In this document: positions 1-64,000 of the stretch, piece after piece
Layout of the letters: every line of letters starts with the position of its first letter
Numbering within the stretch: position 1 is the stretch's first letter
From: Acidimicrobiia bacterium
GTDB lineage: Bacteria > Actinomycetota > Acidimicrobiia > Spongiisociales > ZC4RG35
Direction of reading: 5' to 3'
Assembly (NCBI GenBank): GCA_965203555.1
Contig: CBDBCY010000004.1
Coordinates: 672,001-736,000 of the forward strand
Length of the DNA stretch: 64,000 nt
The notes under the pieces: model-generated
Told to the model about the DNA's origin: nothing
Seen by the model: the letters and a program-made list of their open reading frames with translations, nothing else
Databases searched by the model: none
Position numbers and translations under genes: made by a program

Positions 1-292
1 GCCGCCTCCACACTATTACCCCCAACCGCCGGGCGGCCAGTACCTCGGGGTCCTGTTCGGGAACCGCCGAAGAGATCGCCACCAGGTCCGTGTCCCTCGA
101 GATGCGATCCGGGCGGTGACCCGCCCACACCTCGACGCCGATGTCGGAAAGAGCGTCCAAGCGGGACGACCGGCGGATGTCCGATCCGGTCACGATCTTG
201 TCCGACTCCGCCAGCAGTTTGGCCAGCCCGCTCATTCCCGCTCCCCCCACCCCCACCACATGGATCCTGATCATCCCATCCAGATCAAACAT
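1..292 (-). CDS. murC: UDP-N-acetylmuramate--L-alanine ligase, 5' part only (runs off window start)
   Basis: Hand translation from ATG at 292: MFDLDGMIRIHVVGVGGAGMSGLAKLL...VTGSD, the MurC N-terminal motif; directly follows murG. Confidence 0.9.
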   Translation of the reverse strand, partial: MFDLDGMIRIHVVGVGGAGMSGLAKLLAESDKIVTGSDIRRSSRLDALSDIGVEVWAGHRPDRISRDTDLVAISSAVPEQDPEVLAARRLGVIVWRR

Positions 293-1364
293 GTGCACAC
301 CTCATTTCCTCGGCGATCTGTTGCGCAGCCAGGGGACGCGCCATCGCCAACGCCGCTTTCGCCATGGACTCCCGACGATCACGGTCGTACAGAAGACCTC
401 TGACCACCGGACCCAATTCTTGCAGATCAGATTCGCTCACCGATATCGCCGCTCCCGCATCATCCAAGGCGGCGGCGTTCGCCGCCTGGTGGCTGGCTGA
501 ACCGAACTCTCCGGGAACCAGAACCGAAGGCAAACCGACTGCGGTCAACTCGGCAACTCCCCCTCCGGCCCGGGCCACCACCAGATCGCATGCCGAATAG
601 AACAGATCCATACGCTCTTCAAATCCCACCACCCTCCACCGAACGGGACTCGCCGACGCCTGCTCGGACATCTCGACGAAATGGGCGGCGCCGGTCAGAT
701 GGACCACCTGGACAGGATCCTCCTTCCAGTCCCTCAACATCTGTTGGACACCCGAGTTGATGGCTGCCGCCCCCAAACTTCCCCCCATCACTCCCACCAC
801 CGGAATCCCATCGGAGAGCCGGTAGTGGAAACGGGCCTGTTCCCGCAACCCGTCCCGATCCAACCCGGCGATGTCAGCCCGGATCGGGTTGCCCACCCAC
901 TCGGCCCTCTTCAATCCACCAGTGTCGGGAAAGGAAGCAAAACTGCGGGTTGCCCACCTCTCCATGACTCGATTGGCCAACCCGGCCACCGCGTTCTGCT
1001 CCAAGAGAAAGAACGGGATTCCGTGGGAACGGGCGGCCCACCCTGCCGGCGCGGTCACATAACCTCCCGTGGCGAGCAGTACCTCGACGCGGCGCTCCAC
1101 CAGCGCTCGCCGGATCCGCAGGATGGCCGTCGAGACCTTCTGGGGAATGGTGAGGTTTCGAACCGTGATCCGGCGGGCCAGCCCCTGCAGGGGAACCGAC
1201 AGAAGACTGAACCCGGCCCGGGGCACTGCTGCTTCCTCCACACGATTTCCTCCGATGAACAACACCTCTTCGGACCGAACCCCCTGGGACACCAGCGCTT
1301 CGGCCACCGCCAGACCGGGATAGACGTGTCCGGCAGTTCCCGCGGCGGCGATCGCGAAGGTCAT
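285..1364 (-). CDS. murG: Undecaprenyldiphospho-muramoylpentapeptide beta-N-acetylglucosaminyltransferase
   Basis: GTAGHVYPG, EQNAVAGLAN, GNPIR, GGSLGA and HQxxNA motifs; start at 1364 overlaps the ftsW stop (ATGA). Confidence 0.95.
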   Translation of the reverse strand: MTFAIAAAGTAGHVYPGLAVAEALVSQGVRSEEVLFIGGNRVEEAAVPRAGFSLLSVPLQGLARRITVRNLTIPQKVSTAILRIRRALVERRVEVLLATGGYVTAPAGWAARSHGIPFFLLEQNAVAGLANRVMERWATRSFASFPDTGGLKRAEWVGNPIRADIAGLDRDGLREQARFHYRLSDGIPVVGVMGGSLGAAAINSGVQQMLRDWKEDPVQVVHLTGAAHFVEMSEQASASPVRWRVVGFEERMDLFYSACDLVVARAGGGVAELTAVGLPSVLVPGEFGSASHQAANAAALDDAGAAISVSESDLQELGPVVRGLLYDRDRRESMAKAALAMARPLAAQQIAEEMRCAHV

Positions 1365-2533
1365 TTTCGTAATTTCACCGGATTGCCTCCCTGACGGGCC
1401 ACATTGAGGAGTACTCCCAAGGCGCCCATGTTCACCACCAGGGAAGACACGCCGTAGGAGATGAAAGGAAGGGTGATGCCGGTTATAGGCAGCCAACCCA
1501 CCACGCCCCCTACGTTGATCAAGCCTTGGAAGCCAAGCCAGGCCGTGATCCCCGCCGCCAGCATCTGACCGAAATGATCGGGGGCGCGTCGAGCCACCAT
1601 CCAGCCCAACACCACCAGCACCACGAACAACGTGATGACGAACAGACCTCCCAACAGCCCGATCTCCTCTCCGATGATGGCGAAGATAAAGTCGGTGTGA
1701 GCGTTGGGCAGGTAGAACCACCGCGCCCGGCTGTTACCCGGCCCGACCCCCCACAAACCTCCGGTCCCCAAGGCGACCCAGGACTGGATCAGCTGATATC
1801 CGGTGTCGGCCGCATCTCCCCAAGGATCAAGAAAACCCTTCAGCCGATCCAGGCGATAGGGGGCGATCACCGCCAGCAGGACGGAAGCTGCCAACCCCGC
1901 CACCGCGGACCCCACCATGTAGCCCATCGGGGCGCCGCCAACCCACAGCACCACAAAGGCGCAAATGGCGATCAGGATGGTGGTTCCGAAGTCAGGCTGC
2001 TGGAGCAACAGGAAACCGACGCTCCCAACCACCAGCATCACCGCGGAAATGTAGCTCTTGACGTCATCGAAAACGCCCCTTCCCCGCGAAATCAGGGAGG
2101 CCATCAGCACGATCACCGCAAACTTGGCGAGCTCGGAGGGCTCGAATCCCACTGAACCCACCCGCAGCCAGCGGGCGCTTCCTCCCACGCGGACTCCGAA
2201 CAGCAACACCATGAACAGCAGGACCAGCGCCCCTCCGAACAGGACATTGGCGTAGCGCTGGTACAACCGGTAGGGAACCCGGGATGTCACGATCAAGACC
2301 GCCGTTCCCAGTCCCACCCCCAGCAACTGTCTCATAAAGAAGTGATACTGGCCGTACTCCCAGTTTATCCCCACCGTCGAGGAAGCCGAGATGGTCGCGC
2401 CCAACCCGATGACCACCAGGGTGAACACCACCGTCCCGAACAGCAGGATGATCTGGGTATTGATCCGGTAGCGGGATGCGCTCTGGATTCTCTCGGCCCT
2501 GGCGCGGTAGATGGTGGTTACGTTGGTAGCCAT
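1361..2533 (-). CDS. ftsW: SEDS peptidoglycan polymerase FtsW
   Basis: Multi-TM; RW...EPSELAK, QPDFGT, HTDFIFAIIGEE, GITLPFISYG; dcw context. Confidence 0.95.
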   Translation of the reverse strand: MATNVTTIYRARAERIQSASRYRINTQIILLFGTVVFTLVVIGLGATISASSTVGINWEYGQYHFFMRQLLGVGLGTAVLIVTSRVPYRLYQRYANVLFGGALVLLFMVLLFGVRVGGSARWLRVGSVGFEPSELAKFAVIVLMASLISRGRGVFDDVKSYISAVMLVVGSVGFLLLQQPDFGTTILIAICAFVVLWVGGAPMGYMVGSAVAGLAASVLLAVIAPYRLDRLKGFLDPWGDAADTGYQLIQSWVALGTGGLWGVGPGNSRARWFYLPNAHTDFIFAIIGEEIGLLGGLFVITLFVVLVVLGWMVARRAPDHFGQMLAAGITAWLGFQGLINVGGVVGWLPITGITLPFISYGVSSLVVNMGALGVLLNVARQGGNPVKLRK

Positions 2534-3841
2534 TCAGGTCCTTTCCCGGCTGCCGGACAGATCGGCCACGATCCGTCCAAACTGCTTGCCGCGGGCTTGA
2601 TAGGAGTCGAATTGGTCGAAAGAGGCGCAGCCGGGGGCCAGCAACACCACGTCATGCGGAAGGGCCATCTCCAAAGCCATCTCCACCGCATTCGACAGGG
2701 TCCCGGCGGGAGTCACCTTCCCCACAGGCCCAGCCTCGACCAACTCCGGGGAGGCGGCGCCTATGGAGACAACCGCCCTGACCGGGGCGGCCCTGGTCAG
2801 CGGAGACAAGTCCAGTCCCTTGTTGAGTCCCCCGGCGATCAGCACCACCGAGCGAAAAGAATTGATGGACGCCAGGGCCGCATGGGGATTGGTGGCCTTC
2901 GAATCATCCACAAACCGCACTCCACCGATCTCTCCGACCACCCGGCGTCGATGGGGGCCGGGAGAAAAGCCCCGTATCGCCGCCTCCACCGCCTTCTGCG
3001 AGGCCCCCATCCTGCGGGCTGCGGCAGCCGCGATCAACATGTCGGAAAGATAGGACGGATCGGTCACCGCCAGTTCATCGAGGGGGATTCGGGCGCCGCC
3101 CACCAGCAGATCGCCGCGATCCACTCCTCCCTCCCCCGTCTTCGAAGACGCCGACACTGCAACCAACCGGCTTCCGGCGCCACTCGTCGCCCGGGTGGCG
3201 CCCGGGTCGTCGGCGTTGAAGATCAACGTGTCGGCTTCGGTCTGAGACAGGTGTATGCGAGCTTTTGCGGCCAGGTACCGGTCCTGGGTCCCATGCCAGT
3301 CCAGGTGATCGGAGGCGACATTGACAATCACCGCCGTACGGGGGGCAAGCGTGCGCGTGAAGCGCAACTGGAAGCTGGACAGCTCCACCACCGCCCGCTC
3401 ATGATGGCTGCCGACCAAGTCGGAGAGCGGATCCCCAATGTTGCCCACCACCGGAACCTGCAGACCGGACAGGGCCAGCATCCTCCCGATCAGCAGAGCG
3501 ACGGTAGTCTTCCCGTTGGTGCCGGTTATGGCAGTCATCTCGGTTCGCAGTTCACGACCGGCCAACTCCACCTCACTCCACACCGGTTTTCCCGCCCCCA
3601 GCGCGTCCTGGATGGGCCGAGAACCTTCAGGGAACCCGGGGCTCGCGACCACCAGGTCGCAGTTCTCGACAAACTCCCGACGCCATCGACCGGTCACCGC
3701 CGACCACTGCGGCGTCCCGTTGCAGGAGGCCACCGCCTCGGGCCTGGCATCGTAAACCCTCACCCTCCATCCCAGTCCGGCCCCGATCCGGGCGGCGGCT
3801 CGCCCGGACACTCCGGCCCCCAACACCAGACACCGCTTCAC
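2534..3841 (-). CDS. murD: UDP-N-acetylmuramoyl-L-alanine--D-glutamate ligase
   Basis: GAGVSG, GTNGKTT, ELSSFQL, DHLDWH, DDSKATN, LLAPGCASFDQF; GTG at 3841 overlaps the mraY stop. Confidence 0.95.
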   Translation of the reverse strand: MKRCLVLGAGVSGRAAARIGAGLGWRVRVYDARPEAVASCNGTPQWSAVTGRWRREFVENCDLVVASPGFPEGSRPIQDALGAGKPVWSEVELAGRELRTEMTAITGTNGKTTVALLIGRMLALSGLQVPVVGNIGDPLSDLVGSHHERAVVELSSFQLRFTRTLAPRTAVIVNVASDHLDWHGTQDRYLAAKARIHLSQTEADTLIFNADDPGATRATSGAGSRLVAVSASSKTGEGGVDRGDLLVGGARIPLDELAVTDPSYLSDMLIAAAAARRMGASQKAVEAAIRGFSPGPHRRRVVGEIGGVRFVDDSKATNPHAALASINSFRSVVLIAGGLNKGLDLSPLTRAAPVRAVVSIGAASPELVEAGPVGKVTPAGTLSNAVEMALEMALPHDVVLLAPGCASFDQFDSYQARGKQFGRIVADLSGSRERT

Positions 3842-4902
3842 AGCAACCCCTCCAGCGCCAGAAAGTCGGCATAGAAGATGCCCAAACCCAGCGATACACC
3901 CAGTCCGGCCAAGATCCAGAATCGAATCACCACCGTCGGCTCCTCCCAGCCGGCCAGGCTGAAATGGTGATGAAACGGGGCCATGCGAAACACCCGCCGA
4001 CCGGTGGTCCGGAAACTGACCACCTGGATGATCACCGACAGCGTCTCGGCCACAAACAGCCCGCCGATCACCATCAACAGCAATTGCGTGTTGGTCAGCA
4101 CCGCCAATGCGGCCAGCAGACCGCCGATGGCGTGGGAGCCGATGTCTCCCATTATCAGACGGGCCGGAGGGGCGTTCCACCACAAAAACCCCAGCAGCGC
4201 CCCGACCATGGCCGCCGCGATCGTCGCCAAGGCCAGTGGATCCACCGCCATGTAGATGTCGGCATGGCGGACCTGCCAGAAGGCGATCACCACGTAAGCG
4301 CCGAACATCAGCACGGCCGATCCGCCTGCCAGGCCGTCCATCCCGTCCGCCAGGTTGGCGCCGTTGGCCGCCCCGGTCAACATCACCAGCACCAACACCG
4401 TGAAGAGAGCGCCGAGTTCGATGCCCAGCGGCCGGGTGAAGGACAGTTCGGTGATCACCCCCGATCCCCGAGCGCTCCATACGAACAGGGCGGCCACCAC
4501 GATCTGGCCTCCGAATTTGGCTGCCTTTCGCAACCCGAGCGACCGGCGCCGTCGAGTTTTCACCAGATCATCGAAGAAACCGACCGCAGCCATTCCCACC
4601 AGGGCCACCAGACACAGGAACCCCCCCGTGGGAATGGTATTGAAGGTCACAGACAGCCCGTCTGCGACGTTGAAGCGGACGTAGGCAAGAAAGTAGGCTG
4701 CGACCGCGGCGGCCACGAACATGATCCCGCCCATGGTGGGAGTCCCCAGTTTGTGGCCGTGCGCGCCTTGAATCTCCTCTTGAATAAAGTCCCCGATGTT
4801 CAGCCGGCGCAGCACCTTGATCCCGTAGAAGGTGAGCACCAGGGACAGAACAAAGCCCACTGACGAACCCACCAGAAGGTTGATCACCTTCCCACCTTCC
4901 AC
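3838..4902 (-). CDS. mraY: Phospho-N-acetylmuramoyl-pentapeptide transferase
   Basis: KxGTPTMGG, GFFDD, NxxDGMDGL, MGDxG, FRMAPFHHHF; true start may be GTG 4887. Confidence 0.95.
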   Translation of the reverse strand: MEGGKVINLLVGSSVGFVLSLVLTFYGIKVLRRLNIGDFIQEEIQGAHGHKLGTPTMGGIMFVAAAVAAYFLAYVRFNVADGLSVTFNTIPTGGFLCLVALVGMAAVGFFDDLVKTRRRRSLGLRKAAKFGGQIVVAALFVWSARGSGVITELSFTRPLGIELGALFTVLVLVMLTGAANGANLADGMDGLAGGSAVLMFGAYVVIAFWQVRHADIYMAVDPLALATIAAAMVGALLGFLWWNAPPARLIMGDIGSHAIGGLLAALAVLTNTQLLLMVIGGLFVAETLSVIIQVVSFRTTGRRVFRMAPFHHHFSLAGWEEPTVVIRFWILAGLGVSLGLGIFYADFLALEGLL

Positions 4903-6356
4903 CGGGCCCCTTCGGTGATCCCCAACGCCTCCCTGGCGAACCGTCGGTCGTCAAAAGGTATGCGTTCGGTCCCGATTTCCTGGTAACGCTCGTGGCCCTT
5001 GCCCAGGATCAATACCACGTCACCCGGCCGAGCCCATCCCACTGTCGTGCGGATGGCCTGGGCGCGGTCCACCTCCACTGAGAATCCTCCGCCCTCTATA
5101 CCGGCGGACAGCTCGGCGAGAATCTCCAGCGGGTCCTCCGAACGCGGGTTGTCGGAGGTGAGCATGAGGAGATCGGCCGCCGCCGCCGCTCTGCCCATCT
5201 CCGCCCGTTTGCTCCGGTCGCGGTCCCCACCAGCCCCGATCACGGCTATCACCCGGCCGCGGGCTGCTTTCCGGGCGGCCTTGATCACCGCCGCGATCGC
5301 TCCGGGCGTGTGGGCGTAGTCGACCACCACCGCCGCCGGGCGATCGGCCACCACCTCGAATCGTCCATCCACCGGAGACATGGCCGCAATACCCGACGAG
5401 ATCTCGTTTGGCGAATATCCCATCGCCAGCGCGGCCGCCGCCGCCAGCAGGGCGTTGTTTCCGTTGTGAATTCCCCCCATGGAGGTCTCCACGGTGAAGC
5501 TGACTCCCGCCGCCCGGCAGGTAACCGCCGCTCCGGCAATACCTCGGTTCACCACCTCGCCTCTCACCTCGGCCTCGGCGCCCGTTCCGACGGTGGTGAC
5601 GGGAATCCTGCAACCCGCAGCCAACCTCCGGCCCCACTCATCATCGGTCCACACCACTGCCGCAGATGAGAATTCCGGCAAGAAGAGTCGCTCTTTGCTG
5701 CGGTAATAGTCCTCCTGGGTTCCGTGAAAGTCCAGGTGGTCGTGTCCCAGATTGGTGAAGACCGCCAACTCGAACCGAAGATGGTCCACTCTGCGCAACG
5801 CCAGCCCATGGGAGGAAACCTCCATCAAAGCCGTGTCCACCCCCTCGGCGCGCATGGTCGCCAACTGCCGTTGTACCTCGGAGGATTCCGGAGTGGTAAG
5901 CGAGGTGGGAACCGTCTTCCGGCCGATCCCGGCCCCCAGGGTGCCGATCACCCCGGTTCTGTGACCGGCGTTGCGGACCACGGACTCGATCATGTGCATC
6001 ACGGTTGTCTTTCCGTTGGTGCCGGTGACTCCCACCAGTCGAAGACTTCGGGAGGGATGGCCGTACACTTCGGCCGCGGCCCTCCGCAGAGCCTTCCTGC
6101 CGTCGGGGACCACTATCTGGGGGACCCGGTGGTCCACCGGCCGCTCGCAGATCACCGCCACCGCTCCCCGGGACACAGCCTCTTCGATGTAGTCGTGACC
6201 GTCGAAGCGATCCCCTCTCAACGCCACGAACACATCCCCCGCCCTCACCGTCCGGCTGTCGTGGCTCACCCCTTCGACCCGGATCCCTTCCCTGCCGCGC
6301 ACCGAGGCGCCCAGGCGTTCTGCCACCATTGCGACCGTCATCTCAGTAGTTCTCAC
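4884..6356 (-). CDS. murE: UDP-MurNAc-Ala-Glu--2,6-diaminopimelate ligase
   Basis: GTNGKTT, TTPES, MEVSSHG, DHLDFH, VDYAHTP; the DNPR motif indicates DAP specificity. Confidence 0.95.
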   Translation of the reverse strand: MRTTEMTVAMVAERLGASVRGREGIRVEGVSHDSRTVRAGDVFVALRGDRFDGHDYIEEAVSRGAVAVICERPVDHRVPQIVVPDGRKALRRAAAEVYGHPSRSLRLVGVTGTNGKTTVMHMIESVVRNAGHRTGVIGTLGAGIGRKTVPTSLTTPESSEVQRQLATMRAEGVDTALMEVSSHGLALRRVDHLRFELAVFTNLGHDHLDFHGTQEDYYRSKERLFLPEFSSAAVVWTDDEWGRRLAAGCRIPVTTVGTGAEAEVRGEVVNRGIAGAAVTCRAAGVSFTVETSMGGIHNGNNALLAAAAALAMGYSPNEISSGIAAMSPVDGRFEVVADRPAAVVVDYAHTPGAIAAVIKAARKAARGRVIAVIGAGGDRDRSKRAEMGRAAAAADLLMLTSDNPRSEDPLEILAELSAGIEGGGFSVEVDRAQAIRTTVGWARPGDVVLILGKGHERYQEIGTERIPFDDRRFAREALGITEGARWKVGR

Positions 6357-8079
6357 TGGGGATCTCTCCCAATCTTCTCAGGGCGACTTCCATTATCTCG
6401 GAGAACACCGGAGCCGCAGCCGAACCACCGGTCCGGAATTCGGATCTGGTGGGTCCGTCCACCACCACCAAGACCACCACCTTGGGATCGTCCACCGGCG
6501 CCATTCCGATGAAGGAGGCGATGTTGAGTTCTTCGTCATATCCGTCGAAACCCAGCTTGGAAGAGGTTCCGGTCTTGCCTCCCACCTCGAATCCGGTGAC
6601 CGCAGCCTCCTGACCGGTTCCCTTGTTGACCGTGTCAGCCATCAGAAGACGCATGACGCGAGCTGTCTCCGGCTTGATCACCTGGCGCTGAACGATGTCG
6701 GAGACCGGACGAACCTGGCCGTCCACCCGCAGCGCCTTCACCAGGTGAGGCTGCACCCATATCCCGTCGTTGGCCACCGCCGCAAAGACGGACGCCATCT
6801 GAATAGGGGTGACCGCCACCGAATAGCCGATCGCTGCCGAGGTCAGACAGGTGCTGCAGGTGGGATCCAGGTTCAGCAACCCCTCGGCCTCTCCGGAGAA
6901 GTCCACGCCGGTGGGAACCCCCAGGCCGAAAGCGCTTATGTATTCGGACAGCATTCCCCTGGGCAGCCTCTGTTGAACCATGATGGTCCCCACGTTGGAG
7001 GACCGCACGAAAATGTCCGCCACCGTCAGATCCAGGGGCTCGTGAAAGGTGAAGTCGCGATAACACCCGTAGATCTCGTCATCGGGTTCCTCACAGGCCC
7101 GGGGAAAGACCTCGATCTCATAGGGAACTTGGGGAATCAGGTCGGATGCCCTCCAAATCCCACTGTCCAGCGCGGCGGCAATGGTGACCACCTTCTGGGT
7201 GGACCCGGGTTCGTACAGCCCGCGCACCGCGAAATTCGAATAGGGTGACCCGTCCTCGGAGATCCGTTCCTCGGGGTCGAAGCTCGGCACGCCCCCCATG
7301 GCCAGGATCTCTCCGGTCTCGGGATTGAGCGCCACCGCCCAACACTGCTCCGCCCCGGTTCGGGCCACTCCCGACCGGCAGGCTTCCATCACGCTGTATT
7401 GGAGCAGCAAATCCAAGGTGGTGAGGAGGTCGGACCCCCGGACGGCTTCGGTGATCTCACGCAATCCGGTGGGAATCTGACGACCCTTCACGTCCTGCTC
7501 GATCATCGCTCTCCCAGGCGCCCCGGCCAGATCGTCCTGGTAGTAATACTCCAATCCCTCGATGCCCACCCCGTCTATGTTCACCATTCCCAGCACATGG
7601 GACGCCACCGATGACGGATAGATGCGTTTGGATTCCGGCTCACTGTAGACGCCCGCAAACCCCATATTCATGATTTCCTCCACCGCATCCACCTCCAACT
7701 GGCGCTTGATATAGACAAAGTCGTCACCCGACTGAAGGTCTCTGGCCAGTTTCTCGACGTCGGCGCCCACTCGAAGTCCCACCTGTTGAGCGATCAACAC
7801 CGGATCTTCGATCTCTGAGGGGATCGCAAACAGGCTGGCCCCCAGAACGGTCAGGGCCAGCGCCTCCCCGTTCCGGTCGAATATCTCCCCCCGCTCCGGC
7901 AGCACTTCCTTTATGGAGAGGCGCTGTCGCAGGCCTCGCTGGGCGTAGCTGTCGTCCTCCACCACTTGCACGGTGTACATCTTGAACGCCATGGCAACCC
8001 AGGCCACCACCAACAATCCCCCCATCAGGGCCAGCCGTCTGGCTACCGAACGCGGGGCGGGGCCGGGCTGGTTCTCCAC
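6343..8079 (-). CDS. ftsI: Class B penicillin-binding protein (FtsI)
   Basis: N-terminal TM, RGEIFDRNG, SxxK (STQK), SSN and KTGT motifs. Confidence 0.93.
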   Translation of the reverse strand: MENQPGPAPRSVARRLALMGGLLVVAWVAMAFKMYTVQVVEDDSYAQRGLRQRLSIKEVLPERGEIFDRNGEALALTVLGASLFAIPSEIEDPVLIAQQVGLRVGADVEKLARDLQSGDDFVYIKRQLEVDAVEEIMNMGFAGVYSEPESKRIYPSSVASHVLGMVNIDGVGIEGLEYYYQDDLAGAPGRAMIEQDVKGRQIPTGLREITEAVRGSDLLTTLDLLLQYSVMEACRSGVARTGAEQCWAVALNPETGEILAMGGVPSFDPEERISEDGSPYSNFAVRGLYEPGSTQKVVTIAAALDSGIWRASDLIPQVPYEIEVFPRACEEPDDEIYGCYRDFTFHEPLDLTVADIFVRSSNVGTIMVQQRLPRGMLSEYISAFGLGVPTGVDFSGEAEGLLNLDPTCSTCLTSAAIGYSVAVTPIQMASVFAAVANDGIWVQPHLVKALRVDGQVRPVSDIVQRQVIKPETARVMRLLMADTVNKGTGQEAAVTGFEVGGKTGTSSKLGFDGYDEELNIASFIGMAPVDDPKVVVLVVVDGPTRSEFRTGGSAAAPVFSEIMEVALRRLGEIPSENY

Positions 8080-8081
8080 CT

Positions 8082-8471
8082 TTAGCCGGAAGGTTCGAAG
8101 CCCGGAATCACAGGCGCCACTCCGGGCACCCGAATGTGCACCACCTCGTCGGGATAGAACAGCCCCAACGGCTCGGCCAGGGAGGCCACCCGATCAGGAT
8201 TCTCGAGCCGGGCCACCTCCAGGCGGAGCAGGCGGTTTTGGATGGTCTCCTCCTCGATGCGGGCCTGCAATTCTGCCAGCCGAAAAGCTCCCTCGTCCAG
8301 GAGAGTGCGGCTCCACACCATTCCCAAGAATGTGGAGACGACCAGCACGATGAATGCGAACAGCATCAGAATCGCCGCGGGAGTCCGCCGCGAAGTGCTT
8401 GATCCCGCAGAAATGAGTCGCAGGGAAAAGCGATTCCCCGACGGGGAACCCGGCGCGGCGCGAGTAGTCAA
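8082..8471 (-). CDS. ftsL: Cell division protein FtsL-like
   Basis: Single TM followed by a leucine coiled coil; lies between rsmH and ftsI. Confidence 0.75.
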   Translation of the reverse strand: MTTRAAPGSPSGNRFSLRLISAGSSTSRRTPAAILMLFAFIVLVVSTFLGMVWSRTLLDEGAFRLAELQARIEEETIQNRLLRLEVARLENPDRVASLAEPLGLFYPDEVVHIRVPGVAPVIPGFEPSG

Positions 8472-9385
8472 GAGGCCAGCTTCTCCACCGCCCGCAGGCG
8501 AGCCGAGCGTGCCCGGCGATTGCGCGCCGTCTCCTGCCGATCGGGCCGGGCCGCTCCTTTGACCAACATCCTCAATTCCGGCGTCCGATCACATCCGCAC
8601 ACCGGCAGATCGGGTGGACAGGCGCATGCCTGCAAGCCTTCGGCAAACCGCCGTTTGACCAGACGATCCTCCAGGGAGTGGTAGGAAATGGTCACGCATC
8701 GGCCCTGGTGATCCAACAGCCGCAGAGCTGCCTCCAGTCCGCTGCTCACCGCCTCCAGTTCTTGATTGACCGCCATCCGAATGGCCTGGAAGGTGCGCCT
8801 GGCGGGATGCCCCTTGCGACGCAGGGCGGCAGGAACGGCCTCGGCGATCACCTCGGCAAGGGTCACAGTGTCATGCAAGGGGCGATTGGCCACGATCGCC
8901 CGGGCGATCCGACCGGCGGAGGGGTCCTCACCAAACTCCCGGATGGTCCCGGCCAGACGCCTCTCCTCCCAAGTGTTGACCACCTCTGCCGCCAACCTCG
9001 CCGAACGGGGATCCATCCTCATGTCGAGCGGGCCGCGTCGATGATACGAGAACCCGCGCTCCGGCTCGTCCAGTTGATCCGAAGAAAGACCGAAGTCGAA
9101 TAGAACACCGTTAATGGGAGCAAGGCCAGCCTGGTCGACAAGTATGTCCAGGTCGGCAAAGTTGCCTGATATGAAGTCGAATCCCAAAGTTGCCGCTCGT
9201 TCGGCTACCGCCGGATCCCGGTCAATTCCCATGATTCTTACGTTGGGTCCCATCACCTGTCGCAAACGTTGACTGTGACCGCCTCCTCCAAAAGTGGCGT
9301 CTATCAACGTTCCTCCCGGAAGGGGCTTGAAAAGCTCGCACACGAGGTCGGCCATGACCGGCTCGTGCCTGACACTATGGCTCAT
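8468..9385 (-). CDS. rsmH: 16S rRNA m4C1402 methyltransferase
   Basis: HEPVM, DATFGGGGHS, DxGLSSxQLD, LDMRM, HPARRTFQAIR, SYHSLEDR, RARSARLR. Confidence 0.95.
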   Translation of the reverse strand: MSHSVRHEPVMADLVCELFKPLPGGTLIDATFGGGGHSQRLRQVMGPNVRIMGIDRDPAVAERAATLGFDFISGNFADLDILVDQAGLAPINGVLFDFGLSSDQLDEPERGFSYHRRGPLDMRMDPRSARLAAEVVNTWEERRLAGTIREFGEDPSAGRIARAIVANRPLHDTVTLAEVIAEAVPAALRRKGHPARRTFQAIRMAVNQELEAVSSGLEAALRLLDHQGRCVTISYHSLEDRLVKRRFAEGLQACACPPDLPVCGCDRTPELRMLVKGAARPDRQETARNRRARSARLRAVEKLAS

Positions 9386-9470
9386 AGCCGGCCCCCCGAA
9401 GAATCGGCGCCTAGTGGAAGCGGGCGGATTGGGGCCTTCATTAGCTCCAGGGAGCCGGCTATGAGCCATA
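9376..9470 (-). ncRNA. mraW-motif-like cis RNA hairpin in the mraZ-rsmH spacer
   Basis: Perfect 17-bp inverted repeat (9376-9392 / 9454-9470) with inner stems; apical loop CUUCCAC versus CUUCCCC in the actinobacterial mraW RNA motif. Confidence 0.65.
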
Positions 9471-9507
9471 ACTGTTTCGGTCGTATCTCAATCCAGACCT
9501 TGGATCT

Positions 9508-9933
9508 TCACCTCTCTTCACGGTCAGCGAAGGAATGCTCTGCTTCTTTCAGGTGACGCTGGAAGGTAGGACTGCTCCAGACTTCGATCTCCTGATCCAC
9601 TCCCACCACTACCACTTCTCCCCCCGGCTCGATCCCGGCGTGTTCGCGAAGTTCGGACGTGACCATCAGACGGCCCTGGGAATCCATGGACTGCTGGTTG
9701 GCCGCGCCGAAGAACATCAACCGGCGAAACCTTCTGCCTGCAGGGGTTTCGCGGCTGTAACCCTGGCGCACCTCCGCAGCTCGTTGGTTCCAGCCGTCCT
9801 GGGAATAGATCACCAGGTGACCGTCCTGGCCCTTGGTGATCACGCAGGAGGGCGCCAGTTCGCCGCGGAAAGGCTTAGGCAACAACAATCTTCCTTTCTC
9901 GTCGACTGTGCGTTTGGTGGTTCCTAGAAACAT
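9508..9933 (-). CDS. mraZ: Transcriptional regulator MraZ
   Basis: Two DxxGR repeats (DEKGRL, DSQGRL); first gene of the dcw cluster. Confidence 0.93.
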   Translation of the reverse strand: MFLGTTKRTVDEKGRLLLPKPFRGELAPSCVITKGQDGHLVIYSQDGWNQRAAEVRQGYSRETPAGRRFRRLMFFGAANQQSMDSQGRLMVTSELREHAGIEPGGEVVVVGVDQEIEVWSSPTFQRHLKEAEHSFADREER

Positions 9934-9989
9934 GGGGCTTCGAAGCGGTACGGTCTTTGACTTGTTCAACCATCTTAGCGGGAATCTCC

Positions 9990-10054
9990 ATTATATACCA
10001 CTTTCCTCTACTCCAAGCATCTTTTCCCCCACTTTACTCCACCTTTTCACCACC
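9990..10054 (-). promoter_or_regulatory. dcw promoter with MraZ-binding GTGG repeats
   Basis: Minus strand reads GTGGTGAAAAG-GTGGAGTAAA-GTGGGGG (10-11 bp period), then a further AAAGTGG and a perfect TATAAT at 9990-9995. Confidence 0.7.
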
Positions 10055-10233
10055 GCGCGGCTTTTCGGGCTATAGGAATGTTGTTTTTCCCGCCACTTTG
10101 ACCCACTGCTCATCACCACCGCAGCGGCGGCGGACATTGGCGCCTCCTGGACAGAGCCATTTTCCGATGGGAGTAGTAGGACCTGCCAGCCCCAGCCGAA
10201 CCTTTGGACACGGCCGGGGCTTTCCTCCGGAAG

Positions 10234-10749
10234 CTACGCCGAGTCAGCCAGCAGGTACGGCTTCCACGAGGGGTCGACTCGATAGCCGGAACTTGTGTAC
10301 ACCCACCCAAACCGTCTCGGAGACCGGGGGGAGCGCCGTAGAGCGAAACCCACTTCATTCAATAGACGGTTGCCCTTTTTGATGTTGCACCGGCGACAGC
10401 ACGCCACCACGTTGTCCCAAGTGTGCGCCCCGCCCCGGGAACGAGGCACGACATGGTCGAGACTCTCTGCGGTGGCGCCACAGTACTGACAAATGTTGTC
10501 GTCCCTCCCGAAAACCGCCCGACGGGTGAGAGGGACGGTGCGGTGGTAGGGGACATTCACATAGTAATTCAATCTCACCACCGACGGCACCAGAAAGCTC
10601 TGCTCGGCAGAACGCCAACGCTCTTCCCTCACCTCCACGACGGTTGCCCGATTACGCCACACAAGCACCAGGGCGCGACGACAGCTCACCACCGAGAGAG
10701 GCTCGTACGTCGCGTTGAGAACAAGTGCTTTGGTCATAGTCTGTGCCAC
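10234..10749 (-). CDS. HNH endonuclease (conserved actinobacterial family)
   Basis: ALVLNATYEPL N-terminus; RDxxxCQYCG...DHVVPRSRGG...WDNVVACCRRCN. Confidence 0.9.
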   Translation of the reverse strand: MAQTMTKALVLNATYEPLSVVSCRRALVLVWRNRATVVEVREERWRSAEQSFLVPSVVRLNYYVNVPYHRTVPLTRRAVFGRDDNICQYCGATAESLDHVVPRSRGGAHTWDNVVACCRRCNIKKGNRLLNEVGFALRRSPRSPRRFGWVYTSSGYRVDPSWKPYLLADSA

Positions 10750-10825
10750 CGAATGTCAGACTAGAAAGCTACATACCCCGCCAAGGCGTCAATTACCTGG
10801 TTGGACACGAGTTAGGGGATGTTGC

Positions 10826-11335
10826 TCAGCTGGCCGCCCAAAACGGGTTGTCCCGGAAGTCCTCGTATACCCGCTGCAGCATCGTGCGGAAGGTCGCCCT
10901 GTTGAACTCGAAGTGCGACGCGTCGTCTTCAACCTCCTCCACCACTTTGCCCATAACCTCGATAAAGACGAACTGTCCGTTGCTCAAGGTGTCAATGATC
11001 GCCTTGCTTTGTGGATGAGGCGCCAGGATCGTGGTTCCAAAAGGATCGGCGAACAACCCCGCCTGGGCCAGATGCTGATCCAGATCACCTTCGCGACGCA
11101 GATACTTCCAGGCCCGCTGGATTCTCTGCAAAGACAGGCCGTTGTCGATCAGGCTCTTGATCACTCGCAAGGCCACCAGATCCTGCAAGTTGTAAATCCT
11201 CCGAACCCCCGGCCGGCCTCCGGTGCCCTTTATGGAAGGCTTGACCAGGGATACCCGATCCCAATATCTCAACTGGTTGTAGCTACAACCTGTGAACCTC
11301 ATCGCCTCCGACGAAGTAAATCCCTCTTCCGGCAT
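10826..11335 (-). CDS. MerR-family transcriptional regulator
   Basis: GCSYNQLRYWDR...VKPSI...RRIYNLQDLVALRVIKSLIDNGLSLQRI HTH. Confidence 0.85.
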   Translation of the reverse strand: MPEEGFTSSEAMRFTGCSYNQLRYWDRVSLVKPSIKGTGGRPGVRRIYNLQDLVALRVIKSLIDNGLSLQRIQRAWKYLRREGDLDQHLAQAGLFADPFGTTILAPHPQSKAIIDTLSNGQFVFIEVMGKVVEEVEDDASHFEFNRATFRTMLQRVYEDFRDNPFWAAS

Positions 11336-11366
11336 CCCTTTCACACCTCTTCGGCCCCAGGCCCGC

Positions 11367-11696
11367 TCAGCGGGGCCAGGACCCAAATCCGTTCGCCTTC
11401 GTGTCGCGATTCCCGCGGACACCCTTCCACTGAAGCTTGCTGCGCGCCCTCAGACCCTGAACGAGAAAAGTAGCAGCCACCACCATGACCACAAAGCCCG
11501 CGAGCGCGATCAACAACCGGGAGGTGAAGAAGATCAGCACGACCAGCATGCCTGCCGCCAGAAGCCCGGTGGGGATCACCGTGGCGGCTTTGCTCGAGTA
11601 GAGCAGCCTCTGCTGGTTTCCCTGAGTATCTTCTTCTTCGTAGAAGTGACTCTCGATCTCCTCGAGAATCCGCCGCTCTTCTTCGTTCAAAGGCAC
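11367..11696 (-). CDS. DUF3040-like small membrane protein
   Basis: MPLNEEERRILEEIE start plus two TM helices; family usually found near dinB/mraZ in actinobacteria. Confidence 0.75.
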   Translation of the reverse strand: MPLNEEERRILEEIESHFYEEEDTQGNQQRLLYSSKAATVIPTGLLAAGMLVVLIFFTSRLLIALAGFVVMVVAATFLVQGLRARSKLQWKGVRGNRDTKANGFGSWPR

Positions 11697-11766
11697 TTTG
11701 GCCCAACCCTCCGGTACAACCGCTTCCGCTTATCAGTATATGGCCTCTCCGTACCCATTAGAGCCG

Positions 11767-12969
11767 TCATTGCCGGTTACTTTCATCAGCGACAGGTCTT
11801 AGCCGAGCCGGAAGCACCGCTTCGAATCCAAACCTGCGACGGAGACGGAACACCTCTTCCTCCAGCTTCTCCCATCGGTTCCCCCCATCCAAGTCCAGTT
11901 GCGGCAGGGCCGAGCCGTAGCTCAACCCTGCGGCCGAGATTCCCAGCAGGCGCACCCCTTTCCCGTCGAGACCCGCGCGATTGGCCAGATCCAACACCTC
12001 ACGATAGATGTCGATCGCCAGCCGGGTGGGGGTCTCTCTGGTATGGGATCTGGTGATCGTGGAGAAATCACTAAATCTCACCTTGAGAGTGATAGTTGAT
12101 GTCCAGGCTTGTGCATCCTGGAGTCGATCAGCCAGCCGTTCAGCTTGCCCTCTAAGTTTTACTTCCACTTCAGCACGACGGTGAAGGTCCTGTTCAAAGG
12201 TGTTTTCCACCGACAACGACACTCCAACAGAACGAGTCACTATGGGTCGAGGGTCGATCCCCGCCGCCAATCGCGTCAGATGCTCTGCCATAGCATTTCC
12301 CAATACCGGTTTCAGATGGTCCACAGGTATCTCAGCCAACTCCCCCACCGTGCGGATTCCCAGTCCTTTGAGCCGACGGGCAGTGGCCTCCCCCACTCCC
12401 CACAACCTCCGCACCGAAAGACTGTGAAGAAAATCCAGGCTCTCTTCGGAGCAAATGTACCGAAGGCCGTCGGGTTTGGCGTCTTCAGAGGCCAACTTGG
12501 CCAGAGTCTTGTTGACCGCGATCCCCACCGAAGCCGGCAGCCCCACTTGCCGGCGTATCTCTTCGCGCAGGACCCTCCCCACCTCGGTGACTGTCCGATA
12601 GTGGTGACGAAGGCCCGAGACATCGAGGAAAGCCTCGTCCACCGATAGCTTTTCCACCAGGGGTGTGAACGAAGAGAACACTTCGAACACTTCTTCCGAG
12701 ACACGTCCGTACAGGACATGATCTGCGGGAACCGTCAGCAACCCGGGGCACAGACGCCGAGCCTGGGCAACCGCCATCGCCGAACGAACTCCGTACCGGC
12801 GGGCCTCGTAGGATGCAGACGCCACCACCCCTCTTCGTCCGGTTCCTCCTACTGCCACCGCCTGTCCCACGAGTTCGGGATGGCGGCGACGCTCGACCTC
12901 CACGAAGAAGGCATCCATGTCCACATGGAGGATCGGTTCGGCGAATGCGGGGCGGATCATCCTCATCAC
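11767..12969 (-). CDS. dinB: DNA polymerase IV
   Basis: HVDMDAFF, SYEARRYGVRSAM, SVDEAFLD, AKLASEDAKPDG, little-finger domain. Confidence 0.95.
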   Translation of the reverse strand: MMRMIRPAFAEPILHVDMDAFFVEVERRRHPELVGQAVAVGGTGRRGVVASASYEARRYGVRSAMAVAQARRLCPGLLTVPADHVLYGRVSEEVFEVFSSFTPLVEKLSVDEAFLDVSGLRHHYRTVTEVGRVLREEIRRQVGLPASVGIAVNKTLAKLASEDAKPDGLRYICSEESLDFLHSLSVRRLWGVGEATARRLKGLGIRTVGELAEIPVDHLKPVLGNAMAEHLTRLAAGIDPRPIVTRSVGVSLSVENTFEQDLHRRAEVEVKLRGQAERLADRLQDAQAWTSTITLKVRFSDFSTITRSHTRETPTRLAIDIYREVLDLANRAGLDGKGVRLLGISAAGLSYGSALPQLDLDGGNRWEKLEEEVFRLRRRFGFEAVLPARLRPVADESNRQ

Positions 12970-12994
12970 AGTACCCGATAAGCTGAGACGTAAT

Positions 12995-13597
12995 ATGGCC
13001 GAACTCGTTCATTTGGTGCGCCATGGCGAAGTCCACAATCCCCAGCACTTGGTTTATGCCTCACTGCCCGGATTCAGGCTGAGTCCCCGTGGTGTTCGCC
13101 AAACGCGGCAGGCTGCCCGGTACCTGGCTCGCCGACCCATTGCGGCGGTGTGGTCCTCACCGCTGACCAGGGCCCTGGAGACCGCAGAAAACCTCACGGC
13201 ACCTCACCGGGTGCAGGTGCAGGTGCTTTCCGACTTGGTGGAATGGAAACTCTTGGATCGATGGGCAGGTCACCGATGGGAACAGATACCCACGCTCTTT
13301 CCCGGGGAGGTCGAGGCCTATCTACGGCATCCCTCCGACCTGAGTTTCGCTCCCGAAACCCTGGCGGAACTGGCTGAGAGAATTGCGAACGCAGTTCAGA
13401 AAGTGGCGGCCTCCACCTGCGGAGGAGAGGTGGTGGTAGTAGGTCACCAGGACCCCATCCAAGCGGGGCGGTTGGCTTTGACCGGCCAGCCCCCTCACCG
13501 GTTGTTCCAGGATCGACCTGAACACTGCTCGGTGATCACCCTCCGTCCGGGGAATTCCTGGACGGAGATCGGAAAATGGGATCCGCCTAGCCGATAA
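12995..13597 (+). CDS. Histidine phosphatase family protein
   Basis: [31 protein letters not shown]. Confidence 0.88.
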
Positions 13598-15650
13598 AGG
13601 CGTCGGCAAAGATCAAGGAGACGATCGTCATCACCTTGATCACGATGTTCATCGCCGGCCCCGAGGTGTCCTTGAAGGGATCACCCACCGTATCGCCGAT
13701 CACCGCCGCTTTATGAGCATCAGAGCCTTTTCCGCCCCGCGCTCCCGCCTCGATGTGCTTCTTGGCGTTGTCCCAGGCGCCCCCGGCGTTGGCCATGTAG
13801 ATGGCCAGCAGGAAACCGGTTACCAGCGCTCCAGCCAGAAAGCCACCCAGGGCGGAGGTGGAGATGAACCCGATTACCAGCGGCAAGGCCACCGCCAGCA
13901 CTCCGGGGAGCACCATCTCGCGCAGCGCCCCGCCGGTGGCGATGTCCACGCACCGGGCGTACTCGGCCCGAGCTTCCGGGCGCCCTTCTCTCAATCCCGG
14001 AATCTCCCGGAATTGGCGGCGTACCTCCTCGATCATGGTGAACGCCGCACGTCCCACCGCCGAGATGGTCAGGGCGGCGAACAGGAACGGGAACATCCCG
14101 CCCAGGAACAATCCGACGGTCACCTCGACGGAGACGATGTTGATCACATCCAGGCCCACCGCCTGCGTGAAGGTGGCGAACAACGCCAAGGCGGTGACCG
14201 CTGCCGAGCCGATGGCGAATCCCTTGGCAACGGCTGCGGTGGTGTTGCCCAGTGAATCCAGCGCATCGGTGGTCTCCCGGACTTCGGGAGGCAGATGGGC
14301 CATCTCGGCTATCCCCCCGGCGTTGTCGGCGATCGGACCATACGCGTCCACCGCGATGGTGATGCCCAAAGTGGCCAGCACCCCGATGGCCGCCACGGCC
14401 ACGCCGTAGATCCCTCCGACATCACCCAGTGCCCACTCTCCCGCCGCATACGCTCCTCCGATGCCGGCCGCAACCACCAGCACCGAATATGCCGCCGACT
14501 TCTTTCCCACCGCCACTCCGGCCAGCACCACGGTGGCCGGGCCGGTCTCAGCCTGCTGCGCGATGTCCTTCACCGCCCGGTAGTGGTCGGAGGTGTATAT
14601 CTCGGAGATTTTTCCGATCACAAAGCCCACGGCCAAGCCGATCACCACCGCCACCCACAAACCGAGAGGCCGAACGTCGGAGTTGCCTCCGAAGATCCAA
14701 AAAGAGACGCCCAGGATCCCCAACGCAGCCAACACCATGGAGGTGTTGGTTCCCCGATGCAGGGCCGAAGCCAGATCGGAAGCGCTTTTGGGCTTGACGA
14801 AGAAGGAACCGATTATGGACGCCAGCATGCCCACGGTCCCCACCGCCAGGGGAAAGACGATGGCCTCCAACTGGTAGGAGGCGTTGGCGAAAGCCAATGC
14901 GGCAAAGGCGATGGGCGCCACCAGCGATCCCACGTAGGACTCGAAGAGATCGGCGCCCATCCCCGCCACATCCCCGACGTTGTCTCCCACGTTGTCGGCG
15001 ATCACCGCCGGATTGCGAGGGTCGTCCTCGGGAATTCCCGCCTCGACTTTGCCCACCAGGTCTGCACCGACATCGGCCGCCTTGGTATAGATCCCCCCTC
15101 CGACGCGAGCAAACAGAGCGATCGACGATCCTCCCAAGCCGATAGCGGCCACGATTTCCACTCCACGGCCAAGATCCAGTCCCCCCACTTCCACAAACAC
15201 CAGATAGCCCAGCGCCACTCCCGCCAGACCCAGACCGGCCACCGTGAAACCCATCACGGCGCCGCCCCGAAAGGCAAGAGGCAATGCCCGCTGGACACCA
15301 CCCAGACGGGCCGCTTCGGCGGTGCGGGAATTGGCGGCGGTGGCAACTCTCATTCCCACAAAGCCGGCGGTGGCGGAGAGAGCCGCCCCGAACAGGTAGG
15401 CGATCGCCCGCAACCATCCGTCGTCCAGCACCAAGCCGATCAGGACAAACATGGCCAGCACAAATACCCCCAGCCATCGATACTCTCGCCGCAGGAAAGC
15501 CATCGCCCCCTCCCGGATGGCGCCGGCAATCTCCCGCATCCGGTCGTTCCCCATCGGAGCAGCCAGCACCTGCCGGGTGAACCACACCGCCAACAACAAC
15601 GCCGCCAGGGCCAGAACCAGGGCTGCGATCAAAAAGAATGACTGATCCAT
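13587..15650 (-). CDS. hppA: Membrane-integral pyrophosphatase, K+-dependent, probably Na+-translocating
   Basis: [26 protein letters not shown] (Ala, K+-dependent), DLFESY. Confidence 0.95.
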
Positions 15651-15807
15651 CAGGGGAACTACCTCTCTCTTGCGGGGGACCGGGCAGTCCCCTCCAACAC
15701 CGGAATCCAGTTTAGAAAGAGAGAGCCCGATCCTCTGTTTTCGACTCTTCTCAACCCAACGGAATGCCCATTAGGGCGTGTTGACGCTTTTGGGGTGGCG
15801 GACTGTT

Positions 15808-17022
15808 TCATTTTCGTTGTTTGATCGGGCGTCGGCGCGTGGGTCGGCGTCGGCGGTTCCGGTACTTAGGTCGGGGTGGGCGTCCCCATTGGGTGGGTGG
15901 TGGGCGGAGCCGGTAGGCGCCGGTTGTAGTGCGTTCAACCTGCCAGTCATTGTCGTGGACCTTGTGGTGGCATCTGCTGCACAGAAGACACATGTTGTCC
16001 AGGTTCGTGAGACCCCCGTCTTGCCAGTGGACGATGTGATGCGCCTGGCACCAGGAGGCCTTGGCGCCGCACCCCACACAGTGTTTGTCCCGGGCGACCA
16101 GCGCGGCCCGCTGGGAACCGCTGGCCGTCCGCCGGGCCCGTCCCACATCCAACGGCACCGACGAACCCGCAAAGACCGCCGGGAGGACCTGAGCGTCACA
16201 GGCCAACTGCCGCAGGGTACGGGCGGGCAGGGGGGTTCCGTTCTCCAGGCGAGGGTTGCCCAACTGTTGGCTGACCGCGTCATAGTCGGCGATCAACAAC
16301 AGGCGCACCCCCTGGGAACGACCGTCCCCTTCCCGAGTAAGGAGCTTGGCTATGGCGTCGGCCATCCGCTGACCCGCAGTAGCCCGATTCCTGGGATCTT
16401 CCTTGTGCCAGAGTTGGTTCATCATGTGAGACACCGCCGTCTCGACCCGGGCGCCGGTGACCGGGTCGAACCTCCCATAAAGAACGGTCATTCCGTCGTC
16501 CTGGTCGGTGGTGATCTTCGCGAACCGGCGGGAACGCTGATGCTCCAACTTCGACACACCATCATCTTGGGAGCGTTGTTGTTCGTGTTTGCGTACCGTC
16601 CGGGCGAACTTGTCAGGAGACTGGGAACGGGCACCGTCCAACAACTCGTCCTCGACAATGGCTCCCCTCTGATTGGCACCCGCCAAAATACGGGCGTTGT
16701 CAGCAGAGATCTCTCCCTTTAGGAAACCCTCCCGTGTCTTGGGCAGCTCCTCCAACCCCCGGGCGGTCTCCACCTCCGACCGGGCCTTCCGACGGCCCAA
16801 CAGCCCGTCCTCCCGCAAAATCGTTTCCACCTTCTCCGTTCCCTGGCGGCGGCGCAACTCCGACACCGCCTCAGCGCGGACCGCGGCGGCCTGGTTCTGG
16901 ACACAGATGGTGGACTGTATACGCTGTTTCAGTTCTTCAACCGACGCCTCCACCACCGGCATGGTGGGCGCCAGCAACTTGGCCAGGTTGGCGGACCGCC
17001 GACTGTCGACTGCTTGTTTCAT
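15808..17022 (-). CDS. DUF222 (13E12-like) plus C-terminal HNH endonuclease, copy 1
   Basis: RQLACDA...LDVGRARR...QRAALVARDKHCVGC...CQAHHIVHWQDGGLTNLDNMCLLCSRCHHKVH; ATG lies 6 nt after a -10 hexamer (leaderless). Confidence 0.88.
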   Translation of the reverse strand: MKQAVDSRRSANLAKLLAPTMPVVEASVEELKQRIQSTICVQNQAAAVRAEAVSELRRRQGTEKVETILREDGLLGRRKARSEVETARGLEELPKTREGFLKGEISADNARILAGANQRGAIVEDELLDGARSQSPDKFARTVRKHEQQRSQDDGVSKLEHQRSRRFAKITTDQDDGMTVLYGRFDPVTGARVETAVSHMMNQLWHKEDPRNRATAGQRMADAIAKLLTREGDGRSQGVRLLLIADYDAVSQQLGNPRLENGTPLPARTLRQLACDAQVLPAVFAGSSVPLDVGRARRTASGSQRAALVARDKHCVGCGAKASWCQAHHIVHWQDGGLTNLDNMCLLCSRCHHKVHDNDWQVERTTTGAYRLRPPPTQWGRPPRPKYRNRRRRPTRRRPIKQRK

Positions 17023-17028
17023 GTGTAC

Positions 17029-17050
17029 AGTATGCAAAAGGGGTGTGACA
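17029..17050 (-). promoter_or_regulatory. RecA-NDp/PafBC-like promoter of DUF222-HNH copy 1
   Basis: TGTCAC-N10-CATACT-N6-ATG. Confidence 0.6.
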
Positions 17051-17441
17051 AAACATCGTGCATATCACTAAATTGTGAAAACAAACACTAAAACTTTCGC
17101 AACATCCACCTCATAGCTCGGTCGCTATCGAAAACACCCGACCCACGAGCGCTTGGTGACAGAAACCGGCCTCCCGGCCGGTCCACGTTCCTCGCTCTCA
17201 TCACCTCCACCTCATCAGCGGCACCCTACATAATGTGAACACGCCCTGTCACCCTTAGAGGGCCGCGCGGTTAGGGAGATCGCGATTGCCGCCCTCCAGC
17301 ACCCTGAACCATGCCTGTTCCGCAAAATACCTGGTCAACATCATGAACCGTCAAACCCCCCAAAGACTACGTTTTCGCAGGTCAGCACCTACCCACGCGA
17401 CCCCTAAGGATATGTCCAGATCGGGGCAGGGTAGCGCCGTC

Positions 17442-17463
17442 TGTCACACCCTCTTGCCATCCT
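17442..17463 (+). promoter_or_regulatory. RecA-NDp/PafBC-like promoter upstream of the lipoprotein gene
   Basis: TGTCAC-ACCCTCTTGC-CATCCT, nearly identical to the DUF222 promoters. Confidence 0.45.
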
Positions 17464-17563
17464 GTCAGGGTGTAAAAGAAGAGAGAGCAAAACAGGCTGG
17501 ATCACCATTAGGAGGTGGCGTGGTATCCGATGGGCGACCACGCTCCCAAGGAAGGAGCAGACC

Positions 17564-18190
17564 ATGAAGAAGCTACTGATAGTTGCCGCTCTTGCGGCCG
17601 CTGCTCTAGTCGGCGCTTGTGTCGAGGCGGATTCGCAGGACGCTTCAAGCAATGCAGTTGATCAGGACACGATCTCAAGCGAAACACCAACAACGACCAC
17701 GAGGCAAACGACGACGACCACCTCGCCGTATCTCATAAGAAACGGGTTGAAGATATGGACTCATTCCACCGAACGGTCACCGATCCCAATGCGGGAATTC
17801 GGCATCGTGGGCTACTGGCAAGTGGAAGTGCTCAGTGTCGTTGACAATGCCACACGCACTGTGCTGAGTGAGAACCAATTCAATGAGGCACCCCCTTCTG
17901 GCTGGAGGTACGCCCTGGTACAGGTAAGGTTGACAAACATAGATGAGGAGTTCCGCACTCCATGGCTGGAAGTTGATTTCAGCGCTTTGGCGAACGACGG
18001 AAAAGTGGGAACCGAGTGCAGTGAGGTCATTCCAGGCGAAGTGGACACTCTGCAAGAGATTCCGCCCGGGGGCAGCATTCAAGGTAATGTCTGCGTGGTA
18101 GTTCCTGCCGGTCAGTCCTTCCTGCTGATCACCGGTGGAGATGATATCTGGACGGATGTCGCGCCGAATCAATTCCATTCAACTCGCTGA
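17564..18190 (+). CDS. Lipoprotein with Thr-rich linker and DUF4352-like Ig-fold domain
   Basis: SD GAAGGAG; signal peptide with lipobox VGAC; NQFNEAPPSG...VQVRLTN...PGGSIQGNVC. Confidence 0.75.
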   Translation: MKKLLIVAALAAAALVGACVEADSQDASSNAVDQDTISSETPTTTTRQTTTTTSPYLIRNGLKIWTHSTERSPIPMREFGIVGYWQVEVLSVVDNATRTVLSENQFNEAPPSGWRYALVQVRLTNIDEEFRTPWLEVDFSALANDGKVGTECSEVIPGEVDTLQEIPPGGSIQGNVCVVVPAGQSFLLITGGDDIWTDVAPNQFHSTR

Positions 18191-18199
18191 CGAAGACTC

Positions 18200-18623
18200 G
18201 GCAATGGCAGGTTATATCAGGCTCGATCCGGACTGACCCACCCTGGTCTTGCTGCGTCTGTGGATCACGCCAAGACGGTTGCTGCCCTGCTTACTGCAAG
18301 CGGGATCAAGGCCCGTGCAGTCAGCGGCTTACACCGGGGCAGCTGTCCGTCGTCGTGTGGTTAATGAGTTTCGAGAGGGAGAAGTGAAGGCACTCGTCAA
18401 CTATGCGGTGTTCCGGGAAGGGTTCGACGCTCCCAAGACTCGAGCTATCATCGTCGCCCGCCCGGTCTACAGTCCGAACCTCTACTTCCAGATGATCGGC
18501 CGGGGGCTGCGAGGAGTCGCCAACGGCGGCTATGACCGGTGTTTGATCCTCAACGTCGAGGACAATATCGAGAACTTCGAGGGGAGGCTCGCCTTCACAG
18601 AGCTCGAATGGCTTTGGGACTGA
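18200..18623 (+). pseudogene. C-terminal remnant of an SF2 (DEAD/DEAH, Res-like) helicase
   Basis: Joining frames gives D*PTLV/AASVDHAKTVAALL...SG/AVRRRVVNEF...VFREGFDAP...QMIGRGLR, with a stop, two frameshifts and no N-terminal ATPase domain. Confidence 0.75.
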
Positions 18624-18748
18624 CACAGAAACCTTGACGGAAGCGCAAGACTTCAGAACCCCGATAGGACCCGCCGTGTCTCGTCTGCTCTGTTTGCTTT
18701 CCGTCCCGAGGGAAAGCCTGCCAGCCTAACTGCAAGCGCGAGTCTTCA

Positions 18749-18801
18749 CGTATTGCGGGAGGAATTAGGTCACGCAATATAGGAGGAAATGGGTCACGCA
18801 A
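18749..18801 (+). repeat. Two 20-bp direct repeats at 24-bp period; possible orphan IS21-type end
   Basis: GGAGGAATTAGGTCACGCAA (18758-18777) and GGAGGAAATGGGTCACGCAA (18782-18801). Confidence 0.5.
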
Positions 18802-18815
18802 CGCTGCCGGCGGAT

Positions 18816-20564
18816 CTAAGCCGAGCTTCGCACGGACCGCAGGTGGGAAAGGAACCGGGTTCGGGACAGGGTGTTGAGCACGTCCTCGGGGGTCGCCCAG
18901 CCGCGGCGAGCGTTGGCCGCTCCGTAGGACATTCTTTTCAGTTCCGAAACATGGTGGGAGTCGGTGGAGATGACCAGCTTCACCCCCGCATCCACCGCCC
19001 GGCGGATCACCTCCGGGGAGGCGTCCAGACGATCCAGCGCACCGTTCACCTCCAACGCCACCCCCCGAGCCGCCATCTCTTCCAACACCGGCCCCAGTTC
19101 CAACTCGATGCCCGGACGCCGCCCCAGCATCCTGCCGGTCAGATGCCCGATGACCGAGACGGATGGATCGGCCACCGCCCGAAGGAGCCTGTCGGTCTGC
19201 TGTCGGGGGGTTAGGTCGTAGTGAGAATGGATGGAAGCCACGCACCAGTCAAAACCCAGACGAAAGTCGAGATCGTAATCCAGACTTCCGTCGGCGCCGA
19301 TGTTCAGTTCACACCCGAACAGCAACTCGATCTGCGGATGGCGTTTCCCCAGTTCCCTGATCTGTCTGCGGTGAGCACCCATCTGCTCCCGTGAGAGCCC
19401 GTTGATGGCCAGATCCTCTCCGTGGTCGGTGATGGCCACGTATTCCAGTCCGGCCCTGATCGCAGCCTGCACCATCTCGGCAGGCGAAGAGCGCCCGTCA
19501 CCTGATCGATCGGTGTGAAAGTGAAGATCTCCCCGGATCTCCCCAGCCGTCACCAACCGGGGAACCCGCCGTTCCAGGGCAGCTTCCACCTCCCCGGCAT
19601 CCTCTCGAATCTCCGGCGTAAGCCAGGTCATTCCCAGCGCCTCGTAGATTTGCTCCTCGGACTCCGAAGCCACCGGCCGGTCTTCCCCCTGGGGGAACAA
19701 TCCGTATTCGTTCAGCAACTGATCCTGGGCAATCGCCAACTGGCGAAGTCGCACATTGTGGGCCTTGGAACCGGTGAAGTACAGGACTGCTGCCCCAAAC
19801 TGGGAGGGAGCAACCACTCTCACATCCACTCCCAGCCCGCCTCTGGTAAGCACCGACGTCTTGGTCTTTCCCGAAAGAAGGGTCTCTTCAACCAGGGCAT
19901 GGGTCGACACCGACTTCATCACCTCAGCCCAGGCGGTGGGGTCCGCTGCCACCACCAGATCCACGTCAGCCACCGACTCTCGGAATCGGCGGGCGCTTCC
20001 GCAGATTTCCACCGCAGTCACACCTTCCAGCCGTCCGAGGTCATGGCGGAACGTCCTGGCGATCGGCAGAGCCCTGACCAGGGGAATACGCCGGTTCTTC
20101 CCCGCCAGACCCAGCCTTTCAACGGCCCGGGTTATCTTGGCCTCGCTGGTGGGGCCCAGGCCGGGCAGATCGCGAAGCTGCTGATGCCGCAGCGCCGACA
20201 GCAGATCGTCCAATGACTCCACTCCCAGTTCCCGCCGGATCATCTTTACCGTCTTGGGCCCCAGCCCCGGTATCCGAGTCAACTCCCGGAACGCGGGGGG
20301 GTATTTGGATCGCAGCCTCTCCAGCTTGGCCACCTGACCGGTGTCGGAGAATTCGACGATGGTGGAGGCAATGCTCTTGCCGATCCCCACAATCCCCAGG
20401 ATCTGCTTTACGTCCAATGCAGCCACCTCCCCTGTCTGGCTTTCCACTGCCCGCCGAGCCCGCTCGTAGGCCCGCACTTTGAAGGACTGTGGCGAACCCT
20501 CCTCCAGAGTGGCAAGTTCGATCAACTCGTCGAGCATTGCCAGTATCTGCCGGTTTGAGACCAT
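18816..20564 (-). CDS. polX: DNA polymerase X with PHP exonuclease domain
   Basis: HhH motifs, GSARR...DVD (intact DxD), YFTGSKAHN, PHP motifs HFHT, TDH, STDSH. Confidence 0.93.
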   Translation of the reverse strand: MVSNRQILAMLDELIELATLEEGSPQSFKVRAYERARRAVESQTGEVAALDVKQILGIVGIGKSIASTIVEFSDTGQVAKLERLRSKYPPAFRELTRIPGLGPKTVKMIRRELGVESLDDLLSALRHQQLRDLPGLGPTSEAKITRAVERLGLAGKNRRIPLVRALPIARTFRHDLGRLEGVTAVEICGSARRFRESVADVDLVVAADPTAWAEVMKSVSTHALVEETLLSGKTKTSVLTRGGLGVDVRVVAPSQFGAAVLYFTGSKAHNVRLRQLAIAQDQLLNEYGLFPQGEDRPVASESEEQIYEALGMTWLTPEIREDAGEVEAALERRVPRLVTAGEIRGDLHFHTDRSGDGRSSPAEMVQAAIRAGLEYVAITDHGEDLAINGLSREQMGAHRRQIRELGKRHPQIELLFGCELNIGADGSLDYDLDFRLGFDWCVASIHSHYDLTPRQQTDRLLRAVADPSVSVIGHLTGRMLGRRPGIELELGPVLEEMAARGVALEVNGALDRLDASPEVIRRAVDAGVKLVISTDSHHVSELKRMSYGAANARRGWATPEDVLNTLSRTRFLSHLRSVRSSA

Positions 20565-20655
20565 GAGGGAGAACCGTAACAGGGCCGACGATCACCGAAT
20601 CCTGCAAACGAAACCGGACTTTTCGGACCGCCTGAGCCCGATGGTCGCGGCGTTG

Positions 20656-21420
20656 CTACACCCAGATATTCATCGGGTACCCTATCGGGTCGATCTCACC
20701 GGCCCCCAGACATGTCGCCTTATCTCTGACAATACGACGGGCTGACCATGCAGCCGCCGCAGCGTCGAGCGCATCGTCGAGTACTGGAGCGGGCGGACCG
20801 GGTATTTCCGTAAACAGGGCAGCCTCGACAATGCTGGGAAAGTGTTCCTCCAATAGCTTCAGACGCTGGGCAACGCCGGCTTGGCGACTCTTGTGAAAGC
20901 GCATGGGCGCCCCGTGCATTTTCTGGAAGCTCAGTTCCGGATGCACTTCCGCAGCTTGAGGTCGAGCTTGGGAACTGAAGGCGGCCAAATTCGCCAGCGA
21001 TTCTCGTACATCCCGGATCTTTGGTAATAGGGCGTAACTCTGCCTGGTCAGCCCTTTGCCCATGTCCCGGACTGAGAGTTCCTGGGCTTCTTGGTAGGTG
21101 GTGGCGTCAAGAGCCCTCAAGGATGGAGCCGAAAACACGGAAGAGGTTCGATTAGGGGGTCCTTTCAAACATTCGCGAGCTTGCTGATCGGCGAGGCGAC
21201 CCGACTGGAGCGGCAATCCGATGGGAATGTCCACCCCGACAGCCAAAAGGCCCTCATCGCACGCATGGGTCCACAAGTCAGAAAACGACCCCCACACCGA
21301 AAACTCCACCTGGGATCTGGATGCCAGACTGGTGACAGCCATGATCCATGCACCCCCTCTCACCCCGTCCACGCCACCCACTCGGCCAGCAGGGCGATCT
21401 TTGGCTCGGTTAACAGTCAA
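20656..21420 (-). CDS. DUF429 predicted RNase H-like nuclease
   Basis: GVDG...W, VDIPIGL, SSVFSAP, EVHPELSF, DDALDAAAAAWSA. Confidence 0.82.
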   Translation of the reverse strand: MTVNRAKDRPAGRVGGVDGVRGGAWIMAVTSLASRSQVEFSVWGSFSDLWTHACDEGLLAVGVDIPIGLPLQSGRLADQQARECLKGPPNRTSSVFSAPSLRALDATTYQEAQELSVRDMGKGLTRQSYALLPKIRDVRESLANLAAFSSQARPQAAEVHPELSFQKMHGAPMRFHKSRQAGVAQRLKLLEEHFPSIVEAALFTEIPGPPAPVLDDALDAAAAAWSARRIVRDKATCLGAGEIDPIGYPMNIWV

Positions 21421-21435
21421 GACGACGATCCGTCG

Positions 21436-21567
21436 TTAAGCAGGCACAAGGGCACCGCATACACTGAGCACCACGCCGAGAATGGTCACCACTCCGATGA
21501 AAAGGACCCACCGGTGGATCTTCTTTATATAGTCGAATATTTCCTCGAGGCGGTCTTCGTCTAACAT
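21436..21567 (-). CDS. 43-aa single-TM small protein (below ORF-track cutoff)
   Basis: Purine-rich RBS GAAAGGGAAAGA, then MLDEDRLEEIFDYIKKIHRWVLFIGVVTILGVVLSVCGALVPA*; fills the ybaK-DUF429 gap. Confidence 0.65.
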   Translation of the reverse strand: MLDEDRLEEIFDYIKKIHRWVLFIGVVTILGVVLSVCGALVPA

Positions 21568-21609
21568 TCTTTCCCTTTCGGCGGGCTTTGACGCGACGCC
21601 AAGCGTAGG

Positions 21610-22101
21610 CTAACCGAGCGCGAGGGACGCGACTGTCGCCGCCAGAAGCGACACCAAATCGGATGGATTGATCTCGATCTGCAGTCCGCGCTTGCCGGCG
21701 CTCACCCAGATGGCCGGGTAGGTCAAGGCGGATTCGTCTACCAGCACCGGCATCTTTCGGCGCTGCCCGAACGGGCTGATCCCGCCCGGTACGTAACCGG
21801 TGAGGCGGGAAGCCTCCCTGGGAGAAGCCAAACTCACCCGCCGTGCGCCGACCGTCTTGGCCAGCTTCTTTTCGCTGAGCCGGGCATCTGCCGGCGCCAA
21901 GCCCACCATTGGTTGATCGTCGGCGAACACCACCAGGGTCTTGAACAGGCGCTTCGGCGAGACGCCCAGTTGTTCGGCCACCGCCCTCCCGTAGTCCTCC
22001 ACCGCCGCGAAATCCACCCGGTAGGAGTGCAGCCGGAAGGAAACCCCGGCCTTCTGAAGGAAAGTGATTGCCCGGGTGCCGCCTTTGCTTCTGGCGCTCA
22101 T
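21610..22101 (-). CDS. ybaK: YbaK/EbsC aminoacyl-tRNA deacylase
   Basis: LFKTLV, TGYVPGGISPFGQ, SAGKRGLQIE. Confidence 0.9.
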   Translation of the reverse strand: MSARSKGGTRAITFLQKAGVSFRLHSYRVDFAAVEDYGRAVAEQLGVSPKRLFKTLVVFADDQPMVGLAPADARLSEKKLAKTVGARRVSLASPREASRLTGYVPGGISPFGQRRKMPVLVDESALTYPAIWVSAGKRGLQIEINPSDLVSLLAATVASLALG

Positions 22102-22484
22102 TGTCCCTCAGGGTAGGGAATGAATTCAGCGCGGGCTTGCGCGTAGATCCTGACGTCATTCCACAACCACAGCCGGACAGGCATCTGCGTTCTCACCGAC
22201 ACCACCCTCGATTCCGGACGACGATCCACCGGACACTTGCACCATACCAGCCCGGCCCCGTTGGCCTCGGCCATCCGGCGGGCGGCCTCCCGGGGAGTCG
22301 AGGTCATGGTAAAGGTGGCCGTAGCGGCCGCCAGCGCCGCCGCGTCAGCGGCGGTCTGAGCACGGGTTCGGGCGGACAGGACAGCCGTGACGTCCAGCAG
22401 GGCCACCGCCATGACCAGGATCATTCCCACCACCACCGGCGCCAGAACCGAGATCGCCCCTCGCTCGCCTCTCTCCTGCATCAT
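22098..22484 (-). CDS. Tad pseudopilin (Rv3654c/TadG-like)
   Basis: ERGA prepilin site, TM, RAQTAADAAALAAA. Confidence 0.8.
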   Translation of the reverse strand: MMQERGERGAISVLAPVVVGMILVMAVALLDVTAVLSARTRAQTAADAAALAAATATFTMTSTPREAARRMAEANGAGLVWCKCPVDRRPESRVVSVRTQMPVRLWLWNDVRIYAQARAEFIPYPEGQ

Positions 22485-22490
22485 CAGGCC

Positions 22491-22856
22491 TCACCCTTCC
22501 CTTTGCATCACGGCCCGACTGTTGAGAACCAGGGAGAATCGGTCCAGAAGCGGTGTTACGGGACGATAACGCATCGAGACCTCCACCCGCACCGCAGCAC
22601 CTACCACCGAGGCTGCGGTGACCTCGATCCGAACCTTGTCCGTCAACCCGGGCGAAAGAGCGCCGCGCACTGCCTGGGCCGCCCGGGCGGGATCGGGATG
22701 GGTGGCCGCCACCCGAGCGCCTTCTCGGGCAGCGGCCTCCATTTCGAGACGGGTTACAGCTATGAGGAACAATTCGGCCACCGCCACCAGCACCAACAGG
22801 ATGATGGGAAGCACCAGCACCGCCTCCACCGCCAGGGAACCCTTCTCGTCACGCAT
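22491..22856 (-). CDS. tadE: TadE-like pseudopilin
   Basis: EKGSLAVEAVLVLP...AAAREGARVAA. Confidence 0.85.
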   Translation of the reverse strand: MRDEKGSLAVEAVLVLPIILLVLVAVAELFLIAVTRLEMEAAAREGARVAATHPDPARAAQAVRGALSPGLTDKVRIEVTAASVVGAAVRVEVSMRYRPVTPLLDRFSLVLNSRAVMQREG

Positions 22857-22870
22857 CCATCTGCCCGGTT

Positions 22871-23083
22871 CTAGAACCCGAAGCCGATCTTGCCCTTGAC
22901 GAAGTCAAGCGCCTTGCGGAAAATGGATTCCAACAGATTGTCGCCCGAACCCTTCCTTATCCATTGCACCAACACGGTGGCCACCGCCACAACCGCCAGA
23001 ACCACCAGGATGTACTCCACGGTGCCCTGACCCCGCTGATCGCGGTCGAACCAGATCATCATCCTCGTCCACAGAGCCGTCAT
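22871..23083 (-). CDS. Flp-type major pilin (DUF4244-like)
   Basis: SD AAAGGAGG; DQRG/QGTVEY cleavage motif plus hydrophobic helix. Confidence 0.85.
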   Translation of the reverse strand: MTALWTRMMIWFDRDQRGQGTVEYILVVLAVVAVATVLVQWIRKGSGDNLLESIFRKALDFVKGKIGFGF

Positions 23084-23145
23084 TTGTCCAGACCTCCTTT
23101 GGTCTTTGTTCCCGGCGTCCGGCCGGGGCGGGGGGAAGGGGGATT

Positions 23146-23751
23146 TCATGGGCCTGCCAGCCCGGTCAGCATTTCGGCCACCCGGGAGACCACCGGGGGC
23201 CCCACCAGGACCAGCAGGAACCCGGGGACGATCAGCAGGGTGAGAGGAACCGCCAGAGTCACCGGCAGGGAGCGAATGCGGGAGAGAGCTTCCATCCGGG
23301 TCTGGTAGTGCAGGTTGTCCACATGGGTGGTCACCGCTCGCACCAGTGAACTTCCCGATGCTTGGGCGCCTGCCATCCTTCCGAACAATTCTCCCAGATG
23401 GCCGCCGCTGGACGCCAGTGCCCGGGCCAGACCGAACTGCCTGCTTTGTCGCAGCGTCTGTGAAACTTCCATCCGAAGTCGAGGGTGAGCTTCCCGGGCA
23501 GCCATCATCAGGGAATTGGCCAGAGACAGTCCTCCGGTGAGCGGAACCACCAGCAACCGGCCGAAGCGGATGACGTCGGCCACGTCGACCGGTCGCCGCC
23601 GGGTACGCACCCGGTGCACCAACCACCAGGCCATCGCCCCCGACAACGCCAACCACCACCAACGGAACGGCAAGGCCGCCGCCCCCAACAGAGCCCAATG
23701 GCCCCGGGCGCCGACCCCGATCGAGGTGATGCTCCTAGCGCCGGTTTTCAC
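23146..23751 (-). CDS. tadC: TadC-like type II secretion F-family protein
   Basis: T2SSF pattern ending LAVPLTLLIVPGFLLV. Confidence 0.8.
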   Translation of the reverse strand: MKTGARSITSIGVGARGHWALLGAAALPFRWWWLALSGAMAWWLVHRVRTRRRPVDVADVIRFGRLLVVPLTGGLSLANSLMMAAREAHPRLRMEVSQTLRQSRQFGLARALASSGGHLGELFGRMAGAQASGSSLVRAVTTHVDNLHYQTRMEALSRIRSLPVTLAVPLTLLIVPGFLLVLVGPPVVSRVAEMLTGLAGP

Positions 23752-24431
23752 GGCGTAGCTCTCTTTATCAGGATCAACATCACGGCTATCCCCAGACCCA
23801 GAAGCGTTATCCCCGATAGGGTCAAGAAGGCGGAGACGGGGCTGGCGGACATGCTTCGCGCCAAGTCGCCACTGAGGATCCGATAGACGATGACCAACAC
23901 CGGGATCCCCACCACCACCACTGCCGAGGTCCTTGCCTGAGCGGTGGCTGCCCTGCGTTCCTGCCGAAGCTCGTCCTCCTCCAACGCCAGTGCGGCGGCT
24001 GCATCGAAGACCTCCGCCACCCGCCCTCCGGTCCGATCCGCCACGCGCAGCGCCGCCGCTGTCAAGGCGCCGTGGACCGGCATGGCCTCGGACAAAGCGT
24101 CCGAGATCCGATCCAAGGAGGCGCCGGACGCCACCAGCCGCCGGACCGAACGGAAGTTGAGGCGGGTTGATCGCTGACCGGCCTCGGCTATGGCGGCGCG
24201 AACGCCCTGGCCGGCCCGAAGTTCACCAGCGACCCCCAGCAACACGTGCGCCTCCTCCGAGCATCCGCCCCTTTGGTTGCGGACCCGGCGAGCATCGACC
24301 AACACCAATCCCAGCAGCAGCACCGCCACCAGCCAGGGCTGCCACAACGTGGCGGCCACCAAGGCGGCGAGACGCCAGTCCATACCGGCTGTCAACGCCC
24401 ATCCCACCAGCAGCGGCGCAAGAGCGTTCAA
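23748..24431 (-). CDS. tadB: TadB-like type II secretion F-family protein
   Basis: ELRAG, RTGG, ERRAATAQARTSA plus TM helices. Confidence 0.8.
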   Translation of the reverse strand: MNALAPLLVGWALTAGMDWRLAALVAATLWQPWLVAVLLLGLVLVDARRVRNQRGGCSEEAHVLLGVAGELRAGQGVRAAIAEAGQRSTRLNFRSVRRLVASGASLDRISDALSEAMPVHGALTAAALRVADRTGGRVAEVFDAAAALALEEDELRQERRAATAQARTSAVVVVGIPVLVIVYRILSGDLARSMSASPVSAFLTLSGITLLGLGIAVMLILIKRATP

Positions 24432-25468
24432 TGTTTATCCCGATTGTGTTGGATGGTCGTCACCCGGCGACGGCCATCAGTTCTTTCCACCTGTATCACC
24501 ACGTCGATGGCGGAGCGAATCTGGGCGCGGATCGCTTCGGCTGCAAGGTTGCGGGATCCCATCAGCGCCAGGGTTTCCAGCCGCCACACGGCTTCGGCGG
24601 GGCTGTTGGCGTGCAGGGTGGACATGGACCCCGAATGTCCGGTGTTGAGAGCGTTGACCAGATCGAGCGCCTCGGGACCCCGCACCTCTCCCACCACTAT
24701 CCGGTCGGGTCGAAGACGAAGGGCGGAGCGAATCAACTGCTGGAGGCTGATCGCCCCGACTCCCTCGGAATTGGCGGGACGACCTTCCAGTCGCACCACG
24801 TGACCCCGCAATCGAAGTTCCGAAGCGTCCTCCACCACCACCACCCGTTCGGTGTCATCGATCAGGCCCGACAGGACATTGAGCAAAGTGGTCTTACCGG
24901 CGCCGGTTCCACCGGATACCAACAGGTTCCTGCGCTCCCTGACGATCGAGCGGAGTTCATCGGCCTGGTCGGGCGTGACCGACCCCAGTTTCACCAGGGC
25001 CTCCAGGTCCTGGGCCTGGGGCACGAACCGGCGCACCGCCACTATCGGGTGATCTACCGCCGCCGGCGGAATTATGGCGTGAATCCGGCTGCCGTCGGCC
25101 AGACGGGCGTCCACCATCGGAGAAGCCCGATCTATGCGCAGACCCAGCGGAGCTATCACTCTCTCCACGGCCGCGGTGACGGCCTGATCGGTTCCGAATG
25201 AGATGTCTGTCTTCTGCAGTCGTCCAGCCCTTTCCACCCAGACTTCGTTGGGAGAGTTGACCAGCACATCGGTGACATCGGGTTCACGCAGCAACTCCTC
25301 CAGCGGCCCCAATCCGATCAGCGAATCCACCACCTGCTTTACGATGCCGGGTGGCGCCAGCGGGGCTTCGGTCGCCACCATCCTTCGGACGTGTTGGGTC
25401 AGACTGGCCCGGTCGGTGGGGAAATCGGACAGCAGGACCGTGTCTACCAGCCGGTCGATCAGAGCCAT
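24428..25468 (-). CDS. tadA: TadA/CpaF pilus assembly ATPase
   Basis: GLGPLEELL, VDARLADGSR, GGTGAGKTT, LRLRPDRIVVGEVRG, NTGHSGSMSTLHAN. Confidence 0.93.
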   Translation of the reverse strand: MALIDRLVDTVLLSDFPTDRASLTQHVRRMVATEAPLAPPGIVKQVVDSLIGLGPLEELLREPDVTDVLVNSPNEVWVERAGRLQKTDISFGTDQAVTAAVERVIAPLGLRIDRASPMVDARLADGSRIHAIIPPAAVDHPIVAVRRFVPQAQDLEALVKLGSVTPDQADELRSIVRERRNLLVSGGTGAGKTTLLNVLSGLIDDTERVVVVEDASELRLRGHVVRLEGRPANSEGVGAISLQQLIRSALRLRPDRIVVGEVRGPEALDLVNALNTGHSGSMSTLHANSPAEAVWRLETLALMGSRNLAAEAIRAQIRSAIDVVIQVERTDGRRRVTTIQHNRDKH

Positions 25469-26058
25469 GACACGCTCCACGCTTTCTCCCACGCCCGGGT
25501 CCACCGCCGGGGAGGAAAATTCATCCCCGAAAGCATGTGATGGATGTGGGATCTGCCCAAGGGAGGCAGGAGAATCCCCCGGACCCGGGGCGTCGGACCG
25601 TGAGAAGTCGCCTGATAGACCGCCGGGCTGGTCACGGAAGGATAAAGAAAGCCGGGCAGGAGTGGAACAACCGGTACTACCGGCGTCTCCCCCACACTGG
25701 TGGGGAGGTCGAAAGAGGAACCCAGGCGGAACACCACCGCCGGCCAACCCGCCACCAAGGCCTCCACGACCTCGGCAGTCTCCAAGACGCTCACCGACCC
25801 GTTGGGAAGCACCGCCACACCCGCTCGGCGGGGACGCAAATCAGCCAGCCTGGGTTGGGAGTCCACCAGCTTGGCCAGAGATGTCGATCCCGGATAGGTG
25901 GTGGCTTCCTGGTCGAGATCCACCACCAGCGCCGTTCCCCGGGCAGCGGCCAGGCCGAGAGGCGCCAGCGCATGCAACACCGGATCCATGCCGCATCGCA
26001 CCGCCAGCACCCGATGACGCCACACTCTGGAAGAACTGCGATTGAATAACACTGTCAT
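25459..26058 (-). CDS. Degenerate Ssd/CpaE (MinD-like) protein; start uncertain
   Basis: ALVVDLD motif and position directly upstream of tadA; no Walker A visible. Confidence 0.55.
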   Translation of the reverse strand: MTVLFNRSSSRVWRHRVLAVRCGMDPVLHALAPLGLAAARGTALVVDLDQEATTYPGSTSLAKLVDSQPRLADLRPRRAGVAVLPNGSVSVLETAEVVEALVAGWPAVVFRLGSSFDLPTSVGETPVVPVVPLLPGFLYPSVTSPAVYQATSHGPTPRVRGILLPPLGRSHIHHMLSGMNFPPRRWTRAWEKAWSVSWL

Positions 26059-26137
26059 ACACTGTTATCTATCGCAAAGGGGAGAGGCTACCTGCAGACG
26101 GGAGTTTCTTTCGCGGACTTCCCCCCGGCCGTGTGGA

Positions 26138-26608
26138 CTAGGTGAGCTGGGAAACCGCCCGGACCGAGCCGCCGGCGCTCATTATTTCCCGGATAGGATC
26201 CATCAACACCTCGGCGGTGGCCGAAAGCAAAGTAGCCAGCGTCGAACGACTTATCAGAATCGGGAGGGTGACGGAGACCAGGGTGGAGCGGTCCAGGCTT
26301 CCCACCACCCAACTGTCATCCACCACCTTCACCGCTTCGGAGACCGGGCGGACGGAGACCACCGCATCGACTCCTTCCCGCAAGACTTCCCCCATCGAAT
26401 GGAACACCTGTAGCGCCCCCGGCGATTTACCGGGATCGGATGAGAACGCCACCGCCCGCACCCCCGCCGGCGCCTCCTTCATGCTCTGGCGGACTGCACG
26501 GGCGTCGATCATTACCGTACCCTGCCGCAGCGACACCAGGGGAGGGAAGAACACCATCAACCCCTCAAAGGAGCGCAGACCGGAGGAAGGCGGCAGGATT
26601 GGGGACAT
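26138..26608 (-). CDS. Degenerate IspD-like protein (C-terminal half recognisable)
   Basis: AVVSVRPVSEAVKVVD...VGSLDRSTLVSVTLP resembles IspD PVxDTxK...TxDRxxL...QTP. Confidence 0.55.
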   Translation of the reverse strand: MSPILPPSSGLRSFEGLMVFFPPLVSLRQGTVMIDARAVRQSMKEAPAGVRAVAFSSDPGKSPGALQVFHSMGEVLREGVDAVVSVRPVSEAVKVVDDSWVVGSLDRSTLVSVTLPILISRSTLATLLSATAEVLMDPIREIMSAGGSVRAVSQLT

Positions 26609-26653
26609 GGTCACCTCGGCGCGGCTTGAGTCATCTACCCTACCTATGGGCTG

Positions 26654-27352
26654 ATGAAAAACCACGGAGGTCGGGCGGCAGGAATACTACTGGCAGGAGG
26701 GAAAGGGTCCCGCGCCCGATTCTCGGGCAACAAGGCCTACATCGACGTTGTCGGCGCCCCTATGATCAGCCACTCGCTCAGAACCTTGGATCGCTCCCCG
26801 TGGGTGGTCGAACTGGTGCTGGTTATCAGACCCCAGGATCGGCAGTTGGCCGAGAAGGTGGTTGAGCAATCGGGGATCAGCACGCCGTGGAAAATGGTGA
26901 GCGGGGGCGCGTCTCGCCATCGTAGCGAATTCCGTGGATTGGAGGCCCTGTCCGACCGGATCCGCAACGGGGGACTCGATCTGGTGGCTATTCATGACGG
27001 CGCCCGACCCTTCTTGAGTGAAAGCCTGCTGGAGGAATTGTTCCGGCTTGCGAATCGTCATGGCGGCGCGGTACCCACCATGACGATGGAAAGCCCTGCC
27101 TTCGGCGTGTCTGAGCGAGGTGACCTGATGGGCCTGACAGGTGACCGGCTGCATCGGGCGCAGACCCCCCAGGTTTTTTGGGCATCGGAACTATTGGCCG
27201 CCTATCACCTCGCCCGGGAAGCGGGATTCGAGGGGGTGGACACCGCCGAGACAGTGGAACGGTTCTCAGATTTGAAGATGAGGGCAGTGCCCGGCGATCC
27301 TGCCAATCTCAAACTCACCTTCCCCGAGGATTTTCAGGCACAGAACATTTAA
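26654..27352 (+). CDS. ispD: IspD/TarI-family cytidylyltransferase
   Basis: LAGGKGSR...NK, GGASRHxS, IHDGARPF, AQTPQVF, NLKLTFPED. Confidence 0.88.
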   Translation: MKNHGGRAAGILLAGGKGSRARFSGNKAYIDVVGAPMISHSLRTLDRSPWVVELVLVIRPQDRQLAEKVVEQSGISTPWKMVSGGASRHRSEFRGLEALSDRIRNGGLDLVAIHDGARPFLSESLLEELFRLANRHGGAVPTMTMESPAFGVSERGDLMGLTGDRLHRAQTPQVFWASELLAAYHLAREAGFEGVDTAETVERFSDLKMRAVPGDPANLKLTFPEDFQAQNI

Positions 27353-27416
27353 GTGCCGCTGCAGCCATCCTCCTTCGGCTTTGTCTCACAGTCGGTGCGC
27401 CGCCGGGGATCGGATC

Positions 27417-27917
27417 TCAGTGACCGCCCCGTTTGACGCCGCCGTACTTCATCCGGGTGTCGCTCATGGCCGCGGCCCGGATGGTGTCGTCGCGGATACC
27501 CGCATCCACCACCTCTCCTATGAACAGAGTGTGCGTTCCCATATCCCAGGCGTATCGAACCTGGCAGTCCATGTAGGCGATGGCGTCCTCGAAGACGGGC
27601 GCTCCGGTCTTTCCGATCCTTACCGGGCGGTCATTGAGGGTCATACCTCTCCGTACGGCCGGTTTCGAGAATTTTACGAACACCCGCTTGTCGGCTGGAT
27701 CCCACAAGTTGACCGTGAAACTCCCTCCTGCACTGATCAGCCGATGGGTTACCGCGCTGTTGTCGACCCCGATACCGATCAGAACCGGTTCCATGGACAG
27801 TTGGGTGATCCAGGAGGTGGTCATTCCGTTCCAGGTCTCACCCGAGGCGGATCCCACCAGAGCCAGTGCATTGGGAATCTTCCAAGTGACCTTGTTTAGC
27901 AGTTGGTTTGAAAGCAT
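27417..27917 (-). CDS. Flavin reductase-like FMN-binding protein
   Basis: NGMTTSWITQLSMEP, GAPV...CQV...GTHTLFIGEV. Confidence 0.87.
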   Translation of the reverse strand: MLSNQLLNKVTWKIPNALALVGSASGETWNGMTTSWITQLSMEPVLIGIGVDNSAVTHRLISAGGSFTVNLWDPADKRVFVKFSKPAVRRGMTLNDRPVRIGKTGAPVFEDAIAYMDCQVRYAWDMGTHTLFIGEVVDAGIRDDTIRAAAMSDTRMKYGGVKRGGH

Positions 27918-27937
27918 GTGTTGTATTCTGGCAGACT

Positions 27938-28423
27938 GTGCGGGTTTTGGTTTGCACTTCGGGTGTGCTTCAGGCACCGCCGGTCATCGATATTTGTGCT
28001 TCACTGGTGGGCGAAAGAGGAAAAGTTGTGATCCTCACGGTGGTCCAGGTACCCCGATCCCTGCTCAGCAAGTTCCGGCGCAAGCCACGCTCCTTCCTTT
28101 TCGAAACCCCCGAGGAGAATCCCCACCACGCCTCGGCTGAAGAGGAAGACTACATCCGCGAGCGTGGAGAGCGGGCGGTAGCCACCCTGGCAAGCGGTTT
28201 CCGGGCGGCGGGGATCGACCCGGAACTGTCCTATGTGGCCGGCCACGACTTGGCGGGGGCGATCGTTGCCCAAGCCGAGAAGATGCATGCCGACCTCATC
28301 GTCATGGGCGCCACCCGCCAGTTCTTCGAACCCGACGTGTGGTCGTCGGTGACCGCCCGGGTCAGCCGAATCTGCGAACGTCCCCTGCTGCTGATGCCCA
28401 CCAAAGGCCGCAATCCACCTTAA
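27938..28423 (+). CDS. Universal stress protein
   Basis: RVLVCTSG start, AIVAQAEKMHADLIVMGA, SSVTARV...PLLL. Confidence 0.8.
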   Translation: MRVLVCTSGVLQAPPVIDICASLVGERGKVVILTVVQVPRSLLSKFRRKPRSFLFETPEENPHHASAEEEDYIRERGERAVATLASGFRAAGIDPELSYVAGHDLAGAIVAQAEKMHADLIVMGATRQFFEPDVWSSVTARVSRICERPLLLMPTKGRNPP

Positions 28424-28499
28424 GACATTCTCGGCCCCGACGTCGACCGGGGACAACACCTGCCAAAGCCCAAAGGTCAGGGGCACCGCTGCGACCGCC

Positions 28500-28776
28500 G
28501 TCCTCTTAATTTTGGGATTCCCTCCCGACCCGCCGCCTCCTTGCCACCGCCGAAGTCCGGATGCGTGCAGGACTATCCGAAACCGAAGGTTCTGTCGTCG
28601 GCCAGCAGCCCTGTCTCGGGGAAAGACGGTTGAGATTCTTCTCCCCGAAACCAGGGCCATCTGATGAGGGCGGTCCGGACCGCACACCACATGTTTGTCT
28701 ATCCAATATGCGATGCCCCTGGGACAAAGACAAGGATTTCCAATGGTTTCGAAGGAGGATTTTTCGCGACTCTCTC
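28500..28776 (-). repeat. Dispersed non-coding promoter plus structured RNA element, copy A
   Basis: Colinear similarity to 59386-59680 across its length; TGTCCC-N10-CATATT at 28705-28726. Confidence 0.85.
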
Positions 28777-28804
28777 TTCTCTCAATCATTGCCAAAGGAG
28801 AAAT

Positions 28805-29605
28805 TCAGGCAACACCCCGGCCTTGATTGATCGCTTGGCGCATATCCGCCGCCGCCGCCGCCGCATCAGGAGCGGTGGTGATGGCCCGAGAACTGTTGAT
28901 GATCAATCCCCGTCCCCGGGAGTTGAGCCCCGCCTGCAATGCCTCTTGCAGATCGCCGCCCTGGGCGCCGACTCCGGGAGCCAGAAAAGTCATATCACCT
29001 GCCAGTCGACGAGCCACACGCAGATCGTCGGGACGGGTGGCGCCCATCACCAGCAAGCAGTTACCCAGCACGTTCCACTCCCGCGCAACCATACGCGCCA
29101 CCCGCTGCCAGAGGGGCTCTCCCTCCACCGTCACGGTCTGCAGATCATCGGCGCCCGGATTGGAGGTGCGGCACAGGATGATGCAGCCCCGGTCCGCCCG
29201 CTCCAGGAACGGGAGGAGGGCGTCTTTTCCCAACCACGGGTTGAGAGTTACCGCGTCGAATCCCAGTTGGTCGAAGAGAAACCGCGCATAAGCCTCGCTG
29301 GTGGAACCGATGTCGGCGCGTTTGGCGTCTCCGATCACCGGGACATCCGGATGGCGAGAAGCCAGATAATCCATGATCTTCTCCAAAGAGGCGATCCCGG
29401 CAGAGCCTCGCGCTTCGTAGAAGGCCAGATTGGGTTTGAAGGCGCAGACATAATGATGGGTCTGGGAAATCACCCGCCGACCCCACTCGAACAACGGGTC
29501 GCCGCCGTCGCCCAGCAACAACCCCGGGGCGGGGTCCAAACCCACACACAGCAGGCTTTGAGTATCTTCCATCCGAGCGTTGAGCCGCTCCTCGAACCCG
29601 CCCAT
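28805..29605 (-). CDS. pyrF: Orotidine-5'-phosphate decarboxylase (subfamily 2)
   Basis: LCVGLDP, FKPNLAFYE, DAKRADIGST, TSNPG, LAPGVGAQGG, NSSR. Confidence 0.95.
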   Translation of the reverse strand: MGGFEERLNARMEDTQSLLCVGLDPAPGLLLGDGGDPLFEWGRRVISQTHHYVCAFKPNLAFYEARGSAGIASLEKIMDYLASRHPDVPVIGDAKRADIGSTSEAYARFLFDQLGFDAVTLNPWLGKDALLPFLERADRGCIILCRTSNPGADDLQTVTVEGEPLWQRVARMVAREWNVLGNCLLVMGATRPDDLRVARRLAGDMTFLAPGVGAQGGDLQEALQAGLNSRGRGLIINSSRAITTAPDAAAAAADMRQAINQGRGVA

Positions 29606-30238
29606 CTACACCGACCCCCATCCGCGAGGATCCGCCCACCACCGGCGCGCCTCATCCAGCGCCTGCGGCGGGAATTCTTCGCGGCCCGACGCCGCATCCA
29701 GCAACTCCAGGAACGGGACCAACAGGGAAAACTCCACACCGGCTTTCCGGAAAGCCGAAAACGTGTCACGGAACCCGTACCCGGCCACCGCCAGGCAAAT
29801 CGTCACCTCGGCGCCTGCCTGACGGAGAGCCCTGACAGCCTGCAGGCTGGAGCCGCCGGTGGTGACCGCATCCTCCACCAGCGCCACCCGTCTTCCACTG
29901 ACGTCCGCCCCTTCCACCGCCCTTCCCCGACCGTACTCCTTGGCCTTTTTGCGGACGAAGCAGGAAGGCAGATTCGCCGCGTAGGCCACGGCCGCACTGT
30001 GGGGAACGCCTCCCACTGCCACCCCGGCCACCACCTCCGGCGCCGAACCGTGTACAACCAGTCTTTCCAACAGCCCGTCGATCACGGTCTTCCATGCGGG
30101 AGGAGAAGCCAGCAGCCGCCGGATGTCCATATAGACCGGAGAGCGGATTCCCGAGGCGAAGGTGATGGGCGCCTCGGGTGACGGGATCAGCACCCCCGCC
30201 TCCAGCAGGGCATCGGCAGCCTTTTCGGCGCTGGTCAT
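29606..30238 (-). CDS. pyrE: Orotate phosphoribosyltransferase
   Basis: FASGIRSPVYMD, VRKKAKEYG, VEDAVTTGGS. Confidence 0.93.
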   Translation of the reverse strand: MTSAEKAADALLEAGVLIPSPEAPITFASGIRSPVYMDIRRLLASPPAWKTVIDGLLERLVVHGSAPEVVAGVAVGGVPHSAAVAYAANLPSCFVRKKAKEYGRGRAVEGADVSGRRVALVEDAVTTGGSSLQAVRALRQAGAEVTICLAVAGYGFRDTFSAFRKAGVEFSLLVPFLELLDAASGREEFPPQALDEARRWWADPRGWGSV

Positions 30239-31347
30239 CACAGCCTGGCCGCCTCCGACAGGATCAGAGCCGGCGCCATGGGACCGCGAAACACCATCGC
30301 GCTCCAGTACTGAACGACCCCCGCCCCCCGATCCACAAAGGCCTGGTAGCCGGCCCCGTCCAAAACTCCGCCGCAGCCCACGATCGCCCATTCAGTACCC
30401 GACTCCCGGCGGGCCACCGCCAATTCCTCCACCACCCGCAGCGCCCGAGGATGGAGAGATGCGCCCCCCACCCCCACGCCGATCCTCGAGTCCGAAATCT
30501 TCGCGGGGGCGGTGTTGGTGGCCACGATCGCCTCGGCACCGCCCTCCACGGCAGCTCGGGCCAGCGATCCGTACCGCCCCGCCCCGACATCGGGACCCAC
30601 CTTCACCCACAATGCGGTCTCCTCCGGTAGCTCATCGCGAATCGCCCGGCACAAGCGAGCCACCTCTTCGGGAAGGGCCGCATGGGCATACCCCTGCGGA
30701 ACATTGGGACAGCTGATGTTCACCGTCATCCAGGAAGGACGAAGTCCGGCTTGCAGGAATCGGCGAACCGCCCACACTGTGCCGTCGTCACGGCGAACCG
30801 GATCGGTTTGGTCGGGATCGGAGGCGATGCTGATCCCGTAGACATCGGGGAGCGCATCCGATCGTTCGGCCAGAAAGGCCGCCGCGGCCGCCGCCCCGGG
30901 GTTCCGGAGGCCGACTCGATTCATCAGGTTACGGCCCCCGGTGTCCCGCCACAGCAGGCGCCCGGTATTGCCCAACCTCGGCCGGGGAGTAAACGATCCC
31001 ATCTCCACCGGCCCCACCAAGGCGGGAACCGACCTCCACCCCGCAATGATGTTGCGACCATCTCCAACCGCCCGAAGCGCCGCCTGTTCGGTGGCGAATC
31101 CGTCACCCTTCACCAGCCCGGCCGCCAGAATGAGAGGAGAGCCGAGACTGACCCGACCGACCTGTACCGAGGAATGAAAGCGCCTCCGGTAGGCCGCCGC
31201 AGCCCTGCAAAGGCCCACCCGCCGATCAAGCAACCCCAGTTGTCGAACGACCAGTCGATGGGCCTGGTCGGCGGACCGGGCAAACAGGATCCGGCGCCAC
31301 ACCCGGTAGACGGCCTCGGCGGCGCCCAGTTCAAGAACTGTCGGCAT
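30238..31347 (-). CDS. pyrD: Dihydroorotate dehydrogenase (divergent)
   Basis: LAAGLVK, GSFTPRPRLGN, NRVGLRN, NISCPN, VKVGPD, ATNT, GCGGV; pyr context. Confidence 0.85.
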   Translation of the reverse strand: MPTVLELGAAEAVYRVWRRILFARSADQAHRLVVRQLGLLDRRVGLCRAAAAYRRRFHSSVQVGRVSLGSPLILAAGLVKGDGFATEQAALRAVGDGRNIIAGWRSVPALVGPVEMGSFTPRPRLGNTGRLLWRDTGGRNLMNRVGLRNPGAAAAAAFLAERSDALPDVYGISIASDPDQTDPVRRDDGTVWAVRRFLQAGLRPSWMTVNISCPNVPQGYAHAALPEEVARLCRAIRDELPEETALWVKVGPDVGAGRYGSLARAAVEGGAEAIVATNTAPAKISDSRIGVGVGGASLHPRALRVVEELAVARRESGTEWAIVGCGGVLDGAGYQAFVDRGAGVVQYWSAMVFRGPMAPALILSEAARL

Positions 31348-32413
31348 ACAGATTCACACCGAATCCCGGCGGCGCCAATACTTCGCCGTCCTCGAAAACC
31401 ACCCTTCCCCGGATCACGACTCTACGAACCACTCCCCACACTTCCATTCCCGAAAACGGCGTCCAGCCACAGAGAGTGTAGAGGTCGTCGGCGCCGATCA
31501 CGCGACGGGCCCCCGTGTCCAACATCGTGTGGGTATCGACCGGGCGGGGTGGCAGGCCGAAGATGCGGCGGGGCGCGACCGAGACCAACTCCACGGCCCG
31601 CTCCCTGGTCAGCCGGCCCTCCCGGACCGCGGTGAACAGCAGAGGAATGGTGGTTTCCAGTCCCGGAACCCCGAAAGGGGTGGGAGAACCCAGCTTCTCA
31701 TCCCAGGTGTGGGGGGCGTGATCGGACTCGACCACGTCTATCACTTTGTCCCTGATCCCCGCCCACAGTGCGTCCCGATCCTTGGCAGTCCCCAGCGCAG
31801 GCTTCATCATGGCCCGGGGACCCAACGCCGACAGGTCCCCCTCGGTGAGGAACAGGTGATGAGGGCATACCCCGGCGGTGACCTGCGTTCCCCGCCGCTT
31901 GTGCTCGGTCACCTCCGCTACCGCCCGGGCGGTGTCGATGTGGCAGAGATGCCCGCGCTTTTTGTGCCGGGCCAGCGACTCCAGGAACCGTCCGACCATC
32001 TCACCCTCGGCATGAGCGGCCACCACTCCCGGACCCGGCCAGGAGGCCACCTGCCGGTCCATCTGCGATGCCGAGATGGTCAGCCCCCCGGTGGTGTGCC
32101 CGCAATAGAGTTTGATACCGCACACCCTCGAAGACAGATAGCGCAACTCGGATCGGGCTATCACCCCGGACGGATGGGCGCCCAGCCACGCCCCGTAGTC
32201 ACAGCGGGCGCTTCGGGCCAACTCGGAAAGTTTCCTTTCCAGCCCCGGGCGGTCGGTGGTGGGCGGAGGAGTGTTGGGCATGTCCAACACGGCGGTGTAT
32301 CCCCCCGCCAGGGCGGCGGACGTCTCGGTATCGAAATCACCTTTGTGTGCCCACTCCATGCCCCGCAGATGGACGTGGGGATCAAGCGCCCCGACGATGC
32401 GCACCATGGTCAC
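31331..32413 (-). CDS. pyrC: Dihydroorotase
   Basis: DPHVHLR, DMPNTPP, VCPHHL, SDHAPH, GWTPFSG. Confidence 0.9.
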   Translation of the reverse strand: MTMVRIVGALDPHVHLRGMEWAHKGDFDTETSAALAGGYTAVLDMPNTPPPTTDRPGLERKLSELARSARCDYGAWLGAHPSGVIARSELRYLSSRVCGIKLYCGHTTGGLTISASQMDRQVASWPGPGVVAAHAEGEMVGRFLESLARHKKRGHLCHIDTARAVAEVTEHKRRGTQVTAGVCPHHLFLTEGDLSALGPRAMMKPALGTAKDRDALWAGIRDKVIDVVESDHAPHTWDEKLGSPTPFGVPGLETTIPLLFTAVREGRLTRERAVELVSVAPRRIFGLPPRPVDTHTMLDTGARRVIGADDLYTLCGWTPFSGMEVWGVVRRVVIRGRVVFEDGEVLAPPGFGVNLYADSS

Positions 32414-32465
32414 GGCAGATCCTCCCCCGCCCGGGCGGTGGCCAAAGCCGGCAGCCCTGCGACTT

Positions 32466-33149
32466 TCATTCGATCACCCGGGTGGCGCCCACCAGCCTCA
32501 GCACCTCGGCCGCCGCCTCATCGGGCCCCAGGGAAGTGGTGTCGATCACGACCGCATCCGGCATCCGCCGAAGGGGTGAAACGGCGCGTCCGGTGTCGTT
32601 TTCGTCGCGGCGGGCCAGACTCGCCCCCACCTCCTCCACCCCGGCCACCCCGGTCATCTCCGCGGCCCGCCGACGCGTCCGCTCCCCCGAAGCCGCGGTG
32701 AGGTAGACCTTGACCGGCGCCTCGGGAAAAACCACCGAACCGATGTCCCGGCCCTCCACCACCGCCGACCCTCCCCGGTTCTCCACCCACCGTCGCTGCG
32801 CCTCCACCAGGAGCCGGCGCACTCCGGGAAGCCCCGCAACCCTGCTGGCCGCCTCCGACACCCGTTGCGTTCTGATCTCCCGCTCAACATCCTCTTCGTC
32901 AAGCCAGGTGCGGCCGCCACGGTAGGCGATGGTGGCCCGGCAGATCACTGCCGTCGTCGCCGCTTCGCGGTCACAGTCCGCCCCTGCCCGAAGAGCCGCC
33001 AGGGCTGCCGCTCGATAGAACGCGCCCGTATCGAGGTACGGCAGACCCAATTCCGCAGCCACCCGCCGAGCCAGAGTGCTCTTACCGCTGGCAGCAGGCC
33101 CGTCGATGGCGATGACCCCCTCCCACTGTTTCGGCTGCCTGATGCTCAC
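32466..33149 (-). CDS. cmk: Cytidylate kinase
   Basis: IAIDGPAASGKST, LDTGAFYR, EGRDIGSVVFP; GTGA overlap with aroA. Confidence 0.95.
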   Translation of the reverse strand: MSIRQPKQWEGVIAIDGPAASGKSTLARRVAAELGLPYLDTGAFYRAAALAALRAGADCDREAATTAVICRATIAYRGGRTWLDEEDVEREIRTQRVSEAASRVAGLPGVRRLLVEAQRRWVENRGGSAVVEGRDIGSVVFPEAPVKVYLTAASGERTRRRAAEMTGVAGVEEVGASLARRDENDTGRAVSPLRRMPDAVVIDTTSLGPDEAAAEVLRLVGATRVIE

Positions 33150-34429
33150 AGCGCCCTCAACATTTGGAAATATCCCGGCCAGGTCTTGGTAACGCATCCC
33201 GGATCGAGGATTTCCACCCCGGCCTGACGAAGACCCACCAAGGCGAAGGACATGGCCATGCGGTGGTCGTCATAAGTATGAAACCTGGAGGGCCGGAGCC
33301 GACCGGGTTTGATGATCAGGTCTTCTCCCTCCACCAAGGCTTGGGCGCCGGCCCGGGACAGTTCGGTGGAAAGGGCCCCCAGTCGGTCGGTCTCCTTGAG
33401 GCGCAGGGTGCCCAAACCTCTCAACCGGCTCGGCCCTGAAGCAAACAGGCACACCACCGAAAGGCCCAGGGCTCCGTCGGGCATGCGGCTGCAATCCCGA
33501 TCCACTCCTCGCAGGACACCGTCGGAGGGCCCCTCCACCACCAAACGGCTGCCCCTCCAGCCCACCCGGCATCCCATCTCTTCCAGAACTTCCACCACGG
33601 CCACGTCGGCCTGGGTGGATCCCTGTACAAGGCCCTCGACGCCCACCACTCCGCCGGTGATGGCCGCCGCCGCCATCGGGTAGACCGCCGCCGAGGCATC
33701 GGCCTCGATCTCGAAAGACGTCGACCGGTATCCGCCGGGTCTTATGCGGTAAACCGGGCCAACTTCGCGCTGCGCCTCCGCCCCGAAACTCTCCATAACC
33801 TCCAAGGTGGTCTGTACATAGGGACCCGAAACCATCTCTCCCCGGGTGCGGATCGTAAGTTCATCCTCCGCCAGGGGCGCCACCATGAGGAGGGCCGACA
33901 GAAACTGTGAGGAGCGGGAGACGTCCACCTCGATCTCCCCACCCCCAAGCGCTCCTCCCCTCACGGTCAACGGGAAGTATCCTCCCGATGTCTCGATCTC
34001 GACGCCGGCCTCATTCAGGGCCGATGCCAGATCGCCGACGGGGCGCTCCCGCATTCGCTCGGTTCCGTCGATGCGTACCGGACCGGGGGCCAGGGCAGCC
34101 ACGGCGGTGATAAAACGAGCGGTAGTCCCCGAAGCTCCCACATACAGAATTCCATCGGGGGCCGACAGAGAGCCTCCGGTCCCCAACACCAACCACGGAT
34201 CATCGACATCGTCGATCAACACCCCCAATCGCCGAAGCCCGGAGCGCATCACCTCGGTGTCGTCCGCCTCCAGCGGCCCATCCAGACGGCTGGCGCCTCC
34301 TTGTGCCAGGGAAGCAACCACCAGCGCCCGGTTGGTGATGCTCTTGGAGCCCGGCGGGCGTACCACACCCTCCACCGGACGTCTGAGCACCGGGATCTGT
34401 ATCACCGGAGGAAAGTCCATGTTCATCAT
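33146..34429 (-). CDS. aroA: EPSP synthase
   Basis: PGSKSITNRAL, SGTTARF, SSQFLS, LRLKETDR, DHRMAM, KTWPGY. Confidence 0.95.
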   Translation of the reverse strand: MMNMDFPPVIQIPVLRRPVEGVVRPPGSKSITNRALVVASLAQGGASRLDGPLEADDTEVMRSGLRRLGVLIDDVDDPWLVLGTGGSLSAPDGILYVGASGTTARFITAVAALAPGPVRIDGTERMRERPVGDLASALNEAGVEIETSGGYFPLTVRGGALGGGEIEVDVSRSSQFLSALLMVAPLAEDELTIRTRGEMVSGPYVQTTLEVMESFGAEAQREVGPVYRIRPGGYRSTSFEIEADASAAVYPMAAAAITGGVVGVEGLVQGSTQADVAVVEVLEEMGCRVGWRGSRLVVEGPSDGVLRGVDRDCSRMPDGALGLSVVCLFASGPSRLRGLGTLRLKETDRLGALSTELSRAGAQALVEGEDLIIKPGRLRPSRFHTYDDHRMAMSFALVGLRQAGVEILDPGCVTKTWPGYFQMLRAL

Positions 34430-34436
34430 GCCGAGA

Positions 34437-35189
34437 CTATTGCCCAACCGCGGCCCGGTAAATCGTCGCCACTTCCCGGCCCGTCAGTTTGCGCCATTTC
34501 CCGGGGCGAAGCCGCACGTCTCTGAGCGGGCCGATCGATACCCTCACCAGTCTGCGGACCGGATAACCGAGCGACTCCATCATCCGTCGTATTTCACGGT
34601 TGCGCCCCTCGCCCATCACCAATTCAAGTTGCGCCTCTCGGGCGGTCCGGTCGATCATCCGCGCCTGCAGTGCCCGGGCCGGCCCGTCCTCCAGTTCCAC
34701 TCCTCCGACCAGCCGGCGCACCGTCCCCGGTCGGGGCACCCCTGACACCAGCACCCGGTAGGTCTTGGAGATCCCGTAGCGGGGATGGGTGACCAGGTTG
34801 GTCAGATCACCGTCGTTGCTCACCAGGATCAGACCTTCGCTTCGCCGGTCAAGCCGTCCCACCGGCCATACCCGCGGGTGGTCGGGCACCAGATCGACGA
34901 CCGTCCGGGGCGCATGGGGGTCGGAGGTGGTGGATACCACCCCGTATGGTTTATTGACAAGGTACGTGACCAGATGGGCGGCTATGGGAAGCCGAGCCCC
35001 GTCCACCTCCACCACCGATGCAGCCGGATCGACCCGATCACCCAACCGGGCGGCGCGCCCGTCGATGGTCACTCTTCCCCGTGCGATGAGATCCTCCGCT
35101 GCCCTGCGGGACATCAATCCGGCGGCGGAGATGGCCTTTTGCAGACGAATGCGGCTGTCAGGTGACGAACGCGGCGGCTGCGAGATCAT
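34437..35189 (-). CDS. rluB: rRNA pseudouridine synthase (RluB/RsuA family)
   Basis: S4 domain, GRLD catalytic motif, EGRNREIRRM. Confidence 0.9.
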   Translation of the reverse strand: MISQPPRSSPDSRIRLQKAISAAGLMSRRAAEDLIARGRVTIDGRAARLGDRVDPAASVVEVDGARLPIAAHLVTYLVNKPYGVVSTTSDPHAPRTVVDLVPDHPRVWPVGRLDRRSEGLILVSNDGDLTNLVTHPRYGISKTYRVLVSGVPRPGTVRRLVGGVELEDGPARALQARMIDRTAREAQLELVMGEGRNREIRRMMESLGYPVRRLVRVSIGPLRDVRLRPGKWRKLTGREVATIYRAAVGQ

Positions 35190-35718
35190 CCATTACCTCC
35201 GGCGCGGGGACCAGGTCCGAAAGAGGGGGCAGGTCCTCAAGGCTGTCCAATCCCAGCTTTTCCAACAACAGTTCGGTGGTGCCGTACAGTGCGGGATAAC
35301 CGGGTACCTGCAACCGCCCCACCACTTCGATCAGGCCGGTCTTTTCCAGGGTGCGCACCGGCGAGGAGGAGTCCACCCCCCGGATGTCGCTGATCTGGTT
35401 CTTGGAGACCGGCTGGCGATAGGTGATCACCGCCAACACCTCCTGGGCCGGGAGCGACAGTCTTCTAATCGGCCCCCGGCTGACGAAACTCTCCACGTAG
35501 GCCGACAATTCGGGACGGGTATAAAGCCGCCACCCTCCCGCCACCCTTTCCAGGCGCAGACCCCGGTGGGGCGATTGGAGGCGACGGCCGAGCGCCTCCA
35601 ATTCCGACCGGACCTCACTCGAATCGATCCCCAGGACTTCCGAGAGGCGTTTGGAGGTCACCGGCGCTTCCGCCACGAACAGGATGGCTTCCAAGGCCGC
35701 GGCCGAGTCCAAGCTCAT
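35158..35718 (-). CDS. scpB: SMC-Scp subunit ScpB
   Basis: LEAILFVA, YRQPVS...IRGVDS, YGTT...GL.SLEDLP. Confidence 0.93.
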   Translation of the reverse strand: MSLDSAAALEAILFVAEAPVTSKRLSEVLGIDSSEVRSELEALGRRLQSPHRGLRLERVAGGWRLYTRPELSAYVESFVSRGPIRRLSLPAQEVLAVITYRQPVSKNQISDIRGVDSSSPVRTLEKTGLIEVVGRLQVPGYPALYGTTELLLEKLGLDSLEDLPPLSDLVPAPEVMDDLAAAAFVT

Positions 35719-36473
35719 CCGTCCGCCGTCGCCATCATCGGAGCGGGAACCGCCCGCGCCTCGATGCGAATGTCCTCTCGTGGCGCGTTTTGCGATATTC
35801 TCACCCTTCCCTGGCGAGCCAATTCCAAGAGGCCCATGAACCAGACGGCCTCTTCAATCCGATCGACACAGCGATCGGACAGTTTCTCAAAAGACCACTC
35901 TCCCACGGGTCCCACAAGACTCCAAAGCCGGTCTGTCGCCTCTTCCACGGTGGGCAGATCCAAAGCCAGATGATCCAGGTCGGGCGTGGCGCGCACTCCC
36001 GTCATCAAGTCCCTGGCCAGGTCAGCCAGGTCCTCCGAGTCGAGACTGAAAGCAAGTTCCGGAGTCGACGCCACTGTCGACCAGTCCGGTCCCGCCTCCC
36101 GGGGACGCAATCCGGACCTTTGCTCCAGGCGGTCGGCCAATTCCTGCACTACTTCCCGGAAGGTCAGGTTGGCCAGGCGATACCACAGGTCCCGGTCGGG
36201 ATTCTCCATCGACGCCTCTTCCGGCAGATCCCGCTGTGCCCCCAATATTCTTCGCGCCTTCAACCGACACAGCAGCGCCAGCACCCAGACGAACTCACTC
36301 AGATGCTCCAGATCCACCGGGGGTCCTTGAAAGAGTTCGGAGAGAAAGCTCTCCACCAGACCCGAGAGGCTTAAGATCGACGGGTCGATTCGATCCGCCA
36401 CCACCAAGTCATAGAAGAGGTCGATAGGCCCCTCATAGGCCTCGGTGGAGATATGACAACTGCGGGTCACCAA
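35715..36473 (-). CDS. scpA: SMC-Scp subunit ScpA
   Basis: YEGPIDL N-terminus and FMGLLEL C-terminus; upstream of scpB. Confidence 0.85.
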   Translation of the reverse strand: MVTRSCHISTEAYEGPIDLFYDLVVADRIDPSILSLSGLVESFLSELFQGPPVDLEHLSEFVWVLALLCRLKARRILGAQRDLPEEASMENPDRDLWYRLANLTFREVVQELADRLEQRSGLRPREAGPDWSTVASTPELAFSLDSEDLADLARDLMTGVRATPDLDHLALDLPTVEEATDRLWSLVGPVGEWSFEKLSDRCVDRIEEAVWFMGLLELARQGRVRISQNAPREDIRIEARAVPAPMMATADG

Positions 36474-36497
36474 CCGGGATGCTATCGAAAAACCGCC

Positions 36498-36983
36498 CTA
36501 TCTGTGAGCCTTATCGGATTCGCACAGCGCCTTCCACACCTTGGGCTCGATCTGGGGAGGACGAGACCCATGATGGGCGCGGGCGAACTCCACCACCAAG
36601 GACTCCGCCCCCCACTCCTGAAGTTCTCGGGAACCGATCGGCCCATGGTTGCGATATGTCCGGATTCGCCCCCAAAGCGGCAGCCGTAGCCGGATTGCCA
36701 CTGAGGCCAACGCCCGGCCCATCAACCCCAGACGAGCATGCCGCTTCCCGATGTCGTGCAGGAGAGCAGCCCGCACCGCGCTGGGATTGGGGTCCAAAGC
36801 GGCATGCACCACCCGGGCCGCCGAGTAGCCATGTCGCTGATCGGCCACCGGCTGTTCACAGAAGGCCGTCCACTCCGGGCGGGTCAAGAAACCACCCACC
36901 CACCGCCGCTCCGATCTGGTGAGCGGCGTGGACCGCATTCCCTCCCGGTATCGCTTGGCCAGATGGATCCAGGTTCCCGGCAA
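36498..36983 (-). CDS. HD-domain protein
   Basis: DQRH...AALLHDIGK...HG...HH. Confidence 0.8.
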   Translation of the reverse strand: MPGTWIHLAKRYREGMRSTPLTRSERRWVGGFLTRPEWTAFCEQPVADQRHGYSAARVVHAALDPNPSAVRAALLHDIGKRHARLGLMGRALASVAIRLRLPLWGRIRTYRNHGPIGSRELQEWGAESLVVEFARAHHGSRPPQIEPKVWKALCESDKAHR

Positions 36984-36989
36984 CGCCTC

Positions 36990-37340
36990 TCAGCCCCGGG
37001 ACAACTTGCAGGTAACGCAATAAACCGATTCGGGGCGGAACTTCAACCGGGCGGCGCCGATCTGCTGTTCGCACCGAATGCAGGAACCGTACTGACCGAT
37101 TTCAACTCTCGACAGTGCCCGGTCAACCGAGTCCAGCCTTTTCTTGATCGCCCTGATCAGGCCGAGACGCTCGGTGCGCTCGGCCATTATGGCCGGGGCG
37201 TCCGAGAACCCGTCTCCCTGGTTGAGACCGGCCCGCAATTCTCCGGTCTCGTTGGCGCCCAACTCATTGAGTTGGTGCACCAGCCCCTCCCGGGCGGTGG
37301 TCAATACCTCCTGGGTTCGGGTAAGGTCTATCTCTGTCAT
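36990..37340 (-). CDS. TraR/DksA C4 zinc-finger protein
   Basis: Coiled coil plus YGSCIRC...IxxxRL...CVTC. Confidence 0.85.
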   Translation of the reverse strand: MTEIDLTRTQEVLTTAREGLVHQLNELGANETGELRAGLNQGDGFSDAPAIMAERTERLGLIRAIKKRLDSVDRALSRVEIGQYGSCIRCEQQIGAARLKFRPESVYCVTCKLSRG

Positions 37341-38215
37341 CGGCTCCTAGGGTGAGATAGTAGGTACACTTCTTGCAAATAACCTGGGGAAATGCGGGTA
37401 TAAACCTCGGTGGTCGATAGGCTGGCGTGGCCGAGCATCTCCTGGACGGCCCTCAAATCCGCTCCTCCCTCCACCATGTGGGTGGCGGCTGAGTGCCTCA
37501 AAACGTGAGGCGAGACCCTATCGGACCGTACCCCGGCCCGCTGGGCCGCCTTCTTTACGATGCCCCAGGCGCCGATCCTGCTCAGACGTGTTCCCCGCAA
37601 GTTCAGGAAGACCGCGTCGCTGCGTCCCTTGGCCAGTTCCAACCGATCCCCGAGCCAGGCGCTCATCGCCTGGCGAGCGGCCTCACCCAGCAGCGTTATG
37701 CGCTGACGGGATCCCTTTCCAGTCACCAGGGCCACACCCTCCTCCACGTCGAGGTGACCCAGATCCAGGCCCACCGCCTCGCTCACTCGGCACGCAGTGC
37801 TGTACAGGAACTCGAGAAGCGCGGCATCCCGACGCCCTCCCACATTCACGACCGAAGGGGTCTCCAACAGGGCAAGCACCTCATGGGTCGTCAAAGCCTT
37901 CGGAAGACGCTGAGGTTGCTTGGGCGCCCCTAGCCCGATAGTCGGGTCATCCACTCCCTCCTCTTCATGCAGGAACCGGTGAAAACCCTTCACGGCGGCG
38001 AGTTTCCGGGCAACCGATCCGGGAGAGAGGCCTAATTCGGCCAGCCACTCCAGGTATCGGCGCACCCGCGCCGAACCCAGTTGCTCATCGCCCACGAAAC
38101 CCAGGTACTGGCGCAGGTCTCGCCGGTATGCCGCGATGGTGTTGGCGGCCAGTCCTCTTTCATAGGCGAGAGAAGCCAAGTAATTCTCCAGCACGGTTGA
38201 GGACTCGGGATCCAT
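37337..38215 (-). CDS. xerD: Tyrosine recombinase XerD
   Basis: ERGLAANTIAAYRRDL, RVSE, GKGSRQR, HVLRHSAATH, LGHASLSTTEVY. Confidence 0.92.
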   Translation of the reverse strand: MDPESSTVLENYLASLAYERGLAANTIAAYRRDLRQYLGFVGDEQLGSARVRRYLEWLAELGLSPGSVARKLAAVKGFHRFLHEEEGVDDPTIGLGAPKQPQRLPKALTTHEVLALLETPSVVNVGGRRDAALLEFLYSTACRVSEAVGLDLGHLDVEEGVALVTGKGSRQRITLLGEAARQAMSAWLGDRLELAKGRSDAVFLNLRGTRLSRIGAWGIVKKAAQRAGVRSDRVSPHVLRHSAATHMVEGGADLRAVQEMLGHASLSTTEVYTRISPGYLQEVYLLSHPRSR

Positions 38216-38385
38216 CCTGTCAGATTATGGAGGTATGCGGGCACCGGGCCGGTGATTTAATCCACCCCGGATCCCTCGGCCACAATCCAATAGTCAAGGC
38301 GGATGGATAACGCTGCTCCGGTTCCCCGAGCAGCCGCCCGTGGGGAATATTCGGAGCAGGTGGCAATCCTGCTCCTGCCGACCGC

Positions 38386-38928
38386 TCAGACCCTCGAATT
38401 CCAACGGGAGGTCCAACGCAGCAACGCCACCACCGTCTTGGCGTCGCGGATCTCTCCCGATTCGATCATCTCCAACGCCTTCCCCAGTCCGATCCGCAAT
38501 ACCTGGGCAACCCTCTCCTCGGCCCCGTCGGGGTTTCGGTCACCCTGGGTCAACTGTTCCGCCGCAAACAGCCGGATCGCTTCATCGGTGTATCCGGGAG
38601 AGGGCAGGATCTCACCAAGGTCCACCAGACGCCCGGCATGAAGGCCGGTCTCCTCCCACAGTTCTCGCCGCGCCGAATCGATGTGCGATGCTTCTCCCTC
38701 CTCCAGCTTCCCCGCCGGGATTTCGAGGACATCTTCCTCAACCGCCGCCCGGTACTGGCGGATCAACGTGACTTCCTCTCCCCACACGGGCAGTATCCCC
38801 ACTCCTCCCCGGTGCCGGATCACATCACGGACGACCGCTGTTCCATCTCCTGCGAGTAGATGAAGACGCTGGTAGTCGAGGACTTTCCCCCGACCCACCG
38901 TGCGAACTCCGAGAAGTCGAAAGCTCAC
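38386..38928 (-). CDS. NUDIX hydrolase (ADP-ribose pyrophosphatase-like)
   Basis: RQYR, EIPAGK...ARRELWEETG, SPGYTDE; lies between pyrG and xerD. Confidence 0.9.
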   Translation of the reverse strand: MSFRLLGVRTVGRGKVLDYQRLHLLAGDGTAVVRDVIRHRGGVGILPVWGEEVTLIRQYRAAVEEDVLEIPAGKLEEGEASHIDSARRELWEETGLHAGRLVDLGEILPSPGYTDEAIRLFAAEQLTQGDRNPDGAEERVAQVLRIGLGKALEMIESGEIRDAKTVVALLRWTSRWNSRV

Positions 38929-40577
38929 CGCTGACCGAGGGTGGATCCCTCCGCGGCTACATACTCCGATTCCTTCTGCAGACGATGAGCCACCGCCTTT
39001 TCCATGAACCCGGCAAAGAGCGGATGGGGATGATCGGGACGGGAAAGGAACTCCGGATGAGCCTGTGTGCCAACGAAGAACGGGTGCGTGGGAAGTTCGA
39101 TGAACTCCACCAGCACGCCGTCGGGAGACATACCGGACATCACCATCCCCCCGTCCACCAGTGCCTTTCGGTACCGGGGATTCACCTCCCACCGATGCCG
39201 ATGACGCTCATATACCAGGTCCGACTGGTAGAGTTCCCGCACCTGCGTCCCGCTGGCGAGACTGGCCGGATACAGACCCAATCGCATGGTCCCACCTTTG
39301 TCCTCCACCCCTTCCTGGCTGGGCATGAGATCTATCACCGGATGGGGGGTGTCGGCGTTGAACTCGGTGCTGTTGGCGTGGGTCAGCTTCAGCCTGTTGC
39401 GGGCAAATTCGATGACAGCGCACTGCAGCCCCAGGCACAGCCCCAAAAAGGGCATACCGGACCGGCGTGCGTAGGCAATGGCCGAAATCTTCCCTTCGAT
39501 GCCCCGACTTCCGAAACCTCCCGGAACCACGATCCCGTCCAATTCGGCCAACACTCCGGGCACCAGCATCCCGGTGAGGTCCTCCGACAGAATCCACTCG
39601 ATGTCCAGCTTCCGGCCAGCACCGGCCGCCGCATGGCGGAGCGCCTCGACCACGGAGGCGTAGGCATCGGGAAGATCCACGTACTTTCCAACCATTCCCA
39701 CCCTCACCGGATCGGTGACGGAGTCCATCCTGGCCAACATCCTCTGCCATCGTTCGAGAGATGGCGGCAGCGTGTGAAGCGAGAGCCGCTCGCAGATGAC
39801 CTCGTCCAAACCTTGTTCCTTCATCAGCAATGGCATCCGATAAATGTTGTCGGTATCCGCCGCGCTGATCACCGCTTTGGGTTTCACATCGCAGAACAAG
39901 CTGATTTTGTTGCGAATCCCTTCGTCGATCTCCTGCTCGGAGCGGACCACGATCACATCCGGAGCGATGCCCTTGGAACGCAACTCTGCCACCGAGTGCT
40001 GAGTGGGCTTGGTCTTCATCTCTTCGGAAGTTTTGAGAAAGGGCGCCAGCGTGACATGGATGTAGGCGATGTTGTCGGGACCCATTTCCTTCCCAAACTG
40101 GCGGATGGCCTCCAGGAACGGAAGGCTCTCTATGTCACCGACCGTCCCACCCACCTCGGTAATCACCACATCGGCGTTGGACTCCTCGCCCAGCCGCTGT
40201 ATCCGGGACTTTATCTCGTTGGTGATGTGCGGAATCACCTGCACGGTGTCACCCAGATAGGCGCCGCGCCTTTCCTTTCTGATTACGGCCAGGTAGACCG
40301 ACCCGGAGGTGACGTTGGAGAGTTGGCGCAGATGCTCCCCGGTGAACCGTTCATAGTGACCGAGGTCGAGATCGGTCTCTCCCCCGTCGTCGGTGACGAA
40401 CACTTCCCCGTGCTGGAACGGGTTCATGGTGCCCGGATCGACGTTTATATAGGGGTCGAGCTTTTGGATCACCACCTGTAGGCCTCGGCTCTTGAGCAAC
40501 CTACCCAGAGAAGCCGCTGTAATGCCCTTTCCGAGACTCGAAACCACCCCTCCGGTGATAAACACGTACCGTGTCAT
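38925..40577 (-). CDS. pyrG: CTP synthase
   Basis: GGVVSSLGKG, DPGTMNPFQHGEV, GLCLG, HPEF. Confidence 0.97.
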   Translation of the reverse strand: MTRYVFITGGVVSSLGKGITAASLGRLLKSRGLQVVIQKLDPYINVDPGTMNPFQHGEVFVTDDGGETDLDLGHYERFTGEHLRQLSNVTSGSVYLAVIRKERRGAYLGDTVQVIPHITNEIKSRIQRLGEESNADVVITEVGGTVGDIESLPFLEAIRQFGKEMGPDNIAYIHVTLAPFLKTSEEMKTKPTQHSVAELRSKGIAPDVIVVRSEQEIDEGIRNKISLFCDVKPKAVISAADTDNIYRMPLLMKEQGLDEVICERLSLHTLPPSLERWQRMLARMDSVTDPVRVGMVGKYVDLPDAYASVVEALRHAAAGAGRKLDIEWILSEDLTGMLVPGVLAELDGIVVPGGFGSRGIEGKISAIAYARRSGMPFLGLCLGLQCAVIEFARNRLKLTHANSTEFNADTPHPVIDLMPSQEGVEDKGGTMRLGLYPASLASGTQVRELYQSDLVYERHRHRWEVNPRYRKALVDGGMVMSGMSPDGVLVEFIELPTHPFFVGTQAHPEFLSRPDHPHPLFAGFMEKAVAHRLQKESEYVAAEGSTLGQR

Positions 40578-40622
40578 GGTCGAGGCTCGGCTTTCTTGGC
40601 CACGAAGGCCAAATTACCACGA

Positions 40623-42230
40623 TCAGTTGATTTTTTTGCTCTTTCCCTCCCACAGGTCCTGTCTCAGCACATACTTTTGAACCTTTCCCGTGGAAGTCTT
40701 GGGTAGCGCCCCCATGATTTCCACCACGTCGGGCGCCTTGAAATGAGCAAGACAGTCCCGAACGTGGGCGATGATCTCCCCCGGTTCGGCTGTCTGTCCC
40801 TCTTTCAGAACCACGTACGCCTTGGGGCGCTCTCCCCAGTATTCGTGCGGCATTGCCACCACCGCTCCCTCCAGCACCGCCGGATGGCTGACCACCGCCT
40901 GCTCCACCTCGATGGTGGAGATGTTCTCGCCTCCGGAGATGATGATGTCCTTCGCCCGATCCCGCAGTTCTATGTAGCCGTCGGGATGCCATACGGCCAG
41001 GTCGCCGGAGTGAAACCACCCTCCCCGGAAGGCCTCCTCGGTGGCGGCGGGATTGTCGTAATAGCCGGACATTACGATGTTGCCCCGCATCACCACCTCG
41101 CCCATGGTCTCGCCATCGCGGGGAATATCGTTCATCCGGGCGTCCACCACCCGGATCGGGTCGGCGCCCACCATCGCTACTCCCTGGCGGGCCATTAGGC
41201 GAGCCCGTTCCTCGGCCGACCTGGAAGCCCAGTCCCCCTGGATTTCGCATACCGTGTAGGGACCGTAAGTCTCGGTCAGCCCGTAGACATGCACGACCTT
41301 GGCACCAAGATCTTCCATCTGCCCGATGATGGTCGGACTGGGCGGGGCGCCCGCAGTGGTGACAGTCAGGGGAGCATCCAGGCGCCGGGCGGAGGGATGG
41401 TTGGCCATACCCACCAGCACAGTGGGCGCCCCGTTGAGATGGCTGATCCCTTCGCTCTGTATAAGACTCCAGATCCGATCAGGCCGCACCGCCCGCAGGC
41501 ACACGTGGCGGCCTCCCACGGCGGTCACCCCCCAAGTGGTACACCATCCGTTGCAGTGGAACATCGGAAGGGTCCAAAGGTAAACCGAATCGCGATCGAA
41601 TCCGGAATGCACCACTTCGCACATGGCGTTCAGATAGGCCCCTCGGTGGGTGTACATGACACCCTTGGGGCGGCCGGTGGTGCCCGAGGTGTAGTTGATG
41701 GAGATGGTACGGAACTCGTCGTCGATCCGCCATGGCAGGGGATCGATGCTTCCGCGTTCCAGGAAGTCCTCGTAGGAGGTGGAGTCGACCTGGGAAGGGA
41801 TGCCCATCTCGTCGATGGTGATCACTTCCCCCAGATCCGGGCAGTCGTCCAGGTGCGGAGCAGCGGCAGGGAGTAGCTCGGTGTCCACCACCAGCACCTT
41901 GGCGCCGGAGTGGGACAGGATGTAGGCGATCTCCGGACCCGACAAACGAGTGTTGATCGCTACCAGCACCGCCTTGGCCAACGGCACCCCGAAGTGGGCG
42001 ATGAGCATCTGCGGGATGTTGGGACACAGATAGGCCACGCGGTCTCCCGGGCCGATTCCCGAGGCTTCCAGCGCCCTGGCCAACCGGGTGGCGTGATCGG
42101 CCATTTCCTGATAGGTGATACGCTGCGATCCGTGCACGATGGCGGTCTTGTCGCCGAACACCTGGGCTGAACGTTCCAGATAGAGAAGAGGAGTAAGGAG
42201 GGTCTCGTCTACCCGACGGGGGTTGGTCAA
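40623..42230 (-). CDS. Acyl-CoA synthetase (AMP-forming, short/medium-chain type)
   Basis: YTSGTTGRPKG, PMFHCNGW, YGLTE, KDIIISGGENI, PKTSTGK. Confidence 0.92.
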   Translation of the reverse strand: MTNPRRVDETLLTPLLYLERSAQVFGDKTAIVHGSQRITYQEMADHATRLARALEASGIGPGDRVAYLCPNIPQMLIAHFGVPLAKAVLVAINTRLSGPEIAYILSHSGAKVLVVDTELLPAAAPHLDDCPDLGEVITIDEMGIPSQVDSTSYEDFLERGSIDPLPWRIDDEFRTISINYTSGTTGRPKGVMYTHRGAYLNAMCEVVHSGFDRDSVYLWTLPMFHCNGWCTTWGVTAVGGRHVCLRAVRPDRIWSLIQSEGISHLNGAPTVLVGMANHPSARRLDAPLTVTTAGAPPSPTIIGQMEDLGAKVVHVYGLTETYGPYTVCEIQGDWASRSAEERARLMARQGVAMVGADPIRVVDARMNDIPRDGETMGEVVMRGNIVMSGYYDNPAATEEAFRGGWFHSGDLAVWHPDGYIELRDRAKDIIISGGENISTIEVEQAVVSHPAVLEGAVVAMPHEYWGERPKAYVVLKEGQTAEPGEIIAHVRDCLAHFKAPDVVEIMGALPKTSTGKVQKYVLRQDLWEGKSKKIN

Positions 42231-43012
42231 CTGCCGCTCCAGACCGGAGTCCGCTTCTCTACGAACGCCCCCATCCCCTCTTGGGCGTCATTCATCGCCG
42301 CGTTCGCCACCATCACTCGCTTGGTGTACCCGTAGGCGTCCTCTTCGGCCATCTCCACCTGCTGATAGAAGGCGGCCTTGCCGAGCCCCACCACCGCCGG
42401 GCTGGACTTGGTGATGTGGGCCAGCAGGACATCCAATGTGTCATCCAGCTCGGCCGGGCTCACCACCCGGTTCACCAGACCCCACTCCCGGGCCGTCAAC
42501 GCATCGATCGGCTGGCCGGTGAGCAGCATCTCCAAGGCCCTCTTGCGTCCCACCGCCCGGCTCAACGGGACCATGGGAGTGGAGCAGAACAGCCCGATCT
42601 TGACTCCCGGAGTGGCAAAGGTGGCCGTATCCACCGCCACCGCCAGGTCGCAGGAGGCAACCAGCTGGCATCCAGCCGCATAAGCCGGTCCGTGCACTCG
42701 CGCAACCACCGGCTGGGGTATGTGGTGGACGGTGAGCATCATCTCGGTGCAGATGTCGAATAACTCCTCCACGAAGCCGGGAGCCGGGTCGATCATCTCT
42801 TTCAGGTCATGCCCGGCCGAGAAGACCGGTCCCTCTCCGGCGATCACCACCGCCTGGCAGTCGGAGTCAAGACTGTTCAGCGCTTCGATCACCTGCTTCA
42901 TGGTTTCCATGCCCAGCGGATTTCGGCGACGAGGATCGTTGAGAATGATCCTGGTAACAGGGGTTTCGTCTTTTACTAACACATAGCTCATCTTCATCAG
43001 AATAGACGACAT
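42227..43012 (-). CDS. Enoyl-CoA hydratase/isomerase family protein
   Basis: FSAGHDLKE, AAGCQLVASCD, FATPGVKIGLFCSTP. Confidence 0.9.
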   Translation of the reverse strand: MSSILMKMSYVLVKDETPVTRIILNDPRRRNPLGMETMKQVIEALNSLDSDCQAVVIAGEGPVFSAGHDLKEMIDPAPGFVEELFDICTEMMLTVHHIPQPVVARVHGPAYAAGCQLVASCDLAVAVDTATFATPGVKIGLFCSTPMVPLSRAVGRKRALEMLLTGQPIDALTAREWGLVNRVVSPAELDDTLDVLLAHITKSSPAVVGLGKAAFYQQVEMAEEDAYGYTKRVMVANAAMNDAQEGMGAFVEKRTPVWSGS

Positions 43013-43100
43013 CCCAATGTGTCACCGCTCTCCCGGCGTTCATGCTCCGTGCCCCTGAGGTACGACTCCTGCCTGCGCCTTCAACCCGACAGGCGCATCT

Positions 43101-44819
43101 TTATGCTGTCGAGAGGGTCCTGACCTGCGCCGAGAGGGACGCATAGATCTTGGCAACGGCCCTGTCGAGTTCGGGCGGCTTCGATTCCACCTCCCTGTAC
43201 AGAACCTTACGGTCCAGTTCGGGAATACGCTCTCCGCCTACCATCACACGGCGCGAAAAACCCTCACCGTCGAATTCCCAGGTGGCCACAATCAATAGAT
43301 CGAACGGGTCGTTGGCGGTTTTACCTTCGTAGCGGTTGAGCTCGTATCGAAAACGCAACTCGAACCGCCACCTCCCCGCCAGATCAAAGCCTTGCTCCAT
43401 CAGGGACTCCCTCATGACAGCCCAGTCCCCGGTCTGAACCCATCCCTGGAAAGAATCATGTGACGCGCGCCATACGTAGGAGAACGTGTCTCGTACGCCG
43501 CGGAAAAGGGGACTCAAAAGGGGCCCGCACGACGATACGATTTCCTTCACCAGCGGCCAGATGTGCCTGTAGTAGGCAGCGTCCAGGTTTCTGACAACTG
43601 ATCGGTCCGACTCGGTTTTCCTTTCCTTGGCCAAGGTGGCCAACTCCTGCTCTGCCTCGAATCGCTCCAGCATGCCTGCGAAGTCGGAGAGAGGCACGAC
43701 CTTGCACTCACTGCGGGACTGAGAGGCGAAACCCCCATAGACCAGGACCTTCCGGGTTACTCCGGGAACCAGGTCTCCCACCCTGTTGAGGGATCGAAAA
43801 AAATCGGATGAGACAGTGGCGCCCGACTTGATCTCGCTGGCCCAGATGCCGCGACCTGTCTCGTAGAAGAGGTCGCATTCCAGACCTCGGGCATCTCGAA
43901 AGAAAGAGAGATTGGATCGACGCCCTCGGTTGAATCGATGCTTGAGCGCTTCCACCACGACCGCGTTCTCGAACAGGGCTCCCCGCAACGGATGGGTGGA
44001 CATTTGCTCCACGAGCCTTATGCCGATCAGGTAACTGGCAAGCCCGACATCGTAGAAGTACAGCTTGGGCGACTTGATCAACCGCTTGCCGATGTTCACG
44101 TAGTATGGCTCCAACTGGAAGAGGATGTAGCTTCTTTCAAGTATCGAAAGCCATCCCCGCACGGTTGCGCGAGATACGCCGACATCAGAACTCAGCGAAC
44201 TGAGGTTGACAAGCTGGCCTACCCGTCCGGCGCAGATACGCACGAAACGCCGGAACGTGGACAGATCGCGAACCCCTCCGATGCGACGCACCTCGCGCTC
44301 GACGTAGTTTTCGAAGTAGTCCCCGAGCGCCTGCCTGGGATCGAGACCTTGATCGAAGATTCTCGGGTAAAACCCCGAATAGAGAATATCGTCGACTTTC
44401 TCGCCGGCTCCAGTCATTCGCCGTTCTGCCAAGGAGAACGGAAGAAGACGGAGAAGGGCCGTCCTGCCGGCCAGCGATTGACTGACCGTGTCGGAGAACC
44501 TGAACTGTTCACTTCCCGTCAACACGTAAAGTCCGTTACGGCCTTTCTCATCGGCAAGCACCTGCAAATAGGACAGAAGATCCGGAACATGTTGGACCTC
44601 ATCCAGAATTGCTCCTTCCCCCAGATGCGCGAGAAAGCCTCGAGGATCGGATTCAGCGAAGTCCCGCTGATCGGGGGCTTCGAGATTGGCGTATCCGAGG
44701 CCGGGAAAAGTTGAACGGCAAAGGGTGGTCTTTCCCGATTGGCGAGGGCCTGTGACAGTGACAAAAGGATACTGCCGGAATAGCCGGAGCAAGCAGGGGA
44801 CCATCTCACGCTCAATCAT
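43101..44819 (-). CDS. AAA_14 plus DUF4143 ATP-binding protein with extra C-terminal domain
   Basis: GPRQSGKTT, ILDEVQ, LTGS, LAGR, KSPKLYFYDVG, GALFEN, ECD...EIK; about 180 extra C-terminal aa. Confidence 0.88.
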   Translation of the reverse strand: MIEREMVPCLLRLFRQYPFVTVTGPRQSGKTTLCRSTFPGLGYANLEAPDQRDFAESDPRGFLAHLGEGAILDEVQHVPDLLSYLQVLADEKGRNGLYVLTGSEQFRFSDTVSQSLAGRTALLRLLPFSLAERRMTGAGEKVDDILYSGFYPRIFDQGLDPRQALGDYFENYVEREVRRIGGVRDLSTFRRFVRICAGRVGQLVNLSSLSSDVGVSRATVRGWLSILERSYILFQLEPYYVNIGKRLIKSPKLYFYDVGLASYLIGIRLVEQMSTHPLRGALFENAVVVEALKHRFNRGRRSNLSFFRDARGLECDLFYETGRGIWASEIKSGATVSSDFFRSLNRVGDLVPGVTRKVLVYGGFASQSRSECKVVPLSDFAGMLERFEAEQELATLAKERKTESDRSVVRNLDAAYYRHIWPLVKEIVSSCGPLLSPLFRGVRDTFSYVWRASHDSFQGWVQTGDWAVMRESLMEQGFDLAGRWRFELRFRYELNRYEGKTANDPFDLLIVATWEFDGEGFSRRVMVGGERIPELDRKVLYREVESKPPELDRAVAKIYASLSAQVRTLSTA

Positions 44820-45006
44820 TTACTGTCCATTTATACGCAACCATATGCAAAATGGAAAGTACTAACTGCATATTGCACAGAAATACTAGATGGATTGGCC
44901 GTAAAAACGGCTAGGAGTCTGACGGACCGGATCGGATTCGTCTGCCCAGCACGCAGGGGACTTCCCGGTGAGACCCCATGCCCAGTAATCAGACCCGGGC
45001 TGGAGT

Positions 45007-46605
45007 CTACGATCCTGAGCCGGCCGTCCTCAACAGTTCACGGGCTGCGTCCCGCCCGGAGACGTTGTCCGGGTCGCCGGACATCATCCGGGTCAGCTCG
45101 GCCACTCGGTCCTCTCCGCCGACCAGCCGTAACGACGCCGAGGGCCCCTCCCGCTCGATGACCCAGTGCTGGCCCGCAAACGCCGCCACCGAGGCCAGGT
45201 GAGTGACGCACAGCACCTGCGCTTCCCGGGAAACCGCCGCCAGCTTCCGCCCCAACGCCAGGGCAACCGCACCGCCCAGACCGGCATCCACCTCGTCGAA
45301 GACCATCGTCGACGCCGAGCCACTGCCGGTTGCCAATCGAAGCGCAAGCACCAGTCTGCTCAGTTCGCCACCCGAGGCGACCCGAGCCACTTCGCCCGGC
45401 GAGAGCCGCTCATCCGAAGAGAACAGCAGACGGATCCGATCGCACCCGTGGGCGGCCGGCGGTGATTCCGAGACCTCAAAGCGCAGCACGGGATTGCCGA
45501 AACCCAGTTCTCGAAGATGTTGCAGTGCAATCTTGGCCAGTTGCCTACCTGCCCTTCGTCGGGCTTCCGACAGGGCCTTTCCCCATCGCAGAACCTGCCG
45601 GTCGGCCTCTGTCAGAGCCGACTCCAGCTCGTCGGCTGTCTCCAACAGTTCCCGGATCTCTTCTCTACGAGTCCTCGCCCGTGCGCCGAACTCCAACACC
45701 TCTGCCAGGGTGGACCCGTATTTGCGGCGCAGATTGCCCAGCAGCGCCAGGCGCTGTTCCAATTCCTCCAGCGTCCCGAAGTCCGAGTCAAGGTCCTCCC
45801 CCGCACCGTCCAACTGGTAGGCGGTTTCTTCCATGAGTTGTTCCACGGAGTCAACCACCGACATGAGTTCATGAAGTTCCGGGTCGAGTCTCAGCGCCGC
45901 GTTCAATTCACCTGAAGTACCCGACAGGGCCTCCCGGGCCGCTGCCAGTCCTTCCCCCGCTTTGCTGAGGTGACCTCGCAGGGCCTCCCGGTTGCGAAGC
46001 CGTCGGGCTTCGATAATGAGCCGTTGATCTTCATCCGGAGAGAACCCCGCCCTCTCTATCTCCCTGGCTTGGAAGGAGACCATATCCAGTTCCCGCTCCA
46101 AAGCGGCCCTGCCTCCTCCCAGCGCCGAACGAATGCCTTCCAACCTGCGCTTCTCTTCCCAGCTTCTTCGATATGACTCATATGTCTCCGTGACACCGTC
46201 ATCCAAAGTCGCGTCCAGCATTTGCCGCACCTGGGCAGAGCGACGCAGGCGCAGATGGTCCTGCTGGCCGATAATTTCCACCACGTCGCCGATCTTCTCG
46301 GACAGGAATGCGGCAGAAACCACCATCCCGTCCAGATATCCCCGGCTTCTCCCCTTCTTGGGGATCTTGCGAGTGGCGCCCACCTCCTCACCGTTCACCA
46401 CCCACCGGCCTCCCACCACCGCCTCATCCCCAAACGGTCCCACCGCCCGGGAGTCGGCAGGTTCTCCCATCAGCAACCGCAAAGCGCCAAGCAACAAGGT
46501 CTTGCCGGTTCCGGTCTCCCCGGTTATCACTACCAGCCCGTTCTGCGGCCGGAACTCCGCTTCCTCTATCACACCCAGGTTCTTGACGATCAGTTCGTCG
46601 AGCAT
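45007..46605 (-). CDS. recN: DNA repair protein RecN
   Basis: TGETGTGK, coiled coil, ASGGELSR, FDEVDAG, VTHL. Confidence 0.93.
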   Translation of the reverse strand: MLDELIVKNLGVIEEAEFRPQNGLVVITGETGTGKTLLLGALRLLMGEPADSRAVGPFGDEAVVGGRWVVNGEEVGATRKIPKKGRSRGYLDGMVVSAAFLSEKIGDVVEIIGQQDHLRLRRSAQVRQMLDATLDDGVTETYESYRRSWEEKRRLEGIRSALGGGRAALERELDMVSFQAREIERAGFSPDEDQRLIIEARRLRNREALRGHLSKAGEGLAAAREALSGTSGELNAALRLDPELHELMSVVDSVEQLMEETAYQLDGAGEDLDSDFGTLEELEQRLALLGNLRRKYGSTLAEVLEFGARARTRREEIRELLETADELESALTEADRQVLRWGKALSEARRRAGRQLAKIALQHLRELGFGNPVLRFEVSESPPAAHGCDRIRLLFSSDERLSPGEVARVASGGELSRLVLALRLATGSGSASTMVFDEVDAGLGGAVALALGRKLAAVSREAQVLCVTHLASVAAFAGQHWVIEREGPSASLRLVGGEDRVAELTRMMSGDPDNVSGRDAARELLRTAGSGS

Positions 46606-46609
46606 CGAC

Positions 46610-47407
46610 TCACAATCCAAACCGCTCGATCACGATGGTGGAAAAAACGATCTGCTCGAACGCCACAAACATCACCGGACGTGGTCCCCGACGCACGACC
46701 ACCTCTTCACCCATACCCAAAGAGGCGGTGTTGCGACCGTCCACCGAGACCTGAACACCCCGGTCGCGGGCCACCCGAAAACGGATCACCGACTCCGGGG
46801 AGAGCACCAGCGCCCGAGAGAAGAGCGAATGGGGCGCCACCGGAGTCATCACCAACGCCTCCACGCGGTTGTCAAGCAGGGGTCCTCCCGCCGAGAAACT
46901 GTAGGCGGTGGAGCCGGTGGGAGTGGAGATCACCACTCCATCCGCCCGATAGGAGAGCATCGGTTCGGAGTCGACTTCCACCTGTAGTTCGATCAGACGC
47001 TGGCTGTCTATCTTCTCCACCACCACATCGTTCACCCCCACATCGGTGAGGCCGTCCAGTTCTGCCATCACTGTCATCCGGGGAACCAATCGATAGTGAC
47101 CTTTCTCCAGAAGGTCGAGCGTCTCGGTGAGATGGCAAGGATCGGCAGCCGCCAGGAAACCAAGCGTCCCCAGATTGAATCCCAGCACCGGCTGGTTGGC
47201 CGCCAACGCCAAACTCACGGCCCTCAGCATGGTCCCGTCCCCGCCGGTGGCGATCACCATCTCGAGCGGCAGATCGGGAGAAAGATCAACTCCGTCCTTC
47301 CCGTCCACCCACACTGTCCACCCCCGGTTTCCGGCCTCGGTCACCAATCGGTCCGTGAATTCCAATGCTTCAGATCGTACCCGGTTGGGCACCACTCCCA
47401 CTCTCAT
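46610..47407 (-). CDS. nadK: NAD kinase
   Basis: GGDGT, NLGTLGFL, DGVVISTPTGSTAYSFSAGGP. Confidence 0.95.
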   Translation of the reverse strand: MRVGVVPNRVRSEALEFTDRLVTEAGNRGWTVWVDGKDGVDLSPDLPLEMVIATGGDGTMLRAVSLALAANQPVLGFNLGTLGFLAAADPCHLTETLDLLEKGHYRLVPRMTVMAELDGLTDVGVNDVVVEKIDSQRLIELQVEVDSEPMLSYRADGVVISTPTGSTAYSFSAGGPLLDNRVEALVMTPVAPHSLFSRALVLSPESVIRFRVARDRGVQVSVDGRNTASLGMGEEVVVRRGPRPVMFVAFEQIVFSTIVIERFGL

Positions 47408-48168
47408 TGCTCCTCCCATCCTTCCTTTTGCTCTGCTCCCTTCACGGACCATATGAAGAACTCCCGGTTTCCAGACTTGGCGCCCACCAAGGGGGAGACG
47501 ACCACCCGCCGGGAACCGAGGCCCGTCTCCTTCAAACAGGAACCCACCTTGCGGATAACCTGTGAATGAACCATCGGATCTTTAACCACTCCTCTTTTTC
47601 CGACCAAACGCCGACCCGCCTCGAATTGGGGTTTCACGAGCGTCAAACAGTCTGCTCCCTCCTTGGCCAATTCGCTCAGACGGCCAGCCACCGCACACAA
47701 CGAGATAAAGGATAGGTCGGCCACCAATATATCGAACAGTCCCAGATCGGATGATTTCACATACCTCAAGTTGGTCCGGTCCCGCACCTCCACCCGGGGA
47801 TCTCGAGCGAGCCGGGGATGAAGTTGTCCGTATCCCACGTCCAGGGCAGTCACCCACCCCGCCCCCCGCTGCAACAGTACGTCGGTAAAGCCGCCGGTCG
47901 AAGCCCCGGCATCAAGGCACCGCTTCCCGTCAGGACTCACTCCCAGTACCTCCAAGGCATGGTCGAGTTTCTCGCCGCCCCGGGAGACGAAGCGAGGACC
48001 GGCGGAACCAAGCATGATCGCCGTGGCAGTCCCCACCAGGGTGGCGGGCCGGGGCGCCAGGACCCCCTCCACCCGCACCTCACCGGCAGTGATCAAACGC
48101 TGTGCTTCGGTGCGACTTCGGGCCTGTCCTCTCTCCACCAGTTCCTGGTCCAGCCGTCGCCGCTTCAG
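47404..48168 (-). CDS. tlyA: TlyA rRNA 2'-O-methyltransferase (probable CTG start)
   Basis: S4 start KRRRLDQELVERG, FVSRGGEKL, DAGASTGGFTD, DLSFIS, LVKPQFE, GNREF. Confidence 0.92.
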   Translation of the reverse strand: MKRRRLDQELVERGQARSRTEAQRLITAGEVRVEGVLAPRPATLVGTATAIMLGSAGPRFVSRGGEKLDHALEVLGVSPDGKRCLDAGASTGGFTDVLLQRGAGWVTALDVGYGQLHPRLARDPRVEVRDRTNLRYVKSSDLGLFDILVADLSFISLCAVAGRLSELAKEGADCLTLVKPQFEAGRRLVGKRGVVKDPMVHSQVIRKVGSCLKETGLGSRRVVVSPLVGAKSGNREFFIWSVKGAEQKEGWEEQ

Positions 48169-48362
48169 CTTTTCTTCCCTTCCTTTCCCTCCAGCAGATC
48201 CTCCAGCAAGTCAGCCAGTTGTTCGGCGGGCGTCAGGGAGTCGGCGCCGGTGGCATCTTCCAGTTCGCCCAGTAGCCGGCGCGCTTCTTCCAAGCGGGGA
48301 TCGGGCCGGTCGACCGCCGCCCTGTCGGCGCTGTTACCCACTGGTGGCGGATTGTCTTTCAC
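48165..48362 (-). CDS. Small acidic hypothetical protein coupled to tlyA
   Basis: CATAAT just upstream of the GTG; stop overlaps the tlyA start. Confidence 0.55.
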   Translation of the reverse strand: MKDNPPPVGNSADRAAVDRPDPRLEEARRLLGELEDATGADSLTPAEQLADLLEDLLEGKEGKKS

Positions 48363-48413
48363 CTCCCTGATTATGGCAACGCCTGCCCGGTCATCACCAC
48401 CTGATAATCCCCT

Positions 48414-49250
48414 TCACCCATCCGGCGCCCACCACAGAGTGGCGAACGATCGTGGGCCCTCCTCCACATAGAGACGGTTGCCTCGTGGCACTACGAATTC
48501 TTCCAGCAGCGGACGGAGTTCTTCCCTTCTGGCCCGCGGCGTCACCACTCTCTTTCCGTAGTAATCCAGTATCTCCCGCCAACTCAGGAACCACAGGTCC
48601 GGCGCCCGTTCCCATCGCACCACCCCCACCTCGGCGCCCAATTCGGTCACGACCACTTCCACCAGATCCTCCACGGAAGGACCGTCGGGCCGATCCAAGT
48701 CGTGGATGGCCCGATAGAGATAGTTCATCTTCGTCCAGGGGTGGACATCGGTCATCTCCACCACCACCCCGCGGCGGCAACGCCCGTCCAAACCTCTGAT
48801 GAACGGCGCTATGTCGGCGACGTCGTACACCACATGGCTGGACAGCACCACATCGGCCACAGGAGTGCGAGTCGCAACTGCAGGCCAGGCCCCCACCACC
48901 ACTTCCACCTCCAGTCCCTCGGCGCTTACCTCCTCTTGCAGACCGGCCGCCATTCCGGGATTCTTCTCCACCGCCGTCACCTGGTGTCCGGCTCGGGCGT
49001 AGGGAAGGCAACTGCGGCCCGTGCCCGCCCCCACATCGATCAGCGTCCCGTCGGCACCCAGCATTCTCGAGACCAACGACGTGGTCGGGGTGGTCTCCTG
49101 CCGGGAGCGACTCTCCTGGGTCCTTCTCCTCCACAACTCCGCCGGCCATCCATAGGGGGACTCCTCCGCCTGCTCCATGAGCCGTTCGGGAATGGCCCAG
49201 GACTCCAACTCCGCCTTCCATCGGGCAGCAGGGGCGTCGGAGTAAGCCAT
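48414..49250 (-). CDS. Class I SAM-dependent methyltransferase
   Basis: LIDVGAGTG, VTAVE, ADVVLSSHVVY. Confidence 0.85.
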   Translation of the reverse strand: MAYSDAPAARWKAELESWAIPERLMEQAEESPYGWPAELWRRRTQESRSRQETTPTTSLVSRMLGADGTLIDVGAGTGRSCLPYARAGHQVTAVEKNPGMAAGLQEEVSAEGLEVEVVVGAWPAVATRTPVADVVLSSHVVYDVADIAPFIRGLDGRCRRGVVVEMTDVHPWTKMNYLYRAIHDLDRPDGPSVEDLVEVVVTELGAEVGVVRWERAPDLWFLSWREILDYYGKRVVTPRARREELRPLLEEFVVPRGNRLYVEEGPRSFATLWWAPDG

Positions 49251-49258
49251 GCGCCGCT

Positions 49259-50116
49259 CTAGGCAGGACGCTCCCCGCATCCCGCGAACAGATCAACCTC
49301 CCGGTGTGGAGATTCCACCCTGCTGAAGACCCGCAGGAAGGTCTCCTTTCCCACTATCTCGGGCAGCATTTCCTCGGATACCGACAGCCACGACCAGTCG
49401 GTCGGCACCTGGCTGCGGTGGGCCTGCAGGGCCTTGATCTTGGTGGTGATCCGGTCGCGGACATCCACCGTGGCAGTGACATCCTCGTCGGGGGTGCCTG
49501 CGTAGCGGGCCCGCTCCAGATCCTCTTCGGTGATATCTCCCCGCTCGAACTGGATCTTGGCGTAGTTGACGATCCTGCTCCTCGGCCAGACCGACCAGTA
49601 GAGCTTCACCGGCTCCCACAACCGCTCGCCGTCCTCCAGCGGGAAACGCCCCAGATCGGAGGCGCCGAAAAAGGCGGCGGTTCCCACCCGGTGGACATTG
49701 ATGTGGTCAGGGTGACCGTATCCGCCGAAGGGATCGTATACCGTCATCACCTCCGGCCGGTATTTGCGGATCAACCGCACCATCCGGCCCACGGCGTCCA
49801 TGAAATCAGCTTGCCAGAAGCAATCGGGATGGGAGTTCGCCTCGGTTCCCATCATCCCCGAGTCGCGGTAACCCAACCAGGCGTGATTGTCCACTCCCAG
49901 GATGGAAAGAGCGTTGGCCAGTTCTTCCGCTCTAACCTCCACTAGCCGGGCCGAAATCTCTTCAGGGTTCAGGTAATTGTGCACCTCCCCCTCGGCGCCG
50001 TCGGTGGCGGTAACCACCACCACCTGCTCACCCGCCTCCGCATACATGCTCAGCACACCACCGGTGGAGAGCACTTCGTCATCAGGATGGGCATGGAAAG
50101 CCAAAAGTCCGGGCAC
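49259..50116 (-). CDS. PIG-L family deacetylase (MshB/Mca-like)
   Basis: HAHPDDE, YRDSGMMG, GGYGHPDH, AHRSQ. Confidence 0.88.
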   Translation of the reverse strand: MPGLLAFHAHPDDEVLSTGGVLSMYAEAGEQVVVVTATDGAEGEVHNYLNPEEISARLVEVRAEELANALSILGVDNHAWLGYRDSGMMGTEANSHPDCFWQADFMDAVGRMVRLIRKYRPEVMTVYDPFGGYGHPDHINVHRVGTAAFFGASDLGRFPLEDGERLWEPVKLYWSVWPRSRIVNYAKIQFERGDITEEDLERARYAGTPDEDVTATVDVRDRITTKIKALQAHRSQVPTDWSWLSVSEEMLPEIVGKETFLRVFSRVESPHREVDLFAGCGERPA

Positions 50117-50256
50117 GCCTGCCCACAATAGCACCGCTGCGACTCTTGAAAGTCTATGGGCCGATCATGCAGTCGAGGGAACTTCGGTCCCACTCTCGAG
50201 TCGGATCGGAAGCATTCCTTCATCAAGCCTGTAAAATATCCACCATAGCTGACACG

Positions 50257-52335
50257 ATGTACCAGGTTCTTCGACCCGATGGGACTGTTGCCCTGCCTGA
50301 GGTAGCCGAGAGCTACTCGCCGGAGGTTCTCAAGCGTATCTATTCGGAGATGGTGGCGGGGCGTTCTCTGGACCGGCGGATGATGTCGTTGCAGCGCCAG
50401 GGGCGGATGGGGACCTTTGCTCCAATGGAAGGCCAGGAGGCGATCTGTATCGGCGCCGCCTTGGCCTTGCAACCCGAGGACTGGGTCTTTCCCTCCTACC
50501 GGGAACATGCCACTGTCCTCAACAAGGGACTGCCGCTGCAAACTTTTCTGGAGTTCTACAGGGGTCACGGCTACGTCAACTGGGATGTCCGTCGATACCG
50601 TACCGGCCTGTACACCATTCCCATCTCCACCCATCTTCCCCATGCGGTGGGACAGGCCTATTACGCAAAGCTACGCGGTGAGAAAGGCATCACTTCGGTG
50701 TTCTTCGGAGACGGCGCCACCTCGGCGTCCGATTTCCATTCGGGAATGAACTTCGCGGGAGTTTGGAAGCTTCCGGTGGTGTTCATCTGTTCCAACAACC
50801 AGTACGCCATCTCGCTTCCCTTCAGTTCACAAACCGGGGCCGAGACCATTTCCCAGAAAGCCGTCGCCTACGGATTCGAGGGCATCCGGGTGGACGGGAT
50901 GGATCCTCTGGCTGTCCACTCCGCGGTTGCCGAAGCCGCGAGAAAGGCCCGCCAGGGCGGCGGTCCCACCCTGATCGAGGGAGTGACCTACCGGTTCGGA
51001 CCCCATGCCACCGCCGACGACCCCCGTCGGTACCGCTCCCCCGACGAAGAGCAATCGTGGCGGGCCTTCGATCCCTTGATCCGCATGCGCCGCCACCTGG
51101 AGAACACCGGCCTGTGGAACGACCGCTTGGAGAAAATGGCCCGGACCGAATTGGAAGCCGCCATGGACGAGGTCATGGCGGACATCGAGGCTCGGCCCCT
51201 TCCCAAAAGGGACCGGGCGATCACCCAGGTTTACCAGCGCATCCCCCGAGCCTTGGCCGAACAGTTCCACCAGTCGCAGAATGCGCGCGGCGAGCCTACC
51301 AGCGACTTCTCATCACTCATCTGGGAAGCCGGCCGAGAGATTCCTCCCGATCCCGAGCCGTCGGAAAGTTGGAATATGGCCCAGGCGATCAACGCCGCCT
51401 TGGGAGAGGCGATGGACCGTTATCCCGAGGCGATCATCCTGGGCGAGGACGTGGGACGCACCGGCGGGGTGTTCCGCATCACCGAGGATTTGCAGATCAA
51501 ATACGGGTCCGAGCGGGTGATCGACACCCCGCTGTGCGAGACGGGAATCGTGGGAACCGCCATAGGCATGGCCATCGCCGGCGCCCGACCGATCGTGGAG
51601 ATACAGTTCGACGGGTTCCTGTACAACTGCTTCGAGCAGATCGCCACCCATCTGTCCCGGATGCGCTATCGCACCCAGGGCGGCCTGGATCTGCCAATGG
51701 TGGTGCGCTTCCCCAACGGCGGCGGCATCAACGCCCACGAGTTCCACAACGAAAGCCCCGAGGCTCTTTTCTGCCACCTGCCCGGGATGGTGGTGATCTG
51801 CCCCTCCACCCCCACCGACGCCAAGGGTCTGCTGGCGGCGGCCATCGACTCCCCCGACCCGGTGATATTCGCCGAGCCCAAGGTGCTCTACCGGGCGGGA
51901 CGCGAATCGGTCCCCAGCCGCTACTACACGATTCCCATCGGCCGGGCCGCCATCCGGCAGACGGGAAGCGACGTGACGGTTGTCACCTACGGCGGCATGG
52001 TCCCGGTGGCGCTGCGGGCCGCCGATCAGTTGGCTGACGAGGCTTCGGTAGAAGTTATAGACTTGCGCACCCTCTACCCCTGGGACAAGGAGACGGTGCT
52101 CTCCTCGGTGACCCGCACCGGACGCCTGGTGGTAGTGCAGGAGCCTCCGCAGACGGCCGGGATGGCGGCCGAGATCGCCGCAACAGTGGCAGAGGAGGCT
52201 ATTTACGACCTGGCTGCCCCGGTGGTACGGGTTACCGGGTTCGACGCTCCCCTGCCCCCCTTCGCAATTGAGTCCTACGGCGTATTGGACGTGCCGGACG
52301 TGAAAGCCGGCATCATGCGGGCCTTGGCCGAATGA
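50257..52335 (+). CDS. Fused alpha-beta E1 of a 2-oxoacid (pyruvate or branched-chain) dehydrogenase; start uncertain
   Basis: GQEA, GDGATS...NN TPP motif, HATADDP, then GEDVG..GGVFR, DTPLCE, EIQF, all in one frame. Confidence 0.9.
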   Translation: MYQVLRPDGTVALPEVAESYSPEVLKRIYSEMVAGRSLDRRMMSLQRQGRMGTFAPMEGQEAICIGAALALQPEDWVFPSYREHATVLNKGLPLQTFLEFYRGHGYVNWDVRRYRTGLYTIPISTHLPHAVGQAYYAKLRGEKGITSVFFGDGATSASDFHSGMNFAGVWKLPVVFICSNNQYAISLPFSSQTGAETISQKAVAYGFEGIRVDGMDPLAVHSAVAEAARKARQGGGPTLIEGVTYRFGPHATADDPRRYRSPDEEQSWRAFDPLIRMRRHLENTGLWNDRLEKMARTELEAAMDEVMADIEARPLPKRDRAITQVYQRIPRALAEQFHQSQNARGEPTSDFSSLIWEAGREIPPDPEPSESWNMAQAINAALGEAMDRYPEAIILGEDVGRTGGVFRITEDLQIKYGSERVIDTPLCETGIVGTAIGMAIAGARPIVEIQFDGFLYNCFEQIATHLSRMRYRTQGGLDLPMVVRFPNGGGINAHEFHNESPEALFCHLPGMVVICPSTPTDAKGLLAAAIDSPDPVIFAEPKVLYRAGRESVPSRYYTIPIGRAAIRQTGSDVTVVTYGGMVPVALRAADQLADEASVEVIDLRTLYPWDKETVLSSVTRTGRLVVVQEPPQTAGMAAEIAATVAEEAIYDLAAPVVRVTGFDAPLPPFAIESYGVLDVPDVKAGIMRALAE

Positions 52336-52886
52336 GCGAACCACCTGTCGTCACGGTGTTCGGCTCGCATTCCGTAACACCCGAACAACCCGAATACGCC
52401 CAGGCCCACCAACTGGGACGGACCCTGGCAGAAGCGGGCGCCAATGTCGCAACCGGCGGCTACGGAGGCGTGATGGAAGCCGTTTCAGAGGGCGCGGCGG
52501 GGGGCGGAGCGGAGGTAATCGGCGTGACTGCGCCTCGGCTCTTCCCTCATCGGGCGGGCCCCAATCGGTTCGTCCGAACCGAGATTCCCGCCCACGACAT
52601 ATACGAACGCGACCGTTTCCTGCTCGAGATGGCCTCTGCTACCATCACCCTTCCCGGCAGCATTGGCACCATCGTCGAATTCGCCGAAGCATGGAGGGGG
52701 GCGTTGTTGGCGTCGCCGTCACGGCGTAATCCCAATGTAGCCGTTGGCGAGACCTTTCGGAGGTTGGCAGACGTGATGATCGAAGAGTTCAGCGTTCATC
52801 CCGAAGGTATGATCTGTGTCCCCACCGCCGAAGAGGCCGCCCGGGTAGTCCTGGAACACCTCGGATTGGAGAAACGCAGTGAGTGA
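52332..52886 (+). CDS. LOG-family (Rossmann-fold) protein
   Basis: VFGS, TGGYGGVMEA, LPGSIGTIVE (variant of PGGxGTxxE). Confidence 0.82.
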   Translation: MSEPPVVTVFGSHSVTPEQPEYAQAHQLGRTLAEAGANVATGGYGGVMEAVSEGAAGGGAEVIGVTAPRLFPHRAGPNRFVRTEIPAHDIYERDRFLLEMASATITLPGSIGTIVEFAEAWRGALLASPSRRNPNVAVGETFRRLADVMIEEFSVHPEGMICVPTAEEAARVVLEHLGLEKRSE

Positions 52887-53754
52887 AGTCGTCAGAGCGG
52901 CAGGCGGCGTGGTGTTCCGCTTCGCCCCCCGGGATGAGCCTGAGGTGCTGGTCATCCATCGTCCCCGCTATGACGACTGGTCACTGCCCAAGGGAAAGAA
53001 CGACCCCGGCGAATTCTCCCAAGACGCGGCGGTCCGGGAGGTATGGGAGGAGACCGGTTATCGATGCCGGGTGATCGCCCCGCTGGGAAACCAGGAATAC
53101 ATGTCACCGACCGGATGGAAACGGGTGGACTATTACGCCATGACATCCTGGTCGAAGACCGGTTTCCAACCGGGAGCGGAAGTGGACGAGATGCGATGGA
53201 TTCCGGTCTCCAAAGCCGGACTGCTCACCTACGCCCGCGATCGTAAACTGGTGAGAGCCGCCGACTACGAGACCCTGCAATCGACCAGAACCCTGTTCGT
53301 GGTTCGCCACGCGGCGGCTGGAAGCCGACAGCGATGGACTGACCCCGACCATATCCGGCCCCTGACCGACAAGGGCTGGCGGCAGGCGCGCTCCATAGCC
53401 GATCGCCTTGCCCCCGAAGGGATCGAAAGACTGGTGTCCAGTCCCTATGTGCGGTGTACCCAGACCCTCGAGCCGCTGGGAGAGATGCTGGGCATCCCGG
53501 TGGAGGAGCACCCGGCGCTGGCCGAGGGGGGCGGGATGGCGTCCACCATGCGACTCATCAAAGAACTTTCCGGGACCAACGTGGCACTATCGAGTCATGG
53601 AGATGTCATCCCTTCCGCCATCTTCCGTCTGGCCGAGGCCGGAACCTCCCTGTCGCATCCCATCTACTTCTGCAAGAAAGGCTCGATCTGGGCGGTGAAC
53701 GTGATCGGAGGAGAGCCTCTTTCCGCCCATTACGAGCCTCCGCCGAAGGTGTAG
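52879..53754 (+). CDS. NUDIX plus histidine phosphatase fusion (MutT1-like)
   Basis: HRPRYDDWSLPKGK...AVREVWEETG; then VRHA, SSPYVRC, SHG. Confidence 0.88.
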   Translation: MSEVVRAAGGVVFRFAPRDEPEVLVIHRPRYDDWSLPKGKNDPGEFSQDAAVREVWEETGYRCRVIAPLGNQEYMSPTGWKRVDYYAMTSWSKTGFQPGAEVDEMRWIPVSKAGLLTYARDRKLVRAADYETLQSTRTLFVVRHAAAGSRQRWTDPDHIRPLTDKGWRQARSIADRLAPEGIERLVSSPYVRCTQTLEPLGEMLGIPVEEHPALAEGGGMASTMRLIKELSGTNVALSSHGDVIPSAIFRLAEAGTSLSHPIYFCKKGSIWAVNVIGGEPLSAHYEPPPKV

Positions 53755-53851
53755 ACGAGCTGGACAGGACCGGATTGGGACCTGAGATCCCCAGATCAGC
53801 CACCCCTTGACGACCGCGGATTTCGGGTCAGGTATAATTTTGGAACGCTTT

Positions 53852-54529
53852 ATGGCCTCCGTACAGACCACACTCCAAAGAACCCCCCTCGGCCTGCAGA
53901 TCTCTCAAGAGTTGCGACGGCAGATTCTGTTCGGACACCTCCACCCCGGCACTCCCCTCACCCAGCAGGACCTGTGCGATCGGTTCGGCACCAGCCGCAT
54001 GCCGGTTCGCGATGCGATCAACATGCTGGTGATGGACGGGTTGGCCACCCGGCCCAACAACCGGGACGCGGTGGTGGCTGACATAACGCCCGAAGACATT
54101 TTGGATGCGTTCGAAGTGAACGCCCACCTTCACGCCCTGGCATCCGTGCGAGCCATCACCAGGGGAACGCCCGATGAACGCAGCCGATTGCTGAACATCC
54201 ACCGCGAGTTGGGAGATGCCGTAAAGAACGGAAACCTGCCCCGCAGCGCCGAATTGAACGGACGCTTCCATCGGCAGCTCAACCGCATGTCGCACTCCAA
54301 CCCGATCATCACCGCTTTGAAGCGGGTTACCGCCTTTGTCCCCGACGACTTCGTCAAGGAGGCACCGGATTACGCTATCCGAGGCTACGAGGAACACCAA
54401 TCGATCATGGACGCCTTTCTGCGCGGCGAGGAGGAAAAGCTCTATCGAATGATCACCCACCATGTGATGTCGGTCGCCGATGAACTGGTCGAAATGCTCT
54501 CCAATCACAGGCGTGAACCCGGTTCATAG
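53852..54529 (+). CDS. GntR (FCD) transcriptional regulator
   Basis: wHTH GTSRMPVRDA; FCD motifs NGRFH and EEH; TATAAT at 53833. Confidence 0.88.
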   Translation: MASVQTTLQRTPLGLQISQELRRQILFGHLHPGTPLTQQDLCDRFGTSRMPVRDAINMLVMDGLATRPNNRDAVVADITPEDILDAFEVNAHLHALASVRAITRGTPDERSRLLNIHRELGDAVKNGNLPRSAELNGRFHRQLNRMSHSNPIITALKRVTAFVPDDFVKEAPDYAIRGYEEHQSIMDAFLRGEEEKLYRMITHHVMSVADELVEMLSNHRREPGS

Positions 54530-54812
54530 CCCTCCGGCTCGATGCCTTCGAGGTGAAGGTCCACCTCCACGCTCTGGCGACTGCGCAAGCCCATAACACG
54601 GGGCGCCTCCGAGAAACGGGAGCGTCGGCAGAACCATCACGAGGAGGTGGCGCCCAACAATCGGTGACATACCCCCATACCAGCCTCAGGCGCTCAGGGA
54701 TAGATCAGGACAATTCCCCATAGGCCAACGGCTCGAGATGTCGGATAGTTAAGGCATGAGCAACATGCGGCCAATTACGCATTCCGCCGGTATCCGGCAA
54801 GAATCACTGATC

Positions 54813-55568
54813 ATGTCATCAACCGACCACACCTCTAGGTCCACTCACCCGGCGGTCCGGATGGTGGACGGCGTCAAGATCTACGGGGAGGGTGAGACCG
54901 CCGTCCGCGCCCTCAGAGGTATCTCCCTGAGCATCGAGCGGGGCCGTTTCACGGCCATCATGGGGCCTTCCGGATCGGGTAAGTCGACCCTGCTCCACAC
55001 CCTGGCCGGCCTGGACACCCTGGAAGAAGGGGAGGTGTTTATCGACGGGACCGCGCTCTCCACCCTCAAGGACCGAGAACTAACTCTCCTGCGGAGAGAG
55101 AAGGTGGGATTCGTCTTCCAGACCTTCAACCTGATCCCCACCCTCAACGCCTCCGAGAACATCCTGTTGCCTCTCTCCATCGCCCGGGAGGACCCCGAAC
55201 GCGACTGGTTCAACCAGATAGTGGAGACTCTGGGGCTGGGCGACCGCCTCAAGCATCTTCCCAGCCAACTCTCGGGCGGCCAGCAGCAGCGGGTGGCGGT
55301 GGCCCGGGCCTTGATGTCGCGTCCCATCATCGTCTGCGCCGACGAGCCGACCGGCAACCTCGACTCCCGAGCCTCCGATGAACTGCTGGGGTTTATCCGA
55401 GGCGCCGTGGACGAGATCGGCCAGACGATAGTGATGGTCACACACGACCCTCTGGTGGCGGCCTACGCCGACGAGGTGGTGTTTCTCGACGACGGTCTCA
55501 TCACCAGCCGAATGGCCGACCCCAACGCCGAGGCTATCTTCGACCATCTGAAGTCGCTGGGCGAATAG
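54813..55568 (+). CDS. ABC transporter ATPase (LolD/MacB-like)
   Basis: [28 protein letters not shown]. Confidence 0.93.
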
Positions 55569-58112
55569 ATGCTCCGAACCGCCGTAAAAGGGATGTGGGC
55601 TCACAAGTTGCGGCTCACCCTCACCGCCCTCTCAATCGTGTTGGGGGTGGCGTTCGTGGTGGGAAGCTTTGTGTTCACCGATACTATCCAGGACGGTTTC
55701 GACAAACTCTTCGGGGATACCTTCGCCGGGGTGGATGTGCAAGTGGAGGCGGAGGTGCTCGACTTCGCCCAGCAGGGAGAAGGGGCGCCCTCCTTCGACG
55801 AAGATCTGCTGGATCAAATCGCCGCGGTCCCCGGAGTGGAGGAGGCGGCGCCGTCGGTGAGAGGGTTCGCGCAACTGCTTGACCCCGAGGGCAACCTCCT
55901 GGGTGTCTCCGGGCCTCCCAAGTTCGCTTTCTCGTGGGTGGACAACTCCACCGTGAACCGGCTCACAATCCTGGAAGGCGACGGCCGGCCGCCCACCGGA
56001 GCGGGCGAGGTGGTGGTGGACATCGCAACGGCCAACCGACACGACATAGCGGTCGGCCAAGAGGTGGACGTGGCCTTCGAGAACGGAAAGGGCCGCTTTC
56101 TGGTGGTAGGTCTGGCCACTTCGGTGACTCAGACCGACTTCGGGACCAGTTCCCTGCTCCTCTTCGAAAAACGGGAGACCCAACGCATGCTGGGACTGGA
56201 GGGACAGCTCACCTCCATTGTCATCCAGGCACAGGAGGGAGTCTCCCCCGGAGAACTTCTGGAACGGGTCGAGGCGATACTCCCCGAGGGACTTACGGCG
56301 GCCACGGGCGAAGAACTGGAGCAGTCGGTGGTCGAAGATCTGGAGACCGCTCTCGGGTTTTTCAATACCGCCCTGCTGGTGTTCGCGGCGGTGGCCATCC
56401 TGGTGGGCGCGTTCATCATCCAGAACACCTTCCGCATCATCGTCGCCCAGCGACTCCGGGAACTGGCGCTGCTCCGGGCCATCGGGGCGACCTCCCGTCA
56501 GGTCGTCAGGATGGTGGTCACCGAGGCGGGCCTGGTGGCGCTGGTGGCGTCGGCACTGGGGGTGGGCGCCGGAGTCGCTCTGGCATACGGCATGAGAGAA
56601 GCACTGGGGCTGGCGGGATTCTCCTTCCCCCGCGGCGACTTGGTGGTCGAGACCCGCACCATCGTCCTGGGGATGGTGGTGGGAGTGGTGATCACGGTGA
56701 CTTCCGCCCTGCTTCCCGCCTTCCAGGCGTCGTCGGTACCGCCGGTGGCCGCTCTGAGAGTCGGCGCCGGCCATACCAAGCGGGCTTCCCTTCGCAGGAG
56801 GGCGATAATCGGAATTGCGGTCACCTGTCTGGGCATCGTCGGTCTGGCGGTTGGGCTGGTGTGGTTGGGAATCACCTGGGTGGGCGCCGGCGCTCTGCTC
56901 CTGTTCCTGGGGGTGGCCATTCTCGCTCCGTTGGTGGCCCGTCCTGCCGGGTCGTTCCTGGGCTGGCCGCTCCCCCGCCTGTTCGGTCTGCCGGGTCTCC
57001 TGGCCAAGGAGAACACTCGCCGCCAGCCCCGCCGCACCGCAGCCACCGCCTCGGCGCTGATGATCGGAATCGCCCTGGTGTCCTTCGTGGCGGTGCTGTC
57101 CAGTTCCATCCGCGACTCGGTGAGACAGTCTCTCCTGGAGACCTTCGCCGCCGACCTGACCATCACCTCGGTCAACTTCAACACCGGGGTCAGCGGCGAG
57201 TTCGTGGAAGAACTTTCCCAACTGGACGATCTGGCCGCCGTCTCACCGGTGCGAGTGGGTTTCGTGCGGATCACCACCGCCGACGAGTCGGTGGAGGTTG
57301 TAACCAACATCGCCGCCATCGACCCGGCCACCGTGGAGCAGGTGTGGGCCACCGGCGCCGAACCCGGCATCGAGGCGGTGGTGGAGGGAATGATCGTGGA
57401 GACCAATCAGATGGAAGAATGGGGCTGGGCCGTGGGAGACACCCTCACCCTGGAGTTTCCCTCGGGAGAGAGCACCGAACTCGAGGTCACGGGAACTCTG
57501 GCCTCGGTGGCATTCGGGGGGGCACTCATCTCCGAAGAGCGCTACCTGCAGTATTACGACCTGACCGCACCCGCCGTGGTGTTCGTTGCCGTGGGCGAAG
57601 GAGTGCCGCTCGATCAAGCCCAGGGTCAGGTTCAGAATCTGGCGGCCGACTATCCACTGGTGCAGGTCCAGAGCAAGAGCGAGTTCGCCGCCGACTTCGA
57701 GAACCAGATCGACCAGTTGGTAACGATCTTCAACGGACTCTTGGCGCTGGCCATCGTCATCGCCATCCTGGGCATCACCAACACCCTGGCGCTATCCATC
57801 ACCGAGCGCATCCGGGAGATCGGGCTGTTGCGAGCGGTGGGGATGGTCCGCCGCCAAGTGCGTCGCATGGTCCGCTGGGAGGCGGTGGTGGTGGCGGTGT
57901 TCGGAGCGGTGCTGGGGATACTCCTGGGCGGCGTCCTGGGCTGGGCGGTGCGGTTGGCCCTGGCCGACGACGGCCTCGAAGTGTTCAGCCTCCCGGCAAC
58001 TCAACTGCTCATCTACATTGCTCTGGCCGGAGTGGCCGGAGTAATAGCCGCCATCCTCCCGGCGCGCTCCGCCAGTCGCATCAAGATCCTGGACGCCATC
58101 GCCTACGAATAG
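55569..58112 (+). CDS. ABC transporter permease with two FtsX domains
   Basis: QRLRELALLRAIGA and ERIREIGLLRAVG, each following a large extracellular domain. Confidence 0.92.
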   Translation: MLRTAVKGMWAHKLRLTLTALSIVLGVAFVVGSFVFTDTIQDGFDKLFGDTFAGVDVQVEAEVLDFAQQGEGAPSFDEDLLDQIAAVPGVEEAAPSVRGFAQLLDPEGNLLGVSGPPKFAFSWVDNSTVNRLTILEGDGRPPTGAGEVVVDIATANRHDIAVGQEVDVAFENGKGRFLVVGLATSVTQTDFGTSSLLLFEKRETQRMLGLEGQLTSIVIQAQEGVSPGELLERVEAILPEGLTAATGEELEQSVVEDLETALGFFNTALLVFAAVAILVGAFIIQNTFRIIVAQRLRELALLRAIGATSRQVVRMVVTEAGLVALVASALGVGAGVALAYGMREALGLAGFSFPRGDLVVETRTIVLGMVVGVVITVTSALLPAFQASSVPPVAALRVGAGHTKRASLRRRAIIGIAVTCLGIVGLAVGLVWLGITWVGAGALLLFLGVAILAPLVARPAGSFLGWPLPRLFGLPGLLAKENTRRQPRRTAATASALMIGIALVSFVAVLSSSIRDSVRQSLLETFAADLTITSVNFNTGVSGEFVEELSQLDDLAAVSPVRVGFVRITTADESVEVVTNIAAIDPATVEQVWATGAEPGIEAVVEGMIVETNQMEEWGWAVGDTLTLEFPSGESTELEVTGTLASVAFGGALISEERYLQYYDLTAPAVVFVAVGEGVPLDQAQGQVQNLAADYPLVQVQSKSEFAADFENQIDQLVTIFNGLLALAIVIAILGITNTLALSITERIREIGLLRAVGMVRRQVRRMVRWEAVVVAVFGAVLGILLGGVLGWAVRLALADDGLEVFSLPATQLLIYIALAGVAGVIAAILPARSASRIKILDAIAYE

Positions 58113-58236
58113 GCAACCCTACCGACTTCCGAGCAAAGGCTTGGCTTCCCCCCGGTTGCCGCCTCGGAGTGGTCACCAGCCTTTCCCGCCATCTAATACT
58201 GTCAGTACCGACAGCGGCAACCTATAGTGGCACAAA

Positions 58237-59223
58237 ATGCTTCTACGCCAACCCCTGCCGCAACTCGATCTCGCTCTCACCCCCACTCCGCTCCAGGAGT
58301 TCCCCCGATTGAGGGAAGCATGGGGCGGTCCCCGTATCTGGGTGAAGCGCGACGATCTGACCGGTTTCGGCCTGTCCGGTAACAAGGTCCGAAAGTTAGA
58401 GTTTCACCTGGCCGCGGCTCTTGAGGCGGGCGCCGACACCGTGATCACATGCGGGGCATTCCAGTCGAACCATTGCCGGGCTACTGCACTGGCCTGTGCC
58501 CGGTTCGGTCTCGATGTGCGGTTGGTGCTCCGAACCTCCGACGGAAAGAAACCGGCCACGAAGGCAGCCAACCTGCTCATCGACATGCTGGCCGGCGCCA
58601 CGATCCGGTATATATCACAGGAACAGTGGGAGGACCGGGATGCCATCATGGCCGATGAAGCGGCCGAGTTGACCACCGAGGGCCGCACGGCATATGTGAT
58701 CCCCCAGGGAGCCTCCGACAAGTTGGGGATGTGGGGGATGTCGCTGGGCTTTCGGGAGTTGGTGGAACAGATTCCCCAACAGATCGGCGCCGAAGTCGCC
58801 GAGGTGTGGCACACTGGCTCCTCGGGAGGCACTACCTCCGGGTTTGGCTGGGGGGCGGACCGGACCGGTTTCCAGACCCCGCTGGTGGCCCTCTGCATAT
58901 CGGAGCCGGCTGCCTCCTTGGAGGCGCGTGTGATGCGGATCTGGAGGTCAGGGGTAGAAGCCTTCGGAGGGGAGATGCCGTCACCACGCCTTGAGTACAT
59001 CGATCGCTACCTGACCGGTGGATACGCCATGGTCACCGACGAACTGGTTGCAGTACAGACCGAGGCCACCCGGCTCACCGGCTTGCTGTTCGACCCGACC
59101 TATACCGGAAAAGCGATCTATGGCCTGCGGAAGGAGATCGCCGCCGGCCGCTTCCAAGACGACGACCATGTTGTTTTCTGGCACACCGGAGGAGGATTCG
59201 GCGCCCTGGTCGACCGGAGTTAG
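58237..59223 (+). CDS. D-cysteine desulfhydrase-family PLP enzyme (not ACC deaminase)
   Basis: KRDD...GNKVRKLE, SNH, DPTYTGK and HTGG; lacks the Glu/Leu pair diagnostic of AcdS. Confidence 0.85.
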   Translation: MLLRQPLPQLDLALTPTPLQEFPRLREAWGGPRIWVKRDDLTGFGLSGNKVRKLEFHLAAALEAGADTVITCGAFQSNHCRATALACARFGLDVRLVLRTSDGKKPATKAANLLIDMLAGATIRYISQEQWEDRDAIMADEAAELTTEGRTAYVIPQGASDKLGMWGMSLGFRELVEQIPQQIGAEVAEVWHTGSSGGTTSGFGWGADRTGFQTPLVALCISEPAASLEARVMRIWRSGVEAFGGEMPSPRLEYIDRYLTGGYAMVTDELVAVQTEATRLTGLLFDPTYTGKAIYGLRKEIAAGRFQDDDHVVFWHTGGGFGALVDRS

Positions 59224-59385
59224 CCGTACAGATCGGCAAGAATTCCGGTCAAGAAGACCCGATTTGCTGCCGCAAGCCCTGGGAACAGTCAACCATCACG
59301 TCAGGAGAATGGAGCGTTGGGAAACGATGTTGGACGGGTGGCTTGTGTGCGTTTGGTCGATCGCAGACCAAAACTTCGCCAGCCT

Positions 59386-59680
59386 GAGCGAGTCGCGAAG
59401 GTTTTCTTGCAAAATCCTGATCAAATGCTTGTATTTTGTCTCAGGTCCAGGGCATATTGAAGTAACAAATATGAGAGTGCGGTCCGGATCGCCGGTCATC
59501 ATAATTCGGGTGCTGCCTCTGGTTGGGAGGCGCTGATGGATAGCGTCTTTTCCGTGAGCGGCCCGTTTGTTTAGCCGAATACTGGTTTGTTTCGGTTTCG
59601 GGTAGGCCTGCGCCTATCCGGAATTGTTGCGATGGTCAGGGGGCGGCGGGTCGGGAGGGGAAACCCAAATAGGAGGGGGA
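59386..59680 (+). repeat. Dispersed non-coding promoter plus structured RNA element, copy B
   Basis: Colinear with the reverse complement of 28500-28776; TGTCTC-N10-CATATT at 59437-59458. Confidence 0.85.
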
Positions 59681-59778
59681 TGCCGCGGTGCAAGAGTGGG
59701 AAAACCGGATGGCAGGGGTCCGGTGGCGGGTGGGGGATGGTGTCCCGGGTGGGAAGAGAGTCGGGGGAAGTGGTCTGT

Positions 59779-61026
59779 TTATTTTCGTTGTTTTATGGTG
59801 GGTCGGCGTTTGCGAGGGTAGCGGCGGTTGGGTCGGCGTTTGCGGGGATAGCGGTGGGAGGTGGGTTGGCGGGGTGGGCGTCCCCATTGGGTGGGTGGTC
59901 GGCGGAGGCTGTAGGTTCCTGCCGGTGACTGGTGTACTGTCCAGTCGTTGTCGTGTACTTTGTGGTGGCATCTGCTGCACAGCAGACACATGTTGTCCAG
60001 GTCGGTGGGGCCTCCGTCGGCCCAGTGGACGATGTGATGCGCCTGGCACCAGGCGGCTTTCGCTCCGCAGCCGACACAGTGTTGATCGCGGGCGATGAGC
60101 GCGGAGCGTTGGGCCGGGCTGGCTTTGCGTCTGGCCCGTCCCAGATCCAGGGGTATCGAAGACCCTGAGAAGATGGCGGGCAGGATCTGAGCGTCACAGG
60201 CCAGTTGACGAAACGCCCGGGCGGGAATGGGAGTCCCGTCCCCCAGGCGGGCATCTTTCAGTTGTTGATTGATGGTGTCGTAGTCGGCGATCAGCAACAG
60301 GCGCACATCCTGCGATCGACCGTCGTTTCCTTCCCGAGTAAGAAGTTCGGCCAAAGCGTCGGCCATTCTCTGTCCTGATGTGGCCCGGTTCCGGGGGTCT
60401 TCTTTGTGCCATAGTTGTTTCATCATGTGTGACACGGCCGTTTCCACCCGAGCACCGGTGACCGGATCGAACCTCCCATACAGGACAGTCATCCCGTCGT
60501 CTTGGTCGGTGGTGATCCTGGCGAACCTCCGCGAACGCTGATGCTCCAACTTCGAAACACCATCATCCCGGGCACGGGCCTGTTCGTGTTTGCGGACCGT
60601 CGCCGCGAACTTGTCAGGAGACTGGGAACGAGCATCATCCAACAACTCGTCCTCGTCGATCTCTCCCCGCTGGTTGGCGCCGGCGATGATCCGCGCGTTG
60701 TCGTGGGAGATCTCACCTTTGCGTAACCCTTTTCGCGTTTTTGGTAGTTCCTCCAATGCTTTGGCGGTTTCTACTTCTGACCGTGCTTTCCGACGGCCCA
60801 GCAGACCGTCGGTTTGTAACACCGTTTCTACCACCTCGGTGCCTTCCCGGCGGCGCAACTCCGACACGATCTCGGCGCGGATCGCCGCCGCCTGATTCTG
60901 AACACGGACAGTGGACTTCAACCGCTTGCGCAACTGCTCCAACGAAGCCTCCGAAACCGGCAAAGAAGGCACCAACAGGCGCACCCGATTGGCCACCGAT
61001 GTTCCGTTCATGTCTTTTCTGTTCAT
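59779..61026 (-). CDS. DUF222 (13E12-like) plus HNH endonuclease, copy 2
   Basis: Close paralog of 15808-17022 with long near-identical blocks (DDGVSKLEHQRSRRFAxITTDQDDGMTVLYGRFDPVTGARVETAVSHMM) and intact HNH/Zn motifs. Confidence 0.88.
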   Translation of the reverse strand: MNRKDMNGTSVANRVRLLVPSLPVSEASLEQLRKRLKSTVRVQNQAAAIRAEIVSELRRREGTEVVETVLQTDGLLGRRKARSEVETAKALEELPKTRKGLRKGEISHDNARIIAGANQRGEIDEDELLDDARSQSPDKFAATVRKHEQARARDDGVSKLEHQRSRRFARITTDQDDGMTVLYGRFDPVTGARVETAVSHMMKQLWHKEDPRNRATSGQRMADALAELLTREGNDGRSQDVRLLLIADYDTINQQLKDARLGDGTPIPARAFRQLACDAQILPAIFSGSSIPLDLGRARRKASPAQRSALIARDQHCVGCGAKAAWCQAHHIVHWADGGPTDLDNMCLLCSRCHHKVHDNDWTVHQSPAGTYSLRRPPTQWGRPPRQPTSHRYPRKRRPNRRYPRKRRPTIKQRK

Positions 61027-61033
61027 GCATACC

Positions 61034-61055
61034 AGTATGCACCAGGGGTGTGACA
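61034..61055 (-). promoter_or_regulatory. RecA-NDp/PafBC-like promoter of DUF222-HNH copy 2
   Basis: TGTCAC-N10-CATACT-N7-ATG. Confidence 0.6.
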
Positions 61056-61130
61056 AACAACACCACATAACACCAAGTTGTCAAAAGAAACACTAAAAGA
61101 AGGCTAGCCAAAGATGAACCGCCACGGGTT

Positions 61131-61892
61131 TCATCCAGAGATATTTAGCATCTTGGCATAACGAACGGACTGCTCGGCCTGTGTCCACATTGAGCAGTCG
61201 GCGCACTTGGCGCCGTTGCTGACCTCGGTCTGATAGTAGAGACAGCAGGCGTTTCGCTCCCACGACCACCGCATCCCCCCGCCGATCCGGACGACGCGAC
61301 CCGATCTCTGTAACTCATGGCGGGCAGTGGCGAAAAATCTTTCGACCAAGTGGCGGATCCGCTCGGCCTGGTCAGCAATCGACCCGACAAACGCGCCGAA
61401 GGACGCAGCACATGACGACCCGACATTGCCCCACAGAAGAGCTCTGCCTATGAGCATGGACCGGTGCGCGGCGTCTACGAACGGCGCCAAGTGCTCATCA
61501 ATCAGCATCCGGTGCAACACGGCCAAGTCGCCGTCGGCCGCCACCAACTCTGCACGGCGCAATCGGACCGCGTTGAGACGGTGCTGGTCCAAACGGATCG
61601 CGGTGGACTCTGGATGGATCGAGAGGACATCGCCCGACAGGACGAACGACCCGATGGCAACCGTAGCGATTCGGAATACATACCCTTGGGCGAACAGAGA
61701 CATCGCCGCCATATCATCTGCCCCCCAGGCCGCGGCGGTCGACCGCACGCTCTCCAACAGCAGCGACGGATCACCGATCAGATCGTCGCAGGCCAGCCAT
61801 CTCCGGCCGTCACCCGCTCTACCCACCCAGATGCGCAGATAGTCAACAGTCGCCAGAAGTTCTTCCACCATATCACAACTCCGGTTGCTCAC
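61131..61892 (-). CDS. FhuF-like ferric siderophore reductase, (2Fe-2S)-binding
   Basis: LWGN motif and C-terminal RNACCLYY...CADC. Confidence 0.82.
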   Translation of the reverse strand: MSNRSCDMVEELLATVDYLRIWVGRAGDGRRWLACDDLIGDPSLLLESVRSTAAAWGADDMAAMSLFAQGYVFRIATVAIGSFVLSGDVLSIHPESTAIRLDQHRLNAVRLRRAELVAADGDLAVLHRMLIDEHLAPFVDAAHRSMLIGRALLWGNVGSSCAASFGAFVGSIADQAERIRHLVERFFATARHELQRSGRVVRIGGGMRWSWERNACCLYYQTEVSNGAKCADCSMWTQAEQSVRYAKMLNISG

Positions 61893-61963
61893 ATCGCGCT
61901 CCCTTCAGTTCCGGCGGCGCTCCGGTGGACCCGAAGATACAGATCCAAAACCCCCGTTTTCAC

Positions 61964-61992
61964 TTGTCATCGAACATTTGTTCGACTACAAC
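61964..61992 (+). promoter_or_regulatory. LexA (SOS) box within a sigma-A-type promoter
   Basis: Perfect TCGAAC-ATTT-GTTCGA (61970-61985) fills the 17-bp spacer between TTGTCA and TACAAC. Confidence 0.85.
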
Positions 61993-62034
61993 TATACGGA
62001 TTCCCAACTGAATTTGCCTGCCGAAGGAGGTGCG

Positions 62035-62670
62035 ATGCGGGTCGCGTGTCTGCTCATCTCTCATCTGAGAGCCAAATCCGAGATGCGGAGCGACGTGCGC
62101 CTGAAGGACCGACCGGCGGTGATTGTCGACCGGAGCAGTTCCGGTCCCCTGGTGGTGGACCACACCTCCCAAGCCGTGGGAATAAGGGTCGGCATGACAT
62201 TGGAACAGGCTGTCTCCCATCATGCCGACAGCATCGTCCTGGAAGCCGACGAAATCTATTACCAGCAGGTGTTCGATGATGTGCTGTGGTCTCTGGCAGA
62301 CATTCAGTCACCGGGTGGAGGGCCCGGAACTCGGCACTGCCTATGTCCGCCTCGACGGCGTGCAGGCTCTCCTATGGCGATGAGGATCGGCTGGTACACA
62401 AGCTCTTGGAAGCCATTCCCGACGATCTGGCGCCGGCGGTGGGAGTGGGCGATGCCAAATTTCCCGCCTTCGTGGCGGCCCGGACCGGGAGGGCGATGGA
62501 AGTCACCTGGGCGCCTTACGATCCGGCCCGATTCTTCTCCTCCCACTCCATCGACCTGCTCCCCCTCTCAAGCGAGATGAAAACCAGTCTGGGTCTTTTG
62601 GGCCTTCACACCATGGGAGACGTCGCCAAACTGCCCAGGGATCTTTTGATCGACCAGTTCAGTCTGGAAG
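62035..62670 (+). pseudogene. ImuB/Y-family polymerase-like pseudogene
   Basis: SD GAAGGAGG; MRVACLLI...GIRVGMTLEQA.../SHRVEGPELGTAYVRLDG/YGDE...VGVGDAKFPAFVAA...LGLHTMGDVA; frameshifts near 62303 and 62371; 3' truncated. Confidence 0.75.
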
Positions 62671-62699
62671 GAACAGCCGGAGTGGTCCTGGAATGCAGT

Positions 62700-62990
62700 G
62701 GCGATCAAGCTCTGCCATGGAGAAGAGTAATCCATTTCAAGCCGCTCAGTGGCGAGGGTGCTCGAAGGCATGGAGGAAGATTCAACTCCCGTGGGATTCC
62801 GACGCTTATCTCTGCACAACCACAAAGTGCGCTCAAGCCGACAGGCACTCCAGTCATCAGCAATCAGGTCATCCAACATCACGCCGACAGTGGACCGAGT
62901 TTCTTCTCGGGTCAAATCCAGCACGGCAAGTCGCCGAGATTCTTTAGAGATAGCTGCGGGCAGCGATTTATGCGTGCCCTGTTTGCTGTA
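62700..62990. pseudogene. RES-domain toxin remnant, apparently internally inverted
   Basis: Plus strand PLSGEGARRHGGRFNSRGIPTL/YLCTT; adjacent minus strand VLDLT...VGVMLDDLIADDWSAC. Confidence 0.55.
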
Positions 62991-63106
62991 CCAAGTGAAC
63001 GGGCACCCACAACCACCGGTGACCCAGGCTTGGACACGATCGGTATCAAACTGATAGCGTACCGAACTCGCAACCCTGTGACCTGGTATAACAGCCTTAT
63101 TATTAG

Positions 63107-63190
63107 TGCCCGGGGTGGGATTTGAACCCACACGTCACAAGGGACACTGGATTTTAAGTCCAGCGCGTCTGCCCATTCCGCCACCCGGGC
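63107..63190 (-). tRNA. tRNA-Leu, anticodon UAA (bldA-type); CCA not encoded
   Basis: Acceptor stem GCCCGGG/CCCGGGC, anticodon arm CTGGA-CTTAAAA-TCCAG, long variable arm, T-arm GTGGG-TTCAAAT-CCCAC. Confidence 0.96.
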
Positions 63191-63400
63191 CCGCCATGCA
63201 AGATTGTAAGCCAAGCCATTGCCGTCTCACCCGACTGGCTTGACTCGAGTCTTTGTTGGGCACCGCGGGAATCCTGCCTCCTCTCGGTCATCACTGTCTC
63301 AATGCGGCGTTCCCGGCCACCCTTCTCCTCCATACCATAAATATATATTATTCTATATAGCAAAGTGAGGCCTCGCTCGTATAGAGAAGCACCACCGGCG

Positions 63401-64000
63401 TTAGGTGGCCGCCACTATTCCGTCCAACAGATCCGACTCCGAGATCAGTACCTCGGGGGCGGCCAACCGGCGAAGGGCCTCGTGGGCGATCACCGCTCCC
63501 GCCAGGATCATCGGCGCCCGGGCAGGTTCCAGCGAGGGGATGGCGGTGGTCTCCTCGACACTCATCTTGGCCAATTCCGCCAGCACAATCGCCAGTTGCG
63601 CAGCCGTTATGGTCGAGTGGTGAACCCGATCCGGGTCATAGCTCTCCAACCGGAGCGCCATGGCGGCCAAACTGGTCCAGGTGCCCGCCACCCCCGCCAC
63701 CTTGGGACGAAACGGCAGACTCACCGTGCCCAGGACCTGCGCAGTCTGCGAAAAAGCCCTATGGATCTGTGGGCGGGAGGGAGGACGGTCGGGCAAAACC
63801 GATTCGGTCATGCGAACCGAGCCGATATCCAAACTGACGCCCTCCACCACGCCTCCGGGGCCCAGCCACACGAATTCGGTGGATCCGCCGCCTATGTCCA
63901 CCACCATGAAGGCTTTCCGATCCGGTAGATCCGAAACGGCTCCGGCAAAGGACAGGCCGGCCTCTTCTTCTCCTGATATGTTCTCGGGCCTGACTCCCAG
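63401..64000 (-). CDS. ppx: Ppx/GppA-family phosphatase, 3' part (starts beyond window)
   Basis: ISGEEEA (hand-read), VVDIGGGSTE, DIGSVRMTE, GVAGTWT, SESDLLDG. Confidence 0.9.
   Translation of the reverse strand: MGVRPENISGEEEAGLSFAGAVSDLPDRKAFMVVDIGGGSTEFVWLGPGGVVEGVSLDIGSVRMTESVLPDRPPSRPQIHRAFSQTAQVLGTVSLPFRPKVAGVAGTWTSLAAMALRLESYDPDRVHHSTITAAQLAIVLAELAKMSVEETTAIPSLEPARAPMILAGAVIAHEALRRLAAPEVLISESDLLDGIVAAT

Follow-up and report, generated by a model that had tools for sequence, protein, structure and literature searches.

Two related intergenic elements in a 64-kb window (the whole stretch of 64,000 nucleotides analysed) of the genome of a sponge-associated member of the Acidimicrobiia are best explained as paralogous members of a family, about 47 strong, of stand-alone small non-coding RNA genes, an explanation to which, taken as a whole, we give a probability of roughly 0.6. 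The unit of this family consists of a putative promoter of the PafBC/RecA-NDp type, a body of approximately 205 nt with five hairpins, and a guanine-rich 3′ box (the ‘G-box’).

Two colinear copies within the window

Copy A (28498–28770, minus strand) and copy B (59393–59681, plus strand) aligned at 76% mean column identity (MAFFT pairwise alignment of window 28460–28820, minus, against 59360–59720, plus). The shared blocks lay in the order that a preliminary description of this DNA had given, and its claim that the two gaps are colinear homologs stands; its hairpins also reappear in the present model, its P1 as P1, its P2 as the tip of P2, its P3 as P4 and its GGG-GAAA-CCC as P5. It was right, too, that neither copy opens into an intact gene: the next feature is in each case the 3′ end of a convergent gene, Usp for copy A and DUF222-HNH for copy B. 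Its statement that the element is present twice holds for the window, but not for the genome, where some 47 members were found. The PafBC-type promoter, the 47 or so members, the invariance of the G-box and the link to DUF222-HNH genes had not been seen at that stage.

Read from its 5′ side, copy A begins with a TCGCGA box (GAGTCGCGAAAAA; 28764..28769, minus) lying approximately 40 nt 5′ of the −26 element; a column block G(A/G)GTCGCGA is common to 8/12 copies of the subfamily that contains A and B (family-1, below) and to the copies of congeners. The promoter, identified by pattern match as PafBC/RecA-NDp type, reads TTGTCCCA-N9-CATATT (28705..28727, minus), with the −26 element TGTCCC at 28726–28721 and the −10 box CATATT at 28710–28705, and predicts a transcription start near 28698. 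The RNA body (28498..28701, minus) matched our covariance model R1 end to end (105.3 bits, E 4e-25; contig C4, 700498–700701), with hairpins at approximately 28692–28664 (P1), 28659–28604 (P2), 28601–28583 (P3) and 28579–28557 (P4). The G-box, GGAGGCGGCGGGTCGGGAGGG (28540–28520), leads into P5, a small hairpin of sequence GGG-AAU-CCC (28522–28514), the two together spanning 28514..28540. A conserved 3′ tail, AAAATTAAG..GGCGG (28481..28513, minus), lies outside the modelled part; AATTAA and a second GGCGGCG motif recur 3′ of copies in this genome and in congeners.

Copy B is built in the same order. Its upstream TCGCGA box (GAGTCGCGAAGG; 59393..59398, plus) marks the left homology limit of a composite formed by the RNA gene and an HNH gene; homology begins at this box in 6/7 composites, the seventh row being gapped at that end. 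The promoter, TTGTCTCA-N9-CATATT (59436..59458, plus), is of PafBC type and shares the form of the recA motif described below; transcription is predicted to start near 59465. The RNA body (59462..59681, plus) gave a full-model R1 match (140.5 bits, E 4.7e-34; C4, 731462–731681) and contains both the G-box (59640–59660) and P5 (59657–59666). A terminator scan found no intrinsic terminator after either copy; one terminator-like site occurs upstream of copy B, on the minus strand at 59391–59376.

Family size and distribution

The resemblance between the copies far exceeds chance: an nhmmer search seeded with both recovered 12 full-length members, A and B among them, with E values from 1e-89 to 3e-8 (family-1), and nhmmer found about 35 copies more of a sister family (family-2) in the 3.4-Mb genome (G000), giving the total of about 47. 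Members are interspersed along the chromosome in mixed orientation, 25 on the plus and 22 on the minus strand. Model R2, which served as a detector alone, its automatic structure being doubtful, matched 34 loci in G000, 25 in G333, 42 in G336 and 23 in G369. R1 matched 0/48 genomes of other genera, and R2 gave two weak partial matches in 39 genomes outside the genus. A narrow G-box pattern, which fits just 4/47 of the G000 members, was matched in 18/401 genomes when searched across the class; none of the 17 loci that it gave in 14 genomes outside the genus was confirmed by R1. One of these 14 genomes, G254, is unpublished, and none of the conclusions draws on it.

No description of such an RNA family was found in the literature searched, nor did it match an Rfam family. 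Rfam 15 at gathering score returned one tRNA alone from the whole window; at E≤1, the 12 loci (37,771 bases) gave one tRNA and one chance lncRNA match, the element itself having none. An Rfam hit, named in the preliminary description as grounds for refutation, was thus absent at either threshold, and models for HEARO, 6C, Ms1, 6S, raiA and riboswitches were all without a match. No reading frame was conserved among the 12 family-1 copies, because indels between copies shift the frame. In one copy an ATG 3′ of ACAAAC opens a frame of 65 codons; this coding reading was rejected, the ATG being absent in 4/12 copies and the frame shifting. The lack of an Rfam match, the oriented promoter at fixed spacing, the lack of a conserved frame and the compensatory changes described below together support the earlier suggestion of a new multicopy sRNA family of ~200 nt.

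A putative promoter of the DNA-damage type

Members carry the promoter consensus TGTCNC-N10-cANNNT, of PafBC/RecA-NDp type, represented by TGTCCC-N10-CATATT in copy A and TGTCTC-N10-CATATT in copy B. The promoter stands at a fixed distance before the ~205-nt body, its GTC-containing −26 element being exactly 10 nt from the cANNNT −10 box. For the pattern TTGTCNCA-N9-YANNNT, 100 shuffles gave an expectation of 0.10 occurrences in the window; four were observed, and they fall exactly at copies A and B and at the two DUF222-HNH genes. In its strict form, TGTCNC-N10-YANNNT, the motif precedes 31/47 members, compared with 17/5000 random 190-nt windows; six further members have CGTC plus a good −10 box. 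Neither copy's promoter reached consensus in a plain sigma-70 scan.

Other loci of the genome fit the same assignment. The recA gene has the motif TTGTCACA-N9-TAGCTT approximately 55 nt before its ATG, as well as a TCGAAC-N4-GTTCG box farther upstream; uvrB and lhr carry a PafBC-type motif; and two adjacent WYL-domain genes are present, as expected for pafB and pafC. By motif, by spacing and by this genomic company, we assign the promoter putatively to the PafBC/RecA-NDp class. Known PafBC promoters drive genes for DNA-repair proteins, and no PafBC-driven multicopy family of non-coding RNAs was found in the literature searched, published regulon tables lying outside that search. PafBC promoters of Mycobacterium and other Actinobacteria are described as having the same build, with GTC in the −26 element, a 10-nt interval and a −10 box of tANNNT type, and as lacking a canonical −35 element (PMC8635444). 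The −26 element here reads TGTCNCA, against tGTCgg in the consensus tGTCgg(N10)tA(N3)T given by the same source (PMC8635444).

A five-hairpin body kept by compensatory change

Hairpins P1–P5 are kept by compensatory changes throughout the ~205-nt body. In 21 sequences, 86.8% of cells were paired, compared with 29–51% when partners were slid, and both sides changed in 33/49 pairs, a count reached by 0/500 shuffles. Four syntenic orthologues of copy A gave 79.6% paired cells (26–52% when slid), with 13/46 pairs changing on both sides. A third alignment (A8; 31 sequences from 14 named assemblies), in which most P2 cells are gaps and which is only partly independent of alignment A5, several of its rows scoring identically to G333 and G336 rows, gave 85.8% paired cells, with 31/49 pairs changing on both sides. 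Across the three alignments any pairing measure was reached by at most 1/500 shuffles, although all structural alignments were fitted to our own model and the counts lean toward it. Because P2–P4 were misaligned in plain MAFFT alignments, RNAalifold run on these returned only P1, plus some long-range pairs that are doubtful.

The pairs themselves are less informative about which strand is transcribed. G-U against A-C wobbles stood at 84:38 in A5 and 46:47 in A8; without poorly paired columns the ratios were 82:33 and 35:23, a filter that itself favours G-U. In 39/49 sequences the reverse complement of the segment 5′ of the G-box has the more stable fold, which is likely to be an effect of C-rich composition. 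Strand is assigned, provisionally, mainly on the promoter. A search for sequencing runs containing the stretch gave one RNA run, as contigs and with a small share of it, and two runs of unrecorded type. The contigs of the RNA run come from a relative; compared with window 44001–64000, one ends at 59413, 5′ of the promoter, and none covers the RNA, and assembled contigs are in any case uninformative about transcript starts, transcript ends and strand.

The G-box has the form (GGN)3–4 GGG NN GGG N GGG, followed by CCC. Its G positions are invariant (12/12 family-1 copies; boxes compared for the 47 members), while spacer letters vary freely and the GGN units number three or four. G4Hunter scored 40/47 members at ≥1.5; the same score was reached by 2782 windows genome-wide. 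The box is therefore compatible with a quadruplex, yet unexceptional in this respect in a GC-rich genome.

Probable stand-alone genes rather than leaders

The second suggestion of the preliminary description, that the element is the leader of secreted-protein genes since deleted, is rejected: within ~150 nt of the family-1 copies there is no convincing start of a gene in the same direction, and the ‘signal peptide’ frame reported for copy A is not maintained in its three orthologues. What lies 3′ of the 12 family-1 copies is instead seven convergent DUF222-HNH genes, one convergent Usp gene (copy A) and one tRNA, with unrelated genes or none at the remainder. The conserved, same-strand downstream gene class expected of a cis leader or riboswitch was not found, the downstream partners being unrelated.

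A broader form of cis action, in which the element is a 5′ leader or riboswitch, or else the source, after DNA damage, of antisense transcription that runs on into the convergent gene and lowers its expression, is nevertheless what one might draw from the layout of the loci. There is no terminator 3′ of the RNA, so read-through would be possible; convergent genes end within ~50–150 nt 3′ of the RNA in 8/12 family-1 and at least 9 of the 18 family-2 loci examined; and some copies have a GGAGG-like stretch 3′ of the G-box. We regard cis action as highly improbable, however, given that the partners are as unrelated as Usp, DUF222-HNH, a tRNA and various enzymes, that neither an ORF start nor the ‘signal peptide’ frame is conserved, that no Rfam riboswitch model matched, that the conserved part stops before the neighbouring gene, and that read-through antisense would have no need of a covarying 200-nt body.

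Conserved and variable loci

Copy A was found at the same pyrF-usp site in 3/3 congeners, at ~75% flank identity, and the stand-alone RNA gene explanation takes it to be an old locus, kept by vertical descent. Other members are less constant: 6/14 family-2 loci of G333 are empty at the syntenic G000 sites, where the flanks are contiguous and separated by 58–229 nt, and one more holds a remnant. To some degree, then, members resemble DNA that is mobile or readily lost. Copies sit almost always 3′ of gene ends, and TCGCGA-type boxes flank many of them on both sides.

Such behaviour might suggest a small non-autonomous, MITE-like element, whose hairpins and G-box would serve, in the DNA itself, as recognition sites in single-stranded or cruciform form, the promoter and any transcript being incidental. 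The presence and absence of loci between congeners, the ~47 copies nearly always placed 3′ of gene ends and the conserved boxes on either side would all be consistent with it, as would the fact that the hairpins can form on either strand and that the wobble test of strand is mixed. On the other hand, one regulated promoter class at fixed distance and orientation in 31–37 of the 47 members would be odd for a passenger, and copy A has remained at a single site across four species while undergoing compensatory changes. The mixed orientation of members is unlike that of single-strand movers, and no transposase adjoins the copies. Neither terminal inverted repeats nor flanking repeats of ≥16 nt were found around copies A and B, and target duplications at the empty sites are unreadable in flanks of 75–80% identity. 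We consider the MITE-like reading distinctly unlikely.

Association with DUF222-HNH genes

Copy B is part of a 1.7-kb composite with a tail-to-tail, REP13E12-like DUF222-HNH gene (59779..61026, minus; Pfam DUF222 E 2.9e-23, HNH E 1.6e-9). The mechanical ORF of this gene extends to 61068. Its PafBC-type promoter, found by pattern match as TTGTCACA-N9-CATACT (61034..61056, minus), lies inside the first codons of that ORF, making the ATG at 61026 the likely start and the mRNA probably leaderless or nearly so; the same promoter block heads other HNH copies. A second DUF222-HNH gene of the window (about 15883–17055, minus; tblastn C4, 689055–687883, 76% identity to the HNH protein beside copy B) has a PafBC-type promoter, again by pattern match, at 17029..17051 (minus) and no adjoining RNA copy. 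There are 27 DUF222-HNH loci in G000.

This proximity raises the alternative of a working partnership between the RNA and the DUF222-HNH nuclease, in which the RNA might be a guide or scaffold akin to the omega-RNA of IscB/TnpB, an antisense or antitoxin brake on the nuclease mRNA, or a mark (R-loop or quadruplex at a transcribed G-box) recognised by the nuclease in homing. Adjacency is far above chance: an HNH gene lies within 300 nt of 11/47 RNA genes in G000 (7/12 family-1, 4/35 family-2), where by our own estimate ~0.8 would be expected from the space taken by the 27 HNH genes, and within 400 nt at 6/31 RNA loci in 14 other assemblies. Adjacent pairs occur in G333 and G369 too, RNA and HNH genes have one promoter type, and at C4:1390730 an HNH gene has inserted next to an RNA gene whose syntenic counterpart in G333 stands by itself. 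Against this, 36/47 RNA genes in G000 have no HNH neighbour and most HNH genes no RNA neighbour; no HNH gene occurs within 1.5 kb of 11 family-1 loci in the three congeners; and copy numbers do not track one another (44 RNA and 5 DUF222 genes in G336, compared with 47 and 27 in G000). Three arrangements are seen (tail-to-tail, RNA then HNH, HNH then RNA), with no fixed operon-like layout, and the seven family-1 composites descend from few events. The RNA lacks a variable, unpaired ‘guide’ stretch at a constant end; the protein comprises DUF222 and HNH only, with no RuvC; and the Rfam HEARO model gave no match. A working partnership is accordingly judged unlikely.

Under the preferred explanation, that of stand-alone RNA genes, the copy B composite would be lineage-specific, formed when a DUF222-HNH gene inserted next to an RNA gene and then multiplied by copying of the two together. 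One composite has 46-nt direct repeats. We take the nuclease link to reflect a landing preference beside RNA genes, not a dependence of the RNA on the nuclease. A more specific proposal is that the G-box RNA made from the ~47 promoters fired by PafBC after DNA damage, or an R-loop or quadruplex left by it on the DNA, marks loci as landing pads or cofactors for DUF222-HNH, the selfish gene homing there and spreading with them; this we hold to be very doubtful. If true, it would provide the first mechanism for REP13E12, an RNA- or structure-directed homing unrelated to IscB/TnpB.

Discussion

In the mechanism that we propose, PafBC, on sensing DNA damage, would induce the RNA genes at the same time as recA, uvrB, lhr and the DUF222-HNH genes. 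Acting in trans, the RNA would have its hairpin body as scaffold and its G-box as working site, either as a quadruplex or as a single-stranded, G-rich stretch able to bind a protein or a C/U-rich RNA, and the many paralogues would sum to a high RNA dose. The trans role and the quadruplex are suggestions that we only infer.

Were the family expressed, ~47 damage-wired genes of one small genome would all make a structured RNA of a single kind, its G-rich end invariant. This would supply a natural test case for quadruplex or decoy function of RNA in bacteria and a testable handle on the landing-site choice of DUF222-HNH (REP13E12) selfish genes, and it would extend the DNA-damage response of Actinobacteria by an RNA branch. 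In practical terms, the family is a marker, and it explains many ‘empty’ gaps and assembly breaks in genomes of sponge- and coral-associated Acidimicrobiia.

Comparison with known systems

The REP13E12 repeat family has been known since the first M. tuberculosis genome. Many DUF222-HNH copies with a RecA-NDp-type promoter occur both in the present genome and, as reported, in M. tuberculosis 13E12 (PMC3381160); no such RNA is mentioned in the passages on 13E12 that were consulted. The RNA element lies outside the described REP13E12 unit, and is mostly without a nuclease gene both here and in the congeners.

HEARO (HNH Endonuclease-Associated RNA and ORF), the omega-RNA of IscB, offers a second comparison. 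Like it, the present element is structured, multicopy, a few hundred nucleotides long and often next to an HNH nuclease gene, at some loci upstream of it on the same strand. It differs in having no Rfam match, a nuclease without RuvC, a varying orientation, a regulated promoter of its own and, at most copies, no nuclease at all.

Multicopy decoy RNAs of the CsrB/RsmZ type carry repeated short G-rich motifs, and in Neisseria the promoter of the G4-associated small RNA at pilE drives transcription through a quadruplex-forming G-run. We know of no CsrA-type partner in Actinobacteria. The likeness to both is one of form only: GGN units repeated on a structured scaffold, as in CsrB/RsmZ, and a promoter that reads through a G-run, as at pilE.

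Two window copies belong to a family of about 47 units

The two look-alike gaps are colinear over 28460–28820 (minus strand; copy A, 28498–28770) and 59360–59720 (plus strand; copy B, 59393–59681), with 76% mean column identity and the shared blocks in the order given in the preliminary description. Copy A adjoins the stop of an OMP-decarboxylase gene (28805–29605, minus), and a convergent Usp gene (27908–28423, plus) ends on its other side. Copy B has a PLP-enzyme gene (58237–59223, plus) on one side and, on the other, a convergent 429-codon ORF (59779–61068, minus) whose stop faces it. This ORF has Pfam DUF222 and HNH domains and is a REP13E12-like selfish nuclease gene (hereafter ‘HNH gene’).

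The claim that the element is present twice held for the window but not for the genome (G000; 3.42 Mb, 4 contigs, 62% G+C), which holds about 47 units (25 plus strand, 22 minus strand). BLAST and two nhmmer rounds recovered 12 full-length copies of the A/B type (family-1), and weaker partial matches to the promoter and first hairpin uncovered a sister type (family-2) that shares the promoter and the start (CAAACA) with family-1 and is related to it in the first hairpin (GGTCCG..CGGACC) and the G-rich end. Family-2 had 35 members by nhmmer (E<1e-6, >150 model positions) and 34 by its covariance model, R2. Rfam matched tRNA alone in the window and, at E≤1, gave no match on the element across the 12 family-1 loci.

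In the samples searched, both families are confined to one genus: the family-1 covariance model, R1, matched 0/48 genomes from 37 other genera of the same taxonomic family, and R2 gave just two weak partial matches in 39 genomes outside the genus. Three congeners carried 23–42 family-2 copies each and, by covariance model, 6 (G333), 2 (G336) and at least 3 (G369) family-1 copies.

Anatomy of a unit

A TCGCGA-type box (TCGCGAAAA or TGTGAAAAA) lies ~40–65 nt upstream of the promoter; HNH promoters have a comparable upstream box, T(T/C)GCGAAAGTTTT. Such boxes may serve as an operator, as a UP-like element or as a target for insertion. Starting near ACAAACAU, the body forms five hairpins: P1, a two-part hairpin tipped by an invariant GUCCGG; P2, long and variable in sequence; P3, CCGA..UCGG; P4, CGGNNAGGC-CUGC-GCCUNNCCG; and, beyond a single-stranded linker and the G-box (GGNGGCGGCGGGUCGGGAGGG in family-1), the three-pair P5 (GGG-loop-CCC). 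Many copies continue 3′ of P5 with AAUUAA and a second GGCGGCG, and two direct TTTCGCGA boxes, ~20 nt apart, lie 3′ of family-2 RNAs. A terminator scan found none 3′ of the RNA in copies A and B. All Gs of the G-box are invariant over the 47 members, while single spacer letters are free and GGN units number three or four, a pattern to be expected of either a quadruplex or repeats of a protein-binding motif. G4Hunter scored ≥1.5 in 40/47 members, such windows being common (2782 in the genome).

The promoter is of PafBC type

Copies A and B both carry TGTCNC, 10 nt and CATATT. The published in vivo PafBC motif (PMC8635444) is tGTCgg(N10)tA(N3)T, with GTC strictly conserved in the −26 element and without a −35 box; judged by motif, the unit promoter is of this PafBC (RecA-NDp) type. 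Neither copy gave a promoter in a plain sigma-70 scan, the outcome to be expected of the class. The window has four occurrences of the pattern TTGTCNCA-N9-YANNNT (0.10 expected), at copies A and B and at its two DUF222-HNH genes. Genome-wide, the strict motif lay upstream of 31/47 members, compared with 17/5000 random 190-nt windows, and six further members had CGTC with a good −10 box.

The same motif type precedes uvrB and lhr, and also recA, where it lies ~55 nt 5′ of the start. The recA upstream region (G000:C4:820640–820900, minus) has a TCGAAC-N4-GTTCG palindrome of LexA-box form and, nearer the gene, TTGTCACA-N9-TAGCTT; dual LexA-box and PafBC-type control of recA is known from mycobacteria. 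Two adjacent WYL-domain ORFs have the form expected of pafB and pafC. Another PafBC-type motif (TTGTCACACC..TAACCT), at G000:C2:86581 (plus), immediately precedes a 435-codon ORF starting MPRMTQTFRFPAK, which by eye looks like a TnpB/OrfB-type transposon protein.

A covarying fold and no coding frame

Because plain MAFFT with RNAalifold recovered P1 alone, the structure was written by hand on four well-aligned copies, with each pair checked, and the resulting model R1 was used to align the remaining sequences. The hairpins proposed in the preliminary description are real and recur in this structure; covariation was assessed in three alignments, all fitted to our own model. R1 recovered all 12 G000 copies and nine in three congeners; in this 21-sequence set 86.8% of cells were paired, against 29–51% with the 3′ partners slid by 1–3 columns, both sides had changed in 33/49 pairs, and 0/500 shuffles matched any of five measures. 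For copy A and its syntenic counterparts (four orthologues), the values were 79.6% against 26–52%, with both-side changes in 13/46 pairs. Scanning one genome per species for a pattern gave 38 stretches; 31 of them, drawn entirely from 14 Acidimicrobiia-type assemblies, were confirmed by R1, which rejected the other seven (five from unrelated phyla, an Acidimicrobiia MAG, L149, and an uncultured-bacterium MAG, L162). This third set had 85.8% of cells paired and both-side changes in 31/49 pairs, although its P2 cells were mostly gaps and several rows scored the same as G333/G336 rows, so that the sets overlap.

Strand is given by the promoter, and wobble pairs agree in part: G-U:A-C was 84:38 in the first alignment and 46:47 in the last, or 82:33 and 35:23 with poorly paired columns dropped, a filter that itself favours G-U. 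The reverse complement of the C-rich body folded more stably in 39/49 sequences, which we put down to composition. A sense RNA therefore has good support from the promoter, short of proof.

A coding reading was rejected: the ATG of ACAAACAUG was absent in 4/12 copies, and indels shifted the frame. The suggestion that the element is the leader of secreted-protein genes also failed, since the ‘signal peptide’ frame after copy A was not conserved in its orthologues and downstream neighbours were unrelated. Among the 12 family-1 copies these comprised seven convergent DUF222-HNH genes (one degenerate), a convergent Usp gene and a tRNA, the rest being unrelated or absent. Most family-2 units come after a gene that runs in their own direction, and at least 9/18 examined face a convergent gene. 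The units are independent of their neighbouring genes. A long-arm tRNA gene (L014 1276–1360, minus; G000:C4:287076–287160) lies ~130 nt downstream of the family-1 copy at C4:287289–287484, on the same strand. The other suggestion, an sRNA family, is supported, much enlarged, by about 47 units with a shared promoter, a covarying fold and no coding frame; the sRNA is a prediction from sequence.

Retention, turnover and the link with nuclease genes

Copy A is old and vertically kept, occupying the same pyrF-usp gap in 3/3 congeners (flanks ~75–81% identical). Other members come and go: at six of the 14 G333 family-2 loci, G000 is empty, with contiguous flanks and only 58–229 nt between them. Of the other loci, one has a remnant, at least two are filled and the remainder show rearrangement.

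G000 has 27 DUF222-HNH loci. Copy B sits within a 1.7-kb composite in which an RNA gene faces an HNH gene and which occurs seven times. In 6/7, homology extends from the TCGCGA box to a point just beyond the HNH promoter, the seventh row being gapped at its left end, and one composite is flanked by 46-nt direct repeats 1787 bp apart. Such pairing could mean that RNA and nuclease form a two-part machine, a rival that we keep, but 36/47 G000 RNA genes have no HNH neighbour, 11 family-1 loci from three congeners all lacked an HNH gene within 1.5 kb, and copy numbers do not track (42+2 RNA genes and 5 DUF222 genes in G336; 23 family-2 units and 16 DUF222 genes in G369). Four family-2 units abut HNH genes, arranged in three ways; in other assemblies an HNH gene lay ≤400 nt from 6/31 family-1 copies, again in differing arrangements; and at C4:1390730 the HNH gene has inserted next to an RNA gene that, at the syntenic site in G333, is solitary. 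We interpret the link as the selfish gene preferring such sites for landing.

The window's second DUF222-HNH gene (15883–17055, minus; PafBC-type promoter, 17029–17051) encodes a protein 76% identical to that beside copy B and has no adjacent RNA gene. In the copy-B HNH gene, at 61024–61056 (minus), the −10 box of the promoter ends 7 nt before an in-frame ATG at 61026, and the mechanical ORF start, 61068, lies upstream of that promoter. The mRNA thus probably lacks a leader, and the protein would be about 415 aa long, not 429. The gene's 3′ coding end has a 29/30-nt tandem duplication (59799–59857; L073 1821–1879) encoding a doubled basic tail, ..RYPRKRRPN RRYPRKRRPT... In one HNH subfamily (G000:C4:135711, 1262540, 2092771, 2305454 and 2705667) the stop is followed by a decayed look-alike of the antisense RNA-unit 3′ end (..CCCGTTTTTGCCACTCTTGATCC..GGGGTTTCTGG..), which suggests that its ancestor also had a tail-to-tail RNA gene. 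In another subfamily, ~130 nt of upstream sequence that includes GGTGGGTCGGGTG form a conserved block.

Proposed function and known systems

DNA damage would act through PafBC to induce the RNA genes, whose product would be a discrete sense RNA of about 200–260 nt, acting in trans through the G-box. The sole RNA run covering part of the window has contigs of a relative, ending at 59413. Elsewhere in the window, at 54673–56006, contig depth rose 30- to 80-fold in the two runs containing the organism and many contigs continued into unlike sequence. Such behaviour typically marks a conserved domain, here of ABC-ATPase type, that other organisms in the sample share, rather than a feature of G000.

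Full-text literature searches turned up no account of RNA families driven by PafBC or of any RNA partnering the DUF222-HNH genes, nor did they find a PafBC-type promoter described on a non-coding family. On the nuclease genes such a promoter is already known: RecA_NDp and LexA sites are reported for the 13E12 (DUF222-HNH) genes of M. tuberculosis (PMC3381160), so the promoter on their counterparts here is not new.
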